The notes under the pieces: model-generated
The model's input: the letters and a program-made list of their open reading frames with translations, nothing else
The model's database searches: none
What the model was told of the DNA's origin: nothing
In this document: piece after piece, positions 1 through 64,000 of the stretch
How the letters are laid out: each line of letters opens with the position of its first letter
How positions within the stretch are numbered: position 1 is the stretch's first letter
Source of the DNA: Escherichia coli 042
GTDB lineage: Bacteria; Pseudomonadota; Gammaproteobacteria; Enterobacterales; Enterobacteriaceae
Strand: one strand, 5' to 3'
Length of the DNA stretch: 64,000 nt
NCBI RefSeq assembly: GCF_000027125.1
Contig: NC_017626.1
Made by a program: the position numbers and the translations under genes

Positions 1-12584: not shown

Positions 12585-13151
12585 ATGAATACGTTGACTT
12601 TCCTGCTTTCAACGGTCATTGAGCTGTATACCATGGTGCTGTTATTACGCATCTGGATGCAGTGGGCTCATTGTGATTTTTACAACCCCTTCTCACAGTT
12701 TGTAGTGAAGGTAACGCAGCCAATTATCGGGCCACTGCGCCGCGTTATTCCGGCAATGGGGCCAATTGACAGCGCCTCGCTGCTGGTTGCCTATATTCTC
12801 AGTTTTATCAAAGCCATCGTGCTGTTTAAAGTGGTGACCTTCCTGCCAATCATCTGGATTGCCGGTTTACTGATTCTGCTGAAAACCATCGGCCTGCTGA
12901 TTTTCTGGGTCCTGCTGGTGATGGCGATTATGAGCTGGGTAAGCCAGGGGCGTAGCCCGATTGAATACGTGCTGATTCAGCTGGCCGATCCGCTGCTGCG
13001 CCCGATTCGCCGCCTGCTACCGGCAATGGGTGGGATTGATTTCTCGCCGATGATCCTCGTTCTGCTGCTGTATGTCATCAATATGGGTGTCGCAGAAGTA
13101 TTACAGGCAACCGGAAATATGCTGCTGCCAGGGCTGTGGATGGCGTTATGA
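12585..13151 (+). CDS. yggT: YggT-family inner membrane protein
   Basis: 188-aa hydrophobic ORF with duplicated YGGT-type repeats; position after yggS. Confidence 0.85.
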
Positions 13152-13438
13152 ATGCCGTAACAGTTAATGATGACGGTCTGGTTTTACGGCTCTATATTCA
13201 GCCGAAAGCCAGCCGTGATTCTATTGTCGGTTTACATGGCGACGAAGTTAAAGTCGCCATTACCGCGCCGCCGGTTGACGGCCAGGCCAACAGTCATCTG
13301 GTGAAGTTTCTCGGTAAGCAATTCCGGGTTGCCAAAAGCCAGGTGGTGATTGAAAAAGGCGAACTTGGCCGCCACAAACAAATTAAAATCATTAATCCGC
13401 AACAAATCCCGCCAGAAATCGCGGCGTTAATTAATTAG
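13148..13438 (+). CDS. yggU: UPF0235 protein YggU
   Basis: Track ORF 13136..13438; conserved region [26 protein letters not shown]; start ambiguous within first 5 codons. Confidence 0.8.
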
Positions 13439-13445
13439 GTATCCT

Positions 13446-14039
13446 ATGCAAAAAGTTGTCCTCGCAACCGGCAATGTCGGTAAAGTGCGTGAGCTGGCGT
13501 CGCTGCTTAGCGACTTCGGTCTTAATATCGTGGCCCAAACAGACCTCGGCGTTGATTCCGCTGAAGAAACCGGCCTGACCTTTATCGAAAACGCGATTCT
13601 GAAAGCGCGCCATGCGGCAAAAGTGACCGCTTTACCGGCAATTGCCGACGACTCTGGTCTGGCGGTAGATGTGCTTGGCGGCGCGCCGGGCATTTACTCC
13701 GCGCGTTATTCCGGTGAAGACGCGACCGATCAAAAGAATCTGCAAAAACTGCTGGAAACAATGAAAGACGTACCGGACGACCAACGTCAGGCGCGTTTCC
13801 ACTGCGTGCTGGTATATCTGCGTCACGCGGAAGATCCCACTCCGCTGGTATGCCACGGTAGCTGGCCGGGCGTGATTACTCGTGAACCAGCGGGCACTGG
13901 TGGCTTTGGTTATGATCCAATCTTCTTCGTACCTTCCGAAGGGAAAACCGCCGCCGAACTGACCCGCGAAGAAAAGAGCGCCATTTCCCACCGTGGTCAG
14001 GCGTTGAAACTGCTGCTGGACGCTTTACGTAATGGTTAA
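13446..14039 (+). CDS. rdgB: dITP/XTP pyrophosphatase
   Basis: 197-aa [24 protein letters not shown]..., Ham1/ITPase family. Confidence 0.9.
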
Positions 14040-15168
14040 ATTACCTCCGCTGAGTCTCTACATTCACATCCCGTGGTGCGTGCAGAAATGCCCGTACTGC
14101 GATTTCAACTCTCACGCGTTGAAAGGAGAAGTGCCGCACGACGATTATGTTCAGCATCTGCTTAACGATCTGGACAACGATGTGGCTTACGCTCAGGGCC
14201 GTGAAGTAAAGACAATCTTTATTGGCGGTGGTACGCCGAGCCTGCTTTCCGGCCCGGCGATGCAAACGCTGCTGGACGGCGTGCGTGCGCGTTTGCCGCT
14301 GGCAGCGGATGCAGAAATTACTATGGAAGCGAACCCTGGCACGGTAGAAGCCGATCGCTTTGTCGATTATCAGCGTGCTGGTGTGAACCGCATCTCTATT
14401 GGTGTGCAGAGTTTTAGCGAAGAAAAGCTGAAACGACTTGGGCGTATTCATGGCCCGCAAGAAGCGAAACGCGCGGCGAAGCTGGCGAGCGGTTTAGGGT
14501 TACGTAGCTTTAACCTTGATTTGATGCATGGGCTGCCGGATCAATCACTGGAAGAGGCGCTTGGCGATCTACGCCAGGCCATTGAACTGAATCCGCCGCA
14601 TCTTTCCTGGTATCAACTGACCATCGAACCCAATACGCTGTTTGGTTCGCGACCACCGGTGCTGCCGGACGATGACGCGTTGTGGGATATATTCGAACAG
14701 GGGCATCAGTTATTAACCGCAGCGGGTTATCAGCAATATGAAACTTCCGCTTACGCCAAACCCGGTTATCAGTGCCAGCACAATCTCAACTACTGGCGCT
14801 TTGGTGACTACATCGGTATTGGCTGCGGCGCACACGGCAAAGTGACCTTCCCGGATGGGCGCATTCTGCGTACCACCAAAACGCGTCATCCGCGTGGTTT
14901 TATGCAAGGAAGGTATCTGGAAAGCCAGCGTGATGTCGAAGCCACAGATAAGCCGTTTGAGTTCTTTATGAATCGCTTCCGTCTGCTGGAGGCCGCGCCG
15001 CGCGTGGAGTTTATTGCGTATACCGGGCTTTGCGAAGATGTGATTCGCCCACAGTTAGACGAGGCGATTGCCCAGGGTTATCTCACCGAATGTGCGGATT
15101 ACTGGCAGATAACGGAACATGGGAAGCTGTTTTTAAATTCGCTGCTGGAGCTTTTTCTGGCTGAGTAA
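14032..15168 (+). CDS. hemW: radical SAM heme chaperone (HemN-like)
   Basis: 378-aa ORF with CxxxCxxC radical-SAM motif ([10 protein letters not shown]); overlaps rdgB stop. Confidence 0.9.
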
Positions 15169-15175
15169 ACTTGTA

Positions 15176-15298
15176 TTGCCGGATGCGGCGTGAACGCCTT
15201 ATCCAGCCGACATGTGGCAGCGGTTGTAGGTCTGATAAGACGCGCAAGCGTCGCATCAGACGTTGATTGCCGGATGCGGGGTCAACGCCGCATCCTGC
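15176..15298. repeat. REP/BIME-type palindromic repeat cluster
   Basis: tgccggatgcggcgtgaacgcc...gtctgataagacgcg...gccggatgcggggtcaacgccgcatcc units. Confidence 0.6.
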
Positions 15299-15322
15299 TA
15301 CAAATCGTGCACTATATCAAAC

Positions 15323-16330
15323 TTACTTAATCACCCCATTGCGCCGCAGTTGTTCGGTATCTTTTTTCCAGCGTTCATTAGCTTGGTTGATATCGTCAAT
15401 TTTCATCAAAATCGCGACTTTTTTACTGTTTATTTCTGAAACTTTCATCGTTAACGGATATTGCCCTTTTTCGAGCGTTACCCAGTCATCCTGCAATTTA
15501 CGGCTAAGTTTTTGTGATTGCAGAAAAGTCTGTCGCCGTTGTTCGTTGATATCGAAATCTCGTTTCTGCTGAATCGGCACTTCATAACACTCTTCACTCT
15601 GTTTATGACATGCCGCAATCGCCGGTTGATAAACCTCTTTGTCATATTTAACCGCGAACGCCTCGCTATCGTTCTGTTTATTAAACTCATCACGCTGTTG
15701 GTGAATTTTTTTAAAGGCGTCTTCGCGGGTCATTTGCTTACCGTTTGCATCTTTTCCCCAATATGCATCCGCTGCTTTCTGCGCCGCCACCATTTGCTTA
15801 TCAAGCGCTTTCACTTCCTTTTCCAGCGCAGGAATCGAGTTCTTCTGGGTATTCAACGCAGATTCAAGCTGACTAAAGCGATAATTGAAATCTTCGCTAT
15901 TCACGATCAGATATTTATTATTCGTTTTGATATCGTCGACCACCCGCCCACGATCGCTGGCTGCCGCCTGAAAAGAGTAAAAGTTCACCGACCAGCCAGA
16001 CGCGGGCGTTCCTTTACTGGTTAACATCGCCGAGAATTTTACCGGTTTATCTTTCGTCCAGGTCTGTTCGAGCAGTTCGTAATCTGCCAACTGACCGACC
16101 CAGGTATAGAGATCGTCACTGGAAGAGACATCGCCTTCCGCTGACCAGGTGGCCTGATTACCCTTAGCATCAAGATTTTTTAAGGTGATAGCATCAAGCT
16201 TGAGAATGCCGTGATACTGCTTTTTGAATTGATCTTTTAAGATATTTTCAGTTGGCGGTTCGCCATCTGCCCAGGCATTACCAGTCATCAACATAAGCAG
16301 TGCCGTGCCAACAATCCATTGCTTTTTCAC
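15323..16330 (-). CDS. yggM: DUF-type periplasmic protein YggM
   Basis: 335-aa ORF with N-terminal signal peptide MKKQWIVGTALLMLMTGNAWA; position matches K-12 yggM. Confidence 0.8.
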   Translation of the reverse strand: MKKQWIVGTALLMLMTGNAWADGEPPTENILKDQFKKQYHGILKLDAITLKNLDAKGNQATWSAEGDVSSSDDLYTWVGQLADYELLEQTWTKDKPVKFSAMLTSKGTPASGWSVNFYSFQAAASDRGRVVDDIKTNNKYLIVNSEDFNYRFSQLESALNTQKNSIPALEKEVKALDKQMVAAQKAADAYWGKDANGKQMTREDAFKKIHQQRDEFNKQNDSEAFAVKYDKEVYQPAIAACHKQSEECYEVPIQQKRDFDINEQRRQTFLQSQKLSRKLQDDWVTLEKGQYPLTMKVSEINSKKVAILMKIDDINQANERWKKDTEQLRRNGVIK

Positions 16331-16446
16331 CCGAAAAACCTCACGCGGAATAATTTATTCCGGTGATTATCATTAGGGTAATTAAAATTGGCAATGGACG
16401 TGAGTCTGAAGTGAAAAAGCCCCGGCACGATACCGGGGCGAGGCGA

Positions 16447-17493
16447 TTAGTACTTATTGAAGATCTGCTGGATCTGCTGCGGATCTTTGGTTTGCGTCAG
16501 AGCCAGTTGCAGCAGAACGCGCGCTTTTTGCGGGTTCAGCGTGCCAGAGGCGACGAAGCCGTATTTCGCATCATCCACTTCGGCATCCTGAGTGGTAGCG
16601 CCCGTCGGTACGCGGGAAGAACGCACGACTGCAGTACCGGTTTTCGCGGCGGTCGCCAGCGTGTCGAACACAGATTTATACAGGTTGCCGTTACCCACAC
16701 CAGCGCTAACGATGCCATCATAGCCCGCATCTACCAGTGCTTTAGCCGGAAGATCGGATGCGTTAGCGTAGTTATAAACAATGCCGACTTTCGGCAGTTC
16801 ATTCAGCTTAGAGACATCGAATGGCGTGTCGCTGGTATGCTTACGTGCCGGGGTACGCTGGTAGTCAATCTTACCGTTGTGAATGTAACCCAGAGGACCG
16901 TAGTTAACAGACTTGAAGGTCGCTACGTCGGTGGTGTTGGTTTTGGTGACGTCACGGCCATCAAGCACGGTGTCATTCATCACTACCAGCACGCCACGGT
17001 TGGCGGAGGCTTTATCAGCTGCGGTCACTACCGCGTTATACAGGTTGAATGGACCGTCTGCGCTCATAGACGTGGACGGACGCATTGCGCCGACCATCAC
17101 CACCGGTTTGTCGCATTTCACCGTCAGGTCGAGGAAGTAAGCAGTTTCTTCCATCGTGTCGGTACCGTGGGTAATGACGAAGCCGTCGGTCTTATCGCAG
17201 TCGGTGTTAATTTTTTTCGCCAGTGTCAGCCAGACATTATCGTTCATGTCCTGGGAGCCGATATTCACTACCTGCTCGCCTTTAACGTTCGCAATGTCTT
17301 TTAGTTGCGGCACCGCATTAACCAGATTTTCTACGCCAACTTTACCCGCTGTGTAGTTAGATTTGGTTGCGGAGTCACCACCACCGGCAATGGTCCCGCC
17401 GGTTGCTAAAATGGTGATATTGGGTAATGCCAATGCTGCACCACTAAAACCCATAACCAGTGCGGCAAGTGCCGTCTTTTTGAAAAACTCCAT
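16447..17493 (-). CDS. ansB: periplasmic L-asparaginase II
   Basis: 348-aa ORF MEFFKKTALAALVMGFSGAALALPNITILATGGTIAGGGD..., asparaginase TGGTIAG motif. Confidence 0.95.
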   Translation of the reverse strand: MEFFKKTALAALVMGFSGAALALPNITILATGGTIAGGGDSATKSNYTAGKVGVENLVNAVPQLKDIANVKGEQVVNIGSQDMNDNVWLTLAKKINTDCDKTDGFVITHGTDTMEETAYFLDLTVKCDKPVVMVGAMRPSTSMSADGPFNLYNAVVTAADKASANRGVLVVMNDTVLDGRDVTKTNTTDVATFKSVNYGPLGYIHNGKIDYQRTPARKHTSDTPFDVSKLNELPKVGIVYNYANASDLPAKALVDAGYDGIVSAGVGNGNLYKSVFDTLATAAKTGTAVVRSSRVPTGATTQDAEVDDAKYGFVASGTLNPQKARVLLQLALTQTKDPQQIQQIFNKY

Positions 17494-17550
17494 TTCATTC
17501 CTCCAGTTACGTGAACGCTACGCATTATCCCTTAGCTCTGTATGGGAAAT

Positions 17551-17564
17551 TTGACGTTAAACAA
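17551..17564 (-). promoter_or_regulatory. FNR-like half-palindrome in ansB promoter region
   Basis: Minus-strand TTGTTtaacGTCAA about 60 nt upstream of the ansB ATG resembles the TTGAT-N4-ATCAA FNR consensus; ansB is a known FNR/CRP co-activated gene. Confidence 0.4.
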
Positions 17565-17668
17565 TTTACAACGTGAATATATTTTGGAGATCTACAAAGT
17601 TAGAGGCAGGTAACAAAACGAAGAATTAAACGGCATAAAAAAGTATTATGCCGTCTTAAAATAGAGGA

Positions 17669-18388
17669 TTATTTTAAATTCCCGACCAGGGCTTTGCGGC
17701 TATCTTCCAGAGTCACAACGCGGCTACAAACATCTTTGCCAAACTGCTGGAAATCTTTTTCCTGCTTTTTCCACTCGGTTTGGATTGAGGATTGCAGCCC
17801 CCCCAGGCTTCCCAGCACATTCTGTAATGGGTTACCGCCGCTTTTCAGCACCGCTTTCGCGCCCATTTCATTAATGCTGTCCTGTAAAATTCCACCCATT
17901 GCCTGATTCACTAATTGCTGGCCTTCGGCGCGAACCTGATCAATGGCTTTATAGTGAAACGTCAGGCCATCGCTGCGCGTTTCAATAATGCGGTTCATCT
18001 GCTCTTTCAGCTGCGCATCAAGTTTGGTCAGACGGCTGCGCATTTTGCTGCTTTCGCCCATCTCCTGAACGATAATTTTATCCAGAGCAATACGGGCTTT
18101 CTCGACGCGGCTTTTCGCGCCTTCATCAATCCACGGCAGCGTGCTGCGTAGTTCAGCCTGATAATCCTTCGCCTGCTCGCGCTGGGCGGCATTCAGGGAA
18201 TATTGCTTACCGTTATACATCACGTTGCCGTCTGGCGTGATCACCAGATTGCCGTTTTCGCCCTTCACCTGCACGGTTTGCGGGCTGACAATCACATCGT
18301 CACGCGGCGTGACGCTGCACTGGTAGTCGGCGTGAGCGGTCATTGCCGTCACTGAAAGTGCTGCCGCCAGCAGCATTTTGCGCATCAT
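17669..18388 (-). CDS. yggN: DUF2884-type periplasmic protein YggN
   Basis: 239-aa ORF with signal peptide MMRKMLLAAALSVTAMTAHA; position as in K-12. Confidence 0.8.
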   Translation of the reverse strand: MMRKMLLAAALSVTAMTAHADYQCSVTPRDDVIVSPQTVQVKGENGNLVITPDGNVMYNGKQYSLNAAQREQAKDYQAELRSTLPWIDEGAKSRVEKARIALDKIIVQEMGESSKMRSRLTKLDAQLKEQMNRIIETRSDGLTFHYKAIDQVRAEGQQLVNQAMGGILQDSINEMGAKAVLKSGGNPLQNVLGSLGGLQSSIQTEWKKQEKDFQQFGKDVCSRVVTLEDSRKALVGNLK

Positions 18389-18459
18389 AGTCTTCCCTCA
18401 AGAAAAAATCAGGCCAGCATTTGCTGGCCCCAGATTGATAACAAAGTACGCGTTTTCCA

Positions 18460-18542
18460 TGCCGGATGCGGCGTAAACACCTTATCCCGCCTACTCGATC
18501 GTGCATCTTTCCAGGCCTGATAAGCGTAGCGCATCAGGCAGT
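18460..18542. repeat. REP-type palindromic repeat
   Basis: gccggatgcggcgtaaacacc...gcctgataagcgtagcgcatcaggc. Confidence 0.5.
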
Positions 18543-18571
18543 TTTGCATTTGTCATCGCCCGTATGCTTTC

Positions 18572-18898
18572 TTAGTCCCACCAAACGTCGAAAAGTTCGC
18601 TGGTGCGTACCTCATCCAGTTTGCGCTCTTCCAGCCACTTACGCACAATCGCCTGATGTTCTTCGGTGCATTTGCCGATTTCCTGCATGCAGATCAGACC
18701 TTCCCAGGCCAGATAACCGCTGCCGTCAAAGGCCAGTTTGTTCGGTTCGATAACCTCGTTAATAAAATCATCAACGGTTTTATCAATCTGTTCTTCCGAT
18801 GTACCTTCCGGGAATCGCCATGCCACCGAAAATCCTAATTCCTGGAATTCGTCGATGTGCATTTTTTTACGCAGACGACGGCTACGGTTCTTTGCCAT
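18572..18898 (-). CDS. yggL: DUF469 protein YggL
   Basis: Track ORF 18572..18928; conserved start [18 protein letters not shown] at 18898, overlapping trmB stop by 1 nt. Confidence 0.8.
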   Translation of the reverse strand: MAKNRSRRLRKKMHIDEFQELGFSVAWRFPEGTSEEQIDKTVDDFINEVIEPNKLAFDGSGYLAWEGLICMQEIGKCTEEHQAIVRKWLEERKLDEVRTSELFDVWWD

Positions 18899-19617
18899 TA
18901 TTTCACCCTCTCGAACATTAAGTCCCATACTCCGTGACCAAGACGATGACCACGTTGTTCAAATTTCGTCACCGGACGTGATGCCGGACGCGGTACGTAA
19001 TCATTGCTCTCTGACAGGTTTTTATAACCGTCAATAGAAGACATCACTTCAAGCATATGTTCCGCATAAGGTTCCCAGTCGGTCGCCATATGGAATACGC
19101 CCCCCAGCTGCAGTTTGCTTTTTACCAGTTCGGCAAACGGCACCTGAACGATACGGCGTTTATTATGGCGCGCTTTGTGCCACGGGTCAGGGAAAAAGAG
19201 CTGCACCATGCGCAATGAATTGTCAGGAATCATTTTATGCAGCACTTCAACCGCATCGTGACACATCACGCGCAGGTTGCTTAAACCTTCTTCATGCGCA
19301 GAAGCCAGGCACGCACCAACGCCCGGTGAATGCACTTCAATGCCGAGGAAGTCCTGCTCAGGGCGATCTTTAGCCATTGCCACCAGCGACGCCCCCATGC
19401 CAAAACCAATCTCAAGCGTCACCGGCGCTTCACGGCCAAAAAGCGCGGGGAAATCCAGCATATCTTCGCTGAACTCAACGCCCATCACCGGCCAGTAGTT
19501 TTCCAGCGCATGTTCCTGGCCTTTGGTCAGTCGCCCCTGGCGGCGCACAAAACTACGGATACGGCGCAGTGGGCGGCCGTTTTCATCAAATTCCGGTGAA
19601 ATGACGTCGTTTTTCAT
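18898..19617 (-). CDS. trmB: tRNA (guanine46-N7)-methyltransferase
   Basis: 239-aa [37 protein letters not shown]... with SAM-binding EIGFGMG motif. Confidence 0.9.
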
Positions 19618-19777
19618 AAAGGTTTAGTCGCTTGTGAAAGTGTTCTGAAAACGGGCATTATCCAAAGTTAGTTGCCGGATGCAAGCATGATAAGGCCGTG
19701 GCTGCGGAAAGTTCCGGTTTACACCCTGCCGTCGCTGTGCTGCAATCTTGCCCCCAACAACAGTGAATTCGGTGACC

Positions 19778-20830
19778 ATGCAAGCGTCGCAATTTTCAGC
19801 CCAGGTTCTGGACTGGTACGATAAATACGGGCGAAAAACTCTGCCCTGGCAAATTGACAAGACGCCCTACAAAGTATGGCTCTCAGAAGTGATGTTGCAA
19901 CAAACTCAGGTTGCGACCGTTATCCCCTATTTTGAACGCTTTATGGCGCGCTTCCCGACGGTGACCGATCTCGCCAATGCGCCGCTCGACGAAGTTCTCC
20001 ACTTGTGGACCGGGCTTGGCTATTACGCCCGCGCGCGCAATCTGCATAAAGCGGCACAACAAGTGGCGACCTTACACGGCGGTAAATTCCCGGAAACCTT
20101 TGAGGAAGTTGCAGCACTGCCGGGCGTCGGGCGTTCCACCGCAGGCGCGATTCTCTCGCTTTCTCTGGGTAAGCACTTTCCGATTCTCGACGGTAACGTC
20201 AAACGCGTGCTGGCGCGCTGCTATGCTGTAAGCGGCTGGCCTGGGAAAAAAGAGGTCGAGAATAAATTATGGAGTTTGAGCGAGCAGGTGACGCCCGCGG
20301 TTGGCGTGGAACGGTTTAATCAGGCGATGATGGATTTGGGTGCGATGATTTGTACGCGCTCGAAACCGAAATGTTCGCTCTGTCCGCTACAAAACGGATG
20401 TATTGCCGCCGCCAACAATAGCTGGGCGCTTTATCCGGGCAAAAAACCGAAACAGACGCTGCCGGAGCGCACCGGCTACTTTTTGCTATTACAGCACGAA
20501 GATGAAGTATTGCTGGCGCAGCGTCCGCCGAGCGGATTGTGGGGCGGTTTATACTGTTTCCCGCAGTTTGCCGACGAAGAAAGTTTGCGGCAGTGGCTGG
20601 CGCAACGGCAGATTGCTGCCGATAACCTGACGCAACTGACCGCGTTTCGGCATACCTTCAGCCATTTCCACTTAGATATTGTGCCTATGTGGCTTCCCGT
20701 GTCGTCATTCACCGGCTGCATGGATGAAGGCAATGCGCTCTGGTATAACTTAGCGCAACCGCCGTCAGTTGGCCTGGCGGCTCCCGTGGAGCGTTTGTTA
20801 CAGCAGTTACGCACTGGCGCGCCGGTTTAG
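19778..20830 (+). CDS. mutY: adenine DNA glycosylase
   Basis: Track ORF 19748..20830; conserved start [25 protein letters not shown]; HhH-GPD fold and C-terminal Cys cluster. Confidence 0.9.
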
Positions 20831-20854
20831 CGCGTGAGTCGATAAAGAGGATGA

Positions 20855-21133
<279 letters not shown>

Positions 21134-21170
21134 AAACAGTGCCGGAGCACGCCTCCGGCAACTTGCATAA

Positions 21171-22277
<1,107 letters not shown>

Positions 22278-22478
22278 TTCCATTAACCGCCCCTGACGAT
22301 GCTCAGGGGCAAAAATGTTATCCACATCACAATTTCGTTTTGCAAATTGGGAATGTTTGCAATTATTTGCCACAGGTAACAAAAAACCAGTCCGCGAAGT
22401 TGATAGAATCCCATCATCTCGCACGGTCAAATGTGCTTTTTCAAACACTCATCCGCATCACGATGTGAGGAAATTAAC

Positions 22479-23735
22479 ATGAATCTTAAGCTGCAGCTGA
22501 AAATCCTCTCTTTTCTGCAGTTCTGTCTGTGGGGAAGTTGGCTGACGACCCTCGGCTCCTATATGTTTGTTACCCTGAAGTTTGACGGTGCTTCTATTGG
22601 CGCAGTTTATAGCTCACTGGGTATCGCAGCGGTCTTTATGCCTGCGCTGCTGGGGATTGTGGCCGACAAATGGTTAAGTGCGAAATGGGTATATGCCATT
22701 TGCCACACCATTGGCGCTATCACGCTGTTCATGGCGGCACAGGTCACGACACCGGAAGCGATGTTCCTTGTGATATTGATTAACTCGTTTGCTTATATGC
22801 CAACGCTTGGGTTAATCAACACCATCTCTTACTATCGCCTGCAAAATGCCGGGATGGATATCGTTACTGACTTCCCGCCAATCCGTATCTGGGGCACCAT
22901 CGGCTTTATCATGGCAATGTGGGTGGTGAGCCTGTCTGGCTTCGAATTAAGCCACATGCAGCTGTATATTGGCGCAGCACTTTCCGCCATTCTGGTTCTG
23001 TTTACCCTGACTCTGCCGCATATTCCGGTTGCTAAACAGCAAGCGAATCAGAGCTGGACAACCCTGCTGGGCCTCGATGCATTCGCGCTGTTTAAAAACA
23101 AGCGTATGGCAATCTTCTTTATCTTCTCAATGCTGCTGGGCGCGGAACTGCAGATTACCAACATGTTCGGTAATACCTTCCTGCACAGCTTCGACAAAGA
23201 TCCGATGTTTGCCAGCAGCTTTATTGTGCAGCATGCGTCAATCATCATGTCGATTTCGCAGATCTCTGAAACCCTGTTCATTCTGACCATCCCGTTCTTC
23301 TTAAGCCGCTACGGTATTAAGAACGTAATGATGATCAGTATTGTGGCGTGGATCCTGCGTTTTGCGCTGTTTGCTTACGGCGACCCGACTCCGTTCGGTA
23401 CTGTACTGCTGGTACTGTCGATGATCGTTTACGGTTGCGCATTCGACTTCTTCAACATCTCTGGTTCGGTGTTTGTCGAAAAAGAAGTTAGCCCGGCAAT
23501 TCGCGCCAGTGCACAAGGGATGTTCCTGATGATGACTAACGGCTTCGGCTGTATCCTCGGCGGCATCGTGAGCGGTAAAGTTGTTGAGATGTACACCCAA
23601 AACGGCATTACCGACTGGCAGACCGTATGGTTGATTTTCGCTGGTTACTCCGTGGTTCTGGCCTTCGCGTTCATGGCGATGTTCAAATATAAACACGTTC
23701 GTGTCCCGACAGGCACACAGACGGTTAGCCACTAA
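22479..23735 (+). CDS. nupG: nucleoside:H+ symporter
   Basis: Track ORF 22431..23735; conserved start MNLKLQLKILSFLQF at ATG 22479; 12-TM transporter. Confidence 0.9.
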   Translation: MNLKLQLKILSFLQFCLWGSWLTTLGSYMFVTLKFDGASIGAVYSSLGIAAVFMPALLGIVADKWLSAKWVYAICHTIGAITLFMAAQVTTPEAMFLVILINSFAYMPTLGLINTISYYRLQNAGMDIVTDFPPIRIWGTIGFIMAMWVVSLSGFELSHMQLYIGAALSAILVLFTLTLPHIPVAKQQANQSWTTLLGLDAFALFKNKRMAIFFIFSMLLGAELQITNMFGNTFLHSFDKDPMFASSFIVQHASIIMSISQISETLFILTIPFFLSRYGIKNVMMISIVAWILRFALFAYGDPTPFGTVLLVLSMIVYGCAFDFFNISGSVFVEKEVSPAIRASAQGMFLMMTNGFGCILGGIVSGKVVEMYTQNGITDWQTVWLIFAGYSVVLAFAFMAMFKYKHVRVPTGTQTVSH

Positions 23736-23745
23736 TTACGCAAAG

Positions 23746-23780
23746 AAAAACGGGTCGCCAGAAGGTGACCCGTTTTTTTT
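23746..23780. terminator. bidirectional hairpin terminator between nupG and speC
   Basis: aaaaacgggtcgcc-agaa-ggtgacccgtttttttt. Confidence 0.6.
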
Positions 23781-23784
23781 ATTC

Positions 23785-25920
23785 TTACTTCAACACATAA
23801 CCGTACAACCGTTTCACGCCATCCGCATCGGTTTCGCTATAAACACCTTGCAGCTCCGGCGAAAATCCCGGCAACAAATTCACCCCTTCTTCCAGTGCAA
23901 GGAAATAACGTTGAACCGCCCCACCCCAGACTTCCCCGGGTACCACGCAAAGCACGCCAGGTGGATAAGGCAACGCCCCTTCTGCCGCAATTCGCCCTTC
24001 GGCATCACGAATCCGCACCAACTCCACGTCACCGCGAATATAAGCGCTATGCGCATCCTGGGGGTTCATCACCACTGACGGGAAACTCTGCTGGCGGAAC
24101 ATCGCTTTTTGTAGGTCTTTGACGTCGAAACTGACATACAGATCGTGCATCTCCTGACACAACTGGCGCAGGGTGTAGTCGCGATAGCGCACCGGATACT
24201 TGTTATAAACGCTCGGCAACACCTCAACCAGCGGCGAGTCATCCTCAATATGCTGTTCAAATTGCGCCAGCATCGCCACCAGTTGTGCCAGCTTCTCGTG
24301 GCTTTCCGCCGGAGTTAATAAAAACAGAATGGAGTTGAGATCGCACTTCTCCGGCACAATGCCGTTCTCACGCAGATAGTGCGCCAGAATCGTCGCCGGA
24401 ACGCCAAAGTCGCTATATTCGCCGGTTTCGGCATCGATACCTGGTGTAGTGAGTAACAGCTTGCACGGATCAACAAAATACTGATCCGCGGCATATCCTT
24501 CAAAGCCGTGCCACTTCGCCCCCGGCTCAAAACTGAAAAAACGGCGGTCGCTGGCTAACACTGATGTCGGATAATCCTGCCACAATTTGCCATCAACAAC
24601 GGGCGGGATAAACGGGCGGAACAGCTTACAGCGCGCAAGAATAGCCTTGCGCGCTTCAATCCCTATCTCAACACACTCAGCCCACAGCCGACGCCCACTC
24701 TCCCCTTCATGAATTTTGGCGTTAACATCCAGTGCAGCAAACAGCGGATAGAAAGGGCTGGTAGAAGCATGGAGCATAAAGGCGTTATTCAACCGCTTAT
24801 GCGGGCAAAAACGCGCCTGTCCGCGGATATGGTTATCTTTTTTATGGATCTGCGACGTCTGTGAGAATCCCGCCTGCTGTTTGTGCACCGACTGAGTCAC
24901 AAAGATCCCCGGATCGTTTTCGTTAAGTTCTAACAGCAGCGGCGAGCTATCCGCCATCATCGGGATAAATTGTTCATAACCGACCCACGCGGAATCAAAC
25001 AGAATGTAATCACACAGATGCCCAACGGTATCGATCACCTGACGGGCGTTATAGACAGTGCCGTCATAGGTTCCCAGCTGAATAATCGCCAGGCGATACG
25101 GGCGCGGCAGGTCGGCTTTTTCTGGCGCAACGTCGCGAATTTGCTGGCGCAGATACTCTTCATTAAAACAGTGCGCATCAATACCGCCAATGAAACCAAA
25201 CGGGTTGCGTGAAGCTTCCAGATAGACCGGCGTCGCCCCCGCCTGAATCAGCGCGCCGTGATGATTCGACTTATGGTTGTTACGGTCGAAGAGCACCAGA
25301 TCGCCACGCGTTAACAGCGCATTCGTCACCACTTTATTCGCTGCCGATGTGCCGTTCAGCACAAAATAGGTTTTATCGGCATGAAAGACTTTGGCTGCGA
25401 ATTTCTGCGCATCTTTCGCCGATCCTTCATGAATAAGCAGATCGCCCAATTTTACGTCAGCGTTACACATATCGGTGCGAAAGACGTTCTCACCAAAGAA
25501 ATCGTAAAAATGGCGTCCGGCAGGATGCTTTTTAAAAAACGCACCATGTTGATGTCCAGGGCAAGCAAAGGTGCTGTTGCCCATCTCAACGTACTGCGTC
25601 AGCGTGTCATAAAACGGTGGCAGCAAATTCTCTTCATACTGACAGGCTGCGGATTCCAGCTCCAGCCACTGCTGCTCGTTGCCGTTGATTACCGCCGTAA
25701 CGCCCGCAGGTAATTCAACAGCATGTTCGGAATACAAAAACACCGGTAGATGAAAACCGGTGCGCTTAAGCAACGCAAGAATGCCACTGCGACTATCCGC
25801 AGCGGTAATGACGACTGCCGCGACGTCCGTAAAATCAGTATCTCCCAACGCCACCACGCGACGATGAGAAGAAAGTCGGGATACCAGTTCACTACTGGCG
25901 GCAATATTCATTGATTTCAT
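23785..25920 (-). CDS. speC: ornithine decarboxylase, constitutive
   Basis: Track ORF 23785..25980; conserved start MKSMNIAASSELVSRLSSHRRVVALGDTDF at 25920; 711 aa. Confidence 0.95.
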   Translation of the reverse strand: MKSMNIAASSELVSRLSSHRRVVALGDTDFTDVAAVVITAADSRSGILALLKRTGFHLPVFLYSEHAVELPAGVTAVINGNEQQWLELESAACQYEENLLPPFYDTLTQYVEMGNSTFACPGHQHGAFFKKHPAGRHFYDFFGENVFRTDMCNADVKLGDLLIHEGSAKDAQKFAAKVFHADKTYFVLNGTSAANKVVTNALLTRGDLVLFDRNNHKSNHHGALIQAGATPVYLEASRNPFGFIGGIDAHCFNEEYLRQQIRDVAPEKADLPRPYRLAIIQLGTYDGTVYNARQVIDTVGHLCDYILFDSAWVGYEQFIPMMADSSPLLLELNENDPGIFVTQSVHKQQAGFSQTSQIHKKDNHIRGQARFCPHKRLNNAFMLHASTSPFYPLFAALDVNAKIHEGESGRRLWAECVEIGIEARKAILARCKLFRPFIPPVVDGKLWQDYPTSVLASDRRFFSFEPGAKWHGFEGYAADQYFVDPCKLLLTTPGIDAETGEYSDFGVPATILAHYLRENGIVPEKCDLNSILFLLTPAESHEKLAQLVAMLAQFEQHIEDDSPLVEVLPSVYNKYPVRYRDYTLRQLCQEMHDLYVSFDVKDLQKAMFRQQSFPSVVMNPQDAHSAYIRGDVELVRIRDAEGRIAAEGALPYPPGVLCVVPGEVWGGAVQRYFLALEEGVNLLPGFSPELQGVYSETDADGVKRLYGYVLK

Positions 25921-26290
25921 AAGCGCAAACCCGTTTCGGGGAAGTAAGAATACCGGACAAGGTGAAAAACCCTGCCCCACGAGATATGGGTCAAACTGGT
26001 CACCAGCTCCGACCGCCAGACATCAGTAAAAGCAGAAACGCTCTGATTTTACTGTTGTCCTGCAGTGAGCGTGCGTTAACTTCACCGCATGAGCAGAAAA
26101 GGGGAGGAGTTTCGCGCGAAACGGCGATAAGCGAGAGAATGTAAGGAGGTGGCGTGCATCGGGCAAACTCCGTACAGAGAGGAGAAAATTCGCGCAATCA
26201 TGGCACCTTTCACCAGAGCGTGCAAGCCAGGACTTTGCGAACAAACAAGCCATCGAAGGTGCCAAACGGTCATAATAAGAAAATCAGACA

Positions 26291-27019
26291 ATGCAGCTAA
26301 CAGGAACTCTTGTGGTCATCGGTCCTTTTATCAACGCAAGTGCAGTATTACTGGGTGGCGTTCTCGGTGCACTCCTTAGCCAACGCTTACCGGAACGTAT
26401 CCGCGTCTCCATGACATCAATTTTTGGTCTGGCATCGCTGGGGATTGGTATTTTACTGGTGGTGAAATGCGCCAACCTTCCGGCGATGGTTTTAGCAACC
26501 TTACTCGGTGCATTAATCGGCGAAATTTGTCTGCTGGAAAAAGGCGTCAATACCGCGGTCACCAAAGCACAAAATCTGTTTCGCCACTCACGTAAGAAGC
26601 CAGCGCATGAATCTTTTATTCAGAATTATGTCGCGATTATTGTCCTGTTTTGCGCCAGCGGCACCGGGATCTTCGGGGCGATGAACGAAGGGATGACCGG
26701 CGATCCGAGTATTTTAATCGCCAAGTCATTTCTTGATTTCTTTACGGCGATGATCTTCGCCTGCTCGCTGGGTATTGCGGTGTCGGTAATTAGTATCCCA
26801 TTACTGATCATCCAGCTAACGCTGGCGTGGGCTGCCGCGCTGATATTACCGCTGACCACACCGTCGATGATGGCAGACTTCAGCGCCGTAGGCGGTTTAT
26901 TGCTGCTGGCAACCGGATTACGCATCTGTGGCATTAAAATGTTCCCGGTGGTCAACATGCTTCCAGCACTCCTTCTGGCAATGCCGCTTTCCGCCGCCTG
27001 GACCGCCTGGTTTGCCTGA
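26291..27019 (+). CDS. yqgA: DUF554 inner membrane protein
   Basis: 242-aa multi-TM ORF directly upstream of pheV as in K-12; true start may be internal. Confidence 0.8.
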   Translation: MQLTGTLVVIGPFINASAVLLGGVLGALLSQRLPERIRVSMTSIFGLASLGIGILLVVKCANLPAMVLATLLGALIGEICLLEKGVNTAVTKAQNLFRHSRKKPAHESFIQNYVAIIVLFCASGTGIFGAMNEGMTGDPSILIAKSFLDFFTAMIFACSLGIAVSVISIPLLIIQLTLAWAAALILPLTTPSMMADFSAVGGLLLLATGLRICGIKMFPVVNMLPALLLAMPLSAAWTAWFA

Positions 27020-27124
27020 CAATGCGTGCAATATCGGCAAAGTGATGATAGATTGTGCAGTCTGCAGTAAATTGAAGAAATTTGATTGACGAGACGAGGC
27101 GAATCAGGTTTAATGCGCCCCGTT

Positions 27125-27200
27125 GCCCGGATAGCTCAGTCGGTAGAGCAGGGGATTGAAAATCCCCGTGTCCTTGGTTCGATTCCGAGTCCGGGCACCA
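27125..27200 (+). tRNA. pheV: tRNA-Phe (anticodon GAA)
   Basis: GCCCGGATAGCTCAGTCGGTAGAGCAGGGGATTGAAAATCCCCGTGTCCTTGGTTCGATTCCGAGTCCGGGCACCA; 76 nt, CCA end, GAA anticodon in loop. Confidence 0.95.
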
Positions 27201-27209
27201 AATTCATAT

Positions 27210-27238
27210 AAACGGACCTCCACGGAGGTCCGTTTTTC
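27210..27238 (+). terminator. hairpin terminator after pheV
   Basis: aaacggacctcc-acg-gaggtccgttttt. Confidence 0.5.
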
Positions 27239-27397
27239 GTTTCAGGACACCACAATTTAAGCGTTCTGCCTAAAAATCATTTCTACCGAACTCAACCAGA
27301 TTCCCCCCACATCAACCTCATTGTGTGGGTATAATTGCGGGTATACCCCAGTTCGACAGAATTTGTACCCTCTTTAACGCATTCAGAAGGCTGAACT

Positions 27398-28663
27398 ATG
27401 GCACTGACTGACGCAAAAATCCGGGCAGCAAAGCCTACTGACAAGGCTTATAAACTCACTGACGGGGCTGGCATGTTCCTGCTGGTACATCCTAATGGTT
27501 CCCGTTACTGGCGTCTCCGTTATCGTATTCTGGGTAAGGAGAAGACTCTGGCACTTGGTGTGTATCCAGAAGTTTCTCTCTCCGAAGCTCGTACAAAACG
27601 GGATGAGGCCCGAAAACTGATTTCAGAGGGGATTGACCCTTGCGAACAGAAAAGAGTTAAAAAAGTAGTCCCTGATTTACAGCTCTCTTTTGAACATATT
27701 GCACGACGCTGGCATGCCAGTAATAAACAATGGGCACAATCACACAGCGATAAAGTACTCAAAAGCCTCGAGACACACGTTTTCCCCTTTATCGGCAACC
27801 GGGATATCACAACACTCAATACCCCGGACCTGCTTATCCCTGTTCGTGCTGCAGAAGCAAAACAAATTTATGAAATCGCCAGTCGTCTGCAGCAAAGAAT
27901 ATCTGCTGTAATGCGTTACGCCGTACAGTCTGGCATCATCAGATATAACCCGGCTCTGGATATGGCTGGTGCATTGACCACGGTAAAACGCCAGCATCGC
28001 CCCGCTCTGAATCTTTCACGCCTGCCTGAACTTCTGTCGCGTATTGACGGTTATAAAGGCCAGCCTGTCACCCGGCTTGCCGTTATGCTGAATTTACTGG
28101 TTTTTATTCGTTCCAGTGAACTCAGATATGCCCGCTGGTCTGAAATTGATATTGACAATGCCATGTGGACTATTCCAGCCGAACGCGAACCTCTGCCTGG
28201 CGTAAAATTCTCACACCGGGGCTCCAAGATGCGGACACCACATCTTGTGCCACTCAGTAAACAGGCTGTAGCCATACTGACAGAACTTCAGACATGGGCA
28301 GGTGAAAATGGTCTGATATTTACGGGTGCACATGACCCGCGTAAACCAATCAGTGAAAATACTGTAAATAAAGCCCTGAGGGTGATGGGGTATGACACAA
28401 CCCGGGATGTCTGTGGTCATGGGTTCCGGGCGATGGCATGTAGTGCGTTAATAGAATCAGGTTTGTGGTCCCGCGATGCTGTTGAACGTCAGATGAGCCA
28501 TCAGGAACGTAACGGTGTACGTGCTGCTTACATTCATAAAGCAGAACATCTGGAAGAACGCCGCTTGATGCTACAATGGTGGGCCGATTTTCTGGATGCA
28601 AACAGAGAAAGATTTATCAGTCCATTTGAATATGCAAAGATTAATAATCCATTAAAACAGTAA
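27398..28663 (+). CDS. P4-type tyrosine integrase (site-specific recombinase)
   Basis: 421-aa ORF starting 200 bp after tRNA-Phe; N-terminal MALTDAKIRAAKPTDKAYKLTDGAGMFLLVHPNGSRYWRLRYR and C-terminal HGFRAMACSA...RAAYIH catalytic region typical of P4-like integrases. Confidence 0.9.
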   Translation: MALTDAKIRAAKPTDKAYKLTDGAGMFLLVHPNGSRYWRLRYRILGKEKTLALGVYPEVSLSEARTKRDEARKLISEGIDPCEQKRVKKVVPDLQLSFEHIARRWHASNKQWAQSHSDKVLKSLETHVFPFIGNRDITTLNTPDLLIPVRAAEAKQIYEIASRLQQRISAVMRYAVQSGIIRYNPALDMAGALTTVKRQHRPALNLSRLPELLSRIDGYKGQPVTRLAVMLNLLVFIRSSELRYARWSEIDIDNAMWTIPAEREPLPGVKFSHRGSKMRTPHLVPLSKQAVAILTELQTWAGENGLIFTGAHDPRKPISENTVNKALRVMGYDTTRDVCGHGFRAMACSALIESGLWSRDAVERQMSHQERNGVRAAYIHKAEHLEERRLMLQWWADFLDANRERFISPFEYAKINNPLKQ

Positions 28664-28981
28664 TCATCCCGGGCAAATGCCCGGGAACTTACTCCATGAA
28701 TATTTTCTTTGTTAAAAAGACAAAATGGTATTAACTGATGTATTTACTGTTTACCTGATTGTTCCCTGGAGGAGGATTATCAGAATCTGCGGTTATTCAT
28801 TATTTATATTCAATGAAAAAGTAACCTCATAAAAAAACTCACTCACAGAGTGATGCGGGATAACTGACGTAAGGAATACTGCCGGGATTTGGTGGTCCCT
28901 TGTGCTGATATGAATACGGATTCTGTTTTATACAGAATACTTTTCAGTACAAGCAACTGTATTACAGTTTGCCATATATGA

Positions 28982-30481
28982 TTACCTGTGGTCCGGAAGA
29001 ATAAGCGGCTGCGGTTTCAGACTGTCTTCCTGTACATACCTCTCTCCGTTAAAAACCATAATGCGTTCATTATCTTCGTCTGTCAGTGGATTGAATGGCG
29101 GTATATTTTCGGTACGAATACCGGTCAGCCACTGAAAAATACCTGTGAAATGACGGGCACTGATTTTTCTGCTGAGGGACTGATGAGAGGTTATATCACT
29201 GGCGGTAATAATCAGGGGCACGCTGTAGCCTCCCTGCACATGACCATCATGATGAACAGGATTAGCACTGTCGCTGACCGACAGCCCATGGTCAGAAAAG
29301 TAAAGCATGGCGAAATGACGTGAGTGTCGGCGAAGGATACCATCAAGCTGACCAAGAAAGTTATCCAGTTTACTGATGCTGGCAAGATAACAGGCAATTT
29401 TTCGGGAATACTGCTCCAGGTAATTATTCTGCCAGGAGTGAAGCCGATCACACGGGTTCGGATGAGACCCCATCATGTGCAGGAAAATCACCTTCGGAGT
29501 GGATGTATCTGCCAGCGCACGTTCTGTTTCCTGTAACAACAACATGTCATCCGTTTTACGGGAAGCAAAGCTGCCTTTCTTGAGGAAAACAGTATGGTCC
29601 GCATCAGAAGCAATAACAGAGATGCGTGTGTCATGCTCTCCCAGTTTTCCCTGATTGGATATCCACCATGTGCTGTATCCTGCTTTTGCTGCCAGCGCCA
29701 CCACGTTGTTGCCGGAATCAGGGTTCTGCTCATAGTCATAAATCAGTGTCCGGCTCAGGGAAGGCACGGTGCTGGCTGCTGCCGATGTATAACCGTCAAT
29801 AAATAAACCGGGAGCCGTATTCAGCCATGGTGTGGTTGGCTCGGGATAACCATATACCGACATATAATCCCTGCGGACACTCTCACCAGTAACAATAACA
29901 ATCGTGTCATATAATGGTGCTCCCGGCAGGATTTTCCAGCTGTCAGCACCGTGCCGACTCAGTTGTTCATAACGCTGCATTTCACGCAATGTGTCAGTTG
30001 TCCCCACAACTGTTCCTTTAACCATCCGTAACGGCCAGCTGTTTACAGAGCATAATACGAATAACAACAGAGCCATCGCGTTACGTTGACCACGGTGGTG
30101 TGTCCGCCAGAAAATAACCATGAACACCAGAATCGCGGCACTGACCAGAAAATGATAAACAGGAATCATCCCGGTAAACTCCGCAGCCTCATCCGCCGTG
30201 GTCTGCAACAACGCGACAATAAAACTGTTGTTGATTTTTCCGTACGTCATACCGACAGGTGCATACAGTGCACAACAGAACAGAAATAACAGAGCTGTAA
30301 TGGATGTAAGGGTATTTCTGTGTGCAAGAATCAGAAGGAGAAACAGCAGCAACACATTCCCGGTGGCATTCTTCTCAGTGTATCCGCATGCGGCAGTGGT
30401 TATTACACACATGCCCGGGAAGAATAAAAACAATAAAATCCGGGATATATTGTCCGTATAAAACAGCTTTCTGATATTCAT
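28982..30481 (-). CDS. membrane phosphoethanolamine transferase / sulfatase-family protein (EptA/YhbX-like)
   Basis: 499 aa; N-terminal multi-TM region followed by alkaline-phosphatase-superfamily motifs (TGESVRRDY, HMMGSHP, SDHG). Confidence 0.6.
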   Translation of the reverse strand: MNIRKLFYTDNISRILLFLFFPGMCVITTAACGYTEKNATGNVLLLFLLLILAHRNTLTSITALLFLFCCALYAPVGMTYGKINNSFIVALLQTTADEAAEFTGMIPVYHFLVSAAILVFMVIFWRTHHRGQRNAMALLLFVLCSVNSWPLRMVKGTVVGTTDTLREMQRYEQLSRHGADSWKILPGAPLYDTIVIVTGESVRRDYMSVYGYPEPTTPWLNTAPGLFIDGYTSAAASTVPSLSRTLIYDYEQNPDSGNNVVALAAKAGYSTWWISNQGKLGEHDTRISVIASDADHTVFLKKGSFASRKTDDMLLLQETERALADTSTPKVIFLHMMGSHPNPCDRLHSWQNNYLEQYSRKIACYLASISKLDNFLGQLDGILRRHSRHFAMLYFSDHGLSVSDSANPVHHDGHVQGGYSVPLIITASDITSHQSLSRKISARHFTGIFQWLTGIRTENIPPFNPLTDEDNERIMVFNGERYVQEDSLKPQPLILPDHR

Positions 30482-30632
30482 CGGAGTATATCGACAACAT
30501 TATTGTGAAGAGAATAAAAATCAGAAGTCTCCTGTGAAACAGATAACAGACAACCCTGCAGTATAATTACTGCAGGGAGTCTTCGTTTAATTACAGAAGA
30601 TGGGTAATTATTATCTTTCAGGAGCAGTTTTG

Positions 30633-31373
30633 TCAGAAGTTATAAGTCACACCAAGCATGATGTCATGACTTTTAACATCAACTTCTGATTTATATTTAT
30701 CGCCCCACTCGTCCTTGTAACTCACACTGCTGTCACCTGCATCAAGATAGCGATAGCTGAGGTCCAGAGCGATATCCGGGGTTACGTCATAGCGGACACC
30801 CGCGCCAAAGCTCCATGCGAAGTTGTCAGCAGAGCCTGAACGTGACAACGATTCGCGACCACTGCTTCCGTACCCATAATCCCAGGTACTGATACCGGTT
30901 GTTTTCTGGTGAATTCTGGCGTAGCCAATCCCTGCAGATACCCATGGTGTGAATGCACTGTCATTCCGGAAGTCATAGTACGCATTCAGCATCAGTGTGT
31001 TGACTGACACCTCATTCTTCAGGTCATCACGCCAGTAACCGCCTGACCAGCTGTCTTTATCTACGTTATACTTCGAATCAGCTTTTCCACGAGCGTAAAA
31101 CTCCAGTTCCGTACGAACCGGAATACTGAACTGCGGGTAAAAATCATAACCGGCCGCGATACCGCCACTGAATACCGTATCATGGCCATCACCGCCTTTA
31201 TATTTTGATGTTTCCTCTCCATCACCCGACAGGAAACGCTGGTCTGCAAGTGACATAACAGAAGCACCTGCTTTACCGGTCACATAAAAGCCTGTTTTGC
31301 TCTCATCAGCCAGAGCCTGGGTCGAAAACATGCCTGCCATGGCAAGCGCTGAAACCGCAATAACCTTATTCAT
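30633..31373 (-). CDS. outer-membrane beta-barrel protein (possibly opacity/Tia-Hek-like adhesin family)
   Basis: Signal peptide MNKVIAVSALAMAGMFSTQALA, alternating aromatic/hydrophilic strands, C-terminal ...LGVTYNF beta-barrel signature; subfamily uncertain. Confidence 0.55.
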   Translation of the reverse strand: MNKVIAVSALAMAGMFSTQALADESKTGFYVTGKAGASVMSLADQRFLSGDGEETSKYKGGDGHDTVFSGGIAAGYDFYPQFSIPVRTELEFYARGKADSKYNVDKDSWSGGYWRDDLKNEVSVNTLMLNAYYDFRNDSAFTPWVSAGIGYARIHQKTTGISTWDYGYGSSGRESLSRSGSADNFAWSFGAGVRYDVTPDIALDLSYRYLDAGDSSVSYKDEWGDKYKSEVDVKSHDIMLGVTYNF

Positions 31374-31597
31374 TTCAATCATCTCCGCTATCACTTTCCC
31401 CGAACGATAAATGGGGTTGCTCATTCTAAAACCATGCAAAAGATAGGGTAAAAGGAATGTTTTCGATCGAATCGATCGATAAAATCGATCGTACCCGATA
31501 AAGTTTTCTTATCGTACCCATAAAAATGGTAAGGGCTGGTTTAAGAGGTAATCGCAGCGGCATGGAAGTATTAAGACCAAAACAGCACGAGATAAAG

Positions 31598-31781
31598 CGG
31601 CTGAACGTCAGATGAGCCACATGGAACGTAATTCATTAAGGGCGGCTTATATCCATAAAACAGAACACCTGGAATAGCGTCGGTTGATGCTACAGTGGTG
31701 GGGGGATTTTCTGGATACAAACTCGAAAGAAAATACCAGCCCCTTTGAGTATACGAAGATTAACAATCCATTAAAATATTA
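31598..31781 (+). pseudogene. integrase 3' end remnant (duplicated C-terminal fragment of P4-type integrase)
   Basis: Nucleotide stretch ctgaacgtcagatgagcca...ttgatgctacagtggtgg...attttctggata...aatccattaaaa is clearly homologous to 28481..28663 (end of the intact integrase) but carries an in-frame TAG; followed by a similar ccgggca-loop-tgcccgg hairpin. Confidence 0.7.
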
Positions 31782-32010
31782 AGCACTCCGGGCAATCTGC
31801 CCGGAGTGCTTTAGCTGGCATAACGGGCTACTGATCTCCTCTGGTTACAGATAACGACTTCAGCCCTCTGAAAGAGAAAAGCGGAAGCTCAGGAAGGTTG
31901 TGATTTGCTTTTAACCTTTTTAATTTAGAAGTATTATTTTGAGATTAATCCACTTCCCATCGTCATCCTTTTTGGTGTGCGTGAAAAGCTATTTTTAAGG
32001 TTACTGCCTC

Positions 32011-34320
32011 ATGGAGTTATGGATATTTATAGTAGCTATTTATTTGATTTATATTCTTTTTTTCAAAAAGAAGAAAACTAAGTCCGCGGGCTCTTATACT
32101 TCCGCTCCTGTGAAAGCACCACCTAAAGAATGGCTTGCTAACAACAAAAAAAATCAGTCTGTAATGCAAAACGAGGACAGCGAAGATGACAATCTGGCTA
32201 CGTTTACACTAAGTGGCGGGCGGAATGTCGAATACAGCATAACAGCCACTCAACGCCAGAATTTCTCAAAAACTACCGGTGCTTTGGCTCGTTGGATTTT
32301 TCCGGGAGAGATGATCACAGTCAGTGGGATAGAGGTTACCGGCGGTCACTTCTATCTTGGGCAGCGTATGAAACCTGCCGGGCATAACTCAGGCGGTTAT
32401 TATGATGGCAATAACGAGGCATCGCTAGTTGACGACACGCTTAAAATATACCCCACACCTTACATTTACGAAGATAGTTCATTAGGGTATTGGCCCAGTT
32501 TTTCCTCACTTTCACCTGAAGCTCGTGGTGCGTACCTGAGTTGGCTTGCCAGCGACAGATGCGACACTTCCTGCCCAATTGGTTACGTTTTCATTTATCT
32601 GTATGGTCTGGAAAGAAGGGCGCTTGTTGACAGCAGGGACAACAATATATCCGACGATGAGTTCTATTCTCTTTTCAAAGAGATCTGCCGTCTCAGATCG
32701 GTTTTCAATGAAAACCGATCTTTCCGGAATTACTCATCCCAGTTACTTGAAGCGATGTCCATTCTTCGTCCGAACGAAAATCTTGCAGCAGCTCTCAACG
32801 ATGATTCGGAGTTCAGCAATAGCATGCAGTTCAGGTTAATCCTGGCAAAGACTGTTGATACAGGAGCCCCGGTTCCAGCGGATCTGGCTCTGACGTGGGT
32901 GACAAACCATGCTGAATACTCATTACGAACCCCCGCCCGCCGCTGTGCGAAAGAATTTGCTGCACTATTTAAACGGCGTTACACCCTTAAATACGGTGAA
33001 GGGATGGTAGTGAAGCCGAATAAAGCGCGTCTGCGTTTAGATTACACGCCTGCAAGTCCCAGTTTGCGAGGTATTCGGCTTCCTGTTCCCGACTTGCCTG
33101 ATCCAGGTGCATTGAAAGGCCCTGTTCAGAAGCTTATGGCCATTGCCGATATATGCACAGGTGAACTGGATGCTTACAGTCGTTACCTTGGTAGAAAAGG
33201 TACTTCAGCAAATGATACCGCTGCAATTTTGTTGCTGCCTTCAGAAATCGTTAACGAAAGCGCAGAAAAAATATTAAGTACATTCAAACACTGGGCTGAT
33301 GACGCAATCCGCAGTAAGGGTGGGATAGTTTCAGTTGCTGACTACTGGTCACATATGAATGCCACCTGTCCGGCGAAGATCAATAAAAAAGAGGCCGACT
33401 TAATGCAAGCCTTTGCACAGAAAATGGGATACTGTCTGGCTCCTGACCCCTATCACCACCACGTAAAGGCAGATGTCGATGGTGTACTTGTTTTATTCCC
33501 TGCTGGTGAAAGAGGACGTTTCTCACCTTCTCCTGAATTTATCACAGCTGTATTGACGCTCCGATTAGGTTCGGTAGTCGCCTTGATTGACAATTCTCTC
33601 GATCAAGCCGAACAGAAAGTGCTTGAGAATGCCATCAACAACAATGCCAGCTTCAGCGATGATGAAAAGCGCTCTCTGCACGCATATTTAACGTGGCAGC
33701 TTCATACTCCGGCGAATATGACGGGAATGAAAAGCCGGATTGAATTACTCGGTGCAGCGGAAAAATCAGCTGTGGGTAAGGTTATCGTTAGTGTCGCTTG
33801 CTCTGACGGCAGAATTACGCCTGCCGAAATCAAACAGCTTGAGAAGATTTATACAAGCCTGGGACTGGATCCCTCATCCGTATCAAGCAATATCCATCAG
33901 CATTCCGCAACTGAAACTGCTCTCGTTTCATCTGTACCAGCTAATCAGTCGACGGCAGGGTTTACGCTGGATGCCAACGTACTTGCCCGCCACGAATCTG
34001 CCACTGATGATGTTCGTAAATTACTGAACTCAATTTTCACTGAAGAAGAACCAGAACAACCAGAAAGCGCTCCAGCCTCATTAACCGGGGAAGGGGGACT
34101 TGACTCCGCTCATAGCCAACTTTATCGCAGGTTGCTGGAGAAAGAACAATGGTCCAGAAAAGAGGCGACAGAGTTGTGTAGTAACTGGAACCTGATGCTC
34201 GGCGGTGCGCTTGAGGTGATTAACGATTGGTCCTATGCGGTGGTTGATGCACCAGTGCTGGAAGATGCTGATGATCACATTTGGATTGACCTGGAAATAG
34301 CCAAAGAATTAGAGGGTTAG
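32011..34320 (+). CDS. TerB-domain membrane-anchored protein (Shango SngA-like)
   Basis: 769 aa; N-terminal TM helix (MELWIFIVAIYLIYILFF), region with GYVFIYLYGLERR and a later ...VSVACSDGRITPAEIKQLEKIYTSLGLD block that I recognise as TerB-N / TerB-like; first gene of a tightly packed three-gene operon. Confidence 0.6.
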   Translation: MELWIFIVAIYLIYILFFKKKKTKSAGSYTSAPVKAPPKEWLANNKKNQSVMQNEDSEDDNLATFTLSGGRNVEYSITATQRQNFSKTTGALARWIFPGEMITVSGIEVTGGHFYLGQRMKPAGHNSGGYYDGNNEASLVDDTLKIYPTPYIYEDSSLGYWPSFSSLSPEARGAYLSWLASDRCDTSCPIGYVFIYLYGLERRALVDSRDNNISDDEFYSLFKEICRLRSVFNENRSFRNYSSQLLEAMSILRPNENLAAALNDDSEFSNSMQFRLILAKTVDTGAPVPADLALTWVTNHAEYSLRTPARRCAKEFAALFKRRYTLKYGEGMVVKPNKARLRLDYTPASPSLRGIRLPVPDLPDPGALKGPVQKLMAIADICTGELDAYSRYLGRKGTSANDTAAILLLPSEIVNESAEKILSTFKHWADDAIRSKGGIVSVADYWSHMNATCPAKINKKEADLMQAFAQKMGYCLAPDPYHHHVKADVDGVLVLFPAGERGRFSPSPEFITAVLTLRLGSVVALIDNSLDQAEQKVLENAINNNASFSDDEKRSLHAYLTWQLHTPANMTGMKSRIELLGAAEKSAVGKVIVSVACSDGRITPAEIKQLEKIYTSLGLDPSSVSSNIHQHSATETALVSSVPANQSTAGFTLDANVLARHESATDDVRKLLNSIFTEEEPEQPESAPASLTGEGGLDSAHSQLYRRLLEKEQWSRKEATELCSNWNLMLGGALEVINDWSYAVVDAPVLEDADDHIWIDLEIAKELEG

Positions 34321-34323
34321 TGA

Positions 34324-35640
34324 ATGTCTGTAACACGTATAAGAGTGAAAGAGCGCGACGCTATCATTCAGTCACTTAAGTCGGGAGTAACGCCAAGAAT
34401 AGGTATTCAGCATATCCAGGTTGGCCGCGTGAATGAGATAACCGCCCTCCATCAGGATATTGAACGGATTGCTGATGGCGGGGCAAGCTTCAGACTTATC
34501 ATTGGTGAGTACGGTTCCGGGAAAACATTCTTTTTAAGTGTTGTACGGTCTATTGCGTTAGAGAAGAAGCTGGTCACGGTCAGTGCAGACCTTTCTCCCG
34601 ACAGACGTATCCACTCATCGGGAGGTCAGGCTCGTAATCTCTACTCAGAGCTTATGAAAAATATGTCCACCAGAAACAAACCAGATGGCAATGCATTACT
34701 TAGCGTTGTGGAAAGGTTTGTTACTGAGGCAAGGAAGGAAGCTGATGCGAACGGCTCCCTGGTCTCATCCGTTATTCATAAACGCCTTGCTGCTTTGTCA
34801 GATATGGTGGGAGGATATGACTTTGCGAAGGTCATTGACGCATTCTGGCGCGGGCATGAGCAGGATAACGAAACCTTAAAATCCAATGCTATTCGCTGGT
34901 TGCGGGGCGAGTACACCACAAAAACTGATGCCCGTAATGATCTTGACGTCCGAACGATTATCTCAGACGCCTCGTTCTATGATTCTTTGAAGTTGATGAG
35001 CCTTTTTGTCCGTCAGGCAGGCTATGCCGGACTTTTAGTTAGCCTCGACGAGATGGTGAACCTCTTCAAGTTGAATAATACGCAAGCGAGAACGGCCAAC
35101 TACGAACAAATTTTGCGGATTCTGAATGACTGCCTGCAAGGCTCCGCCGAAAATATTGGTTTTATCCTCGGGGGGACGCCAGAATTTCTTTTCGATCCAC
35201 GTAAGGGGCTCTACAGCTATGAAGCGCTCCAGTCGCGTCTGGCAGAAAACCGATTCGCACAGAAAGCTGGCGTGATTGACTACTCGTCCCCCACGCTGCA
35301 TCTTGCCAGCCTCACTCCTGAGGAACTGTATATTTTACTGAAAAACCTTCGTCATGTTTATGCTGGTGGAGATCCCGTAAATTATCTGGTGCCAGATGAT
35401 GCTCTGACCGGGTTTCTGCATCACTGCAGCAAAACCATCGGAGATGCTTACTTTCGAACTCCCCGCAATACCATAAAAGGTTTTCTGGATATGCTGGCTG
35501 TGCTGGAACAAAACAGAACGATGAACTGGCAACCCCTCATTGAGGGGGTGGCGATTGAAGAAGACAAGCTCAGCGATATGGATGATGCCATTGTGGAGGA
35601 AAGTGATGACGATGATGGCCTGGCGAATTTCAGATTATGA
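34324..35640 (+). CDS. P-loop ATPase (Shango SngB-like)
   Basis: 438 aa; Walker A GEYGSGKTF, Walker B LLVSLDEM; starts 4 nt after upstream stop and overlaps downstream start. Confidence 0.65.
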   Translation: MSVTRIRVKERDAIIQSLKSGVTPRIGIQHIQVGRVNEITALHQDIERIADGGASFRLIIGEYGSGKTFFLSVVRSIALEKKLVTVSADLSPDRRIHSSGGQARNLYSELMKNMSTRNKPDGNALLSVVERFVTEARKEADANGSLVSSVIHKRLAALSDMVGGYDFAKVIDAFWRGHEQDNETLKSNAIRWLRGEYTTKTDARNDLDVRTIISDASFYDSLKLMSLFVRQAGYAGLLVSLDEMVNLFKLNNTQARTANYEQILRILNDCLQGSAENIGFILGGTPEFLFDPRKGLYSYEALQSRLAENRFAQKAGVIDYSSPTLHLASLTPEELYILLKNLRHVYAGGDPVNYLVPDDALTGFLHHCSKTIGDAYFRTPRNTIKGFLDMLAVLEQNRTMNWQPLIEGVAIEEDKLSDMDDAIVEESDDDDGLANFRL

Positions 35641-37835
35641 GTAGTGCCTACAATAGTCTTGATCCCCGTGTCCGTAAGTGGGTTTATAAGCAGGGCTGGT
35701 CATCCTTAAGGCCCTTGCAGGAAAGCTCTATTCCGGCAATTTTAGCCCGTGATCGTGATGTACTAATTAGTGCAGGTACAGCTGCGGGTAAAACAGAGGC
35801 TTTCTTTCTTCCTGCCTGTTCAGCGATTGCAGATCTCACTGGTGGATTTGGCATTATCTATATCAGTCCATTGAAGGCATTAATTAACGATCAACACCGT
35901 CGTCTTGAGAGTCTTGGTGAAGCCCTGGAAATGCAAGTGACGCCCTGGCACGGGGATGTACCACAAAGCAAAAAGAAGAAAGCACGGACAACCCCTTCTG
36001 GCATCTTACTTATCACACCTGAATCACTTGAGTCTTTGCTCATAAACTCATTGGGTTGGCTCAAACAGGCGTTTTCTTCTGTGGCATACATTGTTATTGA
36101 TGAGTTCCATGCTTTTATTGGCTCAGAGCGTGGTATACAGCTGCTTTCTCTGCTTAACAGAATTGACCATGTGCTGGGACGCCAGTTGAATCCAGTTCCC
36201 CGTGTCGCGTTGAGTGCCACACTGGGAGAGCTGGAAAAAGTACCAGAACTATTGCGCCCGGATAAGAGATTACCTTGTGAAACGGTAACAGACAGTAATA
36301 GCAAAGCCACAATACAGGTTCAGGTTAAAGGTTATCTTGAGCGGGTGCCCGAAAAAGGAAAAGAGCTCCAGAGCTCTGCTGAACAGCTCGTCTGCGCGGA
36401 TATTTTCAGGCTCTGCCGTGGCGATTCCCACCTAGTCTTTGCTAACAGTCGAAAGCGTACTGAAAGCATAGCGGCAACACTGAGCGACATGTGTGAAGCA
36501 AATGTCGTTCCTAATGAATTCTTTCCTCATCATGGTTCCCTTGCAAGGGAGTTGCGTGAGGCGCTTGAAGCCCGACTGCAGAAAGGGAATTTGCCCACAA
36601 CCGCTGTTTGTACAATGACTCTGGAGCTGGGTATTGATATTGGTAAGGTGCAGTCTGTCATACAAGTGACACCTCCGCATTCTGTTTCCAGTCTGCGTCA
36701 ACGCATGGGACGTTCAGGGCGGCGCGATTCCCCATCGGTGCTGAGAATGTTAATTACTGAACCTGAACTTACCGCAACCAGCAGCATTGTGGATCATTTA
36801 CGGCTGCAGTTGGTTCAGGCGATGGCAATGATCAGGTTGATGATCTCTAAGCGCTGGTTCGAGCCTGCAGATATCCGGCAGAAACATTACTCCACACTAC
36901 TACACCAGATCTTGGCTATTACTGCGCAATGGGGAGGTGTTCGTGCCGATCAGCTCTGGTCACAACTTTGCCAGACAGGTCCGTTCCGGAATGTGGATAT
37001 AAATGACTTCAAAAGTCTGCTTAAACATATGGGGACATGTGGCCTGCTCACTCAACTAACCAGCGGTGAAATAGTTGTCGGGGCTGAGGGGGAGAAACTG
37101 ACTAATCACTACACGTTTTATACCGTATTCAATACACCTGAGGAGTTTCGCATTGTAACGGGAAACCGAACTCTTGGCACAGTGCCTGTAGACTCCCCAC
37201 TTTTGCCGGAGCAGCACATCATCTTCGGCGGACGGCGCTGGAAAGTGACAGAGATCGAGGTTGAAAAAAAGGTTATCTATGTTGAGACGACTAAAGGCGG
37301 TCAGCCGCCACTATTCAGTGGTAGCGGGATGTCTGTTCATGATGTTGTTCGCCAGGAAATGCTCACTATCTACAGGGAAAATGATTACCGTATCGCGGTA
37401 GGCAACAAGAGAGTCGATTATGCTGATGCCGCAGCCAGAAGCCTCTTCGCGGAAGGAAGTGACAACTTCCAACGCTACAATCTACAAAATGACTGTTTTA
37501 TTGCCAGTGGTCAGAACTGCTACGTGATCCCGTGGATGGGGGATAAAATTGTCAATACAATTACGTCCCTGCTTATACGTTGTGGCTTTAAAGCCAGTTC
37601 ATTTGCAGGTGTGATAGAGGTAGAGGACTCAGGCGTTGCCTCTGTCCAGCGTGCACTTAAGAAAATGCTATTGTCGGGGCTACCTTCAGAGTTTGAGCTT
37701 GCTGCAGTTGTTCCCGACAAGTATCTGGATAAATATGACGAGTATTTACCAGAGACTTTGCTTGCTAAAGGGTATGGGGCACAGGCGTATGATATAGAAG
37801 GAACGTGCATCTGGCTGCAGAAACACCTTCAGTAG
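35637..37835 (+). CDS. DEAD/DEAH-box (Lhr-like SF2) helicase (Shango SngC-like)
   Basis: 732 aa; motif I AGTAAGKTEAF, motif II VIDEFH, motif III SAT, motif VI MGRSGRR; ATGA start/stop overlap with upstream ATPase. Confidence 0.7.
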   Translation: MSSAYNSLDPRVRKWVYKQGWSSLRPLQESSIPAILARDRDVLISAGTAAGKTEAFFLPACSAIADLTGGFGIIYISPLKALINDQHRRLESLGEALEMQVTPWHGDVPQSKKKKARTTPSGILLITPESLESLLINSLGWLKQAFSSVAYIVIDEFHAFIGSERGIQLLSLLNRIDHVLGRQLNPVPRVALSATLGELEKVPELLRPDKRLPCETVTDSNSKATIQVQVKGYLERVPEKGKELQSSAEQLVCADIFRLCRGDSHLVFANSRKRTESIAATLSDMCEANVVPNEFFPHHGSLARELREALEARLQKGNLPTTAVCTMTLELGIDIGKVQSVIQVTPPHSVSSLRQRMGRSGRRDSPSVLRMLITEPELTATSSIVDHLRLQLVQAMAMIRLMISKRWFEPADIRQKHYSTLLHQILAITAQWGGVRADQLWSQLCQTGPFRNVDINDFKSLLKHMGTCGLLTQLTSGEIVVGAEGEKLTNHYTFYTVFNTPEEFRIVTGNRTLGTVPVDSPLLPEQHIIFGGRRWKVTEIEVEKKVIYVETTKGGQPPLFSGSGMSVHDVVRQEMLTIYRENDYRIAVGNKRVDYADAAARSLFAEGSDNFQRYNLQNDCFIASGQNCYVIPWMGDKIVNTITSLLIRCGFKASSFAGVIEVEDSGVASVQRALKKMLLSGLPSEFELAAVVPDKYLDKYDEYLPETLLAKGYGAQAYDIEGTCIWLQKHLQ

Positions 37836-37851
37836 ACTGGATATGTAGTCA

Positions 37852-37884
37852 GGGTATAAATAAGTATTTATACCCTTATTTTTT
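37852..37884. terminator. hairpin terminator after helicase gene
   Basis: gggtataaata-agt-atttataccc followed by ttatttttt. Confidence 0.5.
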
Positions 37885-38270
37885 ACTTACCTGTGGACTT
37901 ACTTGGCTTTAATCCCGGAGTATTGCCAGGAGTATCTTTATTATCGCGTCGGCGTTGATCCGGTTTTCCTGTTGACTTAGCAATTGGTTTTGGACCTGGT
38001 TTTAGACCCATGATAGTTATCCTTCGAGATGTAAGAGGAATGCCCTCAACATTGGTATATTCTATACTGAGAAATTTTTCAATGGGAATGTTCAACGGCC
38101 GAATGATTAACTCGATATTGTGAGCAATGTCTTTTTTTGGCACAGAGCGAACCGTTAGATTGCGCGTATTTTTATGGAAGGAGATCATCCAATAACGGTT
38201 ATTCACCGATCTCCTTTATGGTAATACGAACCTGTTTTTTTAATATATAGAAAAATTACTCCGACATGTT

Positions 38271-38915
38271 TTATCTTTTTGAAATCAGGACATTTACCAA
38301 CTCACTTAAAACTCTCTTTTGTTCTTCATCCTGAAGATATTGAATCCGGAATTTAATCTCTTCTGCAACCCGCCTTGTATCGGACTCATTAAGTATTTTT
38401 GTTATTCGCTGTCTCTGATGTTCAGGCTGGTCTTCCATATTTCGTAAAACCAGATGAAATAATATATCATAAAGTGCGCAATGCCATGAATAACCATCAT
38501 TGGTTAGAATAAGCTCCCAAACCCGCTCCTGTTCGGCAATAAGCTGCAGAACAAAGGATTCAACCTGTTCTGATTGTCCGGGGACAACCCGGTATAGCGG
38601 CGCAATCACAGCAAAAAACAGTTCATTTAGCCAGGATTCCGCCTCTTTCTCGCTCCTGAAAGATGGACAGTTCTGTATTCTTCGTTCGTATTCACGGGTA
38701 ACCTGCTCCGGAATATCCTCCGGCGGTGTCAGCCACTTATTCCTGAGCAATATACTGGTTGACGGATGGCAGCAGGCTATTTCAGCAATAATTTCACGTA
38801 ATGCCTCCGGGCTGAATTTCTTCAGCTGATTGTAGTGCTCCCGGGTAAAACCATGATCATCGCATAAAAGTTGCCATGTCATTGATATACTGTTTGCCAT
38901 TCCTTTCTTCATCAT
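38271..38915 (-). CDS. hypothetical protein (fourth gene of IbrAB-like operon)
   Basis: 214-aa ORF co-oriented, 20 nt downstream of the 102-aa ORF; no recognisable motif. Confidence 0.4.
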   Translation of the reverse strand: MMKKGMANSISMTWQLLCDDHGFTREHYNQLKKFSPEALREIIAEIACCHPSTSILLRNKWLTPPEDIPEQVTREYERRIQNCPSFRSEKEAESWLNELFFAVIAPLYRVVPGQSEQVESFVLQLIAEQERVWELILTNDGYSWHCALYDILFHLVLRNMEDQPEHQRQRITKILNESDTRRVAEEIKFRIQYLQDEEQKRVLSELVNVLISKR

Positions 38916-38935
38916 TAATACCTGTTACCTGAATA

Positions 38936-39244
38936 TCAACAGACCGGTGTACCTTTTCTGAATACCTCCCCGGACGGACTGGCAATCCCCATTCGCCTCA
39001 GCGTGGCATCTGCAGCTTTCGCCACTTCGCTGATATCCAGCTTTTCAGGTAGCGGCGGGGACGATATCTGCGCCAGGCAATAATTCCTGCGCAACAACAA
39101 CCACTCCCGTTGTGCTTCTGTACATTCAACATTTCCCATAACAAAAAGCCAGCGGGCGGAAGCTCTGCGCCAGCAACCCGCAGCCTCCAGCTTCTGTGCA
39201 ACCATGTCTTCCACGACTTCCGGGGTACTCTTTTTCCTGCTCAA
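38936..39244 (-). CDS. hypothetical protein (third gene of IbrAB-like operon)
   Basis: 102-aa ORF 39 nt downstream of ParB-like gene, same strand. Confidence 0.35.
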   Translation of the reverse strand: MSRKKSTPEVVEDMVAQKLEAAGCWRRASARWLFVMGNVECTEAQREWLLLRRNYCLAQISSPPLPEKLDISEVAKAADATLRRMGIASPSGEVFRKGTPVC

Positions 39245-39283
39245 AACATTAACTCACTGAAATAATATACATATATGACGGTC

Positions 39284-39922
39284 TCAGCGAACCGTCCATG
39301 CCGGACTGAAATCCTCTTCCAGAAACAGCTCCGTCAGCCCGCTAATCTGTTTCAACCTGAGAACTTCATCCTGGTCCATACCCAGCTCCGTACCAATACG
39401 TTCATCCGTCCAGCCCAGCCGCGACAGGTCCCTGACAATATCAGACATTGAAGTTATCTGGTGCTTCCCCCTGGCCCGGTTATGTCTAATGGTTGCAGCA
39501 ATACGTGAGGCCTGTCCCTTTCTTTCCGGATTAATACAGGTCACTGGCAACCAGCCCTTCAGGCGTTTTCCCGTACCTGCTTCCCTGCCCAGTAATTGAC
39601 GATGAAAACCATCCACGACCAGATAATGCTCCTTCTCTTCCGAGACAACCACAGGCTGCGTGAACCCATCCTGCTCCAGTGAATGTTTCAGCAGTTTCTT
39701 CTCACCCGGCGCCATGACATTGGGGTTATAATCGTTGGCCACCACCTCATCTGCTTTCACCCACAGCACACAGTCCACAGGCTCCTGTGCAAATGGACTG
39801 ACCTCATGAAGCACCCTGCGCAGATGATTCAGGGCCTGTATGGCCTCTTCTTCTGGTCGTTCCTGGCTGAAGTACTGACGAATCATGTTGCTCAGTATCT
39901 CCGGTGTCACAGAATCCCCCAT
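39284..39922 (-). CDS. ibrB: ParB/Srx-like nuclease-domain protein (IbrB-like)
   Basis: 212 aa; ParB N-terminal-type motif region VVVDGFHRQLLGREAG...IRHNRARGKHQ; start overlaps upstream gene by 16 nt. Confidence 0.6.
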   Translation of the reverse strand: MGDSVTPEILSNMIRQYFSQERPEEEAIQALNHLRRVLHEVSPFAQEPVDCVLWVKADEVVANDYNPNVMAPGEKKLLKHSLEQDGFTQPVVVSEEKEHYLVVDGFHRQLLGREAGTGKRLKGWLPVTCINPERKGQASRIAATIRHNRARGKHQITSMSDIVRDLSRLGWTDERIGTELGMDQDEVLRLKQISGLTELFLEEDFSPAWTVR

Positions 39923-41139
39923 TCCTTCCTCCTTTCTTTCATACGCTGCAGATAACGTTCATAGTGCCGGGGTTTGTTCGGACTGAAGGAGAGGGTACGG
40001 CACCAGAAATCATTCTTTATGAGAGTCTTACAGATACGTCGCCAGGACGGAATATCCCGGCTCCCCAAGTCATTCTCCTGTTCATCCGGGATGTCATCCG
40101 GGAAGCCCCGCGTCTGATACCAGCGCAGATAGACAGCTATCTTGTTGCGGTAATGTTCTGCCGTTCTTTCCGGCATCACATCCAGCAGAAACATCGCATA
40201 GCTGCGCCAGGTATGATGGGCTGGTTTTGATATGCGCTTACGCAGGGCAAAATAAGCCCCGCTTTCATTGGCATAAAGTGCCCCGCTGGCAGCCCCTGAC
40301 ACCCGCTCACACATCCTGGCCCAGGTTTCCGGCTCCAGAACATGGTAAAGCCACAGTCCCTTACGTTGTTCAGGACCAAAAGGTTCACAGACACGCATGT
40401 TGCGTAACGGTACGCCGGCACGGTACATCAGGTCATACAGGGGATTGTAGATGGCACGGGTTCTGGTGTGATATATCCAGATATCACGAGTTTTCCAGTC
40501 ATACAGCGGATACATGGTGTAGTAAAACCCTTCAGGCGATGCCGTGGTCCAGGGCTTATCATCGGCGTATCTCAGTTTGCGCTGGGATACCAGTCCCATG
40601 AACCGGTTAAGGGACTCATCCGCACGGACACCGGTCAGTACTGCCACACCACATTTATTGTCTGCAAACCAGGAAGAAAATGCCGGAACAAATTCTTCAA
40701 ACGTCATGGCATACCGGTAAAAGGGAAAATACGCCATATCTGTAATGGCCCCCTCCGGTGGCTGGCGAACCCACTTCACACCAGACTCCCAGCATATCCA
40801 CTCCGGCTGAAACTGAGAAACACCGTTTACCGTGGTCAGGGGAAGTGCCACCCAGTAAAAGGTTTCCGTCACATCATGGTACATTTCCCGCATCTTCTGA
40901 ATATGTTCAATGGTGCACTGGTACTGAGCCTCCCAGTCAATGAACAGTACAGAGAAACGACGTTTTTTCCTGCGGGCCACATCAGCCAAAAGATGGAAAA
41001 GCACGGTGGAATCTTTACCACCGGAAAAAGAGAGACAAACTGATGGAAATGTTTCAAAAATCCACTCAATACGAGCAATTGCTGCACGCAGAACATTCTC
41101 TCCAGTAAGGACTTTCTCCGTTAAAAAATTATCATTCAT
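39907..41139 (-). CDS. ibrA: PAPS-reductase-like (PP-loop ATP pyrophosphatase) protein with C-terminal extension (IbrA-like)
   Basis: 410 aa; PP-loop SFSGGKDSTVLFHL near N-terminus, long C-terminal domain; gene pair architecture matches IbrA/IbrB (YbdN/YbdM-like) as I recall it. Confidence 0.65.
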   Translation of the reverse strand: MNDNFLTEKVLTGENVLRAAIARIEWIFETFPSVCLSFSGGKDSTVLFHLLADVARRKKRRFSVLFIDWEAQYQCTIEHIQKMREMYHDVTETFYWVALPLTTVNGVSQFQPEWICWESGVKWVRQPPEGAITDMAYFPFYRYAMTFEEFVPAFSSWFADNKCGVAVLTGVRADESLNRFMGLVSQRKLRYADDKPWTTASPEGFYYTMYPLYDWKTRDIWIYHTRTRAIYNPLYDLMYRAGVPLRNMRVCEPFGPEQRKGLWLYHVLEPETWARMCERVSGAASGALYANESGAYFALRKRISKPAHHTWRSYAMFLLDVMPERTAEHYRNKIAVYLRWYQTRGFPDDIPDEQENDLGSRDIPSWRRICKTLIKNDFWCRTLSFSPNKPRHYERYLQRMKERRKEWGIL

Positions 41140-41279
41140 TTATTTTTACTTTATGCAAAAGAAACCTGTTTATGCTTTCAACATATAGCAACAAACATTA
41201 AATGACGTTTAATTAGCCACTACTAAAATTGCTTACTTTCATCCTGATGAACATATAAAACATATTACAAACATATTTA

Positions 41280-41987
41280 TCAATAAAGAATCTTTATTGA
41301 TGATACTGGCACTGTAACAATCCCATTGAGAGAACGATTTATAACCACCCACTCATGTGGTTCAACCAACCAGGAGTTTACATGTTTTGAATCAATAAAA
41401 TCATGGCAATATAATATATCTGAAGCAGGTATATCCAACTCCAGTTTAACACGTCCGTGATATTCATCCGCATCATTAAAAGAATTCAATATATCCATCT
41501 CAAAAGAAATCACATCCTCCCCTCTTATCTCTGCTGTTTCTTTTAACTCAGCAATCGTATCTGCATACCTGCCATTAAGTTTCCTGCCTAACTGGATAGT
41601 TGTGATTTTCTTTTCGTTGCAGCATCGCTGAGTATGTTCATATATAGCCATCACTTCCTGGCAAATACAATCAACTTCTATATCACTCAAAGAATTATAT
41701 ATGTCCATAACTTTTCTCTCATAATGCAAAAAAAGATTAAATATACGATAATGAGAGAGCAAATCAGAATTTGTTACTTTCGTTAAGAATAAAGTTAATA
41801 AAACATAACCTACCTGTTTACTACCATTAAACCCAATAAAATCACTTCTCACATCTCCTTTCAATCTACCAGTTCCGATACAACGAGCTAACAATTCACT
41901 CCTGACATTATATTTACCATTCATATTCACCATACTATTCGAAACAACAGACGAACATCCAAAAGCGCTTAAACACTCCACAAACAA
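41280..41987 (-). CDS. hypothetical protein (AT-rich orphan)
   Basis: 235-aa ORF in a visibly A+T-rich segment; no recognisable motif. Confidence 0.4.
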   Translation of the reverse strand: MFVECLSAFGCSSVVSNSMVNMNGKYNVRSELLARCIGTGRLKGDVRSDFIGFNGSKQVGYVLLTLFLTKVTNSDLLSHYRIFNLFLHYERKVMDIYNSLSDIEVDCICQEVMAIYEHTQRCCNEKKITTIQLGRKLNGRYADTIAELKETAEIRGEDVISFEMDILNSFNDADEYHGRVKLELDIPASDILYCHDFIDSKHVNSWLVEPHEWVVINRSLNGIVTVPVSSIKILY

Positions 41988-42040
41988 ACTATCTCACCGA
42001 ATAAATTGCAACACTCCCCTTACCCCACATCCTAAAGGCT

Positions 42041-42964
42041 TTATATAAAACAGTAAAAGTGAATCAGCTTAACAAATGCATCTTTCATTTGTTTTTGCTG
42101 CTGCTCGCTTCCATTCTGGTTGCGGACTTCACCATAGTGACACAACTGTTCTTCTGCCAGGATATGCCGGTTAAAAGCCTGCATGATGCCAGACACCTCC
42201 GTTTTCAGCTCACTGACCGTCATGTATTTTCCCCGCTGTTCATCCGGACGGTTCAGGCGCTCAGCCAACAGCTGTAAGCGGGTCATGCCTTCGTTCCAGC
42301 CAGTCATCGCCTCTTCCGGGAGCGCACGACTCCTTGCACTCTTCTGCCAGTTATCCACCATTTCCTGAACACGAGGATTGTCGGGGAAAAGTACCATCAG
42401 TTGCTGCAGCAATTGCACACTGCGTTGCAGGTTGTATGCCGGGGGGAATTCTGTCAGTCGCGTTATCTGCTGACCGGAAAGGGTTATCCACTCTGACGCA
42501 TGATTTAACAGTGTTCTGCTGAGCTGCATCATCTGGTCTGCTGAAAGCACATCCGGTGAGGGTGTCAGCAGCGCCCTGAGTTGCTGCTCCGCCGGTGATG
42601 GCTGTGTCAGAAACTGCCATCCCGGAATGGCCACGCAGACCGCCAGCAATGCCGTACAGACACCTGTAACAAACGTTTTCAGAAACGTGAGCGGGGATTT
42701 TTGAAGGAAGAGTGTGGGCTCTGTTTTTGTTTCAGAAACAACATACACCAGACGGGAGTGCGGCAGGGTCTGATGTTCCTGCACATCCGGAGCTTCAAGC
42801 CTGAGTGCCTGCGCCAGTAGCGTTACCGGAGACGATACTTCCCCCTGCACAGGCTGGTTCTCCAGGCGGGTGATATATCCCTTCACCATGGCTTCCGGTA
42901 AAGCCACTTTACTGCTCTGTTTAAGTTCGTGCCAAGCCTGCGTATTTTCATGGAAGGAGATCAC
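42041..42964 (-). CDS. hypothetical membrane protein (possible C-terminal portion of an ImpA/VasL-like protein)
   Basis: 307 aa with central TM helix (LTFLKTFVTGVCTALLAVCVAIPGW); start overlaps the upstream ImpA-N-like ORF by 17 nt in another frame. Confidence 0.4.
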   Translation of the reverse strand: MISFHENTQAWHELKQSSKVALPEAMVKGYITRLENQPVQGEVSSPVTLLAQALRLEAPDVQEHQTLPHSRLVYVVSETKTEPTLFLQKSPLTFLKTFVTGVCTALLAVCVAIPGWQFLTQPSPAEQQLRALLTPSPDVLSADQMMQLSRTLLNHASEWITLSGQQITRLTEFPPAYNLQRSVQLLQQLMVLFPDNPRVQEMVDNWQKSARSRALPEEAMTGWNEGMTRLQLLAERLNRPDEQRGKYMTVSELKTEVSGIMQAFNRHILAEEQLCHYGEVRNQNGSEQQQKQMKDAFVKLIHFYCFI

Positions 42965-43388
42965 TCAGTGTCTTCAGGAATGTTTCGGTCTGATACAGCA
43001 GGGGCAGGTTGTCACGGTTATCCGGAGGCATGGCCCGGAGCGTTTTTTGCAGACGGTTGAACAGACCGGTAATAATTTCCAGCCGGGAGTGTGTATTCAG
43101 CGGCCACATCACTGACCAGTGATGCCGGGTCAGCGCAGCAATCAGAGCCAGCCCTTCATTCAGACCACTTAACCCTGTTGTATGCATCCGGGCAATGGTG
43201 TACCAGGATGCCGTCTGTAATTCCACGCCATTGTGTTCATACAGACGCAGGCAGAGCGTTTCCACGTAACGCCAGTCCACATCAGGGCGTGCCGGGTGGG
43301 TCAGTTTGCTGATTTCATCGCGCAGGGCAGCATAATCCGGTAATGACCGGGGGTCACCACCGGTTTTCAGTTTCACTTCAGAAGTCAT
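42948..43388 (-). CDS. ImpA-N-domain-like protein (TssA/VasL N-terminal-like)
   Basis: 146 aa; GGDPRSLPDYAALRDEISKL...DVDWRYVETLCLRLY...ASWYTIA...GLSGLNEGLALIAAL...W pattern resembles the ImpA N-terminal domain of T6SS TssA/VasL proteins (from memory). Confidence 0.4.
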   Translation of the reverse strand: MTSEVKLKTGGDPRSLPDYAALRDEISKLTHPARPDVDWRYVETLCLRLYEHNGVELQTASWYTIARMHTTGLSGLNEGLALIAALTRHHWSVMWPLNTHSRLEIITGLFNRLQKTLRAMPPDNRDNLPLLYQTETFLKTLSDLLP

Positions 43389-43781
43389 CGGCAGATTCAG
43401 TGTTTAGGTATTAAACCATTGTTAATTATAGGGAGAGAGTCAGTGCGATACCGTTACCCAGGAAAGGTATTCCACTGCGCAGATGATTGCCGGTGTCACA
43501 TCCCACCGCCGTTTCAGAACCGGTAACAGCTCATTAAGGTTTCTGATATAACGCTCAGTGAAAACCGGACTGATTACAGGTAATGGTGATATGACAGGTA
43601 TCGTTGCCAATATACACGGCTTCCAGAGGTATGAATCTTACATTCCAGTACCAGGAGTACGGCGAGTGGTTCAGATGAAAAAGACGCATCTGAATATCGT
43701 TAAATAACGGGTTCATGGCGAATTAAATAAACCTGATAATAACAGTATGGGGAAAGTCCGGAATAAAGAAATGGTCCGGTA

Positions 43782-45569
<1,788 letters not shown>

Positions 45570-45670
45570 AAACGCACCTTAATCTGCGAACAAAAAAAAG
45601 AATCATCACCGACACCCACGACGTTATATCGTGGATGTCGCTTTATTCAGAAATAAAAAAACTGAAGTGG

Positions 45671-46021
<351 letters not shown>

Positions 46022-46644
46022 TCAGCCCTCTCGTTCCTGCAACATAATTTTCCAGTCAAACGAAAAACCTTTTATTCATGTCATACCAACAATCACCAGC
46101 CTCCTGACGATACCTCCCACCATGTTTTGCGATGGCACGCTACCGCCCTTCCGGTATTTACCCGCATCAACTGGTACCAGAATGCTGAGCAATAAATCTG
46201 CCAATTTTTAGCTGACTTATTTTTGATCATTATAGAATAATGATCTGAACTACAGCAATATGACAGATTTATCGATCGATATAACACAAATGAACAGTTC
46301 TTTATTCTGTCATATATCGCAAAAACAGCACATTGCAAAATTTATAACCATAATTAATGGAAAAGTGCAGAAAATTATTCCACTGAATGCTCAGTTGGTT
46401 AGCTAAAAAAATAGCAATTTTTGATTTCAGTCATTGAAAATTGCAATGCATGACGATTCAACAGCATTTAAGTGAGTTTCAGGATATGGGAAGGACATGA
46501 AAGGAGGAGCGCAATAAAATATACAGGAAGAAGGGGAAAATGTTTCGTAAAAACAGAAAATTAACAGCGCACATCAGGAAACGCAGTCTCCTGATTCAGT
46601 GCTACCACATGAAAATTTAGTTAACTGTTACCGTACTAAAATTT

Positions 46645-46836
46645 ATGTCAGAAGATGTTCCATTACCGAAAGTCAATCAGCGATACAAAGACGATCATGG
46701 TGCGCTTGTCACCGTGACCAGTGTTGAGGAAACCCGGGTGGTGTTTATGCGGGACGGCTATCCGCATCCCTGCATGCGACCGATGTACAACTTTCTGGGA
46801 AAATTCAAACCCGCCCCCCGGGAAGAAACAGAATAA
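46645..46836 (+). CDS. small hypothetical protein
   Basis: 63-aa ORF preceded by an AT-rich region; no domain recognised. Confidence 0.3.
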   Translation: MSEDVPLPKVNQRYKDDHGALVTVTSVEETRVVFMRDGYPHPCMRPMYNFLGKFKPAPREETE

Positions 46837-46888
46837 AACGAAATCCCTGCCGGCAATCACACTGCCTGATGGCAGCATAATCCACTTA

Positions 46889-47122
46889 TTAATTCTCATC
46901 TCCGGAGACAAGCCCTGAAAACCACTCAGGGTGTTCACTGTATGCCGTGTTCAGCGCATCCCAGGAAACGTTTATATAAAAGCTGTCCTGCAATTTCCGG
47001 GTAACCACCTCTGCCAGGCGGTTCCGGTTATCCGCCAGTCCGGCATAACCTCTCTCTGTCAGCCACTCATTCAGTTCATGTTTCAGAGACAGATTAATAA
47101 TATCATAATCGGACCTTGCCAT
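46889..47122 (-). CDS. hypothetical protein
   Basis: Track ORF 46889..47197; plausible start at MARSDYDIINLSLKHELNEW; downstream of and co-oriented with 47218..47877. Confidence 0.3.
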   Translation of the reverse strand: MARSDYDIINLSLKHELNEWLTERGYAGLADNRNRLAEVVTRKLQDSFYINVSWDALNTAYSEHPEWFSGLVSGDEN

Positions 47123-47217
47123 TCCCGTTTCCTTAGCACATATTTTCAGGCACGGGGATAAAGTATAAAGAATGTCGTACTGCTGCTGCCAGAGCAATAT
47201 TCCCCCTGATGGTTGTA

Positions 47218-47877
47218 TCAGAGATGGTATGCCGGTACTTTGCGGGTTGTTCCTGTCAGGTTATCGTGCACCTCCACGGTCGTGGTCACCACCGGCATTC
47301 CGGCCTTTCTCAGCCTCAGAACATCAGCCGCAATACGCTGACTGCCAAACCAGAACAGGCCGTCCAGTGCAGTCACCAGTAAACCCGCCTCCAGTGCATA
47401 CTTCAGCCGTTCACGGGGCGCTTTCACTTCCCGGGCAACCTGCTGATATGGCAATGATGTGTTTTCATTCCCAACCACGCGACGAATACGGTGAGACAGA
47501 TGATACCGGAATGTATCCGGCACACCAGAAAGGCTGGCCTTCAGGCTGTACACGCAACCAAACCGTTTATCGTTAAACACCACATTTTTCTGGCTGATGC
47601 CCCATTCTTCACGCAGCGCGGCAATCAGTTGTGGTGTCCGGGTAAGCAGCAAGCGAAAAGGCAGTTCAAAACTGGTGACGTAATCCACATTCAGCAGTGC
47701 AATACGCAGCCGTTCTTCTGGCCCGGCCTCTGTCTGCCGGCACTCCTCCAGAACATCCTGCCACTGCTGGCGAAGACGGGAAGACTCATTCAGCTCAGTA
47801 AAACTGTATTTATCCGCCAGATAGTCAATTCGTGTACGCATACTGAAGAGCATTCCGTATAAAGATTCAGCTGGCAA
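47218..47877 (-). CDS. hypothetical protein
   Basis: 219-aa ORF, co-oriented with neighbours; no motif recognised. Confidence 0.4.
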   Translation of the reverse strand: MPAESLYGMLFSMRTRIDYLADKYSFTELNESSRLRQQWQDVLEECRQTEAGPEERLRIALLNVDYVTSFELPFRLLLTRTPQLIAALREEWGISQKNVVFNDKRFGCVYSLKASLSGVPDTFRYHLSHRIRRVVGNENTSLPYQQVAREVKAPRERLKYALEAGLLVTALDGLFWFGSQRIAADVLRLRKAGMPVVTTTVEVHDNLTGTTRKVPAYHL

Positions 47878-48108
47878 AACTTTATCAGTCCATAAAAATC
47901 AACGGAAGCGCAGATGGTTCACACGTCCATTACCAACTGATTGTTGTCACAACCGGTAACACAAAGGACTGAACGACTGTTTTTAACAGCGGTGTTGCGT
48001 CATCCACCACCGTGAAACAACGCTGTGCAGGGAATCGTCCGCATCCCCATAACGGTCAAACATCGTGGCGTTGACAGAATGACCGACGAAAAGCCAGAAA
48101 GCGCTGAT

Positions 48109-48657
48109 TCACTGAGCTGTAATCAATGTACAGCGCTGTACCGGACGATGGGTAATGGCGGTCACAACCGGTAACCCCAGAGACAATGCGACTGTTTTTA
48201 ACGCAACATACTGACCGGATGTATCACCCCGGGCAACCCGAAAACACCTTTCCACCCGGCATTGTCCGCCAGCACTTATCACCTGCCAGCTATGTTGCAG
48301 TAAATCCACCACTTGCGAACATTGTTCATCAACTGTGACACTGGCTCGCGGGTGACAAATACTCGTCTGGCTGAGCAGCAACAGGCATCGAATTGTTGCT
48401 CCTTCATGTTGTTCCCGCAACCAGCGTAATACCACCGGAGAGGATGGACTGGCAGTGTGATTACGCTCAGTAATACGTTCATGCAGTTGTCGATAAAAGG
48501 AAGTACAGAATGCCTGAATCTGTTGCCCGTTGATGTTTCCTTCAGCCGAATGGAGCGTGAAGTGGACTGCCAGCAGACGCGGCCAGTGGTCCACCGCCTG
48601 CTGAACAAAACGCCGGATGTCTCCCGGCTCTGAAATTAAGGCTTCGGTTATTTGCAC
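48109..48657 (-). CDS. hypothetical protein
   Basis: 182-aa ORF with GTG start at 48657; its 5' end and upstream region are duplicated at 61420..61514. Confidence 0.45.
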   Translation of the reverse strand: MQITEALISEPGDIRRFVQQAVDHWPRLLAVHFTLHSAEGNINGQQIQAFCTSFYRQLHERITERNHTASPSSPVVLRWLREQHEGATIRCLLLLSQTSICHPRASVTVDEQCSQVVDLLQHSWQVISAGGQCRVERCFRVARGDTSGQYVALKTVALSLGLPVVTAITHRPVQRCTLITAQ

Positions 48658-48732
48658 GAAATGTTCCTTTTCAAACCCTGTTGAATTTTGTTAAGCCAGT
48701 GCAGACACAGTAAAGCGCGCATCAACACCTGA
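48641..48732. repeat. left copy of ~95-bp imperfect direct repeat flanking the microcin cluster
   Basis: gcttcggttatttgcac...tgttgaattttgttaagcc.gtgcagacaca...gcgcatcaacacc shared with 61420..61514 (identical blocks of 17, 19 and 11 nt). Confidence 0.7.
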
Positions 48733-49087
48733 AATGATGGTTTTATTCAGAGTATATGACTTTCTTTTACCCGCTCAAGATACGTTCCCTAGCGATATCA
48801 TCAGAAGTTTATGTGTTGTGTATCCATCCATATTAATCTGGTTCCAGTTTTCGGTATATGTCATGAGGAAACATTACAAATATATTCTGGAGCGGAGAAA
48901 GGAAATTGAAACCGTTTCAGAAAGGTTGATACGTGAGGCTGATACGAGAGAATATGAACTATGGCGTCCTGCCCGTCGTTTTTTCTCCATTCTTTTTATT
49001 GTTCTATTAGTTTATATTCATTCACTGATAACAACTATAAAATAAAAATTATGGCTGTTCTGATACCGGAGAAGAAACGTTCATTCT

Positions 49088-49806
49088 ATGGTTACCTCTT
49101 CCTGTTATATAAAAATTTTAAATAACAAGCAAGGGAATATAAATGGAAATAACAAAAAATGCAACATAAAAACAGTCATCAGCGGCTGCTTTTTAATGTT
49201 TACTTTATCATTTTCTATTACCTTTATTCCTGCATTCCTTACAAACAGGCAGGAACTTATATCCAGGGGACTTCTTGTTCCAGCATTATTTCTTGCTGAA
49301 TTTCTAATTCTTGTTCCACTGTATTTTATTTTCTTCCGAAAAAGAGAAGGATTAGGAAGAGGTTCTTTTCGACCGGATGTTTTTTACTCTTTTCTCTTTA
49401 ATAATGATTATTCAGTTATTTGTCCCTTATCTGCTGGCAGTGAGGAAAACGGAAGAATGGATGATCTCGCAAATGTCTTTTTCTGAGGCCATTTTATGTT
49501 TCTTCTGTACTTCTATGTTCCTGTATATGAAGAGATTGTATTTCGAGGGTGTTTTTTTAATTCTTTATAATTCTGGTTTAATGACAATATTTACATCTCT
49601 GCCATTGTAACATCAGTCATATTCTCTGCATTGCATCTACAATATACTGACTTTCGTACATTTTTTATGCTCTTTTTAGTATCGTTAGTTCTTATTAGCG
49701 CACAAATAAAGTCGAATGGTCTGTTAATGCCCATATTACTTCACATGGCGATGAATGCAGTCATAGCAGGAATACAATATCTAGCTTATATCAGTTATTC
49801 CCATTA
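49088..49806 (+). pseudogene. possible CPBP (CAAX-protease/Abi)-family membrane protein, apparently frameshifted
   Basis: Three successive overlapping frames of hydrophobic ORFs; the last (49617..49806) reads ...FSALHLQYTDF...LLHMAMNAVIAG, resembling CPBP motifs 2 and 3; motif 1 not clearly seen. Confidence 0.3.
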
Positions 49807-50002
49807 ACAGAGCATTTTCTGTTACAATCTCATATGATAAAAATTAAACGGACTAGCATTGTTACTATGCGGTATGCATAAAATGATAAACGTTCGGAGG
49901 AGCCTAACTTAAACCATTACATAGGCATCATTAACAATATAAGGTTTAATTTCCACTCCCCGCAGACGAAGAAGCACTTGATGTACATCTGCCGGATCCA
50001 AA

Positions 50003-50224
50003 CTAGGATGATAATCCTATACCTGAGGGAGACATGGAGGGACTAACCGTCGCAGTCGTTGCCCATGAATGTACTTTATCACCTATATAAGCCCCTGCAA
50101 TAGAACCAAATCCCGGGCTAATAAACGTACCTGCAAGTGAACCAATAGCAATTAATTCTGCCTGCCCGTCATTCCCGTCACCTCCAGATATTTGTTTTAT
50201 TTCATTTTCAGATAGTTTTCTCAT
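50003..50224 (-). CDS. mcmA: microcin M precursor (class IIb siderophore-microcin)
   Basis: MRKLSENEIKQISGG double-glycine leader and Ser-rich C-terminus ...MSPSGIGLSS; recognised as microcin M precursor; ATG at 50224 with aaggtg RBS; the track ORF extends in-frame upstream from a TTG. Confidence 0.8.
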   Translation of the reverse strand: MRKLSENEIKQISGGDGNDGQAELIAIGSLAGTFISPGFGSIAGAYIGDKVHSWATTATVSPSMSPSGIGLSS

Positions 50225-50285
50225 TTCAACACCTTCGCTATAAAATTTGTGAAGAAGTAAAAATTCACGTTTAACCACAACGATA

Positions 50286-50441
50286 AAAATGTAACTACAA
50301 GTGATAAAAAAACATATATAGATTAAAAAAATTATATCTATAGTAATAACTAAGATATAATGACACCGGAATATAAAAGAACAGATAATTGATAACAAAA
50401 GCAATCACTGTTATTTTTATATCCTTCTTAACCTCCCCCAT
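50286..50441 (-). CDS. candidate microcin M immunity peptide (51 aa, hydrophobic)
   Basis: Hand-translated ORF MGEVKKDIKITVIAFVINYLFFYIPVSLYLSYYYRYNFFNLYMFFYHL between mchF and mcmA with ggag RBS; below the track cutoff; the known immunity protein length was not verified. Confidence 0.35.
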
Positions 50442-50476
50442 CGACAAAACTCCTTACAAAGTTACACCAGTGGATT

Positions 50477-52573
50477 TTAAATAGAAATAATCCTGTCAAC
50501 AGTTCTCAACGTAGTTTCTCTGTGTGCAATAATCACCCGGGTGATATTCATTTTTTTTATGGCAGCATTCACGAAACGTTCACTTTCTGTATCAAGAGAA
50601 CTTGTAGCCTCATCCATAAATAATATTCCAGGTTTCCGGTATAAAGCTCGGGCAATGAATATACGCTGTTTTTGACCGCCGGAAAGACCTTCCCCCAGTT
50701 CACCTATTAACGTTTCATACCCCATTGGCATTTTCATTATCACATCATGAATATGACTTGCTCTGGCACATTCTGTCATCCATTCGTCGTCTGTTTCTTC
50801 TGCAAACCCACAGATATTTTCACGAATTGATCCTGAAAATAGCCGGTCGTCCTGCATAACACAGGCTATCATACGGTGATAATTATTTATTCCAAGTTGA
50901 CGTATATCCGTGCCATTAACCAGTACTTTTCCACTATCTGGTTCAAACAGTCCACATAATACTTTCATTAATGTGGTTTTTCCGGCACCGGAGGCACCAG
51001 TTATAGCCACACTTTCTCCCGGAGCCACAGACAAATTCAGACCACTGAATACCTGTGCTGACTGGCTGTCATACCGGTAGCTTAAATCAGTGGTTTCCAG
51101 TGAAACCGGGCTCATGTCAGCAACGATTTCAATTTCCGGTTTCTTTTCTTCCTTTTCATGTAGTGCAATATCTGCAATGCGCTCATTATGCAGACTCATT
51201 ATTCTCAGTTGAAGAAGAAAACTGGTCAGCGAAGCAACCCGATCCGAAAACTGCCCACGAAAAGAACCAAATGCCACAAACATCCCTATTGTCATCTGAT
51301 TATCGATCACAAGGCTTGCACCCAGCCATAAAATCGCCACCTGATCACAGGCGGCAACAAAAGTATTTATCCCCCCGAAGAGCAAATCCATCTTGGTTAA
51401 CTTAATACCTGAATTGATCGCATCTATTTTCAGGTTAAGCCAGTGTGTTCCCCGGATCCCAGCCATACCTTGGATTTTTACCGTGGCAATACCATACAGG
51501 CTTTCCATAAAATAGGAGCTGGCCCGGGCCCCCCTGACAAGAGTTTCTTCCGATATTTGCCGGTAATAGCCGTATGTCACCAGACGAATAAGAACGTAAA
51601 CCATGGTAAAACCGAGCACTATCCAGGTAAGATATCCTCCATATAACAGCATCATCACAAAAACACCCACAACCATAATACTGTCCATGATTGCCCCAAC
51701 CACACAGGTGGTAAAGGTGGCCCTCAAAGTGTCAAGGGAGCCAAAACGCGACTGGATATCACCTAATTTACGGCGTTCAAAAAACGCCAGCGGCAGTCTG
51801 AGAAGATGGTTAAACAGACCCGACTGCCACTGTATATTGATGAGCGTGCTCATAACCAGTGAGGACCATGCACGCAGCATACTCACCGCGGCCCTGAGCA
51901 ATATAAAGAACATCAGGCCAGCAGAAATAAGCGTCAGCAGCCCTCTGTCCCCCGCCGGAATCGCATGATCCATAACCAGCTGAGTCCCCACCGGCATTAC
52001 CAGATTGATTGCTTCAATTACAACTGACAGACAGAAAATTTTCGCCAGTGTTCTTTTAATACCGTAAATACTGTTAATCAGTGAACGGAGACTTATGCGG
52101 ATCTGCTGGGTTTCCGCCAGGAATTCACTTCCAGGCCAGACCTCAAGTGCAATGCCCGTAAAATACCGGCTCATTTCCTCCCGACCGAGATATCTTCTGC
52201 CTCTGGCCGGATCATGCAGTACATAACGGTTACGCTTTACGCTGACCAGCACGACAAAGTGACTGAAATCCCAGTGGAGAATACACGGCATTTTGAGGGC
52301 ACCAAGTTCATCCAGCTCCAGTGAAAGAGCCCGGGTGACCATCCCCAGCTGCTCCGCTATTCCATTGATTCCTGCAAGGTTTGCTCCACGGGCCGAGAGA
52401 TTAAACTTCCGGCGAAGAGATATCAGGTCAATATTCTTACCAAAATGACCGCATATCATTGCCAGGCAGGCCAGTCCACATTCAGCGGTCTCCGTCTGAT
52501 GAATAACCGGAACACGACGTCGCCAGCGCATATCAAGCTGATTTATAATTTGTCTGAAACTCCCGTTAGTCAT
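50477..52573 (-). CDS. mchF: microcin ABC exporter with N-terminal C39 peptidase domain (CvaB homolog)
   Basis: Track ORF 50477..52591; from [42 protein letters not shown] closely matches CvaB/MchF; Walker [10 protein letters not shown], signature LSGGQ. Confidence 0.85.
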
Positions 52574-53840
52574 TGAGCGGTCCTGTTGCACTGTGTTTCA
52601 TGTCATAGAAAGGAGAAAGCATCCACTGGTAAATACGCCTTTTTTCCAGAAATAGTGTACTTTCGGCTTTCATTCCATTTTCCAGAGGGAGGTATTTTTC
52701 GTCATATCTGATAATCTGCTTTTCAGGCATCGCAATGACTTTATACCAGGGAACAGAGGCGCCCGGCGTATTCTGTGGTGCACCCTTATAGGTCAACATT
52801 TCCTGTGTTGACGCAGGAGTCCTGGATATAGTTTTAACCGTAGCAGAGAACTGCCCAAATTTTTCTGCCGGAAAGGCTTCATAACGAATATTCACTTTGT
52901 CACCAGCCGAAATATAAGGAACAGCATCATTTGGGACCCAGAGAATAAGATAATAGTTTTCAATGTTCTCAGGAATAACCTGCAGAAGGCTGTCTCCGGT
53001 ATTGACCATTTGCCCGACAGTGACACTCAGGGAGTCAACTTTCCCGTCAGTCAACGCCCGGATAATAATTTCGCCCTCCACATCAGTGTTAACCAGTTCT
53101 TTCTGTAACTCGTACCGTTGCAGTTCCATCTGGTAGATACGGTTATCAAAATCTGCAGCCTGAGTCTGAATCTGACTCTCCAGAGTGGTTATCTGCAGGG
53201 CATTCTGTTCGTTCTGTCCGCTCAGGCTGAGAAGATTGTTTTGTTGCTGATAATATAATGCCACCTGGTTAGTTAACTGATCTTTATTAATCAGCCCTTT
53301 TGCCTGATAGTTTCTGTAATTCTCCATATTGTTTTTCATTATTTTTATCCCTTCCTCTGCACGCTGTATAATATCTGATGAGCGACGAAACGCATCTGTG
53401 TATTGCAGACGTTGTTTTTCCAGGGTATCTAACGTTATTTTTTTACTTTCTTCCAGACGGGAAATAATGTTGTCCACACGAACCAGCTGATTTTCTATAT
53501 CCCGCCGATGATTATCAGTGACAATACCACTACGTGTACTTTTACTGATGTCAATCAGATAAACAGGATCCCCTTTTTTTATCAACTGCCCTTCATGAAC
53601 AAATTGCCTGACAACAAATCCCTGTACACCTGAATATATATTGACAGCTCTTGGCCAGGTTGTGACCTCACCACTGACATTAACACGGCGGCTATAGGTA
53701 CCAACAATAATGAACATCAGAAATGCCGTAATAAACACAATGCTTCCCAGCATGATTAACCATAGTGGTATTCCGGGAAGTAATATTGCCCGTCCCTGCC
53801 ACTTCATTTTTCTGTTTTCTAAAGCATCCTGACGAAACAA
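52566..53840 (-). CDS. mchE: microcin secretion membrane fusion protein (CvaA/HlyD family)
   Basis: 424 aa; [40 protein letters not shown] matches CvaA/MchE N-terminus; overlaps mchF start. Confidence 0.85.
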
Positions 53841-53992
53841 AATAGCTCCTCTTACTCACACTTTTCCTGTAATACCTTCACTGATTAACCGAAACGCTAT
53901 AATCAAAGCCAGAAAATACAGAGTCCTGTCAAAATAGTATCAGCGATGCATTTACCCCGTAATTTACAATTATCTCTGTATCTTCAGAGGTA

Positions 53993-54445
53993 CTACGTTT
54001 TATGCAGCCGCTCAGGGATGTATGTCACAATTTTCTTTCGCCTGCTTAACCATCGTACTTCTCCTTCCCCCCATGGCTGAAGCTGTATGAGATAGTCAAT
54101 AACTTTTCGACCAAAGCCTGGTTTACAACAGAAATCCAGGATCCAGATCCTTCCATCTTCATTCCATTCAGACGGATGCAACCTGAATTCTGGATCCCTG
54201 AGCAGGCGCGCTTCCGTATCAGCCTCAAGATATGCCCAGGTTATATACGCCAGTGGAAAACCTCGTGAATCAAACAGGAATTTAATCTGATTATGCTGTA
54301 TCGCATATTCAGTCCAGTATTGAATGGTTAACACCGGATACAGACTGTAATTACGATTGTAGAGCATACAACTGACCGCAAAACCTATCTGTTCATAAAC
54401 AGTCCATTCATCTTTTCCTCTGATGGTTTCCCTTATATAAGACAT
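53993..54445 (-). CDS. mchD: microcin maturation protein (MchD/MceI-like)
   Basis: 150-aa ORF between mchC and mchE in the canonical mchCDEF order. Confidence 0.55.
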   Translation of the reverse strand: MSYIRETIRGKDEWTVYEQIGFAVSCMLYNRNYSLYPVLTIQYWTEYAIQHNQIKFLFDSRGFPLAYITWAYLEADTEARLLRDPEFRLHPSEWNEDGRIWILDFCCKPGFGRKVIDYLIQLQPWGEGEVRWLSRRKKIVTYIPERLHKT

Positions 54446-54470
54446 GATTACTATTTCCCTTATATATTTA

Positions 54471-56021
54471 TTACACTGTGTTTCTTATCGGTTCAAGATA
54501 TCCAAATGCATCTCTGGAAAACTTAAGCATAAAATTTTTCATATCAGAAATTGCTTCTTGTAAAAAAAGGGGATCATCGCCATGATTATCCAGCAGGATG
54601 GCAATTTTTTCGCACATATTCTCTTTCCTCAGCTCTTCCCTGGGTTGCAGCCTTTTCATGGTATGATGTTCAATTTCTTTCAGGAGTAATGAAGCATTTA
54701 TCTGACGTCTGGTACTGCCTTGCGTCAGCCAGTGGATAGTCTGGGAAAAACACTGTTGTGCAACGGTGAAATAAACATCATTCTTGATGCTACTATTCAG
54801 TGCCTGCTTTTGATTATGCCTATGATGGATTAGCGTCACAACCAACTTTTGCAATGGTGAACCATCCTGATTGACAATATCTTGGGCATGTGATTTCTCG
54901 CAGTATTTATTGAGTAATGCAACAAAACTGTTAACCAGTTGTTTCAATATATCAGGTATCTCTTTTTGTGTTATAAATTCTCCAGGAATACCCAACAGTT
55001 CTAGATAACAGTAATAACATGCTTCATGAAAAGTTTTCTGAAATATCTCCTCAACCTTCAAACGGGCTGCAAGAGTGAAGTCAGGGTCAAACATATATTT
55101 TCCGATATACAAGCAGAGATCAGACAGCCCTTGCATAAGTACCATCGGTTCTTTTGCCAGTTCAGCTAATCTTAGTTTATACCCAAAATCAGCTGGGGAA
55201 TCTCCCGGAAACAGACAACTGAGTCCGTTAAAATCCATTAATCTGCCATCCATTGCAATATTAGAAGGAGAAGTTGTCAATCTCAGGAAACGTGTTCGAC
55301 AAAATGCCATTTGCCAGGCCTCACGACGTGCCAGTTCACATAATCCCTCAATGCAATAAATCCGGGGATCAGTTCGTGCTTCAGCATCAATTTCTTCCGG
55401 TGGTACAGGTAGATATCCTGGCAGCTTGTGGATCACAGATCTAACCCGACAGGCATCGTGAATTAACTGACTGGAATACTCCGGTTTTACTTGGAAGTAT
55501 GGTGCCCGTTCAAAATGCGCCGGGCGAACAACAGGCTCACGTACCAACAGGGCTCTTCGTGATTTCATACCGGAGCGCTCAAATGCCTTTTCAGTATAGA
55601 GATCTGTAAGTAAAACCGCCCGAACCCGCACAGCACTATAAGGTAATATTTGAGCCAGTACTTCTCCCCACAAAGCCTCATATATTGCATGAACAGCGCC
55701 GAGTGCACCATTAGAATGACGTTCGTCAGTACCTTCACCAACCAACGGATTACTTCCTATTCCTTTAACCTGGTAGTTACCATCAAACCCACAACGTGCA
55801 CCACCTCCATTACGCTGAATACCACTGCCACCATAGCGCTCTGCATGGAACACTTTGGCAGAAGCCGTACTGTCAGGATCGATAATATAACTGCAGGCAT
55901 TTTGCAGCTCGCCTGGATTTCTGACATCCTCTGCACACCAGATTAATGAGGACTTGATCTGCCTGGCAGTGAAAGGCACCAGGTTTTCATTCAGTTCAGA
56001 AAGTGAACACTGATGACTCAT
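54471..56021 (-). CDS. mchC: microcin maturation protein (MchC/MceJ-like)
   Basis: 516-aa ORF immediately downstream of mchB, size and position as for MchC. Confidence 0.55.
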   Translation of the reverse strand: MSHQCSLSELNENLVPFTARQIKSSLIWCAEDVRNPGELQNACSYIIDPDSTASAKVFHAERYGGSGIQRNGGGARCGFDGNYQVKGIGSNPLVGEGTDERHSNGALGAVHAIYEALWGEVLAQILPYSAVRVRAVLLTDLYTEKAFERSGMKSRRALLVREPVVRPAHFERAPYFQVKPEYSSQLIHDACRVRSVIHKLPGYLPVPPEEIDAEARTDPRIYCIEGLCELARREAWQMAFCRTRFLRLTTSPSNIAMDGRLMDFNGLSCLFPGDSPADFGYKLRLAELAKEPMVLMQGLSDLCLYIGKYMFDPDFTLAARLKVEEIFQKTFHEACYYCYLELLGIPGEFITQKEIPDILKQLVNSFVALLNKYCEKSHAQDIVNQDGSPLQKLVVTLIHHRHNQKQALNSSIKNDVYFTVAQQCFSQTIHWLTQGSTRRQINASLLLKEIEHHTMKRLQPREELRKENMCEKIAILLDNHGDDPLFLQEAISDMKNFMLKFSRDAFGYLEPIRNTV

Positions 56022-56291
56022 CTGGCAGTATTCTCCGTTTTAATTTTCATAAAAGAGTGTTCATAAAAGAGCAAGTAAGTGTCCTGACAGCTTCTTCCTT
56101 ATTACAGTAAAACTCTATTAATTACACATAAATTAATAATTATTTATCAACGACTGTAAATCATATCTTCATCAGTAAAGTGTTGAACATAAAAACACAC
56201 TTATAAATGGATCTTCTATCTGCTTTAAACGAAAGGGATATATTTTACAGGCACTATCGAAAAAGTGCCTGTAAAATAAATAAAATTATAA

Positions 56292-56519
56292 TTAGCTACC
56301 GCCACCAGCAGAAGAACTGGCACTACCACTTCCCACGGTCGAGCCAATTGCTGTTGTCAAACCGGCAGATACGGCTCCAACTACAACCCCAAGTGGACCA
56401 CCAGGTATTCCGGCGAGAGCTCCAACAATAGCTGCAGCACCTGCGGCATTAGCTGAAGTCGCTGGCGCACCTCCCGCCCCGGAAATATATCTTAACTGTG
56501 ATTCTGTTATTTCTCGCAT
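56292..56519 (-). CDS. mchB: microcin H47 precursor
   Basis: MREITESQLRYISGAGGAPATSANAAGAAAIVGALAGIPGGPLGVVVGAVSAGLTTAIGSTVGSGSASSSAGGGS; recognised as MchB; track ORF starts 22 codons upstream. Confidence 0.85.
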   Translation of the reverse strand: MREITESQLRYISGAGGAPATSANAAGAAAIVGALAGIPGGPLGVVVGAVSAGLTTAIGSTVGSGSASSSAGGGS

Positions 56520-56535
56520 ATAAACTCCATCATAT

Positions 56536-56745
56536 TTAACTTCCGTTTTTCCAGCCTGACCAGACCAGAATCTTTCGAATCCCATGAATCAGCTCAATAA
56601 AACCAAGAAATATTATAAAGCTTAGAAAAACGTCAACATAAGAATTCCCTTCGCCAACAATCCGAAGGGATGAAAGTGAAACCAATAAGATAGTAAGAGG
56701 TAAACTAAATATAGCCGTCAATTGGTACAGTTTTTTATAACTCAT
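56536..56745 (-). CDS. mchI: microcin H47 immunity protein
   Basis: 69-aa hydrophobic ORF MSYKKLYQLTAIFSLPLTILLVSLSSLRIVGEG... directly upstream of mchB. Confidence 0.8.
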   Translation of the reverse strand: MSYKKLYQLTAIFSLPLTILLVSLSSLRIVGEGNSYVDVFLSFIIFLGFIELIHGIRKILVWSGWKNGS

Positions 56746-57156
56746 TAATACCTACCTGTTGCTTTATTTTCATTATGAAAAGTTACCAAATCTTAGCGCT
56801 TCAGTCAGGGGAGTCAGGTCATCGATAAAGAATATTCCAGTAGAGTGGCGCTCATGATCAAAGACAACAGCAAAGTTGATGACAGTGCTGACCGACTGTC
56901 ATTTACAGTAACCCTGTTTGTAGCAAATTCCATCTTACCAGACCTCACCCAGACAAAGACAAAAGAGAATGATTGTTATTTACTTTTCAAAAAAAGTGTC
57001 ATATTGTCCATATAAAGTCAAGAGGTATTTTACGTTATGTAACTGATGCAATTGTTAGTCAGGATCTCATGGTTGTCGCTCATGTATAACCTGAGACTTG
57101 AACGTACACTAATAGCACTGACGGTCATACATCGGGAAATGTGAGGAGGCATAAGA

Positions 57157-57402
57157 ATGAATTGTGATAATAATCACAGAAATGAAGAATTCATTGTTAC
57201 CTTTGATAAAGGCAACAAGCAAGACAATTCAAGACGAAAACACGATAATTTTCCTATAGAGGTAGAATCCTCCGTAGAGCTGGAGACACACTGTATCACA
57301 AATAATAAGTCGGCTTCCGGTATAGTAACACATGACTATGATGCCGATTATATTTGTGGTTGTGGTGAAATTATGTGTCCTGGTTGCGGTCATGACCTAT
57401 AA
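57157..57402 (+). CDS. small Cys-motif peptide (81 aa), function unknown
   Basis: ORF ending ...YICGCGEIMCPGCGHDL (CxC-x5-CPGC); located between the mchXIB and I47 modules. Confidence 0.3.
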   Translation: MNCDNNHRNEEFIVTFDKGNKQDNSRRKHDNFPIEVESSVELETHCITNNKSASGIVTHDYDADYICGCGEIMCPGCGHDL

Positions 57403-57556
57403 CAAACATATTTGCAAACTGATACCTGATCAGGTACAAGCCTGTTGATTATTATGCTGAATATTCCAGTTATCAATCCATCGATATGAACATTAACAAG
57501 AAAAAACATATATTGTTTATCTGAATATTTATCGATGGAAAACCAAAGGGGAAAGT

Positions 57557-57991
57557 ATGTATCTTACGAAAAAGATTATAATAAGTATGATGTTTATATT
57601 ACCATCTGCTGCATTTTCATCAGATCCACCTCCCCTTCAACAATCGTTAGAAAAAACAACCTATTTTTCTATAGGTATGAATGGGTTTATAGGCTATCAG
57701 AGCGAAGGGGAAAAATTATACACACACATTCTTACATTAGATAATCCCGAAGAGATATTTAAAAATATAATAAAAAATAGAAAGTCAACTAAGGAGTCTA
57801 AAATTTATGCTGCTTGTGGGCTATATTATTTAAACGTAGAAAATATAGAGTCATTGTTTAATGAAAATGATAAACAAGAATATGTGTCTGTCTTAAGAGG
57901 GGATATTTTAACAAAAATAAAACTGAATGATATTCTGAATTCTGTGATAATAAATGGTTGCAACACCAAATTAATATCTGAACATAAATGA
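57557..57991 (+). CDS. secreted protein upstream of microcin I47 gene (possible immunity/accessory protein)
   Basis: 144 aa with signal peptide MYLTKKIIISMMFILPSAAFS; precedes the I47 precursor by 16 nt; AT-rich codon usage. Confidence 0.4.
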   Translation: MYLTKKIIISMMFILPSAAFSSDPPPLQQSLEKTTYFSIGMNGFIGYQSEGEKLYTHILTLDNPEEIFKNIIKNRKSTKESKIYAACGLYYLNVENIESLFNENDKQEYVSVLRGDILTKIKLNDILNSVIINGCNTKLISEHK

Positions 57992-58007
57992 GCAGGAGGT
58001 TTTTAAA

Positions 58008-58241
58008 ATGAGAGAAATATCAGATAACATGCTTGATTCCGTGAAAGGAGGGATGAATCTTAATGGATTACCTGCTTCTACTAATGTAATAGATCTACGT
58101 GGAAAAGATATGGGAACATATATTGATGCTAATGGAGCATGCTGGGCTCCGGATACTCCATCCATCATCATGTATCCGGGGGGAAGTGGACCTTCTTATA
58201 GTATGAGTAGTTCCACATCCAGTGCAAACAGCGGCAGTTAA
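58008..58241 (+). CDS. mchS2: microcin I47 precursor
   Basis: MREISDNMLDSVKGG double-glycine leader, Ser-rich C-terminus ...SMSSSTSSANSGS. Confidence 0.6.
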   Translation: MREISDNMLDSVKGGMNLNGLPASTNVIDLRGKDMGTYIDANGACWAPDTPSIIMYPGGSGPSYSMSSSTSSANSGS

Positions 58242-58529
58242 ATAAATACCATCCGGCTATGCCGGAGGGTATTTATGATGTGCCTGTAAGACTCTACTTC
58301 TGTCGTCTCTTTACAAAGGCATATGATCTGACATTTTGTACCAGACATCTTAACGAGAGCCTTTTCATATATTACTTACATACGTGAAATCTACAGTATA
58401 AAGCAAAAATTTTATTAAACCTGTTTTATATTTATCATCAATACAACAGATTTAATTCCGGAAAGTCACTCATCACCCCTTGAATGAACGTCATTTGATG
58501 TATTATTCTTACACTTGGATTAATTTAAG

Positions 58530-59804
58530 ATGATACCTATGAAAAACTATCTTTTCCAGACTCCCGAAGATATTTGTGTACAGTTAAAAAAAATGACACA
58601 TCCTGTCACAATAAGAACAACAGATATTGCTAATTTCTGGCACTATCTTGAGTCAGCAACTCTTCCGGTGATCACAAAAAGCACCACTACAGAAAATCGG
58701 GAGGTTACATTTCTGTGGCGCTCAGAGAAAGCAGTGCAAGGCGTATATCTTCGCCTGAATCGTGTTACAGATAAAAAAGATGTCAAAAAAGGACTAATGA
58801 CTCATATCCCTTCGACAGATATCTGGATGCTGACACTGGTGTTACCAGCTTCATATCGGGGCTCATACTCATTTATAGAAATTCCCACAGATATGACACA
58901 AAAAGACATATTTCAACTAGGAAGTCGCTTCTCTCCATTACCCGGTAAATCTGATCCATTTAACAAAACAGCAGAAATAAATATACGAGGATTCGGAGAA
59001 TCAGTCCTTTCTCTTGATATGGCTCCTGAACAAAAGGAATGGGATGATACTTCCCATAAATGTACAGGTATTCTTTCAACATTACATTCCTTTGTTGCAG
59101 GATATCAACGCCGGATTCGTTTATATTTTCCCCAGAATCCAACATCAGTACCTCTTGGATTACTTGTGTTACCTGATGCTGAAATATGGTTTGACCGGAT
59201 GGATATTACCCGGGCATTAGATATGGCCATTACCACTGGTCATATTGCGCCAATGGCAATTATGGGGATAGACAATATTAATGAATCTGATCGTATGAAT
59301 ATACTGGGAGGCAATAAAGAACTTATCTTTGATATAGCGGAAAATCTGATACCCCAGTTATACAGAGACTACCCGAATATCGTATGGGCTGGTCGTTCTA
59401 ATACTATACTGGCCGGTCAGAGCCTCGGTGGAGTGACAGCACTGATGGCAGCTATATATGCGTCGACAACATTTGGTACAATCATTAGCCACTCACCTTC
59501 AATGTGGTGGAACCCTGACCAGGGCAGCCCGATTTTGTTTACTGAGAATGATATCTCCTGGGTAAGTGAGCAGATACTTTCAGCGCCTCCGAAAGATGTA
59601 AATATCCAACTTGGAGTCGGTTCTTTAGAAGGTACAACCGTCTCACATGTTCAGCGGTTGCATCAGTCGTTAATCGCAGCAGGTTTGGAAAGTAACCTCA
59701 CTGTCTATGCCGGTGGTCATGATTATGCCTGGTGGCGCGGAGCAATTATTGATGCATTAGCAAATTATAATTGCAGGAAGATATCAGATAATAACTTTGT
59801 GTAA
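58530..59804 (+). CDS. mchS1: enterobactin/salmochelin esterase (IroD/Fes-like)
   Basis: 424 aa; alpha/beta-hydrolase GQSLGG nucleophile motif; position next to the IroB-like glycosyltransferase. Confidence 0.65.
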   Translation: MIPMKNYLFQTPEDICVQLKKMTHPVTIRTTDIANFWHYLESATLPVITKSTTTENREVTFLWRSEKAVQGVYLRLNRVTDKKDVKKGLMTHIPSTDIWMLTLVLPASYRGSYSFIEIPTDMTQKDIFQLGSRFSPLPGKSDPFNKTAEINIRGFGESVLSLDMAPEQKEWDDTSHKCTGILSTLHSFVAGYQRRIRLYFPQNPTSVPLGLLVLPDAEIWFDRMDITRALDMAITTGHIAPMAIMGIDNINESDRMNILGGNKELIFDIAENLIPQLYRDYPNIVWAGRSNTILAGQSLGGVTALMAAIYASTTFGTIISHSPSMWWNPDQGSPILFTENDISWVSEQILSAPPKDVNIQLGVGSLEGTTVSHVQRLHQSLIAAGLESNLTVYAGGHDYAWWRGAIIDALANYNCRKISDNNFV

Positions 59805-59952
59805 GCGATTATCTCATCGTACCGATAACGCTTTCTGCAACATTATAACGGGAGACATACTCATTTATTTAGTTATGTCCTTCATCATATAAGTGAAGGA
59901 CATTCTATTACTCATGACATTTTTCGTCGATAATATCAGCAATACTATACAA

Positions 59953-61071
59953 TTATTTCCCGTTGTTTTTTAATTTTCTCATCAAAACCTCTGCGATCTC
60001 TGCAGGACTGGGTTGTTCAGCCATTTCAGCGGCTACCTGATCTGAACAGAAGCGTAGTGAATCATCATAAAGCAGGCGATTTACCAAATCACTGGTCAGT
60101 CCATGCTTGTCCGGAATAATCCCACACCCACGCATCGCAACAATTTCTGCATTAACAGAGCGATCTGCACCTTCGCCAAACACAATCTGTGGTATCCCAC
60201 TATACAACGCTGTCAGGGTATTACCTGCGCCACCATGATGAATAAATCCATCAGCTCCATTAAGGAATACACCCATAGGTATCCAGTCAACCAGACGTAC
60301 ATTTGATGGTAGTTTTCGTAATCCAGTACGAGCATTTATTGCAAGTTGCAAAATGATATCAGCATCAACTTCATTTGCAGAATCCATAACCCATGAAATC
60401 AGCTCCAGACCATCAACCATTGGTTTTACAGTGCCAAGGCTGATGAGTAAACGTTTTCGATCAGAATCCCTGTCCCACCATGTTTCCTTTACAGCACCTC
60501 CGTTATAAGGAATATATCTCATTGAGATAACCGGTTCTTCAGCATTTTTAAGAATGCTCATACTTGGGGGAGCAACATCAATCCATGCTAAATCACATAG
60601 TGGACCGCTGACTCCATGCCGCCTGTAAGCATTGCTTAAAGAACGGTTTAACATCTGAATATGGGCAGATGTATGCGCGAATCCAACAGCCAGCATCACT
60701 GAAGGAATTCTATATTTAGCAGCAACCAATGGGCCTGCCGGACCAAGCGGGGGATAGACTATTAAATCTGGCCTCCATTTTCCTGCAAAATCGATGAGGT
60801 TATCTGCCATTTCATCGCTAAAAAAAGAGAAATGACCAATAATATTACTTTTTTTCCTCAACTCTTCCTGATGGCGATATCCAGCCTCTGAATCTAAACT
60901 TGGAACTGCATCAAAAACAACCAGTCCAGCTTCTGCTGCTTTATTCGCGAATTTGCCAGCACTACTAATTACTACATCATGTCCGATTACACGAAAGGCC
61001 TGAGCCAGAGAAATCAATGGGTATAACAAACCGTACAGCGGTGGGCCAATAAAAAGAATACGTTTTCGCAT
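59953..61071 (-). CDS. mchA: enterobactin C-glucosyltransferase (IroB-like GT1)
   Basis: 372 aa; GT1 signature HHGGAGNTLTALYSGIPQIVFGEGADRSVNAEIV. Confidence 0.7.
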   Translation of the reverse strand: MRKRILFIGPPLYGLLYPLISLAQAFRVIGHDVVISSAGKFANKAAEAGLVVFDAVPSLDSEAGYRHQEELRKKSNIIGHFSFFSDEMADNLIDFAGKWRPDLIVYPPLGPAGPLVAAKYRIPSVMLAVGFAHTSAHIQMLNRSLSNAYRRHGVSGPLCDLAWIDVAPPSMSILKNAEEPVISMRYIPYNGGAVKETWWDRDSDRKRLLISLGTVKPMVDGLELISWVMDSANEVDADIILQLAINARTGLRKLPSNVRLVDWIPMGVFLNGADGFIHHGGAGNTLTALYSGIPQIVFGEGADRSVNAEIVAMRGCGIIPDKHGLTSDLVNRLLYDDSLRFCSDQVAAEMAEQPSPAEIAEVLMRKLKNNGK

Positions 61072-61419
61072 TAAAAAAGTCCGTCTTCTGCTTACCTGTT
61101 TATTTTTCTATCGCTAAGAAAACATAATTAATATTATTTTTATGTGAGCTTATGCACAAAAATAACCAAGTATCTTATCTTCTGGTAGAGATACAGGATA
61201 CAGTTTGTAGGAGCTTTCTTTTTTGAACAATGAGTTACAGGACAGTTATGCCAACCTACCGGAATCAGTATCACACCAATAAATGACAGATCATACCTGA
61301 AATTTGAATTAACAGGCATCATGAATGTCAATAGTCTAAGCGGTTACTACTTACATCGCTTGCATAAATACTAAACACTGACTAGAAAAGTATTGGATAA
61401 CCCCGTCACTAAAAGTAAC

Positions 61420-61514
61420 GCTTCGGTTATTTGCACAGAATACGACTCCTTCAGACTCTGTTGAATTTTGTTAAGCCGGTGCAGACACACGGGAAGGTGC
61501 GCATCAACACCGGT
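61420..61514. repeat. right copy of ~95-bp imperfect direct repeat (contains truncated 5' end of a 48109..48657-like gene)
   Basis: Shares gcttcggttatttgcac / tgttgaattttgttaagcc / gtgcagacaca / gcgcatcaacacc blocks with 48641..48732; the minus-strand reading VQITEA... here stops after 19 codons. Confidence 0.7.
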
Positions 61515-61705
61515 GTAATGCCAGTTATAAACAATGTGAATGGAATGACGAATCAGTCAGGAAAGAGCTACAACCTGCTGGCTGACCGGAGAGGGTCAGC
61601 AGGAAAATGAACGGTAATGTCGCCAGCACCAGGGACAGGGCTGATTTCCGCAATACCAGCGCCGGCATTTTGCACATTGCCAGCGTACCGGCATCACAAC
61701 ACGTT

Positions 61706-61942
61706 TCATGCTGCTGCTCCTCGTGATTCCTCAATTCGCTGCTGCATCCACTGCTCCACTTCACTTTTGTACCAGCGGCTGCTGCGGCCCAGCTTGATGG
61801 GTTTCGGGAAATGGCCTTCACTGATCAGCTTGTAAAACCATTTATCTGTCATACCGGTGAAACTGGTGATGTAGTTCATGTCGATCAGGGGATCGTCGGC
61901 ACGCAGCAACACGCAGTCGTGGCCTGTCATTGAGGTCAACAT
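61706..61942 (-). CDS. alpA: AlpA-family phage/island transcriptional regulator (excisionase-like HTH)
   Basis: ...MTDKWFYKLISEGHFPKPIKLGRSSRWYKSEVEQWMQQR matches the AlpA/Vis HTH family; true start probably internal. Confidence 0.6.
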   Translation of the reverse strand: MLTSMTGHDCVLLRADDPLIDMNYITSFTGMTDKWFYKLISEGHFPKPIKLGRSSRWYKSEVEQWMQQRIEESRGAAA

Positions 61943-62010
61943 GGTCAGAATATCCTCTGTGAGATTTATGAAGGTTGTGCGAATGCGGGGAAAGGTGCTG
62001 AGCCGTATTC

Positions 62011-62718
62011 TCAGAACGGTCCTGCAGATCCGGGATAGCCGGGATTACCGGCGAGGCAACGGGCTTCCGGATCGCACACACCACGACGATCGCGGGCGAA
62101 ATCACTGAACGCCCAGATCAAATCTTTGAGGATGTCTTCGCAGTCCGGTGAACGACTGTCCAGCACCACATCCCGGGTTATCTGTTTCTGGTACGGTGCC
62201 GCTTCCCCCGGTGACGCGAAGCCCAGTACGTTGCTCCAGGCATCCAGAATCAGCCGGTCCAGTTCGGGGCCGTCGAAATACTCCTGTCTGACGCACAGCA
62301 CCACGTGGTATTCCGGCTTTTCCGGATGACGGGTCAGGAGCCAGCAAAGGTCGCGTCCGGGTTTCGCATTCATCAGCGCACTGACGGTTTCGATAAAATC
62401 CATACCAAACCAGGTCTGTCTGCTGTTGAAGGCGTTGTCATGTTCCCACGGCAGACGAAGCAGGATCCGCCGTATCCGTGAGCCGGACTGCTCACGCAGC
62501 GCACGCTCAAGGACGCCGATGACTTTGTTCTGATAAGATGGCCAGAAGGGTGCCAGGCTATAGTCGAAATAAGGAATAGCATTCATAAGATATGTTCCGT
62601 TATGCGCAGCCCACAATGCGTCCTGCCCGTGAATGAGCTGACGTGTTATGGCTTGCGGATGAGATTGATGGAATAAGTGAAGAACTGAAGCAGAACGGGA
62701 AGATAAGGGACAGAACAC
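62011..62718 (-). CDS. hypothetical protein (island-associated, YfjI-position)
   Basis: 235-aa ORF upstream of alpA on the same strand; no motif recognised. Confidence 0.4.
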   Translation of the reverse strand: MFCPLSSRSASVLHLFHQSHPQAITRQLIHGQDALWAAHNGTYLMNAIPYFDYSLAPFWPSYQNKVIGVLERALREQSGSRIRRILLRLPWEHDNAFNSRQTWFGMDFIETVSALMNAKPGRDLCWLLTRHPEKPEYHVVLCVRQEYFDGPELDRLILDAWSNVLGFASPGEAAPYQKQITRDVVLDSRSPDCEDILKDLIWAFSDFARDRRGVCDPEARCLAGNPGYPGSAGPF

Positions 62719-62832
62719 CGGATTCAGGTTCAGGATGAATGATCTCCGTTGACTTCAGTTCACATCATTAATCAATGCGGTAAGTTTTTACCGACGGAGT
62801 GTTTCCAGGAGCGGAGGCTCAGGCCTTAAGCT

Positions 62833-63399
62833 TCAGAAGTGAGGCTTACGAGGACGCCCTGCAGCAGGACGTTCAGGAACTTCATTGCAGCCGTAGGCAC
62901 ACAGCCCGTCTTTTTGTTCTTCTTTCGCCAGATAATGCAGGGCACCGCGAATATTATCGATGCTTTCAGGATCGTTGTGGCGCACAGGAATGTTGATGTT
63001 GTATGCATAATGCGGCTGATATGTACAGCGGTGCGCCGAACCACAGTTATACGTAATTGCCTGCCAGCATTCCGCTATCCGCTCCGCAAAGGGATATATT
63101 TTTTTAACCCTCTGACGATCGATCCAGAAAACGACATGCGCATGAAAACCATGATCAGCCGTCCATTCAATCACCCAGAAGAAACCAACGATATTTTCAA
63201 ATTGTTCCACCTGCTCCAGCAGCATACGCAACTGCAATTCAAGCCAGCGATGATCAGGTTGTAAGAAATCAGGCGTATCTTTCCTGTAGAAGAAATCCAT
63301 GCGTAAGGCCCGCAGGCAGGAATAGCGTGCCATCATTTGATTGATGTGATTGTCAAGTAAAGCGGTAAAAAACCAGTTTGGTGTGTAAGATTTAGGCAT
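62833..63399 (-). CDS. inovirus Gp2-family (YfjJ/YagK-like) protein
   Basis: 188-aa ORF with ...WVIEWTADHGFHAHVVFWIDRQ... block resembling Gp2-family proteins of CP4-type islands (from memory). Confidence 0.45.
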   Translation of the reverse strand: MPKSYTPNWFFTALLDNHINQMMARYSCLRALRMDFFYRKDTPDFLQPDHRWLELQLRMLLEQVEQFENIVGFFWVIEWTADHGFHAHVVFWIDRQRVKKIYPFAERIAECWQAITYNCGSAHRCTYQPHYAYNINIPVRHNDPESIDNIRGALHYLAKEEQKDGLCAYGCNEVPERPAAGRPRKPHF

Positions 63400-64000
63400 G
63401 TTGATGACTCCTGAAAGTTAATGATGTTTTAAGCTCTGTGAACGAATTAATGCTTTCGCTCATAATCAGATCTAAAACGGTAATAACTTACAGATGGTAT
63501 TTATCAGGCATGCTGTAGCAGAATGGATACGACGGGTTATTAACGATACGCAGCATTATGCAGAAAGAAATGGATTATCTGATGGTATTAGCTAAAGAGA
63601 TGAGATAAACGAGGAGTAAAGAAAATACAGACTCAATAAAACATCACGAAATACTGCAAAATACGCGATAAAACACCACGACCAGAAGGTTAAGAAACAT
63701 ATTGCGACCAATCATAAACTACAAACTTGCTCTCAGTGGTTGTAAAAACCGTGTACAAGGCCAATGCAATAAACTTATATGCGCTCATTCAATCTGTTCT
63801 TAAGGACATGAACATTCACGGCTCACGATAGCAGAATAAAAAATACCACTGACATGATTTTCATCCTGCATCTTAGATAATACAACCCAGAACAAACATA
63901 ATCAGGAATCTCTCCTGTCAATTCCATTGTTTATCCAGCTCTGTTAATCGTTACAGAATCATGGATACCTTATCAAAAAGTAAACATTCGGTTAATCAGT

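Follow-up and report, generated by a model that had tools for sequence, protein, structure and literature searches.

TagA is built from an ImpA_N domain, a TM segment and a VasL domain (PMC6745524). By the account given there, TagA of E. coli binds TssA and stabilises the fully extended T6SS sheath, at whose distal end it sits; a structure that probably contains TagA fastens this end to the membrane in E. coli, and deletion of tagA leads to over-polymerisation, bending and breaking of sheaths, and to weaker killing (PMC6745524). Binding to TssA and the holding of the sheath end at the membrane are also reported for TagA of V. cholerae (PMC6745524).

The locus described here lies in a 64,000-nt stretch of DNA from E. 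coli 042, the whole of which was analysed and is referred to as the window. The experimentally studied TagA of E. coli 042 carries a locus tag that we take to be EC042_4550. The region in question very probably represents a tagA (TsmA, VasL-type TssA-like) pseudogene, the 3' remnant of a T6SS cluster in a pheV-tRNA island, with its frame broken by an IS21-family, ISEc12-like element.

Reading frames and domains

The two reading frames and the features recognised within ORF2 are as follows.

42948..43388, minus strand: ORF1, 5' fragment of tagA; 146 aa, ATG start
42041..42964, minus strand: ORF2, 3' fragment of tagA; 307 aa, GTG start
42626..42682, minus strand: hydrophobic helix LKTFVTGVCTALLAVCVAI, predicted membrane anchor (Kyte-Doolittle); ORF2 residues 95-113
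42059..42475, minus strand: VasL domain (PF12486); ORF2 residues 164-302

A sequence-only reading of this DNA had likened the 146-aa ORF to an ImpA N-terminal domain, and the ImpA_N search on which that view depended returned a match: PF06812 covers ORF1 residues 8-109 (window 43062..43367) with an E-value of 1.4e-18 in Pfam. VasL (PF12486) is matched by ORF2 residues 164-302 with an E-value of 5.2e-29, and both Pfam matches are far beyond chance. The central TM helix that had been noted in the 307-aa ORF is also found, as LKTFVTGVCTALLAVCVAI at residues 95-113 has a Kyte-Doolittle mean of 2.08, the best of any 19-residue window of ORF2; the helix is called by hydropathy calculation only, over 19 residues. 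As the same reading had stated, ORF2 overlaps the end of ORF1 by 17 nt in another frame; the nucleotides common to both are 42948..42964 and, read from the sequence, the frame of ORF2 is +1 relative to that of ORF1.

ORF1 retains 143 native residues, the whole ImpA_N domain among them, and its last three codons (LLP) and TGA stop belong to the IS-derived insert described below. Codons 1-8 of ORF2 (V/M-ISFHENT) come mostly from the same insert, the GTG start and the next base being native; codons 9-11 (QAW) are an altered form of native LAR, and the sequence is native from HELKQ onward. The native portion of ORF2 comprises a linker, the hydrophobic helix and the VasL domain, and the native residues lost at the break number only four (TLAR). 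Inspection of the 20 nt upstream of the ORF2 GTG revealed no GGAG, GAGG or AGGA. PGAP leaves the 307-aa ORF2 uncalled and gives in its place a VasL fragment of 163 aa with an internal ATG as its start.

Intact homologs and the nearest allele

When a conceptual fusion of ORF1 and ORF2 was used as the query, 1,489 homologs were matched; the best 120 of these 1,489, from E. coli and Salmonella, are mostly single proteins with a length of 443-465 aa and both Pfam domains, in agreement with the suggestion that the combined length of about 450 aa is that of VasL-type proteins. Homologs are overwhelmingly single ORFs, so the possibility that they always occur as two separate genes falls away. The closest intact allele among the best 120 of the 1,489 is a 443-aa protein (P0001), whose locus (L004) matches the window in context, with a NERD/UvrD helicase upstream and, downstream, a hypothetical ORF (about 214 aa) followed by a gene for a DUF3440 PAPS-reductase (IbrA). 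The DNA of the window tagA and that of L004 differ by one synonymous SNP and one block, and are otherwise identical. At the site of the block, every other allele, those of Salmonella and those linked to a T6SS included, reads SDTLARHELKQ (LSDTLARHELKQ); the uninterrupted form of tagA is ancestral, because all other alleles, distant ones too, read through the site.

In TagA all three modules (ImpA_N, TM and VasL) are carried on one polypeptide; in the window they are not, as a +16-nt lesion splits the gene. Judged by sequence, ORF1 and ORF2 are together a single tagA gene, that of the T6SS sheath membrane anchor. The choice that had been left between a frameshifted relic and a repurposed two-gene unit can be settled in favour of the relic, because the intact allele differs at the break and at one SNP only, and nothing was found in support of a two-gene unit. 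RefSeq pseudo-fragments of alleles with 92% identity were also considered as a sign of widespread decay, an idea that was dropped; the gene at one such locus (L003) runs uninterrupted over 454 codons, so its fragmentation is an artefact of annotation.

The lesion and its IS21-family origin

The change at the break and its overlap with an IS end are placed as follows.

42932..42961, minus strand: lesion, in which a 30-nt block ATCTCCTTCCATGAAAATACGCAGGCTTGG replaces the 14 nt ACACACTGGCCCGG of the intact allele (comparison with L004)
42938..42967, minus strand: match to the outermost 30 nt of ISEc12, 29/30 (E 2.6e-9 within the window)

A frameshift had been proposed at 42948..42964, and a break is indeed present there, but it is no simple 1-nt shift. 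Seven native nt (CACACTG) have given way to 23 nt of an IS21-family terminus, accompanied by two adjacent substitutions; the net gain is 16 nt, by which the downstream two thirds of the gene move into the +1 frame. The heptamer at 42961-42967 (TGAGTGA), shared with native tagA, constitutes a microhomology, and positions 42938-42960 are the 23 foreign nt. The insert together with the 7 native nt matches the ISEc12 end in 29 of the 30 positions, which identifies the frameshift as a solo IS-end scar, with no complete element.

The core of the lesion, TCTCCTTCCATGAAAATACG, recurs in several of the loci examined and once more in the window; in a permissive search it was found at 11,029 places in 3,324 of the 5,426 complete E. 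coli genomes, on chromosomes as well as plasmids. In two examples, of which one is on a chromosome and the other on a plasmid, the motif is situated just outside the istA start of the IS21-family element ISEc12. These two independent ISEc12 insertions agree up to ...TGAGTGATCTCCTTTCATGAAAATACGCAG / ...GTTATTGAGTGATCTCCTTTCATGAAAATACGCAG and part at the very next base, so the end of ...GTTATTGAGTGATCTCCTTTCATGAAAATACGCAG is the terminus of the IS. This terminus was found at 5,605 places in 1,967 genomes, with a median of 3 per genome carrying any. The window holds a second short ISEc12 remnant at 38164-38196, apart from which the rest of the 2.5-kb ISEc12 is absent from it; the marks of a complete element (istA/istB, a second inverted repeat and a recognisable target-site duplication) were not found at the scar.

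In the proposed course of events, an ISEc12-like element would have inserted between CACACT and GGCCCGG of tagA, and nearly all of the IS would then have been deleted through recombination of the TGAGTGA of tagA with the same heptamer in the IS, 23 nt in from its end. This route of insertion followed by deletion, which is drawn from the scar alone, is the most likely one. It does not account for the change of GGCCCGG to GGCTTGG (CC to TT) beside the scar, and none of the 5,426 complete genomes (0/5,426) carries a full IS in tagA at the scar site.

Other sources for the inserted sequence were looked for. No second copy of the lesion 29-mer, with up to 3 mismatches allowed, is present in the window, and an Rfam scan of window positions 37500-43800 gave no match. 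The VasL-domain gene in a T6SS remnant at aspV of strain H3 was rejected as a gene-conversion donor, as it has no usable DNA similarity. A small-gene leader or an anti-Shine-Dalgarno hairpin had also been entertained, the motif being located in the 5' end of a 107-aa ORF at 38165; this was dropped, since the two ISEc12 insertions identify the motif as an IS terminus.

T6SS origin and decay of the cluster

The neighbourhood upstream of tagA contains the following features.

42090..43716, minus strand: orf68-tagA, DNA homology to the 3' end of T6SS clusters, 88% to that of E. coli (L007) and 81% to that of Salmonella (L016)
43440..43716, minus strand: relic of orf68, the gene that precedes tagA in intact clusters; frameshifted, with tblastn pieces 43558-43617 and 43443-43565 in different frames
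43782..45569, minus strand: NERD + UvrD-type helicase gene, neighbour of tagA; apparently inserted cargo, no T6SS gene

Complete T6SS clusters end in homologs of 77-88% protein identity (P0044, P0061 and P0099, the last from Salmonella); the gene order in these clusters is TssF-TssG-TssJ (SciN)-VgrG-effector/immunity-TssE (gp25)-orf68-tagA and orf68 encodes about 68-126 aa. The homology of the window to a T6SS cluster is confined to 42090-43716. It had been remarked that the window holds no other T6SS genes, and two approaches agree with this: TssG, TssJ/SciN, VgrG and TssE of a related cluster have no tblastn match in the window, and in a genome that is 99.9% identical, RefSeq annotates no T6SS genes between window positions 18000 and 64000. 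The linkage to a T6SS cluster that would be expected of TagA is therefore lacking here.

The helicase is absent from intact T6SS clusters. At two loci (L020 and L013) it is positioned between the tssE gene, or a fragment of it, and tagA, and in such decayed clusters it looks like an insertion of cargo. One arrangement (L020/L021) consists of an IS66 fragment, TssG-TssJ-TssE, YdcA, T5orf172, the NERD/UvrD helicase and tagA, past which lie an OLD-family nuclease and, in turn, the genes found downstream in the window (the 214-aa ORF, IbrA-like, IbrB-like and PerC); in another (L013-L015) the T6SS part is reduced to a gp25 (TssE) fragment ahead of the helicase and tagA. Both arrangements represent intermediate stages in the decay of the cluster. 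An IS3-family integrase fragment is located just past the helicase in the window, and a 235-aa ORF downstream of tagA has no match in PADLOC or NCBIfam. The orphan tagA is thus what survives of the 3' end of the cluster, whose T6SS genes eroded while defence-type cargo entered around the last of them.

Genomic setting and population spread

Positions 30000-54999 of the window are 99.9% identical to strain H3 (NZ_CP028732), where the counterpart belongs to a genomic island adjoining tRNA-Phe and an integrase gene; speC and yqgA, core genes close by, presumably mark this as the pheV locus. The T6SS remnant of H3 at aspV, mentioned above, is separate and truncated, and is made up of a truncated TssM, a different VasL-domain gene and Hcp.

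The spread of the scar was surveyed in the 5,426 complete E. coli genomes with the 80-nt junction as the probe. The junction turned up in 322 genomes (in 321 with at least 99% identity), and its exact recurrence confirms the frameshift as real rather than an error of assembly. It occurs in at least two island contexts, one next to the LEE region (SLK172) and one in the tRNA-Phe island (H3). In 125 genomes the junction is uninterrupted; the alleles concerned all fall into other groups, and some are truncated remnants. The scar allele is almost invariant across hundreds of genomes and both of its halves are otherwise undamaged; recent spread of the island would predict such near-invariance, with which residual function is also compatible. 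One scar allele has gained a later lesion, an extra IS2 at the same spot in strain S1-JOR-02-A, and later lesions in other genomes (H43, H38 and H57) take the form of truncation, a 1-nt deletion and insertion of a group II intron. Pairwise dN/dS values for members of the family, helicase-linked orphan copies included, range from 0.2 to 0.37. The intact orphan tagA thus appears to have been constrained for most of its history, a measure that does not separate the time spent in the cluster from the time spent outside it.

Alternative explanations

That faulty sequencing or assembly of this one record produced the frameshift has next to no probability; it can be held up as a general possibility and nothing more, but the identical 80-nt junction comes from differing laboratories, hosts and island contexts, and the change is an exchange of 30 nt for 14 nt with no homopolymer slip. 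Extremely unlikely as well is programmed +1 ribosomal frameshifting in the 17-nt overlap, by which full-length TagA would be restored. The two frames do overlap and differ by +1, and a shift within GTGATCTCCTTCCATGA would give a continuous protein; against this, no shift is required in the intact alleles or any other homolog, all of which are without GTGATCTCCTTCCATGA, the overlap is IS-derived, it shows no resemblance to the known +1 frameshift site of prfB (CUU-UGA), and no Shine-Dalgarno-like stimulator precedes it. A different origin for the lesion, namely that the 23-nt patch was copied without any IS insertion through a template switch or gene conversion primed by TGAGTGA, with an ISEc12 end elsewhere as the template, is doubtful. 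The lack of a full-IS intermediate among the 5,426 genomes would suit it, as would the start of the patch exactly at the 7-nt microhomology and the plentiful supply of ISEc12 ends as templates (median 3 places per carrying genome). The patch, however, stops exactly at the IS terminus, which is expected of a transposition junction, whereas a template switch would have had to stop there by chance; in either case the gene would end up as a pseudogene, with no difference in functional outcome.

The split itself could be functional if ORF1, as a soluble ImpA_N protein, and ORF2, as a TM-VasL protein, were both made, the latter by termination-reinitiation at the overlapping GTG, and together formed a non-covalent TagA or took on a new role, for example with the NERD/UvrD helicase. 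The halves are intact but for the four junction residues, the allele is common (322 genomes), helicase and tagA are repeatedly neighbours in alleles whose DNA identity is only 84%, and the helicase matches the PADLOC candidate model C3a187. The probability of a functional split is nonetheless very low, as the break is an IS scar and no evolved junction, the GTG lacks a Shine-Dalgarno sequence, the nearest relatives that share the gene context have a single ORF, and scar alleles have acquired further disruptions; moreover, TagA itself has no PADLOC match, and the helicase, which is missing from intact T6SS clusters, resembles a cargo insertion in decayed ones. It is equally hard to credit that orphan tagA beside the helicase has been kept for a role outside its original cluster, and that the ImpA_N fragment of the scar allele could still modulate TssA-dependent assembly of the sheath. 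This idea is kept alive because intact orphans are common, because of the dN/dS values given above, and because the helicase adjacency spans the 84% identical alleles; if it were true, the orphan tagA might serve a T6SS elsewhere in the genome or tether the helicase to the membrane in a defence module.

Predicted consequences of the break and meaning of the locus

Under the preferred reading, that of a tagA pseudogene, no more would be made than a free ImpA_N fragment in the cytoplasm and, perhaps, a TM-VasL fragment whose translation is poorly initiated. The cap-binding domain and the membrane anchor would be on separate chains and the sheath-holding function would be lost; this loss is proposed because the function requires the cap-binding N-terminus to be joined to the membrane anchor. 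In TagA the ImpA_N domain contacts the TssA cap at the far end of the extended sheath, and the hydrophobic segment fixes that end to the membrane. The split should therefore abolish TagA function, in a place where no T6SS is close by in any case.

A T6SS accessory gene that has been inactivated by an IS scar within a mosaic island is ordinary, and is covered by existing knowledge together with domain-level annotation; the finding matters little outside annotation. It portrays pheV-type islands of E. coli in which a T6SS cluster is eroding from the 5' side and defence-type cargo (the NERD/UvrD helicase, T5orf172 and the OLD nuclease) is piling up around the last T6SS gene. It also accounts for confusing RefSeq calls in hundreds of genomes, where an "ImpA family N-terminal domain-containing protein", a "VasL domain-containing protein" and a spurious "POTRA" fragment are recorded. 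Scar alleles would be better annotated as one tagA pseudogene with an IS21-family scar, and related intact genes, which now stand as pseudo-fragments in pipeline annotation, merit single tagA calls.

Comparison with known systems

The window gene shares an ImpA_N domain with core TssA, and the NCBIfam TssA models are matched with an E-value of 1e-23. The scores fall far below the cut-offs, however, at 83.8 against 230.1 bits for TIGR03362 and 42.3 against 160.9 bits for TIGR03363. The match to the TssA models is confined to the N-terminal region, and a chain of the TssA structure PDB 6hs5 is matched (E 7e-5) over residues 36-122, the ImpA_N region only; the C-terminal part of the window gene consists of the TM segment and VasL, and not of the TssA oligomerisation domain. 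By these comparisons the window gene is not a core TssA. In PADLOC, the intact TagA homolog (P0001) has no match and the neighbouring helicase matches its candidate model with an E-value of 4.5e-140.

As to the lesion, the likeness to solo terminal scars of the IS21 family (ISEc12) lies in the 29/30 agreement over the outermost 30 nt, which ends exactly at the IS boundary; compared with a complete ISEc12, only 23 foreign nt are left in the scar. The closest likeness of the gene as a whole is to TagA/TsmA, the class B TssA-like protein of enteroaggregative E. coli that is also represented by VCA0121 ('VasL') of V. cholerae. The window gene differs from it in being divided between two frames by the IS scar and in having no T6SS core gene nearby; it resembles it in the combination of ImpA_N, a hydrophobic segment and VasL, and in that close homologs of the window gene occupy the last position of the T6SS cluster.

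The lesion in tagA and its annotation

Immediately after the 23 nt derived from the terminus of the IS21-family element ISEc12, the window reads GCTTGG (42932-42937, minus strand), as opposed to GCCCGG in every intact allele, and this tandem CC-to-TT change is unaccounted for by a model of insertion and deletion. The same scar allele in strain S1-JOR-02-A (L028, 2263-3491) carries an IS2 insertion a few bases upstream of the IS21 scar, which shows that the tagA pseudogene has gone on decaying at the same spot.

The in-frame segment encoding the hydrophobic helix of TagA (42584-42712, minus strand) is labeled in RefSeq as a 'POTRA domain-containing protein' pseudogene; no POTRA domain was found by Pfam in ORF2, the longer of the two tagA ORFs. 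In strain 300709 (L003, 8001-9365), a fully intact tagA of 454 codons has been cut by the annotation pipeline into three pseudo-fragments, and in strain C227-11 the tagA junction is uninterrupted and bears no annotated feature at all; the gene of C227-11 looks truncated.

Genes flanking tagA

The surrounding island holds the following features.

Features near tagA (window coordinates)
43782-45569, minus strand: NERD and UvrD-type helicase, 595 aa (PADLOC candidate model C3a187, E 4.5e-140)
41280-41987, minus strand: ORF adjoining tagA on its downstream side, listed at 235 aa (214 aa in RefSeq)
38936-41139, minus strand: genes for a regulator of the PerC family, an IbrB-like protein of ParB/Srx type and an IbrA-like PAPS-reductase (DUF3440)
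38164-38196: another remnant of an IS21-family end, the second in the window, which matches the terminus of ISEc12 at 29/33 and overlaps a 107-aa ORF (37883..38206, minus strand) at the ORF's 5' end
~50003-56700: microcin cluster of the same island, as annotated by RefSeq in strain H3, which is 99.9% identical

The NERD/UvrD helicase immediately precedes tagA in L003 and in L004, and in the decayed T6SS clusters L020 and L013 it lies between the tssE gene or its fragment and tagA. The intact clusters L007, L016 and L022 are without it, and the helicase appears to be cargo inserted at the 3' end of the T6SS cluster. Downstream of tagA, the 235/214-aa ORF is conserved in L004, L005 and L020 and has no match in Pfam, NCBIfam or PADLOC. 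In several islands (L004, L005, L020), tagA is accompanied by the PerC-family, IbrB-like and IbrA-like genes; IbrA weakly matches BrxP in PADLOC (E 2.6e-7).

Further IS21-family remnants

The second remnant encodes residues YWMISFHKNTR of the 107-aa ORF, a RefSeq 'hypothetical protein', and pairs as an inverted repeat with AAAGGAGATCG, located just upstream of the GTG of this ORF; the start of the ORF therefore lies within IS debris. A related end remnant is found in L007-L011 (~5975-6063), downstream of VgrG and directly before a colicin/pyocin-type DNase domain, in T6SS clusters that are otherwise intact. The DNase domain appears to be truncated in its N-terminus at the remnant, as if this effector gene had been struck by the same kind of IS as tagA.

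Other systems of the island and genome

At aspV, strain H3 carries a second T6SS remnant (L019, 14241-17414), unrelated to that of the window. It comprises a truncated TssM/IcmF joined to part of an Rhs protein, a VasL-domain protein of 450 aa, and Hcp; given this remnant, two or more T6SS loci appear to have been lost from H3. By the annotation of H3, the microcin cluster contains a colicin V-family bacteriocin, mchF with an HlyD-type exporter, and microcin H47 mchB/mchI.

Three further genes of the island match PADLOC Shango models.

Matches to Shango models (within 32011-37835, plus strand)
SngA: TerB_N protein, 769 aa, E 9e-100
SngB: BrxD-like ATPase, 438 aa, E 4e-186
SngC: DEAD helicase, 732 aa, E 1e-277

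From these matches, the three genes appear to make up a full Shango system, a known anti-phage defence, in the same island as tagA.

Follow-up and report, generated by a model that had tools for sequence, protein, structure and literature searches.

The two imperfect direct repeats that bracket the microcin genes in this DNA of Escherichia coli 042 are the known attachment sites, attL and attR, of the 12.6-kb microcin H47 genomic island of E. coli, which has already been published (Poey et al. 2006, AAC 50:1411; Azpiroz, Bascuas and Lavina 2011, PMC3191183; Azpiroz and Lavina 2017, PMC5426353). Their detection in the 64,000-nucleotide stretch analysed here (contig NC_017626.1, hereafter the window) is a rediscovery of known mobile-element boundaries from raw sequence. 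Judged from sequence comparison, the two copies are very probably (roughly 85%) hybrid attachment junctions of the island, formed by recombination between an island-borne site, attI, and a chromosomal site, attC, within short blocks of identity. Added here to the published record are a tally of the empty-site types across 5,426 genomes, a second target allele (strains A12 and ECSC054), a longer paralogous homology in undeleted island variants and, for the H47-type island, a deletion of about 390 nt at its left end.

By strict local alignment the core of the repeat covers positions 48623-48736 and 61402-61520, with 98 of 121 columns identical (81%). The alignment score of 118 lies about 40 standard deviations above those of 200 shuffles searched against 20 kb (mean 23.3, SD 2.3, maximum 31), and the next-best match elsewhere in the window scores only 29, which rules out a chance likeness of AT-rich upstream sequences. 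The direct repeat that a preliminary description of the window had placed at 48641-48732 and 61420-61514 is therefore real. Under lenient scoring it grows to 144 and 148 nt with 115 of 151 columns identical (76.2%), and the copies share four blocks of perfect identity, of 17, 20, 11 and 13 nt on the plus strand of the window. Three blocks of 17, 19 and 11 nt had been reported before; the first and the last stand, the middle one measures 20 nt, and the 13-nt block is additional. GC content falls at both repeats. The repeat features, which carry no strand, are as follows:

48615..48758, left repeat copy, 144 nt, corresponding to the published attR; core 48623-48736 (alignment, comparison with empty sites, and lengths and identity in PMC3191183)
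48641..48657, identity block IV, 17 nt, GCTTCGGTTATTTGCAC; partner at 61420-61436
48678..48697, identity block III, 20 nt, CTGTTGAATTTTGTTAAGCC; partner at 61458-61477
48699..48709, identity block II, 11 nt, GTGCAGACACA; partner at 61479-61489
48717..48729, identity block I, 13 nt, GCGCATCAACACC; partner at 61499-61511
61395..61542, right repeat copy, 148 nt, corresponding to the published attL; core 61402-61520 (alignment and comparison with empty sites)

The published attL (148 bp) and attR (144 bp) form an imperfect direct repeat, about 76% identical, with perfect-identity stretches of 13, 11, 20 and 17 bp, in that order; they delimit an island of 12,635 bp and were interpreted as parts of an attL/attR/attC system (PMC3191183). 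The repeats of the window show no essential difference from the published sites. Relative to the published sequence AJ009631 the window is inverted, so that the published attR is the left copy of the window and the order of the blocks is reversed. The four published primers out1, out2, in1 and in2 all match exactly, at 48519-48541, 49162-49184, 61203-61225 and 61593-61614, and a crossover made in silico in block III yields 316 nt, the size of the published 316-bp out excision amplicon. The window thus agrees with the published island of E. coli H47 and 042 in repeat lengths, 76% identity, block sizes, primer sites and this amplicon, and also in a size of about 12.6 kb, the genes mchA to mchF with truncated microcin M genes, the lack of a recombinase gene, and the occurrence of hybrid attC sites elsewhere in the species.

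The target of integration is the 5' end and upstream region of a protein-coding gene, which is present in truncated duplicate at the other end of the island, upstream of mchA:

48109..48657, minus strand, 182-aa gene with a GTG start at 48657; its 5' end and upstream region are the integration target
61371..61436, minus strand, truncated duplicate of the start of the 182-aa gene: VQITEA, 15 unrelated codons and a stop
61706..61942, minus strand, AlpA-family (excisionase-like HTH) gene, 78 aa (PF05930, E 2.6e-10; PHROG excisionase families)

On the minus strand, block IV holds the GTG start and first codons of the 182-aa gene. The preliminary description correctly had the left copy span this start and the region upstream of it, to which the minus strand can now be added, and correctly found the same first six codons (VQITEA) in the right copy; the reading frame there comprises 21 codons in all, rather than ending after 19. 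The repeated part is the gene start and its upstream leader. Its designation as a promoter segment could not be verified, as promoter prediction gave no sigma-70-like site in the left or the right copy.

The 182-aa protein matches no family of Pfam, NCBIfam or PHROG. Some of its alleles are labelled in RefSeq as 'UCP030791 family putative phage-derived protein', and the RefSeq label 'YagK/YfjJ domain' carried by some alleles was not reproduced, there being no match in these three collections. Nor is the protein similar to the neighbouring Rep/G2P-like protein of the YagK/YfjJ family, whose gene lies at 62833-63399 in the same module and which has homologues in K-12. In empty sites the AlpA-family gene lies directly upstream of the 182-aa gene. 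The H47 island is nested within a larger island at tRNA-Phe, where a tyrosine integrase adjoins the tRNA.

The cargo between the repeats (48759..61394, unstranded, 12,636 nt) has a GC content of about 40%, versus about 52% in the flanks. Its gene content was taken from the RefSeq annotation of an identical genome, NZ_AP022298.1:

48734-49045, plus strand, N-terminally truncated ORF
about 49196-49807, plus strand, frameshifted CPBP gene (pseudogene)
50003-50224, minus strand, mcmA, truncated
50477-52573, minus strand, mchF
52566-53840, minus strand, mchE
53993-54445, minus strand, mchD
54471-56021, minus strand, mchC
56292-56519, minus strand, mchB
56536-56745, minus strand, mchI
57557-57991, plus strand, mchS3
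58530-59804, plus strand, mchS1, esterase-like gene
59953-61071, minus strand, mchA, glycosyltransferase gene

This annotation bears out the earlier statement that the two copies enclose every microcin gene as well as the frameshifted CPBP gene, and it contains no integrase, excisionase or other recombinase gene between the repeats. Since the island carries siderophore-microcin genes relevant to competition in the gut, for example in probiotic and pathogenic E. coli, its mode of spread is of some practical interest.

Sites without the island were sought in 5,426 complete E. coli genomes, which were queried with junctions excised in silico. A one-piece match was obtained in 1,194 genomes, and the 316-nt junction expected from a crossover in block III (type III) was matched at an identity of at least 99% in about 175 of the 5,426, many of them at 100%. 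Single-copy sites lacking the microcin genes, the configuration proposed earlier as a check, are therefore abundant in related genomes. The type III sites consist of a single hybrid copy and correspond to an excision made in silico within the 20-nt block, with left-copy sequence up to this block and right-copy sequence after it; block III is the switch point in most natural empty sites. Conversely, comparison with these sites shows that the left copy in the window is of chromosomal type until the 20-nt block and of island type beyond it, while the right copy is of island type until the block and chromosomal beyond it. In strain Sanji about 570 nt across the junction are the same as in the in-silico-excised window, 204 nt on the left side and 366 nt on the right, beyond which the sequences diverge. 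A 1.6-kb junction, with a best match of 93.8%, had pointed to the absence of any recently vacated or progenitor site; this view was dropped given the 100% matches of the 316-nt junction in many genomes. Insertion of the microcin module by recombination at the repeated segment, as first suggested from the window, is supported by this abundance of hybrid empty sites. All type III sites may nevertheless be progenitors that were never occupied, rather than products of excision.

The other types are rare. One natural type IV site was found, in BEN5202, which differs from type III at 9 linked bases and has an island-type 20-nt segment between blocks IV and III. One type II site, in TOE17, differs from type III at a single base, which limits its weight. 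Both share the gene context of the occupied site in strain 97-3250, to which their left flanks are 98.2% (BEN5202) and 99.6% (TOE17) identical. No type I site was found among the complete E. coli genomes, and a circular or tandem attI junction was absent from all 5,426. For the right-hand allele of the O157/C51 type, a search yielded no natural empty counterpart. A scan of 100,044 species-representative genomes with an invariant 17-mer gave 14 matches, about the number expected by chance; just one was real, an ordinary empty site in an Enterobacteriaceae MAG, and the scan revealed neither other cargo at the target site nor a 'donor' allele.

Occupied sites show the island in more than one target allele. 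Occupied genomes number 155, besides decayed forms, and natural carriers include H47, 042 and BEC1-S17-ESBL-09. Across three contexts the island interior is 99.2-99.6% identical, and the flanks form a mosaic of 65-100% identity. Strain A12 carries the same island in a different attC allele, of which ECSC054 provides the natural empty counterpart, and in A12 the flank allele changes exactly at blocks III-II. The end of the island bears a diverged paralogue, of about 190 nt, of the intergenic region between the AlpA-family gene and the 182-aa gene. In the window it has been trimmed by the deletion of about 390 nt, and in undeleted island variants the homology is about 70 nt longer (z 8-12). The island-side halves of the repeats are a diverged paralogue of the target and not a fresh copy. 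The alternative offered in the preliminary description, duplication of the segment, is not supported: the repeats are not a recent duplication, because the copies share only 76-81% of their bases, against 99-100% identity of the intervening island from genome to genome.

These observations suggest the following process. The end of the island would carry its own diverged copy (attI) of a chromosomal segment (attC), the latter comprising about the first 12 codons of the 182-aa gene and the intergenic region up to the AlpA-family gene. Reciprocal recombination between attI and attC, with the crossover in one of the perfect-identity stretches, would insert the island and create two hybrid, imperfect repeats, and recombination between these repeats would delete the island and leave a single hybrid copy. 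Since no recombinase is annotated in the island, we infer that the process is guided by homology and not by a dedicated recombinase. Published evidence for excision and integration consists of PCR detection, with no product recovered in vivo; the signal remained in every recombination mutant tested, and the authors concede PCR chimeras as its possible source (PMC5426353). The comparative data presented here do not depend on PCR and, at the sequence level, indirectly support more than one natural recombination event in the repeats, given the exact empty sites, the type IV scar, the second target allele, and an island much more conserved than its flanks.

The strongest alternative, which is possible although we consider it rather unlikely, is that the repeats date from a single ancient insertion and survive as relics, inactive today. 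The island would then spread within larger segments by RecA-dependent exchange in flanking paralogous genes, and the published signals would be PCR chimeras. A signal that is the same in all mutants is what template switching predicts, as is the missing in vivo product; the lack of an attI junction in any assembly also fits this alternative. The variable length of the identity tracts around the sites, as in Sanji, and the mosaic state of other flanks are likewise typical of homologous exchange; the A12 configuration and the mosaic flanks may indeed stem from RecA-dependent exchange in flanking paralogous genes after horizontal transfer. However, the BEN5202 site, with its linked differences in the gene context of an occupied site, is hard to obtain unless the repeats recombined in vivo, and the position of the allele switch in A12, exactly at blocks III-II, also speaks against inactive relics.

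Less likely still is a dedicated site-specific recombinase acting at a fixed core in blocks III-II, in which case the repeats would be classical att sites and the extra homology incidental. Candidates would be the tyrosine integrase beside tRNA-Phe in the same larger island, for which the AlpA-family protein would act as directionality factor, and other host enzymes; the AlpA/excisionase-family gene directly adjoins the site, and host-provided site-specific recombination was proposed in the 2011 paper (PMC3191183). The window-type and A12-type sites, the two best-resolved occupied forms, both fit a crossover inside CCGGTGCAGACACA, which is block II with the three bases before it. Yet knock-outs of all 16 site-specific recombinases of K-12 left the PCR signal unchanged (PMC5426353), four crossover positions were detected by PCR (PMC3191183), the published excision amplicons being spread over the blocks at 1:7:10:2, and a natural type IV site exists. 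The two copies have no dyad-symmetric core in common, only a weak 11-nt inverted repeat being present in the right copy alone, the island itself has no annotated recombinase gene, and about 190 nt of island-borne paralogous intergenic homology is atypical of core-type sites.

It is improbable that integration, instead of being a random short-homology exchange, proceeds through a single fixed crossover inside CCGGTGCAGACACA with a non-canonical host function as catalyst, such as a Rep/G2P-like protein of the YagK/YfjJ family. If it were, sites of the TOE17 type (type II) would be the real unoccupied progenitors, and types III and IV secondary deletions. A chance AT-rich resemblance, or a simple target-site duplication by transposition-like insertion, can be dismissed: the segment is upstream and non-coding-like and its copies flank inserted DNA in direct orientation, but nothing else in the window approaches their similarity, copies of 114-148 nt that are 19-24% diverged bracket an island with 99-100% identity between genomes, their island-side halves are paralogous to the target, and the empty sites are hybrids of both copies.

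Movement without a recombinase of its own has been reported for few islands, the H47 island among them. Two other elements, as described in PMC5426353, are similar: the prophage-like element phiSE14 of Salmonella Enteritidis, with 308-bp repeats that are 98% identical, and a transposon of Streptococcus pneumoniae, with repeats of about 1.2 kb. Like the H47 island, both lack a cognate recombinase and have extended direct repeats, several crossover regions, and a RecA-independent loss detected by PCR. Unlike in the H47 island, where no stretch of perfect identity exceeds 20 nt and in vivo products have not been recovered, their repeats are far longer and near-identical, and element-free clones have been isolated (PMC5426353).

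Islands and prophages integrated at tRNA genes, such as the surrounding tRNA-Phe island, differ from the H47 island in having short perfect core repeats and their own tyrosine integrase. The H47 repeats are long and imperfect, and the island targets a protein-coding gene at its 5' end and contains no integrase. Classical tyrosine-integrase att sites were accordingly rejected as a description of the H47 repeats, which are 76-81% identical in four separate blocks, with no internal integrase and no common dyad core. The microcin E492 island of Klebsiella is another classical integrase-type island at a tRNA gene. Elements of this kind resemble the H47 island in their direct repeats at both ends and in the occurrence of empty sites elsewhere, and in both cases the element brings along a copy of the target gene's end, so that the gene is intact after insertion.

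Exact pairwise alignment of the two sequences flanking the microcin region (48641-61514), previously described as a direct repeat of about 95 bp, confirmed that related copies in the same orientation are present at both places. In a strict local alignment, 48623-48736 and 61402-61520 are identical in 98 of 121 columns (81%), and the score of 118 lies far above those obtained with 200 shuffles of the left copy against 20 kb (mean 23.3, SD 2.3, maximum 31); the next-best match to the left copy in the whole window, on both strands, scores 29. Under lenient scoring, the copies comprise 48615-48758 (144 nt) and 61395-61542 (148 nt), with 76.2% identity. The perfect blocks, numbered IV to I from left to right, and the gene at the left copy are as follows.

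48641-48657 and 61420-61436, 17-nt perfect block (IV)
48678-48697 and 61458-61477, 20-nt perfect block (III)
48699-48709 and 61479-61489, 11-nt perfect block (II)
48717-48729 and 61499-61511, 13-nt perfect block (I)
48109-48657, minus strand, 182-aa ORF with GTG start at 48657

The preliminary description had listed blocks of 17, 19 and 11 nt; the first and last are accurate, the middle one is 20 nt long, and the 13-nt block was overlooked. It rightly assigned the same first six codons (VQITEA) to the right copy, where the GTG and five further codons run into unrelated sequence with a stop after 21 codons, not 19. Family searches detected no family for the 182-aa protein. A 42-nt direct repeat (47946-47987 and 48161-48202; 81% identical, 215 nt apart) is located around the 3' end of this gene and the downstream intergenic region. 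The right copy and the empty sites, having a single copy, carry an 11-nt imperfect inverted repeat absent from the left copy (61471-61481, TTAAGCCGGTG; 61508-61518, CACCGGTGTAA; 26 nt apart).

Judged by its sequence, the repeat pair is the attL/attR of the "H47 genomic island" and is already known; the repeats were first mentioned by Poey et al. 2006, the structure was described directly by Azpiroz, Bascuas and Lavina 2011 (PMC3191183), and a follow-up study was published by Azpiroz and Lavina 2017 (PMC5426353). Published attL and attR are 148 and 144 bp long, 76% identical, and share stretches of 13, 11, 20 and 17 bp (PMC3191183); the repeat lengths, identity and four stretches in the window agree with these values. 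Since the window is oriented opposite to AJ009631, the published attR is its left copy. The distance between the copies is 12,636 nt, compared with 12,635 bp for the published island (PMC3191183), and the four published primers match the window exactly.

48519-48541, primer out2, exact match
49162-49184, primer in2, exact match
61203-61225, primer in1, exact match
61593-61614, primer out1, exact match

With an in-silico crossover in the 20-nt block, the predicted out1/out2 product is exactly 316 bp. All sequence-level features by which membership of the H47 island may be judged were tested, and all were found. A transposition-type duplication was considered for the repeat pair and rejected. 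What the present analysis adds is modest: a tally of empty-site types across 5,426 genomes, the new examples BEN5202 and TOE17, the target allele of A12 and ECSC054, the longer stretch of paralogous homology, and the deletion at the left end of the island.

A search of 5,426 complete E. coli genomes for single-copy sites without microcin genes found the in-silico excised 1.6-kb junction as one uninterrupted piece in 1,194 of them. The tight 316-nt junction is present at no less than 99% identity in about 175 genomes (176 records), many at 100%, among them three strains named in 2017 (PMC5426353), Sanji, Santai and PCN033. Each of four aligned empty sites is identical to the left copy as far as the 20-nt block and follows the right copy beyond. 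Sanji matches the in-silico-excised window perfectly over 48494-48697 and 61478-61843, with 83-97% identity outside, and such exact junctions show a natural presence/absence polymorphism precisely at the repeat. These exact single-copy hybrids support the earlier proposal that the microcin module was inserted by recombination at the repeat. The reciprocal island-borne junction (attI) was never found in one piece in the complete-genome search. Each of the four excision products that could arise, named after the crossover block, was searched for with a diagnostic 260-nt query, with the following counts in complete genomes.

Type IV, exactly one perfect match, BEN5202, with 9 linked differences from type III
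Type III, about 175 genomes
Type II, one perfect match, TOE17, with 1 difference from type III
Type I, none

BEN5202 and TOE17 have the gene context of the occupied site of STEC 97-3250 (dGTPase, H-NS, ProQ/FinO, 182-aa gene, att site, AlpA), and some of their proteins are identical to the 97-3250 counterparts. Flank identities to 97-3250 are as follows.

TOE17 (type II), left 99.6% over 2.5 kb, right 96.3%
BEN5202 (type IV), left 98.2% over 4.8 kb, right 94.8%
Sanji (type III), left 94%, right 86-91%

The perfect type III sites examined (Sanji, W2-5, H9Ecoli; stretch 1-2500, extract coordinates) lie about 4 kb from a sul2/aph(3'')-Ib/aph(6)-Id resistance region with IS1, so these strains have in common a form of the surrounding island that bears resistance genes.

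Conservation is much higher in the island than around it, its interior being 99.2-99.6% identical across three contexts (the window, A12 and 97-3250), while the flanks of occupied sites form a mosaic ranging from unrelated to 100% identical. The left copy of A12 is chromosomal-type through block III and island-type past block II; its right copy is island-type across blocks III-II, beyond which it follows a different chromosomal allele, whose natural empty counterpart is ECSC054. Two readings fit A12: the island integrated a second time, crossing over inside CCGGTGCAGACACA, or flanks were exchanged up to exactly that point.

The two copies are reciprocal hybrids of chromosomal and island-borne versions of one segment. 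In O157:H7 and strain C51, decayed island variants occupy the same site, and in them the left copy's island-borne half is about 70 nt longer. The added stretch shows significant homology to the intergenic DNA of the chromosome (z 8-12 against shuffles), and after it come about 380 nt including the 5' end of a 152-aa gene. The island thus holds not a short core but a diverged paralogue of the target, about 190 nt long and comprising the gene start and upstream region. In the window, a deletion of about 390 nt directly after CACCTGAA (about 48734) took the 5' end of the 152-aa gene and the 70 nt or so of extra att homology; because of it, the ORF at 48734-49045 (plus strand), the 3' part of the gene intact in O157:H7 and C51, is annotated as N-terminally truncated. 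At the right junction of the decayed variants, about 75 nt (GGAATGTATTAACGCCAAGATTGTTAGCCGTTACGCC...) after block IV are neither island-type nor of the usual chromosomal type (stretch at 5703-5900 in the O157:H7 9.1_Anguil locus and 4780-4900 in the C51 locus, extract coordinates); none of the 5,426 genomes has an empty site with this allele.

Several complete E. coli genomes match region 48000-62000 at 100% identity, among them BEC1-S17-ESBL-09 (NZ_AP022298.1), whose RefSeq annotation places between the repeats the N-terminally truncated ORF, a frameshifted CPBP gene, truncated mcmA, mchF, an HlyD-family gene (mchE), mchD, mchC, mchB, mchI, mchS3, an alpha/beta-hydrolase gene (mchS1) and a glycosyltransferase gene (mchA). 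The island has no recombinase gene, none being annotated there. At the left repeat the GC content drops from about 52% to about 36%, and just past the right one it is back at about 55%. The microcin M structural gene mcmA (50003-50224, minus strand) is truncated and annotated as a 73-aa "colicin V family bacteriocin"; an intact 92-aa mcmA occupies the same place in A12, 97-3250 and C51, which makes the window island H47-type, not H47+M-type.

The island would be inserted and lost by recombination within the identity blocks, presumably catalysed by host functions. Excision and integration were seen by PCR only, in recA-deficient cells; the signal also appeared in mutants covering all 16 K-12 site-specific recombinases, RecET and 23 other recombination genes. 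The authors, who recovered no product in vivo, considered PCR chimeras not completely excludable (PMC5426353). The literature searched yielded no post-2017 paper resolving the mechanism. Much of the mosaic can be accounted for by RecA-dependent exchange in paralogous genes of the flanks following horizontal transfer. An empty site that is island-type from block IV to block III, as in BEN5202, is hard to explain unless the two repeats recombined in a cell. A fixed-site recombinase acting at the repeats is possible but not favoured, since crossovers fall at several positions, no dyad common to both copies was found as a recombinase core, and the homology is long and paralogous. The H47 island resembles integrase-type islands in restoring the end of its target gene, but their defining short perfect core and cognate integrase are both missing.

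On the minus strand, empty sites carry in order a Rep/G2P-like YagK/YfjJ-family gene, a 191-aa hypothetical gene, a 78-aa AlpA-family gene (PF05930, E 2.6e-10; also PHROG excisionase families), about 266 nt of intergenic sequence, the 182-aa gene and an ECs1377-family gene. This target module occurs in several copies in E. coli, at as many as 9 places in one genome. In the window, the following gene lies two genes upstream of the att site.

62833-63399, minus strand, 188-aa Rep/G2P-like gene (PF23343, E 3e-5; YagK_YfjJ_C PF11726, E 7e-4)

The 2017 search for the excision function (PMC5426353) did not include knock-outs of its K-12 homologues, yagK and yfjJ. Related genomes have a second gene, of the "inovirus Gp2 family", further to the right. 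That a non-canonical host function, for example a YagK/YfjJ Rep-like protein, catalyses crossover at one fixed position is improbable, though if true it would be of real interest.

About 21 kb into a large genomic island, which follows, in order, core genes, tRNA-Phe and a tyrosine integrase gene (about 27.4-28.7 kb onward), lies the nested microcin island.

27125-27200, tRNA-Phe

Cargo of the tRNA-Phe island includes phosphoethanolamine transferase, TerB/ATPase/helicase, IbrB-like and PAPS-reductase genes and T6SS gene fragments. Upstream of the tRNA, the window shows an 11-nt offset from the otherwise identical NZ_AP022298.1.

Follow-up and report, generated by a model that had tools for sequence, protein, structure and literature searches.

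The closest described relatives of the locus analyzed here are mcmM of the microcin M (MccM) systems in Escherichia coli Nissle 1917, CA46 and CA58, and mceF, which two papers describe as mcmM-like and as the last gene of the class IIb microcin E492 (MccE492) cluster of Klebsiella pneumoniae RYC492 (PMC6795089, PMC4891358). PMC6795089 gives the mcmM product as a protein of 228 aa with 7 transmembrane segments that resembles mceF of the MccE492 cluster, and the product of the accompanying gene mcmT as one of about 156 aa with 3 transmembrane segments. The same review relays thesis work in which McmT was reported to give cross-immunity to MccH47 and MccM, in which a doctoral candidate found no evidence that immunity to MccM or MccH47 requires mcmM, and in which MceF acted as a negative regulator of MccE492 immunity. 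Elsewhere, mcmM has been placed under export without experimental data (PMC6776366, PMC7472721), and MccE492 was still produced from plasmids with a truncated mceF (pJAM229; PMC6071977). The published labels for McmM-type proteins are conflicting, with export, negative regulation of immunity and no need in immunity all on offer.

We analyzed a stretch of 64,000 nucleotides from Escherichia coli 042 (contig NC_017626.1; hereafter the window, with positions counted from its first letter) and conclude, with a probability of about 0.96, that positions 49143-49807 on the plus strand are a non-functional remnant (pseudogene) of mcmM, a gene for a seven-helix inner-membrane protein of the CPBP (Rce1-like, 'Abi') family. 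The gene, its family and the pseudogene status of this allele are already known, being on record in public annotation and the microcin literature. The setting is the E. coli siderophore-microcin H47/M island, at the end of which mcmM lies convergent with mcmA. A megablast search with 48700-50300 against complete E. coli genomes recovered a 100%-identical sequence in NZ_AP022298.1, labeled there by PGAP as 'CPBP family intramembrane glutamic endopeptidase; frameshifted; internal stop', and the same mcmM copy in strain 97-3250 is likewise annotated as a pseudogene by PGAP. At the orthologous position, Nissle 1917 has an intact 228-aa CPBP gene (WP_000426105.1), with mcmT before it and convergent mcmA and mchF after it; the window copy occupies the corresponding place between mcmT and convergent mcmA, beside mchF. 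When we searched the whole window with intact Nissle McmM by tblastn, a single match dominated (49151-49804, E = 1.2e-92), with all others at E > 0.7. Compared with the intact Nissle gene (L003:6974-7660, 687 nt), the window copy shows 28 substitutions in about 660 aligned bases and 6 indel events.

Table 1. Features of the mcmM pseudogene and neighboring microcin genes in the window, with frame numbers following the reading path of the ancestral gene
Feature	Position	Strand	Remarks
mcmM pseudogene	49143-49807	+	ancestral ATG to ancestral TAA (stop 49805-49807); DNA alignment to Nissle mcmM, tblastn, Pfam, PGAP
Ancestral ATG	49143	+	frame 0
6-nt deletion, one AAAAAT repeat copy	after 49154	+	frame stays 0
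3-nt deletion and substitution at 49167	after 49165	+	in-frame TAA at 49167-49169 (codon 9); frame 0
1-nt deletion (GCC GGC to GC GGC)	49182/49183	+	frame 0 to 2
2-nt deletion in T run (T6; intact gene T8)	49380-49385	+	frame 2 to 0
11-nt deletion (GATTAATATAT of intact gene)	49498/49499	+	frame 0 to 1
1-nt insertion (A)	49515	+	frame 1 to 2
In-frame TAA (TTT AAA to TTA TAA)	49568-49570	+	between motifs 1 and 2; frame 2
CPBP motif 1, EEIVFR	49529-49546	+	fits EExxxR (catalytic Glu-Glu and Arg of the family); retained, frame 2
CPBP motif 2, FSALH	49622-49636	+	fits FxxxH
CPBP motif 3, HMAMN	49742-49756	+	fits HxxxN
ORF1	49088-49486	+	132 aa; ORF list
ORF2	49377-49610	+	77 aa; ORF list
ORF3	49631-49807	+	58 aa; ORF list
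mcmT remnant (3' two-thirds)	48734-49045	+	about 0.5 kb including start and upstream region deleted relative to Nissle; PGAP 'incomplete; missing N-terminus'
mcmA (microcin M precursor)	50003-50224	-	CAG to TAG at codon 74 (TAG 50003-50005); 19-residue Ser-rich C-terminal tail lost
mcmI (microcin M immunity)	50221-50447	-	frameshift; plus-strand A run 50306-50312 has 7 bases, against 8 in Nissle and 97-3250
mchF (ABC exporter, C39 peptidase domain) and mchE (HlyD-type, 52566-53840)	50477-53840	-	both open; shared microcin export genes

Membership in the CPBP family is still legible in the decayed sequence. The frame-corrected window translation matches Pfam PF02517 (Rce1-like) at 60.8 bits (E = 1.5e-16; cut-off 22.4 bits), compared with 61.9 bits for the intact orthologue, and ORF3 passes the cut-off by itself at 22.9 bits. 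Every NCBIfam match was to a CPBP model and all scored under the equivalog cut-offs, so no named subfamily applies. The original prediction, which likened FSALH and HMAMN to CPBP motifs 2 and 3, was right about both; the first three residues of FSALH are encoded ahead of the TTG start of ORF3, yet in the same open frame. It overlooked motif 1, EEIVFR, because ORF2 reads that segment in the wrong frame. The corresponding residues—E137, E138, R142, H172, H208 and N212—are invariant across 48 enterobacterial McmM homologues, and the multi-helix membrane fold of Rce1/SpdC is found as well. Neither Foldseek nor a sequence-profile search returned a match for McmM in the PDB. With the full-length alignment to Nissle mcmM, the PF02517 match, the three motifs and the PGAP label, the predicted frameshifted CPBP/CAAX-protease-family gene beside microcin genes is confirmed, and the CPBP similarity on which that prediction hinged proved strong in frameshift-tolerant alignment.

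A functional mcmM/mceF member has an uninterrupted frame of about 228 codons, and the window copy has none. Its lesions amount to four frame changes (-1, -2, -11 and +1 nt), two in-frame TAA codons and, close to the start, losses of 6 and 3 nt. Three-frame translation and alignment to Nissle trace the true reading path from frame 0 through 2, 0 and 1 to 2. The longest piece in the correct frame comprises 58 codons from a TTG and is without the Glu-Glu motif; the four frame changes together with the two in-frame stops preclude synthesis of a CPBP protein. Three hydrophobic plus-strand ORFs do exist as predicted, although not all in different frames: ORF1 and ORF3 share one (mod 3 = 2) and only ORF2 differs. 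The start of ORF1 is not the ancestral one, its first 55 bases being spurious read-in ahead of the true ATG. The dN/dS ratio between the window allele and Nissle mcmM is 0.28, based on the small counts of 13 synonymous and 13 non-synonymous changes, with a value of 0.18 for the control gene mchF; this indicates that most of the divergence arose under constraint, before inactivation, and that inactivation is not ancient. A promoter scan of the mcmM region yielded matches at chance level only, and terminator-like matches in the region were discounted, as they fall within coding sequence and Nissle has them too.

The decay extends beyond mcmM, and the microcin M module of this strain (mcmT, mcmM, mcmA and mcmI) is wholly decayed. 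The mcmA product is shortened to 73 aa, against 92 aa in other strains, and PGAP names it only 'colicin V family bacteriocin'. In class IIb microcins, the siderophore moiety is attached at the Ser-rich C-terminal tail. Strains carrying the window mcmA allele would score mcmA-positive by PCR, yet mature MccM is not expected from them. The mcmI ORF, intact in Nissle and 97-3250, ends in the window after 50 codons instead of 75; PGAP gave no mcmI annotation in the records inspected. In Nissle, mcmT encodes a 152-aa three-helix membrane protein, annotated as hypothetical, directly before mcmM, and in the window remnant a 103-codon ORF from an internal Met is still open. Strain 97-3250 carries the window's damage in mcmM and mcmT with mcmA and mcmI open, from which it follows that the mcmM and mcmT lesions are older than those of mcmA and mcmI in the window lineage. 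The microcin H47 genes that are open in the window include mchB, mchI, mchC, mchD, mchE, mchF and the modification genes.

Where mcmM and mcmA converge at their 3' ends, Nissle has an intervening 36-nt segment (L003:~7747-7782) that is missing from the window (at 49881/49882) and from 97-3250. This segment contains a perfect 8-bp inverted repeat, AGCACCTG-TAA-CAGGTGCT, and is possibly a shared transcription terminator.

Across E. coli, 522 of 5426 complete genomes carry mcmM-like DNA, and among the protein clusters that of the intact 228-aa form is by far the largest, with 1267 member sequences. The sampled loci include one intact allele (L006). In L005, a T8-to-T7 frameshift (~2729) is the sole mcmM lesion; L007 (~2728) and L008 have a T6 allele (M6-type) that has lost its start codon and in which PGAP calls a 142-aa ORF, both copies lying outside any microcin cluster; and L009 has a 253-nt mcmM deletion beside an IS. 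The T8 run has changed independently, to T7 in L005 and to T6 in both the window allele and the M6-type allele. Taken with the window, the lesions in L005, L007, L008 and L009 indicate that loss of mcmM is recurrent and that the T8 run is a hotspot. In the T6 state, an ATG stands directly before an ORF of 142-145 codons that holds the whole PF02517 domain, and short CPBP ORFs of this kind (P0021, P0046, P0056) are common in E. coli protein collections, and PGAP annotates them as proteins. It is conceivable, though unlikely, that these widespread C-terminal ORFs of 145 codons in the T6 state are functional.

That mcmM is intact in the organism, its frameshifts being sequencing or assembly errors in homopolymer runs, strikes us as having practically no chance of being true. 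One lesion does fall in a homopolymer (T6 vs. T8 at 49380-49385), and in neighboring mcmI the sole break is a 1-nt change in a run of 8 bases; however, the 11-, 6- and 3-nt deletions and the two stops derived from substitutions are not homopolymer errors. Nor do the sites proposed in the original prediction, at about 49480 and 49610, hold up as frameshift sites or as homopolymer errors causing the disruption: neither has an indel relative to the intact gene, wrong-frame reading merely meets stops there, and the lesions lie elsewhere. The window allele was found at full length and at least 99% identity in about 25 complete E. coli genomes from differing laboratories, hosts and countries with an identical lesion set, so that the larger deletions are common to many independent genomes, and the mcmM of 97-3250 has all window lesions in common except one A in a run. 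Much the same evidence bears on the idea that the locus still works as a split gene, whether because ribosomes shift frame or because separate membrane peptides are made, with ORF1 supplying the N-terminal helices and a C-terminal piece resembling the 142-145-aa short CPBP ORFs. The T6 state indeed puts the ATG at 49377 in frame with the C-terminal part, and the ORFs of that length in other alleles are common and hold the whole PF02517 domain (P0021, P0046, P0056). In the window, however, the short ORF is itself interrupted further on by the 11-nt deletion, the inserted base and the TAA at 49568, a stop that separates motif 1 from motifs 2 and 3; four shifts in differing directions and two stops could not be bypassed by any known recoding mechanism, and the 5' deletion in mcmT rearranges the upstream region, making a working split gene very improbable. 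We rejected both explanations on the type of the lesions and their occurrence across genomes.

A further proposal is that loss of mcmM was selected, or is switchable at the T8 run, rather than being neutral decay. Since McmM/MceF-type proteins reportedly lower microcin immunity, inactivation would on this proposal benefit the carrier, in agreement with the description of MceF as a negative regulator of immunity in PMC6795089, which cites a thesis. Independent inactivation has indeed recurred, through T7 in L005, T6 in two allele lineages and the 253-nt deletion in L009, and the 97-3250 lineage has a dead mcmM with mcmA and mcmI open. Against this, the intact form remains the largest cluster (1267) and is kept in Nissle-type islands, the single-lesion case (L005) could be an assembly error, and the death of the whole MccM module in the window fits simple disuse; recurrent loss is also what one would expect if a dispensable gene with a homopolymer hotspot decayed neutrally. 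We consider selected or switchable loss unlikely, and would put equally little weight on its corollary that McmM is a modulator of microcin immunity or export as opposed to a passive passenger. Even if loss were favored or switched and the short CPBP ORFs functional, the window copy of mcmM would still be dead.

The island as a whole (27077-64000) is 99.8-99.9% identical to an island of NZ_AP022298.1, and the match between the window and that record is limited to it. In the window, the island lies at a tRNA-Phe gene (27125-27200) next to yqgA/speC (the pheV side), and in NZ_AP022298.1 it lies at the other tRNA-Phe gene, next to dsbD/dicD. These different neighbors imply that the same island has inserted at alternative phe-tRNA sites in different strains. 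Going by the annotation of this near-identical record, window positions ~32000-37800, inside the island, encode in a row a TerB-N-domain protein, an ATP-binding protein and a DEAD/DEAH helicase; PAPS-reductase/IbrB-like genes come next, with type VI secretion gene fragments. The array looks like a putative defence-type gene set.

As for intact McmM, its retained catalytic residues and its linkage to class IIb clusters in E. coli, in Salmonella (this analysis) and in Klebsiella (mceF, from the literature) suggest a probable role for it in class IIb microcin systems, either as an active intramembrane glutamic protease or as an accessory factor that resembles one. Klebsiella homologues are 54-61% identical to McmM (P0012, P0034). 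A Salmonella homologue of 53% identity has the same convergent placement, with a Ser-rich double-glycine peptide and homologues of MchF/E/D/C next to it. On this Salmonella enterica contig, the peptide is a 96-aa double-glycine, Gly/Ser-rich product with a Ser-rich C-terminus (L010:8967-9257, minus strand) and the convergent McmM homologue spans L010:8001-8696 (plus strand); this is a microcin cluster of class IIb type in which the CPBP gene is placed as in E. coli. We searched beside this CPBP gene for an McmT homologue and found none, the 144-aa neighbor being unrelated. Homologues in Citrobacter and Serratia occur in core-chromosome contexts with no microcin genes, and the McmM family is accordingly not strictly microcin-linked. 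The mcmM gene appears to be dispensable, so that it would decay when the MccM genes go, or earlier still. The 'ancestral extra immunity function' that the original prediction suggested for it is conjecture.

For strain typing, these findings mean that this strain, whose microcin H47/I47-type island has an entirely inactivated microcin M module, should not be counted among microcin M producers. This point is relevant because mcmA and mcmM serve as PCR or genomic markers for MccM (e.g., PMC3242755). The recurrent decay of mcmM, including in a background with mcmA and mcmI open, also lends modest comparative support to the thesis-level reports that the gene is dispensable in MccM/H47 immunity. 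Beyond correct annotation, the mcmM finding in the window is an ordinary one and matters little.

Set against known systems, McmM shares only 16% identity with the solved CPBP structures, Rce1 of Methanococcus maripaludis (4cad) and SpdC/LyrA of Staphylococcus aureus (6u0o). SpdC is said to be without catalytic residues and to act as a scaffold; unlike SpdC, McmM retains those residues. In Gram-positive bacteria, Kjos et al. in 2010 reportedly described Abi/CPBP proteins that provide bacteriocin self-immunity, for instance at sakacin and plantaricin loci. McmM resembles these Abi proteins in that it is a membrane protein of the CPBP family whose gene neighbors bacteriocin structural genes, but the thesis relayed in PMC6795089 found no evidence of an immunity role for it, and its island has dedicated small immunity proteins, McmI and MchI. 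The mceF gene differs from mcmM in belonging to another genus and another microcin, its likeness being known from literature descriptions. The window copy is orthologous to mcmM of Nissle 1917, CA46 and CA58, with which it shares locus, position and the three CPBP motifs, and from which it differs in its four frame changes, two stops and small deletions—an allele that can no longer encode the protein.

Follow-up and report, generated by a model that had tools for sequence, protein, structure and literature searches.

A probable copy of the microcin H47 genomic island, with a predicted dead microcin M module, in a pheV-integrated island of Escherichia coli

Results

Gene content of the islet

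The 64,000-nucleotide stretch of Escherichia coli DNA analysed here (the window) carries a siderophore-microcin islet at about 48.6-61.5 kb, whose genes and features are collected in Table 1. An earlier note, made from the sequence alone, had placed the locus at 50003-61071, which is a narrower span, and had overlooked mchX and mchS4. Twelve genes of the islet are intact, namely mchF, mchE, mchD, mchC, mchB, mchI, mchX, mchS4, mchS3, mchS2, mchS1 and mchA. The reading frames which the note had listed, that is mchI, mchB, mchC, mchD, mchE, mchF, the mcmA ORF and mchA on the minus strand and the 144-aa protein (MchS3), the I47 precursor (MchS2) and the esterase (MchS1) on the plus strand, were all recovered as uninterrupted ORFs. 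MchX, MchS4, MchS3, MchS2, MchI, MchE and MchF are identical, residue for residue, to entries named as E. coli Mch proteins, the UniRef name in the case of MchF being 'Probable microcin-H47 secretion/processing ATP-binding protein MchF', and MchA is an exact match to the 'microcin activation protein' of E. coli 042. It should be added that in the PGAP annotation of an identical record mchS2, mchX and mchS4 are left unannotated.

Table 1. Features of the islet and its surroundings, with positions in the window
Feature	Position	Strand	Basis or remark
pheV tRNA-Phe	27125-27200
Shango defence genes SngA/B/C	32011-37835
Imperfect direct repeat, mcmA side (attR of Azpiroz et al. 2011)	48612-48745		direct-repeat families D1/D2, pairwise alignment; ends approximate
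mcmM, accessory gene of microcin M (CPBP-family intramembrane protease), pseudogene	49088-49807	+	alignment to Nissle 1917
mcmA, microcin M precursor, inactivated	49946-50224	-	CAG to TAG at codon 74, TAG at 50003-50005 (sequence, translation)
mcmA, live ORF (73 aa)	50003-50224	-
mcmA, unused tail	49946-50002	-
mcmI, microcin M immunity gene, frameshifted	50221-50441	-	T8 to T7 (-1) at 50306-50312; 48 aa vs 73
mchF, ABC exporter with N-terminal C39 leader peptidase	50477-52573	-	Pfam Peptidase_C39, ABC_membrane, ABC_tran; intact, 698 aa
mchE, exporter component (HlyD-type membrane-fusion protein)	52566-53840	-	NCBIfam type_I_hlyD; exact MCHE_ECOLX; intact, 424 aa
mchD (MceI homologue)	53993-54445	-	Pfam HlyC acyltransferase family; identical to Nissle 1917 protein
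mchC (MceJ homologue), partner of MchD	54471-56021	-	exact sequence named 'MchC protein'; intact, 516 aa
mchB, microcin H47 precursor, 75 aa	56292-56519	-	identical in Nissle 1917, STEC, ATCC 8739; PGAP 'microcin H47'
mchI, immunity protein for microcin H47, 69 aa	56536-56745	-	exact match MCHI_ECOLX
mchX, small regulatory ORF heading the mchX-mchI-mchB unit	56814-56933	-	exact match O86199, MCHX_ECOLX
Fur-box-like site upstream of mchX	56965-56983		14/19 matches to GATAATGATAATCATTATC
mchS4, 81 aa	57157-57402	+	exact match Q712P8 'MchS4 protein'
mchS3 (mciI), 144 aa, signal-peptide-like N-terminus	57557-57991	+	NCBIfam MchS3 family, E 5e-41; exact Q712P9
mchS2 (mciA), microcin I47 precursor, 77 aa	58008-58241	+	exact match Q712Q0 'MchS2 protein'
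Terminator-like hairpin at end of mchS3-mchS2 unit	58252-58266	+	consensus scan only
mchS1 (mcmK), IroD/Fes-type enterobactin esterase	58530-59804	+	Pfam Enterochelin_N, Esterase
mchA (mcmL), IroB-type enterobactin C-glucosyltransferase	59953-61071	-	Pfam EryCIII-like N and C domains
Imperfect direct repeat, mchA side (attL)	61390-61525		aligned pairwise with 48612-48745; ends approximate

To classify the precursors we used the class IIb criteria of PMC11634061, which include a leader within the first ~15 residues that ends in GG or GA (criterion iii). Both MchB and MchS2 fall in this class, with a Ser/Gly-rich tail whose final residue is Ser: MchB has the 15-aa leader MREITESQLRYISGA, ending in GA, and the tail SASSSAGGGS, while MchS2 has the leader MREISDNMLDSVKGG, ending in GG, and the tail SSSTSSANSGS. 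The McmA leader, MRKLSENEIKQISGG, is also intact and ends in GG. A scan of the islet for further class IIb-like small ORFs gave none beyond MchB, MchS2 and McmA. Each intact precursor has an immunity gene beside it, the gap being 16 bp for mchI-mchB and likewise 16 bp for mchS3-mchS2 (criterion of at most 200 bp); MchS3 is reported as the microcin I47 immunity protein (PMC7472721, PMC6795089, PMC9542533).

The other parts of a class IIb cluster, that is an IroB-type glucosyltransferase, an IroD-type esterase, a C39 ABC exporter and a HlyD-type adaptor, are also present, and the domains of MchF and MchE and the homologies of MchA and MchS1 bear out the shared export and salmochelin-type modification genes of the earlier note. 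MchA matches GT1 natural-product glycosyltransferase structures; its identity to IroB is 60-80% in 848 plasmid records (most of the matching ones) and 71.7% to an annotated iroB. MchS1 matches the enterochelin esterase structures 3mga and 2b20 and is ~57% identical to an annotated IroD. For MchC no significant Pfam family was obtained (best E 0.0058), and specific NCBIfam models were lacking for MchC, MchD, MchI, MchS2, MchX and MchS4. MchD and MchC are described as the siderophore attachment pair (PMC7472721); the pair is present here and its catalysis is predicted. A regulatory role is reported for mchX (PMC6071977), and MchS4 is reported to increase enterobactin production (PMC6071977, PMC10380612).

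Inactivation of the microcin M genes

The microcin M genes, on the other side of the exporter genes, are all broken. The McmA protein has 73 aa as against 92 aa in Nissle 1917 and an STEC strain, a TAG having replaced Gln74, behind which 18 codons of the tail and the former stop now lie unused; position 50003, which had been taken as the boundary of mcmA, is thus the premature TAG and not the natural end of the gene. The conserved 19-residue end of McmA, which is the siderophore attachment tail QFGSGRGTSSASSSAGSGS, is missing and the protein now ends in ...SPSGIGLSS. Even the tail that would be obtained by read-through, FGSGRCTSSASSSAGSGN, carries G79C and S92N, so that its last residue is Asn and not Ser. 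The new C-terminus is Ser-rich by accident only and is not the conserved attachment tail, and the idea of Ser-rich attachment sites in all three precursors holds for MchB and MchS2 but fails for McmA. The PGAP name for the truncated product is only 'colicin V family bacteriocin', its Pfam class is colicin V/MccV-like, and the exact 73-aa sequence occurs on 780 contigs.

The 48-aa product of the frameshifted mcmI is an exact match to a UniRef entry called 'McmI (Microcin M immunity protein) truncated protein'. When compared with the intact 228-aa Nissle 1917 gene, mcmM shows indels of -9, -1, -2, -11 and +1 nt, four of these five being frame-breaking; PGAP flags it as 'frameshifted; internal stop' in a 100%-identical record, and UniRef lists a related fragment as 'McmM truncated protein'. 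On classifying 16 loci, the mcmA and mcmI lesions were found together in all 7 sequences that have either. The truncated nature of the McmI and McmA products is already recognised in public databases, and the microcin M genes of strain H47 are likewise described as truncated and non-functional (PMC3191183, Fig. 1 legend; PMC6795089). The microcin M module is most likely a dead remnant, its toxin, immunity and accessory genes having each been inactivated. The locus is accordingly not complete for microcin M, as the earlier note had held it to be: of its three precursors, MchB (H47) and MchS2 (I47) stand intact with their immunity genes, while McmA is cut short. Inactivating mutations in the precursor genes, named in that note as what would refute it, were found in one of the three (mcmA).

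Boundaries and genomic setting

The islet is flanked by imperfect direct repeats of ~130 bp that lie 12.78 kb apart. In 1026 genomes the islet flanks are joined across ~120 bp, which corresponds to one copy of the repeat and represents the empty site. The microcin H47 island is described as ~13 kb long, with imperfect direct repeats of ~145 bp and empty attC sites in other strains, and with excision and integration by site-specific recombination as an experimental property (PMC3191183); the flanking repeats and the 1026 empty-site genomes agree with this attL/attR/attC system. Among 5,426 complete genomes of E. coli, ~155 have most of the microcin locus.

The location in a pheV island and the nearby defence modules, both pointed out in the earlier note, are borne out by the tRNA gene, by the window's own flank mutY-mltC-nupG-speC-yqgA and by the Shango genes. 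It may be mentioned that the annotation of a 100%-identical locus in strain BEC1-S17-ESBL-09 gives pheU as the island site, with the first 27 kb of the window unmatched there; this site was dropped because the flank of the window itself is speC-yqgA-pheV. As the note had also stated, the window is free of iro and ent genes, none being annotated in near-identical records that span the whole of it.

Regulatory signals

A functional Fur box is reported upstream of mchX (PMC6071977, PMC7472721). In our scan the site near mchX is joint-best in the islet, the other 14/19 site lying inside mchE, and it is the only 14/19 site in the mchX/mchS4 intergenic region. Taken alone, however, the site is weak: the scan gave 18 sites with at least 13/19 matches as against ~7 in shuffled sequences, and such matches are common in AT-rich DNA. 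Promoter and terminator scans of the locus were not above shuffled sequence.

Discussion

Proposed working of the locus and other readings

The microcin H47 island has been known since the 1990s-2000s and has been reviewed repeatedly. As the island of E. coli is already described, its presence in the window is an ordinary find. At a probability of about 0.88, we read the region of ~48.6-61.5 kb as a copy of this known island, that is a 12.8-kb islet within a pheV-integrated host island. The genes present, their intactness and homologies, the limits of the islet and the three lesions are observed here, while chemistry, regulation, export route and production are taken from the literature. On this footing H47 and I47 are most likely the two siderophore-microcins made by the locus, which would use chromosomal enterobactin for both. 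We expect it to work as in strain H47 because the 12 non-M genes are uninterrupted, several proteins are identical to named ones and the domains fit the roles.

Under low iron, Fur repression at the mchX promoter would be lifted, and the precursors MchB (H47) and MchS2 (I47) would then be made alongside the immunity proteins MchI and MchS3. Enterobactin would be supplied by ent genes elsewhere on the chromosome, beyond the window, in keeping with the dependence on enterobactin from elsewhere that was proposed earlier and that we count as supported; MchS4 may raise the supply and MchA would C-glucosylate it. The glucosylated siderophore is predicted to be esterified by MchC/MchD to the C-terminal Ser of the conserved Ser/Gly tail and linearised by MchS1. 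Export would proceed via MchE/MchF and TolC, with the 15-residue leader cut by the C39 peptidase domain of MchF, and entry into competitors would be through catecholate-siderophore receptors. It is known that mciA/mciI from the H47-strain plasmid pEX2000, together with mchCDEFA, give active MccI47 (PMC9542533).

That the entire islet is a decaying, silent remnant from which this strain makes no microcin appears very unlikely: the M module has indeed decayed, and in strain L016, which has the same haplotype, mchE, mchC, mchS1 and mchA are also fragmented, but all 12 other genes are intact here and several proteins are identical to named E. coli Mch entries or to proteins of the producer Nissle 1917. 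A complete CA46-type locus yielding all three of microcins M, H47 and I47 is the least probable of the alternatives. The intact GG leader and Ser-rich end of the mcmA ORF and the CA46-type gene order (PMC7472721) would agree with it, but it is contradicted by the TAG in place of Gln74, by the loss of the 19-residue tail of the 92-aa McmA, by the Asn with which a read-through tail would close and by the frameshifts in mcmI and mcmM; as far as the sequence goes, this reading is already refuted.

It is also conceivable, though we consider it highly improbable, that the 73-aa McmA is not junk but still works: exported and freed of its leader, it would be a peptide of 58 residues with some antibacterial or other role. 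It might, for example, act as an unmodified colicin-V-like toxin or be an MchCD substrate modified at the new Ser-Ser end. McmA keeps its leader and N-terminal part, the product is placed by PGAP and Pfam in the colicin V/MccV-like class, loose class IIb criteria are passed and the exact sequence is common, although the 780-contig count may merely mirror clonal spread. Against this, the uptake of class II microcins is set by the C-terminal part (PMC10233263), a siderophore-microcin without its modification is weakly active (PMC7472721) and McmA has lost the conserved tail that is recognised for attachment. This haplotype also lacks a working copy of the cognate immunity gene, which is expected under joint decay; an unmodified McmA toxin, it may be proposed, would need no immunity as it could not re-enter the producer. 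We therefore retain the production of H47 and I47, beside a dead microcin M module, as the preferred reading.

There is little new biology in this, and the practical worth lies in annotation. When virulence or bacteriocin genes are typed in BLAST style, mcmA would be called present and the strain reported as a three-microcin producer, whereas the sequence predicts H47 and I47 only. For the mining of E. coli, this island type may serve as a natural source of MccI47 with a full in-cis maturation set; this microcin now attracts interest for use against carbapenem-resistant Klebsiella (PMC9542533).

Comparison with known systems

The H47 island (AJ009631) and its near-identical GI 2 copy in E. coli 042 (PMC3191183) share with the window the gene set, the order and the length of ~13 kb, and likewise have imperfect flanking direct repeats, empty attC sites and truncated microcin M genes. 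Protein identity is exact for MchX, MchS4, MchS3, MchS2, MchI, MchE, MchF and the truncated McmI; we found no protein-level difference from these islands, the sameness with the H47-strain prototype AJ009631 being drawn from exact protein matches and database names, and in the window the host island is at pheV. The 'archetypal' CA46 cluster (MccM, MccH47 and MccI47; Patzer 2003, Poey 2006, reviewed in PMC7472721) is built in the same way, with mcmL/mchA, mcmK/mchS1 and both the I47 and the H47 module, but its mcmI, mcmA and mcmM are intact and microcin M is made, whereas all three are inactivated in the window. The truncated cluster of Nissle 1917, CFT073 and ABU 83972 (serX island) has mchXIB, mchCDEF and mcmIA in common with the window. 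In Nissle 1917, MchB and MchD are identical to ours, while MchF, MchE, MchC and MchI each differ by 3-9 residues; it is without mchA, mchS1, mchS2 and mchS3 and has intact mcmA, mcmI and mcmM, which is the reverse of the pattern in the window, and it depends on IroB and ClbP (PMC6776366). The microcin E492 cluster of Klebsiella pneumoniae RYC492 (mceA-J) differs in its toxin and immunity genes and in operon layout, but follows the same biosynthetic logic, with a MceC/IroB-type glucosyltransferase, the MceD esterase, attachment by MceIJ, export by MceGH and Fur control via mceX (PMC6071977, PMC7472721).

Integrity of the microcin locus

The locus, as read from its sequence, encodes two intact siderophore-microcins and not the three (M, H47 and I47) of the complete locus described in an earlier note, a description that fails on lesions in all three genes of the microcin M module. 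The note's interval starts at 50003 with a TAG, which is codon 74 of mcmA and aligns with CAG in both Nissle 1917 and a STEC strain; translated through it the gene reads ...GIGLSS, stop, FGSGRCTSSASSSAGSGN, stop, and the 92-aa product is cut to 73 aa. The residues thus lost, QFGSGRGTSSASSSAGSGS, form the Ser/Gly tail that receives glucosylated enterobactin from MchCD (PMC7472721; PMC11634061 for the class IIb criteria). Judged by loose formal criteria, truncated McmA would still count as Ser-rich with a final Ser, which explains why its C-terminus was taken for an attachment site, but this new end is not the conserved tail. In the same alignment one T is missing from a T8 run of mcmI (50306-50312), which shortens the product from 73 to 48 aa. 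A separate comparison of mcmM with its intact Nissle counterpart shows indels of −9, −1, −2, −11 and +1 nt. Across 16 related loci, neither the mcmA nonsense codon nor the mcmI frameshift is seen without the other, and both are carried by the window and six loci; the 73-aa McmA is found on 780 contigs and the 48-aa McmI, already in UniRef as 'McmI (Microcin M immunity protein) truncated protein', on 697.

The other 12 microcin genes are unbroken ORFs with proper start codons on an ORF map of 48-64 kb (see the table), and the location, gene list and strands given earlier for this real locus are borne out. By exact-sequence look-up in UniProt, MchX is O86199 residue for residue, MchS4, MchS3 and MchS2 are Q712P8, Q712P9 and Q712Q0, MchI and MchE are MCHI_ECOLX and MCHE_ECOLX, MchF is 'Probable microcin-H47 secretion/processing ATP-binding protein MchF' and MchA is the E. 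coli 042 'microcin activation protein'; MchB and MchD have the same sequences as in the producer strain Nissle 1917. MchF carries Peptidase_C39, ABC_membrane and ABC_tran domains, MchE is HlyD-type, MchD belongs to the HlyC acyltransferase family, MchA has EryCIII-like GT1 domains (60-80% identity with IroB in 848 plasmid records), and MchS1 (~57% identity with annotated IroD) has Enterochelin_N and Esterase domains and matches Fes-type esterase structures. Four complete E. coli chromosomes are 100% identical to a 12.4-kb query spanning the locus, and 155 of 5,426 complete genomes match it over at least 80% of its length. It may be noted that PGAP leaves mchX, mchS4 and mchS2 unannotated in a 100%-identical RefSeq record; since mchS2, the I47 precursor gene, is among them, microcin I47 will be missed by annotation-based surveys.

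Features of the microcin islet and its host island
Feature	Coordinates	Strand	Remark
Phosphoethanolamine transferase (499 aa) and outer-membrane protein genes	28982-31439	−	directly after island integrase
SngA/B/C (Shango)	32011-37835	+	three-gene anti-phage system; PADLOC models
IbrB-like/PAPS-reductase (IbrA-like) pair; type VI secretion fragments (VasL domain, ImpA N-terminal domain)	39284-41139 and 42041-43388	−	pair has weak BrxP and DndC matches
NERD+UvrD helicase, 595 aa	43782-45569	−	candidate defence gene; PADLOC model C3a187, E 5e-140
mcmM	49088-49807		PGAP flag 'frameshifted; internal stop'
mchF	50477-52573	−	intact ORF
mchE	52566-53840	−	intact ORF
mchD	53993-54445	−	intact ORF
mchC	54471-56021	−	intact ORF
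mchB	56292-56519	−	intact ORF
mchI	56536-56745	−	intact ORF
mchX	56814-56933	−	intact ORF
mchS4	57157-57402	+	intact ORF
mchS3	57557-57991	+	intact ORF
mchS2	58008-58241	+	intact ORF
mchS1	58530-59804	+	intact ORF
mchA	59953-61071	−	intact ORF

Microcin M alleles in other strains

STEC and bovine strains (L004 14097-14375; also L007, L010, L012, L013 and L015) have a second 92-aa McmA allele with G79C and the end ...GSGN instead of ...GSGS, which therefore fails the class IIb 'final serine' criterion, although annotation treats it as intact microcin McmA; both changes are also present in the dead mcmA tail of the window. A 36-bp hairpin segment (AGCACCTGTTACAGGTGCT...) directly downstream of mcmA in Nissle 1917 (L003 14001-14658) is missing from the window (~49905-49915) and the STEC-type loci. 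ATCC 8739 (L005, 12181-13684), whose islet likewise lies in a pheV island, has mcmA interrupted by an IS3-family element after ~codon 61 with mcmI intact, an independent route to microcin M loss. Another strain (L016, LR134238.1, 4567-13062) shares the window's mcmA/mcmI null haplotype and has mchE, mchC, mchS1 and mchA in fragments; its islet seems to be decaying as a whole.

Islet boundaries and host island

Imperfect direct repeats at ~48612-48745 and ~61390-61525, spaced 12.78 kb, bound the islet. A query that joins the two outer flanks shows them adjacent in 1026 genomes, separated by ~120 bp that correspond to one repeat copy; this marks the islet as a discrete insertion. Its host island has pheV as integration site, with mutY-yggX-mltC-nupG-speC-yqgA-tRNA-Phe followed by an integrase gene. 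BEC1-S17-ESBL-09 (L002, NZ_AP022298.1) matches window 27077-50000 at 99.8% identity over 22.9 kb; its island is at pheU (dsbD-yjdC side) and that of the window and strain H3 at pheV, so one island type uses both Phe-tRNA genes. The proximity of the microcin locus to defence modules holds, as PADLOC finds Shango (E-values 9e-100, 4e-186 and 1e-277 for SngA, SngB and SngC) and the helicase candidate; PGAP names these only TerB-N protein, ATP-binding protein and DEAD/DEAH helicase, and '3'-5' exonuclease', respectively. The reported lack of iro and ent genes also stands, none being annotated in near-identical records spanning the window.

Proposed mechanism

The steps proposed here come from the literature, the window itself showing only that the genes are present and intact. 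Low iron would lift Fur repression at mchX, where a functional Fur box is reported (PMC6071977) and our own scan gives a Fur-like site with only a 14/19 match (56965-56983); mchX-mchI-mchB and mchS3-mchS2 would then be expressed. Enterobactin from chromosomal ent genes, the output of which MchS4 is reported to increase (PMC6071977, PMC10380612), would be glucosylated by MchA, joined to the C-terminal Ser by MchCD and linearised by MchS1 (PMC7472721). The peptides would leave through MchEF-TolC with cleavage of the leader, and may enter target cells via FepA, Cir or Fiu (PMC7472721). Expressed with mchCDEFA, the H47-strain genes yield MccI47 that is active on Enterobacteriaceae, carbapenem-resistant Klebsiella among them (PMC9542533).

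Comparison with known systems

The microcin locus is already known. The window agrees with the H47/042-type island in all respects tested, and its repeats correspond to attR and attL of the H47 genomic island, a 13-kb element (PMC3191183). From the 'archetypal' CA46 cluster it differs solely in its dead microcin M module, whereas the Nissle/CFT073 cluster is the reverse case, with the M module intact in Nissle but mchA, mchS1, mchS2 and mchS3 absent (PMC6776366).

What the first reader, a model, noticed from the sequence alone, without database searches (positions are those of the whole stretch)
50225..50441. Unresolved immunity gene upstream of mcmA: in-frame open extension versus a 51-codon hydrophobic ORF in another frame
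The mcmA reading frame stays open for 60 codons upstream of its ATG (from a TTG at 50404), giving a very hydrophobic extension. A separate frame contains a 51-aa ORF (50286..50441) with an ATG and a ggag RBS that looks like a small TM immunity peptide. Which encodes the microcin M immunity function, and whether the in-frame extension is ever translated, cannot be decided by eye.
Basis: seen in the sequence. Interest (0 to 1): 0.4.

Follow-up and report, generated by a model that had tools for sequence, protein, structure and literature searches.

The report
Frameshifted microcin M immunity pseudogene
The two puzzling reading frames upstream of the microcin M gene both come from one ordinary event, a one-base deletion in a run of T's that broke the known immunity gene mcmI in a strain whose microcin M toxin gene is also broken.

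Summary
The interval is the known microcin M immunity gene mcmI, on the minus strand between mchF and mcmA. It is present here as a frameshifted pseudogene.

- **Reference gene.** In E. coli Nissle 1917, mcmI is a single 73-codon ORF whose TGA overlaps the mcmA ATG. Its product is an exact match to UniRef Q83TS3 "McmI".
- **The lesion.** The window has T7 (50312-50306) where the reference has T8.
- **The ATG ORF.** It runs 50441..50295 and has 48 codons, not 51. It encodes McmI residues 1-45 followed by YHL and a stop.
- **The rest of mcmI.** The conserved last 28 codons survive in the third frame (50307..50221).
- **The mcmA-frame extension.** The 60-codon extension is not McmI in either half. 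The deletion joined two non-coding frames of a T-rich gene. It has no ribosome-binding site. With T8 the frame is open for only 33 codons.
- **Neighbouring MccM genes.** mcmA has a premature TAG (Q74*) that removes its serine-rich C-terminal tail. The downstream CPBP gene (mcmM) is also frameshifted. The microcin H47 and I47 genes look intact.
- **Prior knowledge.** The exact 48-aa product is listed in 1174 blocks of the public assembly collection and is already named "McmI truncated protein".

This is ordinary gene decay and is already known.

The parts
50221..50441 (-). mcmI (microcin M immunity gene), frameshifted pseudogene: 221 nt against 222 nt in the reference
   Evidence: DNA alignment to Nissle 1917. 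The Nissle ORF is 73 aa from its ATG and is an exact match to UniRef Q83TS3 McmI. The CFT073 reannotation gives McmI as 222 nt, overlapping mcmA by 4 nt.
50295..50441 (-). 48-codon ORF plus TAG: McmI residues 1-45 (with G35R) followed by out-of-frame YHL and a stop.
   Evidence: The exact product is in public databases, named 'McmI truncated protein'.
50450..50455 (-). Shine-Dalgarno AAGGAG, 8 nt upstream of the mcmI ATG
   Evidence: Sequence read directly.
50306..50312 (-). T7 homopolymer (T8 in the reference): the site of the 1-nt deletion
   Evidence: T7 in 9 of 255 complete E. coli records.
50221..50307 (-). 3' part of mcmI, intact in the third frame: LSLVVTFLSLWLNVNFYFFTNFIAKVLK plus a TGA that overlaps the mcmA ATG. 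It is 27/28 identical to the reference.
50225..50404 (-). 60-codon open extension of the mcmA frame from a TTG. It is a non-coding by-product of the deletion: frame b upstream of the T run joined to the mcmA frame downstream. No SD.
   Evidence: The exact 133-aa sequence is absent from the protein collection.
50003..50224 (-). mcmA truncated ORF (73 codons). The double-glycine leader MRKLSENEIKQISGG is present.
50003..50005 (-). Premature TAG (CAG in the reference; Q74*). It removes the last 19 residues, including the Ser-rich tail.
49946..50002 (-). Untranslated remainder of mcmA, down to the original TAA
   Evidence: alignment
50477..52591 (-). mchF, microcin export peptidase/ABC transporter. 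Intact; it ends 35 nt upstream of the mcmI ATG.
49196..49807 (+). CPBP-family intramembrane protease gene (mcmM). Frameshifted, with an internal stop.
   Evidence: PGAP note in the collinear JE86-ST05 record (identical over the 571-nt query), mapped to window coordinates. The ORFs are split, against the intact 229-aa Nissle protein.

Best explanation
The interval is the known gene mcmI, inactivated by a single-base deletion in a T8 homopolymer.

Anatomy:
- In functional loci, mcmI is a 73-codon gene for a small two-segment membrane protein. It is translated from ATG with an AAGGAG SD, and its TGA overlaps the mcmA ATG (ATGA), so the two genes appear to be translationally coupled.
- In this window the T7 allele shifts the ribosome into a frame that stops after 3 more codons.
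- The product is 48 aa. It keeps the first hydrophobic segment but loses most of the second one and the conserved C-terminal 28 residues. It also carries G35R at an otherwise G/D position.
- This product is most likely non-functional (inferred).
- The same deletion fuses an upstream non-coding frame to the mcmA frame. That creates the 60-codon 'extension', which is not translated to any meaningful extent (inferred: no SD, not conserved).

Context: the loss is tolerated because the strain no longer makes active microcin M.
- mcmA has Q74*, which removes the Ser-rich C-terminus needed for siderophore attachment and receptor-mediated uptake.
- mcmM is also a pseudogene.
- So the MccM-specific module (mcmI, mcmA, mcmM) is decaying, while the shared export and modification genes and the MccH47 and MccI47 genes are retained.
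For: Shown:
- Alignment to Nissle 1917 shows T8->T7 as the only indel in mcmI, plus G35R, L68F and one synonymous change.
- The Nissle 73-aa ORF is an exact match to UniRef Q83TS3 'Microcin M imunity protein McmI'. CFT073 McmI is 222 nt and overlaps mcmA by 4 nt.
- Cloned mcmI protects a sensitive strain from MccM (PMC6776366).
- Three-frame translation shows McmI residues 1-45 in one frame and the last 28 residues (reference residues 46-73) in another. The mcmA-frame extension matches neither.
- Homologues in Klebsiella and Salmonella, and 53%-identical relatives, are 77-84 aa and strongly conserve the C-terminal half.
- Hydropathy: two hydrophobic segments in the wild type, one in the 48-aa product.
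- The exact 48-aa product is counted on 697 contigs and is already named 'McmI truncated protein'. It is listed in 1174 blocks of the collection.
- In 8 of 9 independent loci a 73-aa truncated McmA is called next to it. The ninth (L009) has no mcmA call and carries a G->T at 50113.
- T7 occurs in 9 of 255 complete-genome records, on at least two haplotypes.
- In every T7 genome whose locus I inspected, MccM production is otherwise disabled. Examples are Q74*, an mchF remnant in TL-14, and an IS3 insertion in mcmA in CS6L.
- Further decay is seen within the haplotype.
Against: - No expression or immunity data exist for this allele. Loss of function of the 48-aa product is inferred from truncation and conservation, not measured.
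- The C-terminal remnant is still nearly intact (27/28). That fits a recent event, but it would also be expected if low-level frame restoration were selected.
- The order of the events (mcmA nonsense versus mcmI frameshift) could not be established. No intermediate haplotype was found among complete genomes.
Confidence: 0.9

Rival explanations
1. Recoding or contingency locus. The T7/T8 tract acts as a slippery site. Transcriptional slippage that adds a U, or a -1 ribosomal shift on UUU_UUU_U, would restore full-length wild-type McmI at a low level. Alternatively the tract could act as a phase-variable on/off switch for immunity.
For: - A -1 shift or a one-U insertion at the tract would regenerate exactly the wild-type ...MFFLSLVV... 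sequence.
- The downstream 28 codons are still open and 27/28 identical.
- Indel variants recur at both T runs: P0047 (compensated double shift), P0052, P0054, P0055. T7 lies on at least two haplotypes.
Against: - About 246 of 255 complete-genome records have the non-T7 (in-frame T8) allele. The shifted state is therefore not the conserved state.
- The zero-frame context AUG_UUU_UUU_UAU is not a canonical X_XXY_YYZ heptamer (read directly from the sequence).
- There is no stimulatory structure downstream (MFE -12.5 kcal/mol, z = -0.69) and no Rfam element.
- From general knowledge, runs of 7 T slip only weakly in E. coli.
- All inspected T7 loci are otherwise dead for MccM.
- Some descendants have a further frameshift in the remnant.
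Confidence: 0.05
2. The 48-aa truncated McmI is itself a functional single-pass immunity peptide.
For: It keeps the start codon, the SD and the most conserved N-terminal block NYLFFYIPVSLYL. The allele is widespread.
Against: - It loses a C-terminal half that is highly conserved across genera and the second hydrophobic segment.
- It carries G35R at a conserved position.
- It is always linked to a defective mcmA, as expected for relaxed selection.
Confidence: 0.04
3. Homopolymer sequencing or assembly error: the real genome has T8 and an intact mcmI.
For: Single-base homopolymer errors are common in long-read assemblies (general knowledge).
Against: - The identical allele, with its linked private SNPs (G35R, L68F, Q74*), appears in four other complete genomes.
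- The product is counted on 697 contigs and listed in 1174 collection blocks from many independent projects.
Confidence: 0.01
4. The 133-codon ORF is real: McmA is made with a 60-residue hydrophobic N-terminal extension starting at TTG 50404.
For: The frame is open, and that is unlikely under simple shuffling (87 of 20,000).
Against: - There is no SD within range of the TTG, whereas the mcmA ATG has GAAGGTG 5 nt upstream.
- The extension exists only on the rare T7 allele. With T8 the frame is open for just 33 codons.
- The double-glycine leader would be buried internally.
- The exact sequence is absent from the 15-billion-protein collection.
- It has no family match.
Confidence: 0.01

Closest known systems
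McmI, microcin M immunity protein of E. coli Nissle 1917 / CA46 / CA58 / CFT073 (UniRef Q83TS3)
   Same: Same position (between mchF and mcmA), same strand, same start codon and SD. The interval has only a handful of base differences from Nissle (6 over mcmI plus mcmA). Residues 1-45 are 44/45 identical and the last 28 residues are 27/28 identical.
   Different: A 1-nt deletion in the T8 run splits the ORF. The product is 48 aa instead of 73, and it carries the G35R and L68F substitutions.
Public 'McmI (Microcin M immunity protein) truncated protein' entries (e.g. BBU15766.1; E. coli KTE44 WGI_00174)
   Same: Identical 48-aa sequence. Where a neighbouring gene is called, it is the same 73-aa truncated McmA (8 of 9 loci).
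   Different: None. The window carries this already-recorded allele.
McmA, microcin M precursor (class IIb siderophore microcin, 92 aa, WP_001318125.1)
   Same: Identical leader and core over residues 1-73.
   Different: Q74* removes QFGSGRGTSSASSSAGSGS. PGAP therefore names it only 'colicin V family bacteriocin'.
Homopolymer-tract frameshift pseudogenes / contingency loci in Enterobacteriaceae
   Same: Indels recur at short T runs.
   Different: There is no evidence of reversible switching or of selection for the tract. The shifted alleles sit in otherwise defunct loci.

Membership tests
McmI (microcin M immunity protein) | Located immediately upstream of mcmA and downstream of mchF, on the same strand, with its stop overlapping the mcmA ATG (ATGA) | tested here: met
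McmI (microcin M immunity protein) | Sequence identity to the reference McmI (Q83TS3) | tested here: met
   44/45 N-terminal and 27/28 C-terminal residues, in two different frames. Six base differences from Nissle over mcmI plus mcmA.
McmI (microcin M immunity protein) | Uninterrupted ORF of about 73 codons (73-84 in homologues) | tested here: not met
   T8->T7 frameshift with a stop after codon 48. It is therefore filed as a pseudogene of mcmI, not as a functional member.
McmI (microcin M immunity protein) | Two hydrophobic (membrane) segments | tested here: not met
   Kyte-Doolittle 19-residue windows: the wild type has segments at about 8-31 and about 37-64. The 48-aa product has only the first.
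McmI (microcin M immunity protein) | Confers immunity to microcin M | not testable with these tools
   Shown for wild-type mcmI in PMC6776366. This allele is untested.
Class IIb (siderophore) microcin precursor McmA | Double-glycine leader | tested here: met
   MRKLSENEIKQISGG
Class IIb (siderophore) microcin precursor McmA | Ser-rich C-terminal tail ending in Ser, for attachment of the catecholate siderophore | tested here: not met
   TAG at codon 74 removes the last 19 residues.
Programmed frameshift / transcriptional-slippage gene | The out-of-frame arrangement is conserved among homologues | tested here: not met
   About 246 of 255 complete-genome records carry the non-T7 (in-frame) allele, and all distant homologues are single ORFs.
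Programmed frameshift / transcriptional-slippage gene | Canonical slippery heptamer with a stimulatory downstream structure or an upstream SD | tested here: not met
   The zero-frame context is AUG_UUU_UUU_UAU. The downstream fold has z = -0.69. There is no Rfam hit.

The most novel reading that the evidence does not exclude
The paired T7/T8 runs inside mcmI act as a mutational or transcriptional slippage switch. Under this reading, T7 alleles still yield a small fraction of full-length McmI, or can revert at high frequency. Strains that have lost microcin M production would then keep a low-cost, standby immunity against MccM-producing competitors.
Probability: 0.05. Interest if true: 0.35.

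Novelty: already known. Interest (0 to 1): 0.1.

Why it matters
There is little new biology here. The finding resolves an annotation ambiguity: the strain should be scored as negative for both MccM production and MccM immunity, even though BLAST-level 'presence' of mcmI and mcmA would score it positive.

This has practical relevance for surveys that count microcin genes by nucleotide coverage and identity. PMC6776366, for example, uses >80% coverage and >90% identity. Such cut-offs would count this widespread allele as intact.

It is also a clear example of a toxin gene and its cognate immunity gene decaying together, while the neighbouring MccH47 and MccI47 modules and the shared export and modification genes stay intact.

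Tried and rejected
- **NCBIfam scan** of wild-type McmI, the 48-aa product and the extension. No family matched any of them, so there is no curated McmI model. That explains why PGAP leaves mcmI unannotated.
- **Promoter/terminator scan of 49800-50800.** It found 5 promoter-like sites against 3.7 +/- 1.7 expected, and no terminator, so it is uninformative. mcmI starts 35 nt after mchF and may be co-transcribed with it.
- **Rfam search of 49000-51500** at E <= 1: nothing.
- **RNA fold downstream of the T run**, looking for a frameshift stimulator: not better than shuffles.
- **Search for an intermediate haplotype** (T7 with intact mcmA on the window's SNP background, or Q74* with T8) among complete genomes. 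None was found. The next-best records are 98.8% identical, so the order of the two inactivating mutations is unresolved.
- **Rejected idea: the mcmA-frame extension is the C-terminal half of McmI.** Translation shows that the C-terminal half lies in the third frame, not the mcmA frame.

Full report
**Observation.** All the features lie on the minus strand.
- The microcin gene starts at ATG 50224. Its frame stays open for exactly 60 codons upstream, to a TTG at 50404 (133-aa ORF 50003..50404).
- In another frame, an ATG at 50441 is preceded by AAGGAG (50455-50450, 8-nt spacer). It opens an ORF that ends at TAG 50297-50295.
- Both conceptual products are strongly hydrophobic.

**What the reference locus looks like.** A megablast of 49950-50520 against complete E. 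coli genomes found the locus in 259 records. Four were 100% identical and the rest were 98.8% identical or less. In E. coli Nissle 1917 the same interval holds one uninterrupted ORF: MGEVKKDIKITVIAFVINYLFFYIPVSLYLSYYYGYNFFNLYMFFLSLVVTFLSLWLNVNFYFFTNLIAKVLK.
- It is 73 aa counted from the ATG.
- Its TGA overlaps the mcmA ATG (ATGA).
- This exact sequence is UniRef Q83TS3, 'Microcin M imunity protein McmI'.
- The CFT073 reannotation lists McmI as 222 nt, overlapping the 279-nt mcmA by 4 nt (PMC2785843).
- Plasmid-borne mcmI protects a sensitive strain from MccM (PMC6776366).

The reference mcmI therefore maps exactly onto the finding's interval.

**What is different in the window.** The alignment shows one indel: a T8 run in Nissle is T7 here (50312-50306). 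Three-frame translation then explains everything.
- The ATG frame reads McmI residues 1-45 (44/45 identical, G35R), then YHL and a stop.
- The remaining 28 codons of McmI (LSLVVTFLSLWLNVNFYFFTNFIAKVLK, 27/28 identical, L68F) are intact. They lie in a third frame (50307..50221) and still end at the TGA that overlaps the mcmA ATG.
- The mcmA-frame extension matches McmI in neither half. Upstream of the T run it is the alternative frame that terminates as '...ICFFYHL*' in Nissle. Downstream it is the natural upstream continuation of the mcmA frame.
- In Nissle the mcmA frame is open for only 33 codons, and its longest start-codon ORF adds 18 residues.
- The 60-codon openness is thus created by the same deletion. 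It is helped by the T-rich, A-poor composition (99 T in 217 nt) of a gene that encodes a hydrophobic protein.
- The TTG at 50404 has no SD in range, whereas the mcmA ATG has GAAGGTG just upstream.
- The exact 133-aa sequence is not in the ~15-billion-protein collection.

**Is the full-length frame the functional unit?** Homologues from Klebsiella pneumoniae (77 aa, on at least 1000 contigs), Salmonella (77-84 aa) and 53%-identical relatives (79 aa) are all single ORFs.
- Their C-terminal halves are strongly conserved: LSLxxxSxSxxLNVxFYFFTxL.
- Position 35 is G or D in all intact sequences and R in the window.
- Hydropathy gives two hydrophobic segments in wild-type McmI (about 8-31 and about 37-64) and only the first in the 48-aa product.
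- I infer that the truncated product is non-functional. This was not tested.

**Real allele, not an error, and already recorded.**
- The exact 48-aa product is counted on 697 contigs, under names such as 'McmI (Microcin M immunity protein) truncated protein'. It is listed in 1174 blocks of the assembly collection.
- Nine independent loci carry it with 0-1 differences from the window over mcmI and mcmA.
- A 73-aa McmA is called next to it in eight of the nine.

**Context: the whole MccM module is decaying.**
- mcmA has CAG->TAG at 50005-50003 (Q74*). This removes QFGSGRGTSSASSSAGSGS, so PGAP calls it only 'colicin V family bacteriocin' in the collinear strain JE86-ST05, which is identical over the 571-nt query.
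- From established knowledge of class IIb microcins, the Ser-rich tail carries the catecholate siderophore needed for uptake. The truncated peptide should therefore be inactive as a siderophore-microcin (inferred).
- The downstream CPBP-family gene (mcmM) is frameshifted and has an internal stop.
- These genes are intact ORFs:

| Gene | Window coordinates | Strand |
|---|---|---|
| mchF | 50477-52591 | - |
| mchE | 52566-53840 | - |
| mchD | 53993-54445 | - |
| mchC | 54471-56021 | - |
| mchB | 56292-56519 | - |
| mchI | 56536-56745 | - |
| mchS3 | 57557-57991 | + |
| mciA-like 77-aa ORF | 58008-58241 | + |
| mcmK-like | 58530-59804 | + |
| mcmL-like | 59953-61071 | - |

**Recurrence.**
- T7 is present in 9 of 255 complete-genome records.
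- Five of these (TL-14, 800, A37, A27, CS6L) are not among the four records identical to the window. The two aligned in detail (TL-14, CS6L) carry Nissle-like bases at three flanking SNPs. T7 has therefore either arisen more than once or has recombined.
- In the T7 loci I examined, MccM production is otherwise impossible. TL-14 has only a remnant of mchF. CS6L has an IS3 insertion in mcmA.
- Other indel alleles map to the two T runs: P0047 (compensated double shift), P0054, P0055, and P0052 (an in-frame 7-codon deletion on the window haplotype).
- One descendant of the window haplotype has a further 1-nt deletion in the remnant (L010).
- This is the pattern expected for homopolymer slippage under relaxed selection.

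**Alternatives considered.**
- *Frame restoration.* A -1 ribosomal shift or a one-U transcriptional insertion at the T7 run would regenerate wild-type McmI exactly. However, the shifted state is the minority state. The context is not a canonical heptamer. No stimulatory structure (z = -0.69) or Rfam element is present. I give this about 5%.
- *A functional 48-aa peptide:* about 4%.
- *Sequencing error:* about 1%.
- *A real N-terminally extended McmA:* about 1%.

**Verdict.** The finding resolves to a frameshifted pseudogene of the known immunity gene mcmI, next to a nonsense-truncated mcmA. The allele is already recorded and widespread. It is ordinary gene decay and of low interest. It matters mainly as a caution for microcin gene-presence surveys.

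Noticed in passing
window 50003-50005 (- strand); mcmA 49946-50224: mcmA carries a premature TAG (CAG in Nissle; Q74*). This removes the 19-residue Ser-rich C-terminus. The 73-aa product is seen on 780 contigs and is named only 'colicin V family bacteriocin'.
   Followed up: yes
window 49196-49807 (+ strand; split ORFs 49088-49486, 49377-49610, 49631-49807): The CPBP-family intramembrane protease gene downstream of mcmA (mcmM) is frameshifted and has an internal stop. The Nissle protein is intact at 229 aa.
   Followed up: partly
window 58008-58241 (+ strand): An intact 77-aa ORF (MREISDNMLDSVKGG...SSTSSANSGS) has a double-glycine leader and a Ser-rich tail. It lies directly after mchS3 (57557-57991). 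From memory it matches the microcin I47 precursor (MciA/MchS2). It has no CDS in the RefSeq annotation of the collinear JE86-ST05 record.
   Followed up: partly
Nissle locus L002 3080-3301; protein clusters: mcmI is not annotated at all by PGAP in Nissle 1917, and NCBIfam has no model for it. Many NCBI entries for this 73-77-aa membrane peptide, in E. coli, Klebsiella and Salmonella, are named 'TetR family transcriptional regulator'. This looks like a propagated misannotation.
   Followed up: partly
window 50325-50331 and 50306-50312 (- strand): Two T runs lie 19 nt apart inside mcmI, and both are indel-prone in public sequences. P0047 has a shift at the first run that is compensated at the second. 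P0055 is shifted at both. P0052 has a 7-codon in-frame deletion between the runs, on the window's R35/F68 haplotype, which restores the C-terminal frame (single 1.8-kb ENA contig).
   Followed up: partly
L010 (LR134238.1) at window-equivalent 50289; L009 at window-equivalent 50113: Members of the same haplotype show additional lesions. L010 has a second 1-nt deletion in the mcmI remnant. L009 has a G->T in mcmA, and no mcmA gene was called there.
   Followed up: no
L004 (TL-14) 7570-8390; L005 (CS6L) 5763-9615: Other E. coli lineages keep only a stub of the microcin island. TL-14 has an mchF 3' remnant, T7 mcmI and an intact mcmA. CS6L has mchF, T7 mcmI and an mcmA interrupted by IS3.
   Followed up: partly

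Follow-up and report, generated by a model that had tools for sequence, protein, structure and literature searches.

Near the right edge of a 64,000-nt stretch of Escherichia coli 042 DNA (hereafter the window) lie three co-oriented minus-strand ORFs, one of which encodes an AlpA-like helix-turn-helix protein. They are far from the nearest integrase, on the opposite strand, and adjoin the right copy of a direct repeat. An earlier note, made from the sequence alone, described this arrangement correctly and took it for a sign of a second, tandem or rearranged island. Do these genes belong to another element, or are they a regular part of a single island? We propose that a single ~55-kb P4-integrase island, inserted at the tRNA-Phe gene pheV, accounts for the locus, which would be its conserved regulatory/replication-like core; to this reading we assign a probability of about 0.75. 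The AlpA/Gp2 module is ordinary: it is the core, already annotated, of an island that is common in E. coli, and it only looked like a second element because the window edge cuts the island. The features on which the argument draws are the following.

27125..27200, plus strand: tRNA-Phe gene pheV, downstream of yqgA; attL of the island
27398..28663, plus strand: P4-type tyrosine integrase, the single intact one of the island (Pfam Arm-DNA-bind_3, Phage_int_M and Phage_integrase)
46889..48657, minus strand: half of the core string split off by the microcin H47 island; follows alpA directly in islands without the H47 insertion
46889-47122, minus strand: 77-aa gene
47218-47841, minus strand: 207-aa gene
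48109-48657, minus strand: UCP030791-type protein, 182 aa
48615..48735, no strand: left imperfect direct repeat (attL of the H47 island), overlapping the 182-aa gene at its start
61395..61525, no strand: right imperfect direct repeat, attR of the H47 island
61525..61677, minus strand: conserved small hydrophobic ORF of 50 aa directly downstream of alpA, seen in the translations
61706..61942, minus strand: AlpA-family winged-HTH gene (alpA), 78 aa, match to PF05930 Phage_AlpA
62011..62586, minus strand: 191-aa YfjJ/Gp2-superfamily paralogue with a degenerate active site (annotated ATG start)
62833..63399, minus strand: Gp2-type protein of 188 aa (Gp2-188) with HUH and YxxK motifs, a candidate HUH nickase/Rep-like protein
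63400..64000, no strand: AT-rich non-coding stretch upstream of the Gp2-188 gene (GC 0.34), the start of ~1.4 kb

The module within the pheV island

The three module ORFs are transcribed in the order Gp2-188, 191-aa protein, alpA, and the 1.7-kb block that holds them is present at 80% coverage or more in at least 1537 of 5426 complete E. coli genomes. All full-length copies that we inspected have intact ORFs, at dS values of up to 0.29, and comparison with diverged E. coli copies gave dN/dS ratios of 0.11-0.22 for the three (0.11-0.12 for alpA and 0.11-0.16 for the 191-aa ORF). Because of these ratios and the frequency of the block, the module ORFs are real genes and not chance ORFs, and purifying selection acts on all three. 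The 191-aa ORF, if read from its longest GTG start, extends over 62011-62718. The 50-aa ORF that follows alpA is unannotated in the closest genomes and annotated as 41-52 aa in others.

The AT-rich stretch upstream of the Gp2-188 gene presumably holds the promoter region, and in the genomes that served as proxies for the sequence past position 64000 it extends to a small H-NS-like gene. We found no ORF or Rfam family in this ~1.4-kb region; a promoter/terminator scan of it stayed at background, with no promoter enrichment, and a repeat search returned no notable repeat, origin-like repeat or hairpin.

The proxies were E. coli H3, which is 99.8-99.9% identical to the window and shares the pheV site, and BEC1-S17-ESBL-09 (BEC1), which carries a 99.8% identical island at pheU and matches a 2.6-kb query at 100%. 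The BEC1 backbone was tried as a match for the left 27 kb of the window and rejected by direct comparison; the window lies at pheV and is closest to H3. Past position 64000 both proxies contain neither backbone nor a new integrase: the same island continues for 18-19 kb, through a conserved YfjP-GTPase/antirestriction/RadC/CbeA-CbtA arm, to one attR (TTCGATTCCGAGTCCGGCACCA), after which backbone begins (yghD, or cadC). We found no intact second integrase in these 18-19 kb; the sole candidate is a K-12-like integrase remnant that lies outside attR in BEC1 at pheU. A search for internal copies of the tRNA-Phe 3' end, allowing up to 3 mismatches, returned only the tRNA itself in the window and one terminal copy in each proxy.

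On this evidence the island would run from the tRNA gene through the integrase, variable cargo, the core string, the H-NS-like gene, a 243-aa YfjJ-type Gp2 and the arm from the YfjP GTPase through antirestriction and RadC to CbeA/CbtA, ending at attR, and the window would end within its right-hand arm. The core string comprises, from left to right, the 77-, 207- and 182-aa genes, the small ORF, alpA, the 191-aa gene and the Gp2-188 gene, all pointing leftward, toward the integrase. The hallmarks of the described GI-pheV islands (Nhu et al. 2024, PMC11537424) are present, with yqgA-pheV-int in the window and attR plus the yee arm in the H3 proxy. The likeness extends to pheV, intP4, the imperfect 22-23-bp attR and the terminal 'yee' module, and to the ibr, T6SS-remnant and helicase content of the intP4.5 type; the differences are that the AlpA/Gp2 string is not discussed in that paper and that BEC1 carries a near-identical island at pheU.

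The direct repeat that adjoins the module has a separate origin. The two imperfect repeats are ~120 bp long and 12,780 bp apart, and the annotation includes mchB, mchI and mchF. GC content climbs from 0.35 to 0.52 at the right repeat, and about 180 bp separate its end from the stop codon of alpA. An mch/mcm cluster, imperfect repeats about 13 kb apart and a hybrid empty site elsewhere (attC, in strain EC5) identify the interval as the microcin H47 island, a 12.8-kb cluster with imperfect ~120-150-bp repeats whose hybrid empty sites are widespread in E. coli islands (Azpiroz et al. 2011, 2017; PMC3191183, PMC5426353); its attL of 148 bp and attR of 144 bp have been reported to share 76% identity (PMC3191183). 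The H47 island has inserted here at its known site, with the small ORF after alpA on one side and the 182-aa gene on the other. The direct repeat abuts alpA because this insertion took place just downstream of alpA. The H47 island is a separate passenger within the module and no part of it, and the flanking alpA goes unnamed in both reports (PMC3191183, PMC5426353).

Several further observations concern the make-up of the island. A 199-nt duplicate of the 3' end of the integrase gene lies at 31597-31795, IS30, IS600 and IS1414 are found on the right-hand side of the module, and many neighbouring genes are pseudogenes or are disrupted by insertion sequences. As integrase fragments and IS elements show, the island is a mosaic, which leaves room for some past accretion.

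Layout of related islands

Is it unusual for an AlpA/Gp2 module to lie 33.0 kb from the integrase (put at about 34 kb in the earlier note) and on the opposite strand? We found the module in an internal position in eight other E. coli islands (EC5, 357900, Rb-3, AR_0114, O25b:H4, VTB96959v, DETEC-E223 and EDL933, the last with a decayed copy), and in all eight the H-NS-like gene, the 243-aa Gp2 and the GTPase arm follow to its right. Integrase fragments occur near the module in two of them, a few kb to its right in 357900 and to its left in DETEC-E223. Module copies number 3609 in all, of which the islands inspected here are a sample.

The same arrangement is seen beyond E. coli. A complete Enterobacter element starts with a tRNA-Thr gene and a P4-type integrase; ~17 kb of cargo separate these from Gp2 and AlpA, which are encoded on the other strand, and the divergent arm comes last. 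The element has one integrase, 42% identical to that of the pheV island, and its AlpA is 70% identical to the AlpA studied here. Among 32 related loci from about 16 Enterobacterales genera, AlpA is co-oriented with a Gp2-type gene at a distance of at most 1.5 kb in 29, and 19 have the arm upstream, on the other strand. Downstream, again on the opposite strand, a P4-type integrase is found in both loci where it was within reach. Both gene orders of AlpA and the Gp2-type gene occur in other genera, and among the other-genus loci a tRNA gene was found beside the integrase only in the Enterobacter element. A position far from the integrase, on the opposite strand and with cargo in between, is therefore the normal layout of this element family. 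For annotation, AlpA/Gp2 far from the integrase can be taken as the rule for the family; the interval between the two is where cargo, defence systems and passengers, the H47 island among them, accumulate.

The comparison with CP4-57, on which the idea of a displaced cassette had been built, points the same way. CP4-57 is likewise a P4-type integrase island with an AlpA-family HTH protein, a YfjJ/Gp2-family protein and a distal arm running from YfjP through antirestriction and RadC to a toxin/antitoxin pair. Its cassette, however, is read alpA, yfjI, yfjJ from the same strand as the adjoining integrase, with the cargo between cassette and arm, whereas the pheV-island module runs Gp2-188, 191-aa protein, alpA on the opposite strand, with the cargo toward the integrase. 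Identity is 25% between the AlpA proteins and 21% to YfjJ. We found no YfjI/DUF3987 homologue in the module, and the 191-aa ORF has no similarity to YfjI. Judged by sequence, the module is not the CP4-57 alpA-yfjI-yfjJ cassette, and the likeness is one of family only: its assignment to the world of P4-integrase, CP4-type islands stands, while the expected YfjI, gene order and strand do not. The set orf39-orf41 of the Shigella SRL island likewise includes an AlpA(Vis)-family gene and a YfjJ-like Gp2, located well within this P4-integrase island and just ahead of its YeeP GTPase arm (PMC6980539). SRL differs in that this internal Gp2/AlpA-like set comes in addition to the RDF gene rox next to the integrase; the pheV island has the internal AlpA only.

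These comparisons bear directly on whether the module is the inner end of a second, tandem P4/CP4-type island whose integrase lies beyond the window or has been lost, or an integrase-proximal alpA cassette moved by rearrangement. Such an origin would fit the AlpA and Gp2-family genes that adjoin the integrase in CP4-57 and stand beside rox in SRL, as well as the mosaic nature of the island, with its integrase duplicate, the integrase fragments of related islands and its IS elements. We nevertheless consider it very unlikely, and largely refuted, as neither proxy contains an intact second integrase or an internal att site, the module and the right-hand arm stay linked in every one of the eight other E. 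coli islands, the same layout recurs in the compact single-integrase Enterobacter element and across genera, and CP4-57 itself differs in order, strand, YfjI and sequence. It is more improbable still that an old element left these ORFs behind as decaying remnants without present function. The disrupted neighbours and the EDL933 copy would suit such a history, but the ORFs are intact in every full-length copy examined and have dN/dS ratios of 0.1-0.2, and the catalytic motifs of Gp2-188 are invariant across genera. Hardly credible, finally, is a module that serves the adjacent H47 island, with AlpA acting as its excisionase or Gp2 as its recombinase. The closeness of the H47 attR to alpA speaks for this, and the enzyme behind the RecA-independent excision of H47 is still unknown (PMC5426353). 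Yet H47 excision has been found to be independent of flanking genes (PMC3191183, PMC5426353) and persisted in K-12 from a plasmid with only 71 and 95 bp of flanking sequence (PMC3191183); the module also stands beside an empty H47 site in five of eight inspected copies, and the H47 repeats have no ssDNA hairpin signal of the type used by HUH enzymes (z-scores 0.1-1.2).

AlpA as a candidate excision regulator

With the module placed in a single pheV island, what might AlpA do there? The 78-aa protein scores 40.8 bits with PF05930, whose cutoff is 21 (E 2e-10), and also matches PHROG excisionase/regulator families (E 8e-10). A tblastn search with two AlpA queries detected no second AlpA in the window or its BEC1 extension, and alpA is the only AlpA/excisionase-type gene that we found in the whole island. 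It stands in a setting with a single intact P4-type integrase, intact attL and attR, and no other AlpA/Xis gene.

By analogy, AlpA would regulate excision: as a recombination directionality factor, an activator or both, it would enable the P4-type integrase to excise the island. In the P4-like element CP4So of Shewanella oneidensis, excision requires AlpA and can be induced by AlpA alone, while H-NS silences the protein's expression at its promoter (PMC5148205), and circle formation by GIsul2 rises when AlpA is overexpressed (PMC9376610). The E. coli island likewise has an AT-rich 1.4-kb upstream region, together with an H-NS-like gene, and its operon would probably be kept silent from this region; the likeness to the CP4So AlpA is at the family level only, and the functional link is drawn by analogy.

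It is also possible, although we think it rather unlikely, that AlpA is not an excisionase and instead acts as a transcription activator or antiterminator of the genes downstream of it, namely the small ORF, the 182-, 207- and 77-aa genes and read-through cargo that now includes mchA. Parallels for a role of this kind are provided by AlpA of phage-inducible islands or of Pseudomonas. The gene sits within a co-oriented string 33 kb from the integrase and not beside it, and a scan of the interval between alpA and mchA found no terminator-like site. The AlpA of CP4-57, as cited in PMC9376610, was moreover originally described as an activator of intA. On the other hand, the AlpA-family proteins that have been tested on P4-type elements promote excision (PMC5148205, PMC9376610), and the two roles are not mutually exclusive.

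Proteins of the Gp2 superfamily

The earlier note had recognized one Gp2/YfjJ-like ORF upstream of alpA. This holds for the 188-aa ORF, but the count of one does not, since both upstream ORFs fall in the YfjJ/Gp2 superfamily. The 188-aa protein matches PF11726 YagK_YfjJ_C and PF23343 REP_ORF2-G2P, in both cases below threshold (20.5 bits against a cutoff of 25.8, and 26.1 against 27.8). An identical protein bears the RefSeq name 'inovirus-type Gp2 protein', and a 94% identical relative has precomputed matches to both PF11726 and PF23343. Over 25 sequences of the 188-aa family, the histidines H86 and H88 (H86-A-H88) and the YxxK motif (Y156, K159) are invariant, and these catalytic motifs are unchanged across genera.

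The other two proteins are more remote. The 191-aa protein, whose family is nearly restricted to E. coli, has E-Y-H in place of H-U-H and no conserved C-terminal tyrosine; it gave no direct match to Pfam, and a search of 1.84 billion representatives turned up just two full-length relatives, both remote. One of these relatives (P0196) matches PF11726 with an E value of 1.4e-10 (41.8 bits), and the 191-aa family HMM detects K-12 YfjJ (E 2.4e-12) and the 243-aa Gp2 of the island (E 5e-8). The AF2 model of the 191-aa protein has the same order of helices and strands as the 188-aa protein. The 182-aa protein from beyond the H47 insertion resembles UCP030791 proteins (E 1e-10), and its family HMM detects the 243-aa Gp2 (E 9e-8) and YfjJ (E 3e-5); it is a third, degenerate paralogue of the Gp2 superfamily, without the HUH/YxxK motif pair. 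No significant match emerged when the 188-, 191- and 182-aa proteins were compared pairwise by BLASTP, and hhalign of their shallow alignments gave a probability of 1.6% with the alignment in register; the superfamily link of the 191- and 182-aa proteins was established solely via remote homologues and family HMMs. From these sequence comparisons, the 188-, 191- and 182-aa ORFs are members of the YfjJ/Gp2 superfamily, with the HUH and YxxK motifs intact only in the 188-aa protein.

The motifs of Gp2-188 suggest that it may be a nickase that cuts a single strand of the excised circle and thereby serves its rolling-circle replication or mobilisation, in which case the degenerate 191- and 182-aa paralogues would be non-catalytic DNA-binding partners. 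Compared with HUH Reps and nickases (the inovirus gpII-related PF23343, and the Reps of parvoviruses and rudiviruses), Gp2-188 is short (188 aa) and carries no helicase or further domain, and its Pfam scores lie below the cutoffs; the nickase role is that of a candidate. A literature search for the function of YfjJ, YagK, DUF3296 or 'inovirus Gp2' returned annotation mentions only. Their conservation, the selection acting on them and their constant pairing with AlpA make proteins of the YfjJ/YagK/Gp2 type a reasonable target for questions about island excision, persistence and movement.

A more far-reaching proposal, which is speculative and which we hold to be unlikely, would make AlpA and its three Gp2-superfamily neighbours the uncharacterised replication/mobilisation core of widespread Enterobacterales P4-integrase islands, in which excision triggered by AlpA would be followed by nicking of the circle by Gp2-188 and then by rolling-circle replication or single-strand transfer. 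If true, 'non-conjugative' pathogenicity and defence islands would own a self-encoded spread step.

Analogues of the AlpA/Gp2 core are present in Pseudomonas. In its tmRNA islands intY occupies one end, and alpA and a Gp2-like gene share the other; I23, I44 and I55 resemble the E. coli island in this split between the ends, in a core with RadC and HTH genes, and in their variable defence cargo (bioRxiv 10.1101/2024.08.29.610337). They differ in belonging to another host clade, in targeting the tmRNA gene, and in having alpA as the terminal gene at attR, whereas in the E. coli island a ~20-kb arm follows alpA.

The AlpA module and the CP4-57 cassette

An AlpA-like HTH regulator with two co-oriented upstream ORFs, as described in the earlier note, lies exactly where it was placed, on the minus strand:

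61706-61942, minus strand: AlpA-family HTH gene, 78 aa (PF05930, E 2e-10, over the cutoff; PHROG excisionase/regulator families)
62011-62586, minus strand: 191-aa ORF (length from the annotated ATG), with no direct family match in Pfam and PHROG family searches
62833-63399, minus strand: Gp2-188, a 188-aa Gp2-type gene with sub-threshold matches only, to PF23343 (REP_ORF2-G2P) and PF11726 (YagK_YfjJ_C)

RefSeq names the protein identical to Gp2-188 'inovirus-type Gp2 protein'. The block has a GC content of 0.50-0.58, is AT-rich on both sides, and has sharp edges at ~61400 and ~63400. Low dN/dS against diverged E. coli copies (0.11-0.12 for AlpA, 0.11-0.16 for the 191-aa gene, 0.13-0.22 for Gp2-188), together with the presence of this 1.7-kb block in 1537 of 5426 complete E. 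coli genomes (>=80% coverage; up to six copies in one genome), indicates that these are genuine genes and excludes chance ORFs. The module has been annotated before and is a very frequent core component of GI-pheV, a known type of island (PMC11537424).

The proposed likeness to the alpA-yfjI-yfjJ cassette held at the level of families, and failed for gene order, strand and YfjI. K-12 CP4-57 reads int, yfjH, alpA, yfjI, yfjJ, with the cassette beside int in the same orientation, whereas the order and strand of the window module differ. The AlpA proteins are 25% identical (E 4e-6); Gp2-188 and YfjJ are 21% identical (E 0.017), with HUH and Tyr motifs in register; and pairwise comparison found no relationship between the 191-aa ORF and YfjI.

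A single island at pheV

The tRNA-Phe gene is pheV, since yqgA precedes it. E. coli H3 (NZ_CP028732.1) matches the window at 99.8-99.9% identity, in backbone and island alike. E. coli BEC1-S17-ESBL-09 (BEC1) carries a 99.8% identical ~55-kb island, but at pheU, while the window and H3 islands are at pheV; this difference points to a recent move from one of the two identical tRNA-Phe genes to the other, or to recombination between them. Only 4 of 5426 complete genomes contain the right-hand 25 kb of the island in full, and everything past position 64000 was read from the two proxies, H3 and BEC1, in both of which the island runs on:

27125-27200: tRNA-Phe, pheV
27398-28663, plus strand: sole intact integrase, P4-type
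Past 64000, in order:
remainder of a ~1.4-kb AT-rich gap (IS1414 inside it in H3)
72-aa H-NS-like gene, frameshifted HTH gene, acyltransferase
IS30 and IS600
243-aa canonical YagK/YfjJ Gp2 gene (PF11726, E 2e-33) and two hypothetical genes
the right-hand arm: YfjP-GTPase, HTH, DUF905, DUF932, antirestriction, RadC/JAB, DUF987, CbeA, CbtA, DUF5983, DUF957, DUF4942
single attR TTCGATTCCGAGTCCGGCACCA, the tRNA 3' end less one G

In window-equivalent positions, attR lies at ~83.0 kb in H3, adjoining yghD, and at ~81.7 kb in BEC1, where an integrase remnant directly follows; we take this remnant to be the one also present in K-12 between pheU and cadC. The non-coding gap (34% GC) occupies 63400-64000 in the window and, with its continuation in BEC1, spans 1.4 kb before the 72-aa gene, which encodes the H-NS C-terminal DNA-binding domain only and overlaps the frameshifted HTH gene; the two may be one broken HTH/H-NS fusion.

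Extension past 64000, the check that the earlier note had proposed, thus reached neither backbone nor a second element, and showed instead that this ~55-kb island goes on for a further 18-19 kb. The window plus the BEC1 extension contained no further match to the tRNA 3' end (<=3 mismatches allowed), an exact-pattern search of the H3 extension returned the terminal copy alone, and no second intact integrase was present in the window or either extension. With no second intact integrase, no internal att and a single attR, the suggested second or tandem P4/CP4-type island is contradicted. The distance on which a relocated cassette had been argued, about 34 kb from the integrase on the opposite strand, was confirmed (33.0 kb, other strand), but such a position is usual in this family, which removes the argument for relocation. 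Overall, the observation and the family assignment stood, and a second, tandem or relocated element is absent at the module.

The evidence for this family norm comes from several sources. Eight other E. coli contexts were inspected (EC5, 357900, Rb-3, AR_0114, O25b:H4, VTB96959v, DETEC-E223, EDL933), and in each the module lies inside a large tRNA-associated island. Seven of them have the 243-aa YfjJ-type Gp2 gene or recognisable arm genes (counted as the H-NS-like gene, the YfjP-GTPase arm, or CbtA/DUF5983/DUF4942) in the annotated flanks, six to the right of the module and one, the decayed copy of EDL933, to its left; the annotated flanks of O25b:H4 contain cargo and IS elements only. Int-side cargo in these islands is variable (dnd/dpt, BREX, cdiBA, pap, T6SS remnants). 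Enterobacter chuandaensis carries a related element that is compact and complete. It contains a single tRNA-Thr and a single P4-type integrase (42% identical), followed by ~17 kb of cargo; Gp2 (56% identical) and AlpA (70%) are encoded on the strand opposite int, with the arm divergently transcribed. A one-genome-per-species scan gave 32 loci in ~16 genera of Enterobacterales: AlpA is co-oriented with a Gp2-type gene <=1.5 kb away in 29, the arm is upstream on the opposite strand in 19, and a P4-type integrase is downstream on the opposite strand in both loci where it is within reach. Pseudomonas tmRNA islands are alike: the integrase and the Gp2-like and alpA genes occupy opposite ends, with RadC and defence cargo between them (bioRxiv 10.1101/2024.08.29.610337), and the Shigella SRL island has an internal Gp2/AlpA-like set plus rox beside int (PMC6980539). 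Together these comparisons indicate that a place far from int, on the opposite strand, is the norm for the island family.

Judged by sequence comparison, the module itself is a recombination mosaic. AlpA comes first in 16 of the 32 loci, Gp2 first in 11, and one reads Gp2-AlpA-Gp2; the order Gp2, 191-aa, AlpA, 182-aa is confined to the E. coli-like locus. Loci of Citrobacter, Atlantibacter and Klebsiella oxytoca encode an AlpA 92-95% identical to that of the window, and a Gp2 only 57% identical, whose gene is on the opposite flank of alpA; in Enterobacter wuhouensis the order is Gp2-AlpA-Gp2.

Between int and the module, window cargo includes three groups (~32011-37835, plus; 39273-41140, minus; 42041-43716, minus), comprising a TerB-N-domain protein, ATPase and DEAD/DEAH helicase trio, a possible defence system; ibrB/ibrA-like genes (IbrB-like protein and PAPS reductase); and type VI secretion remnants. 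The 3' end of the integrase gene is duplicated over 199 nt (28478-28676 and 31597-31795, 77% identical), and between the two copies, here as in EC5 and 357900, lie genes for an eptA-like phosphoethanolamine transferase and an outer-membrane protein; the segment looks like a small module captured beside int, leaving an integrase fragment behind.

The direct repeat and the microcin H47 island

The module does adjoin the right copy of a direct repeat. This repeat, previously taken as a sign of tandem or rearranged islands, is attR of the microcin H47 genomic island:

46889-48657: 182-, 207- and 77-aa genes
~48615-48735: left imperfect repeat, H47 attL
~61395-61525: right imperfect repeat, H47 attR
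61525-61677, minus strand: small hydrophobic ORF directly after alpA, 50 aa (41-52 aa elsewhere)

The repeats are 12,780 bp apart and enclose the mchB, mchI, mchF, mchS, mcmA cluster. Published H47 attL (148 bp) and attR (144 bp) are 76% identical (PMC3191183); excision is RecA-independent, needs none of the 16 K-12 site-specific recombinases, and is retained from a plasmid with just 71 and 95 bp of flanking DNA (PMC3191183, PMC5426353).

The islands of EC5, 357900, Rb-3 and O25b:H4 are without the H47 insertion and have a hybrid empty site. There, an uninterrupted minus-strand string encodes Gp2-188, the 191-aa protein, AlpA, the small hydrophobic ORF, and the 182-, 207- and 77-aa proteins. 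Because its halves lie at 46889-48657 and 61525-63399 in the window, we infer that the H47 island split a pre-existing conserved string. A repeat adjoins alpA because the H47 attachment site lies there, and marks no border between two P4-type islands; H47 is a known passenger aboard a GI-pheV-type island.

The small ORF is conserved, and the genomes nearest to the window do not annotate it. Its overlap with the alpA stop codon in other strains suggests translational coupling. The insertion brought mchA (microcin glycosyltransferase; 59953-61706, minus) to a place directly 3' of alpA and the small ORF, in the same orientation, and since no terminator-like site was seen between alpA and mchA, transcripts of the island operon may read through into mchA. 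At tRNA-Ser in EDL933, a decayed module (alpA shortened, 191-aa gene frameshifted, Gp2-188 gene not annotated) adjoins H47 remnants, a glycosyltransferase and a truncated esterase, which fits the 'partial H47 with attR only' class of PMC3191183.

Gp2 paralogues and proposed function

The interest that remains lies in what the AlpA-plus-Gp2 core does; a literature search on YfjJ, YagK and Gp2-type island proteins turned up no functional study. The 191-aa protein is a near-orphan, with only two remote full-length relatives among 1.84 billion representatives searched, one of which scores 41.8 bits against PF11726. Its family HMM matches K-12 YfjJ (E 2.4e-12) and the island 243-aa Gp2 (E 5e-8), such cross-matches being seen among Gp2-superfamily HMMs, and its predicted structure has the helix/strand order of Gp2-188; it carries E-Y-H in place of H-U-H, and the C-terminal Tyr is not conserved. 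In the 182-aa protein, which is UCP030791-type, the HUH and Tyr motifs are gone; its family HMM likewise matches YfjJ (E 3e-5) and the 243-aa Gp2 (E 9e-8). AlpA thus sits among three Gp2-superfamily paralogues, of which Gp2-188 is apparently catalytic and the other two are degenerate.

In this island the P4-type integrase, attL and attR are all intact, and there is a single AlpA/Xis-type gene. AlpA of CP4So is necessary and sufficient for inducing excision and is silenced by H-NS (PMC5148205), and that of GIsul2 increases circle formation (PMC9376610); CP4-57 AlpA and HPI Hef are cited by these papers as further excision examples. By analogy with these tested relatives, and as the product of the only such gene in an island with intact int and att sites, the window AlpA most likely regulates excision by the pheV integrase or serves as its RDF. 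A live alternative, compatible with an excision role, is that AlpA is an activator or antiterminator of downstream genes. The module would be expressed from the AT-rich region upstream of Gp2-188. From its motifs, modelled fold and conservation, Gp2-188 may be a nickase; it would cut one strand of the excised circle to allow rolling-circle replication or mobilisation, and the degenerate 191- and 182-aa paralogues would be its DNA-binding partners.
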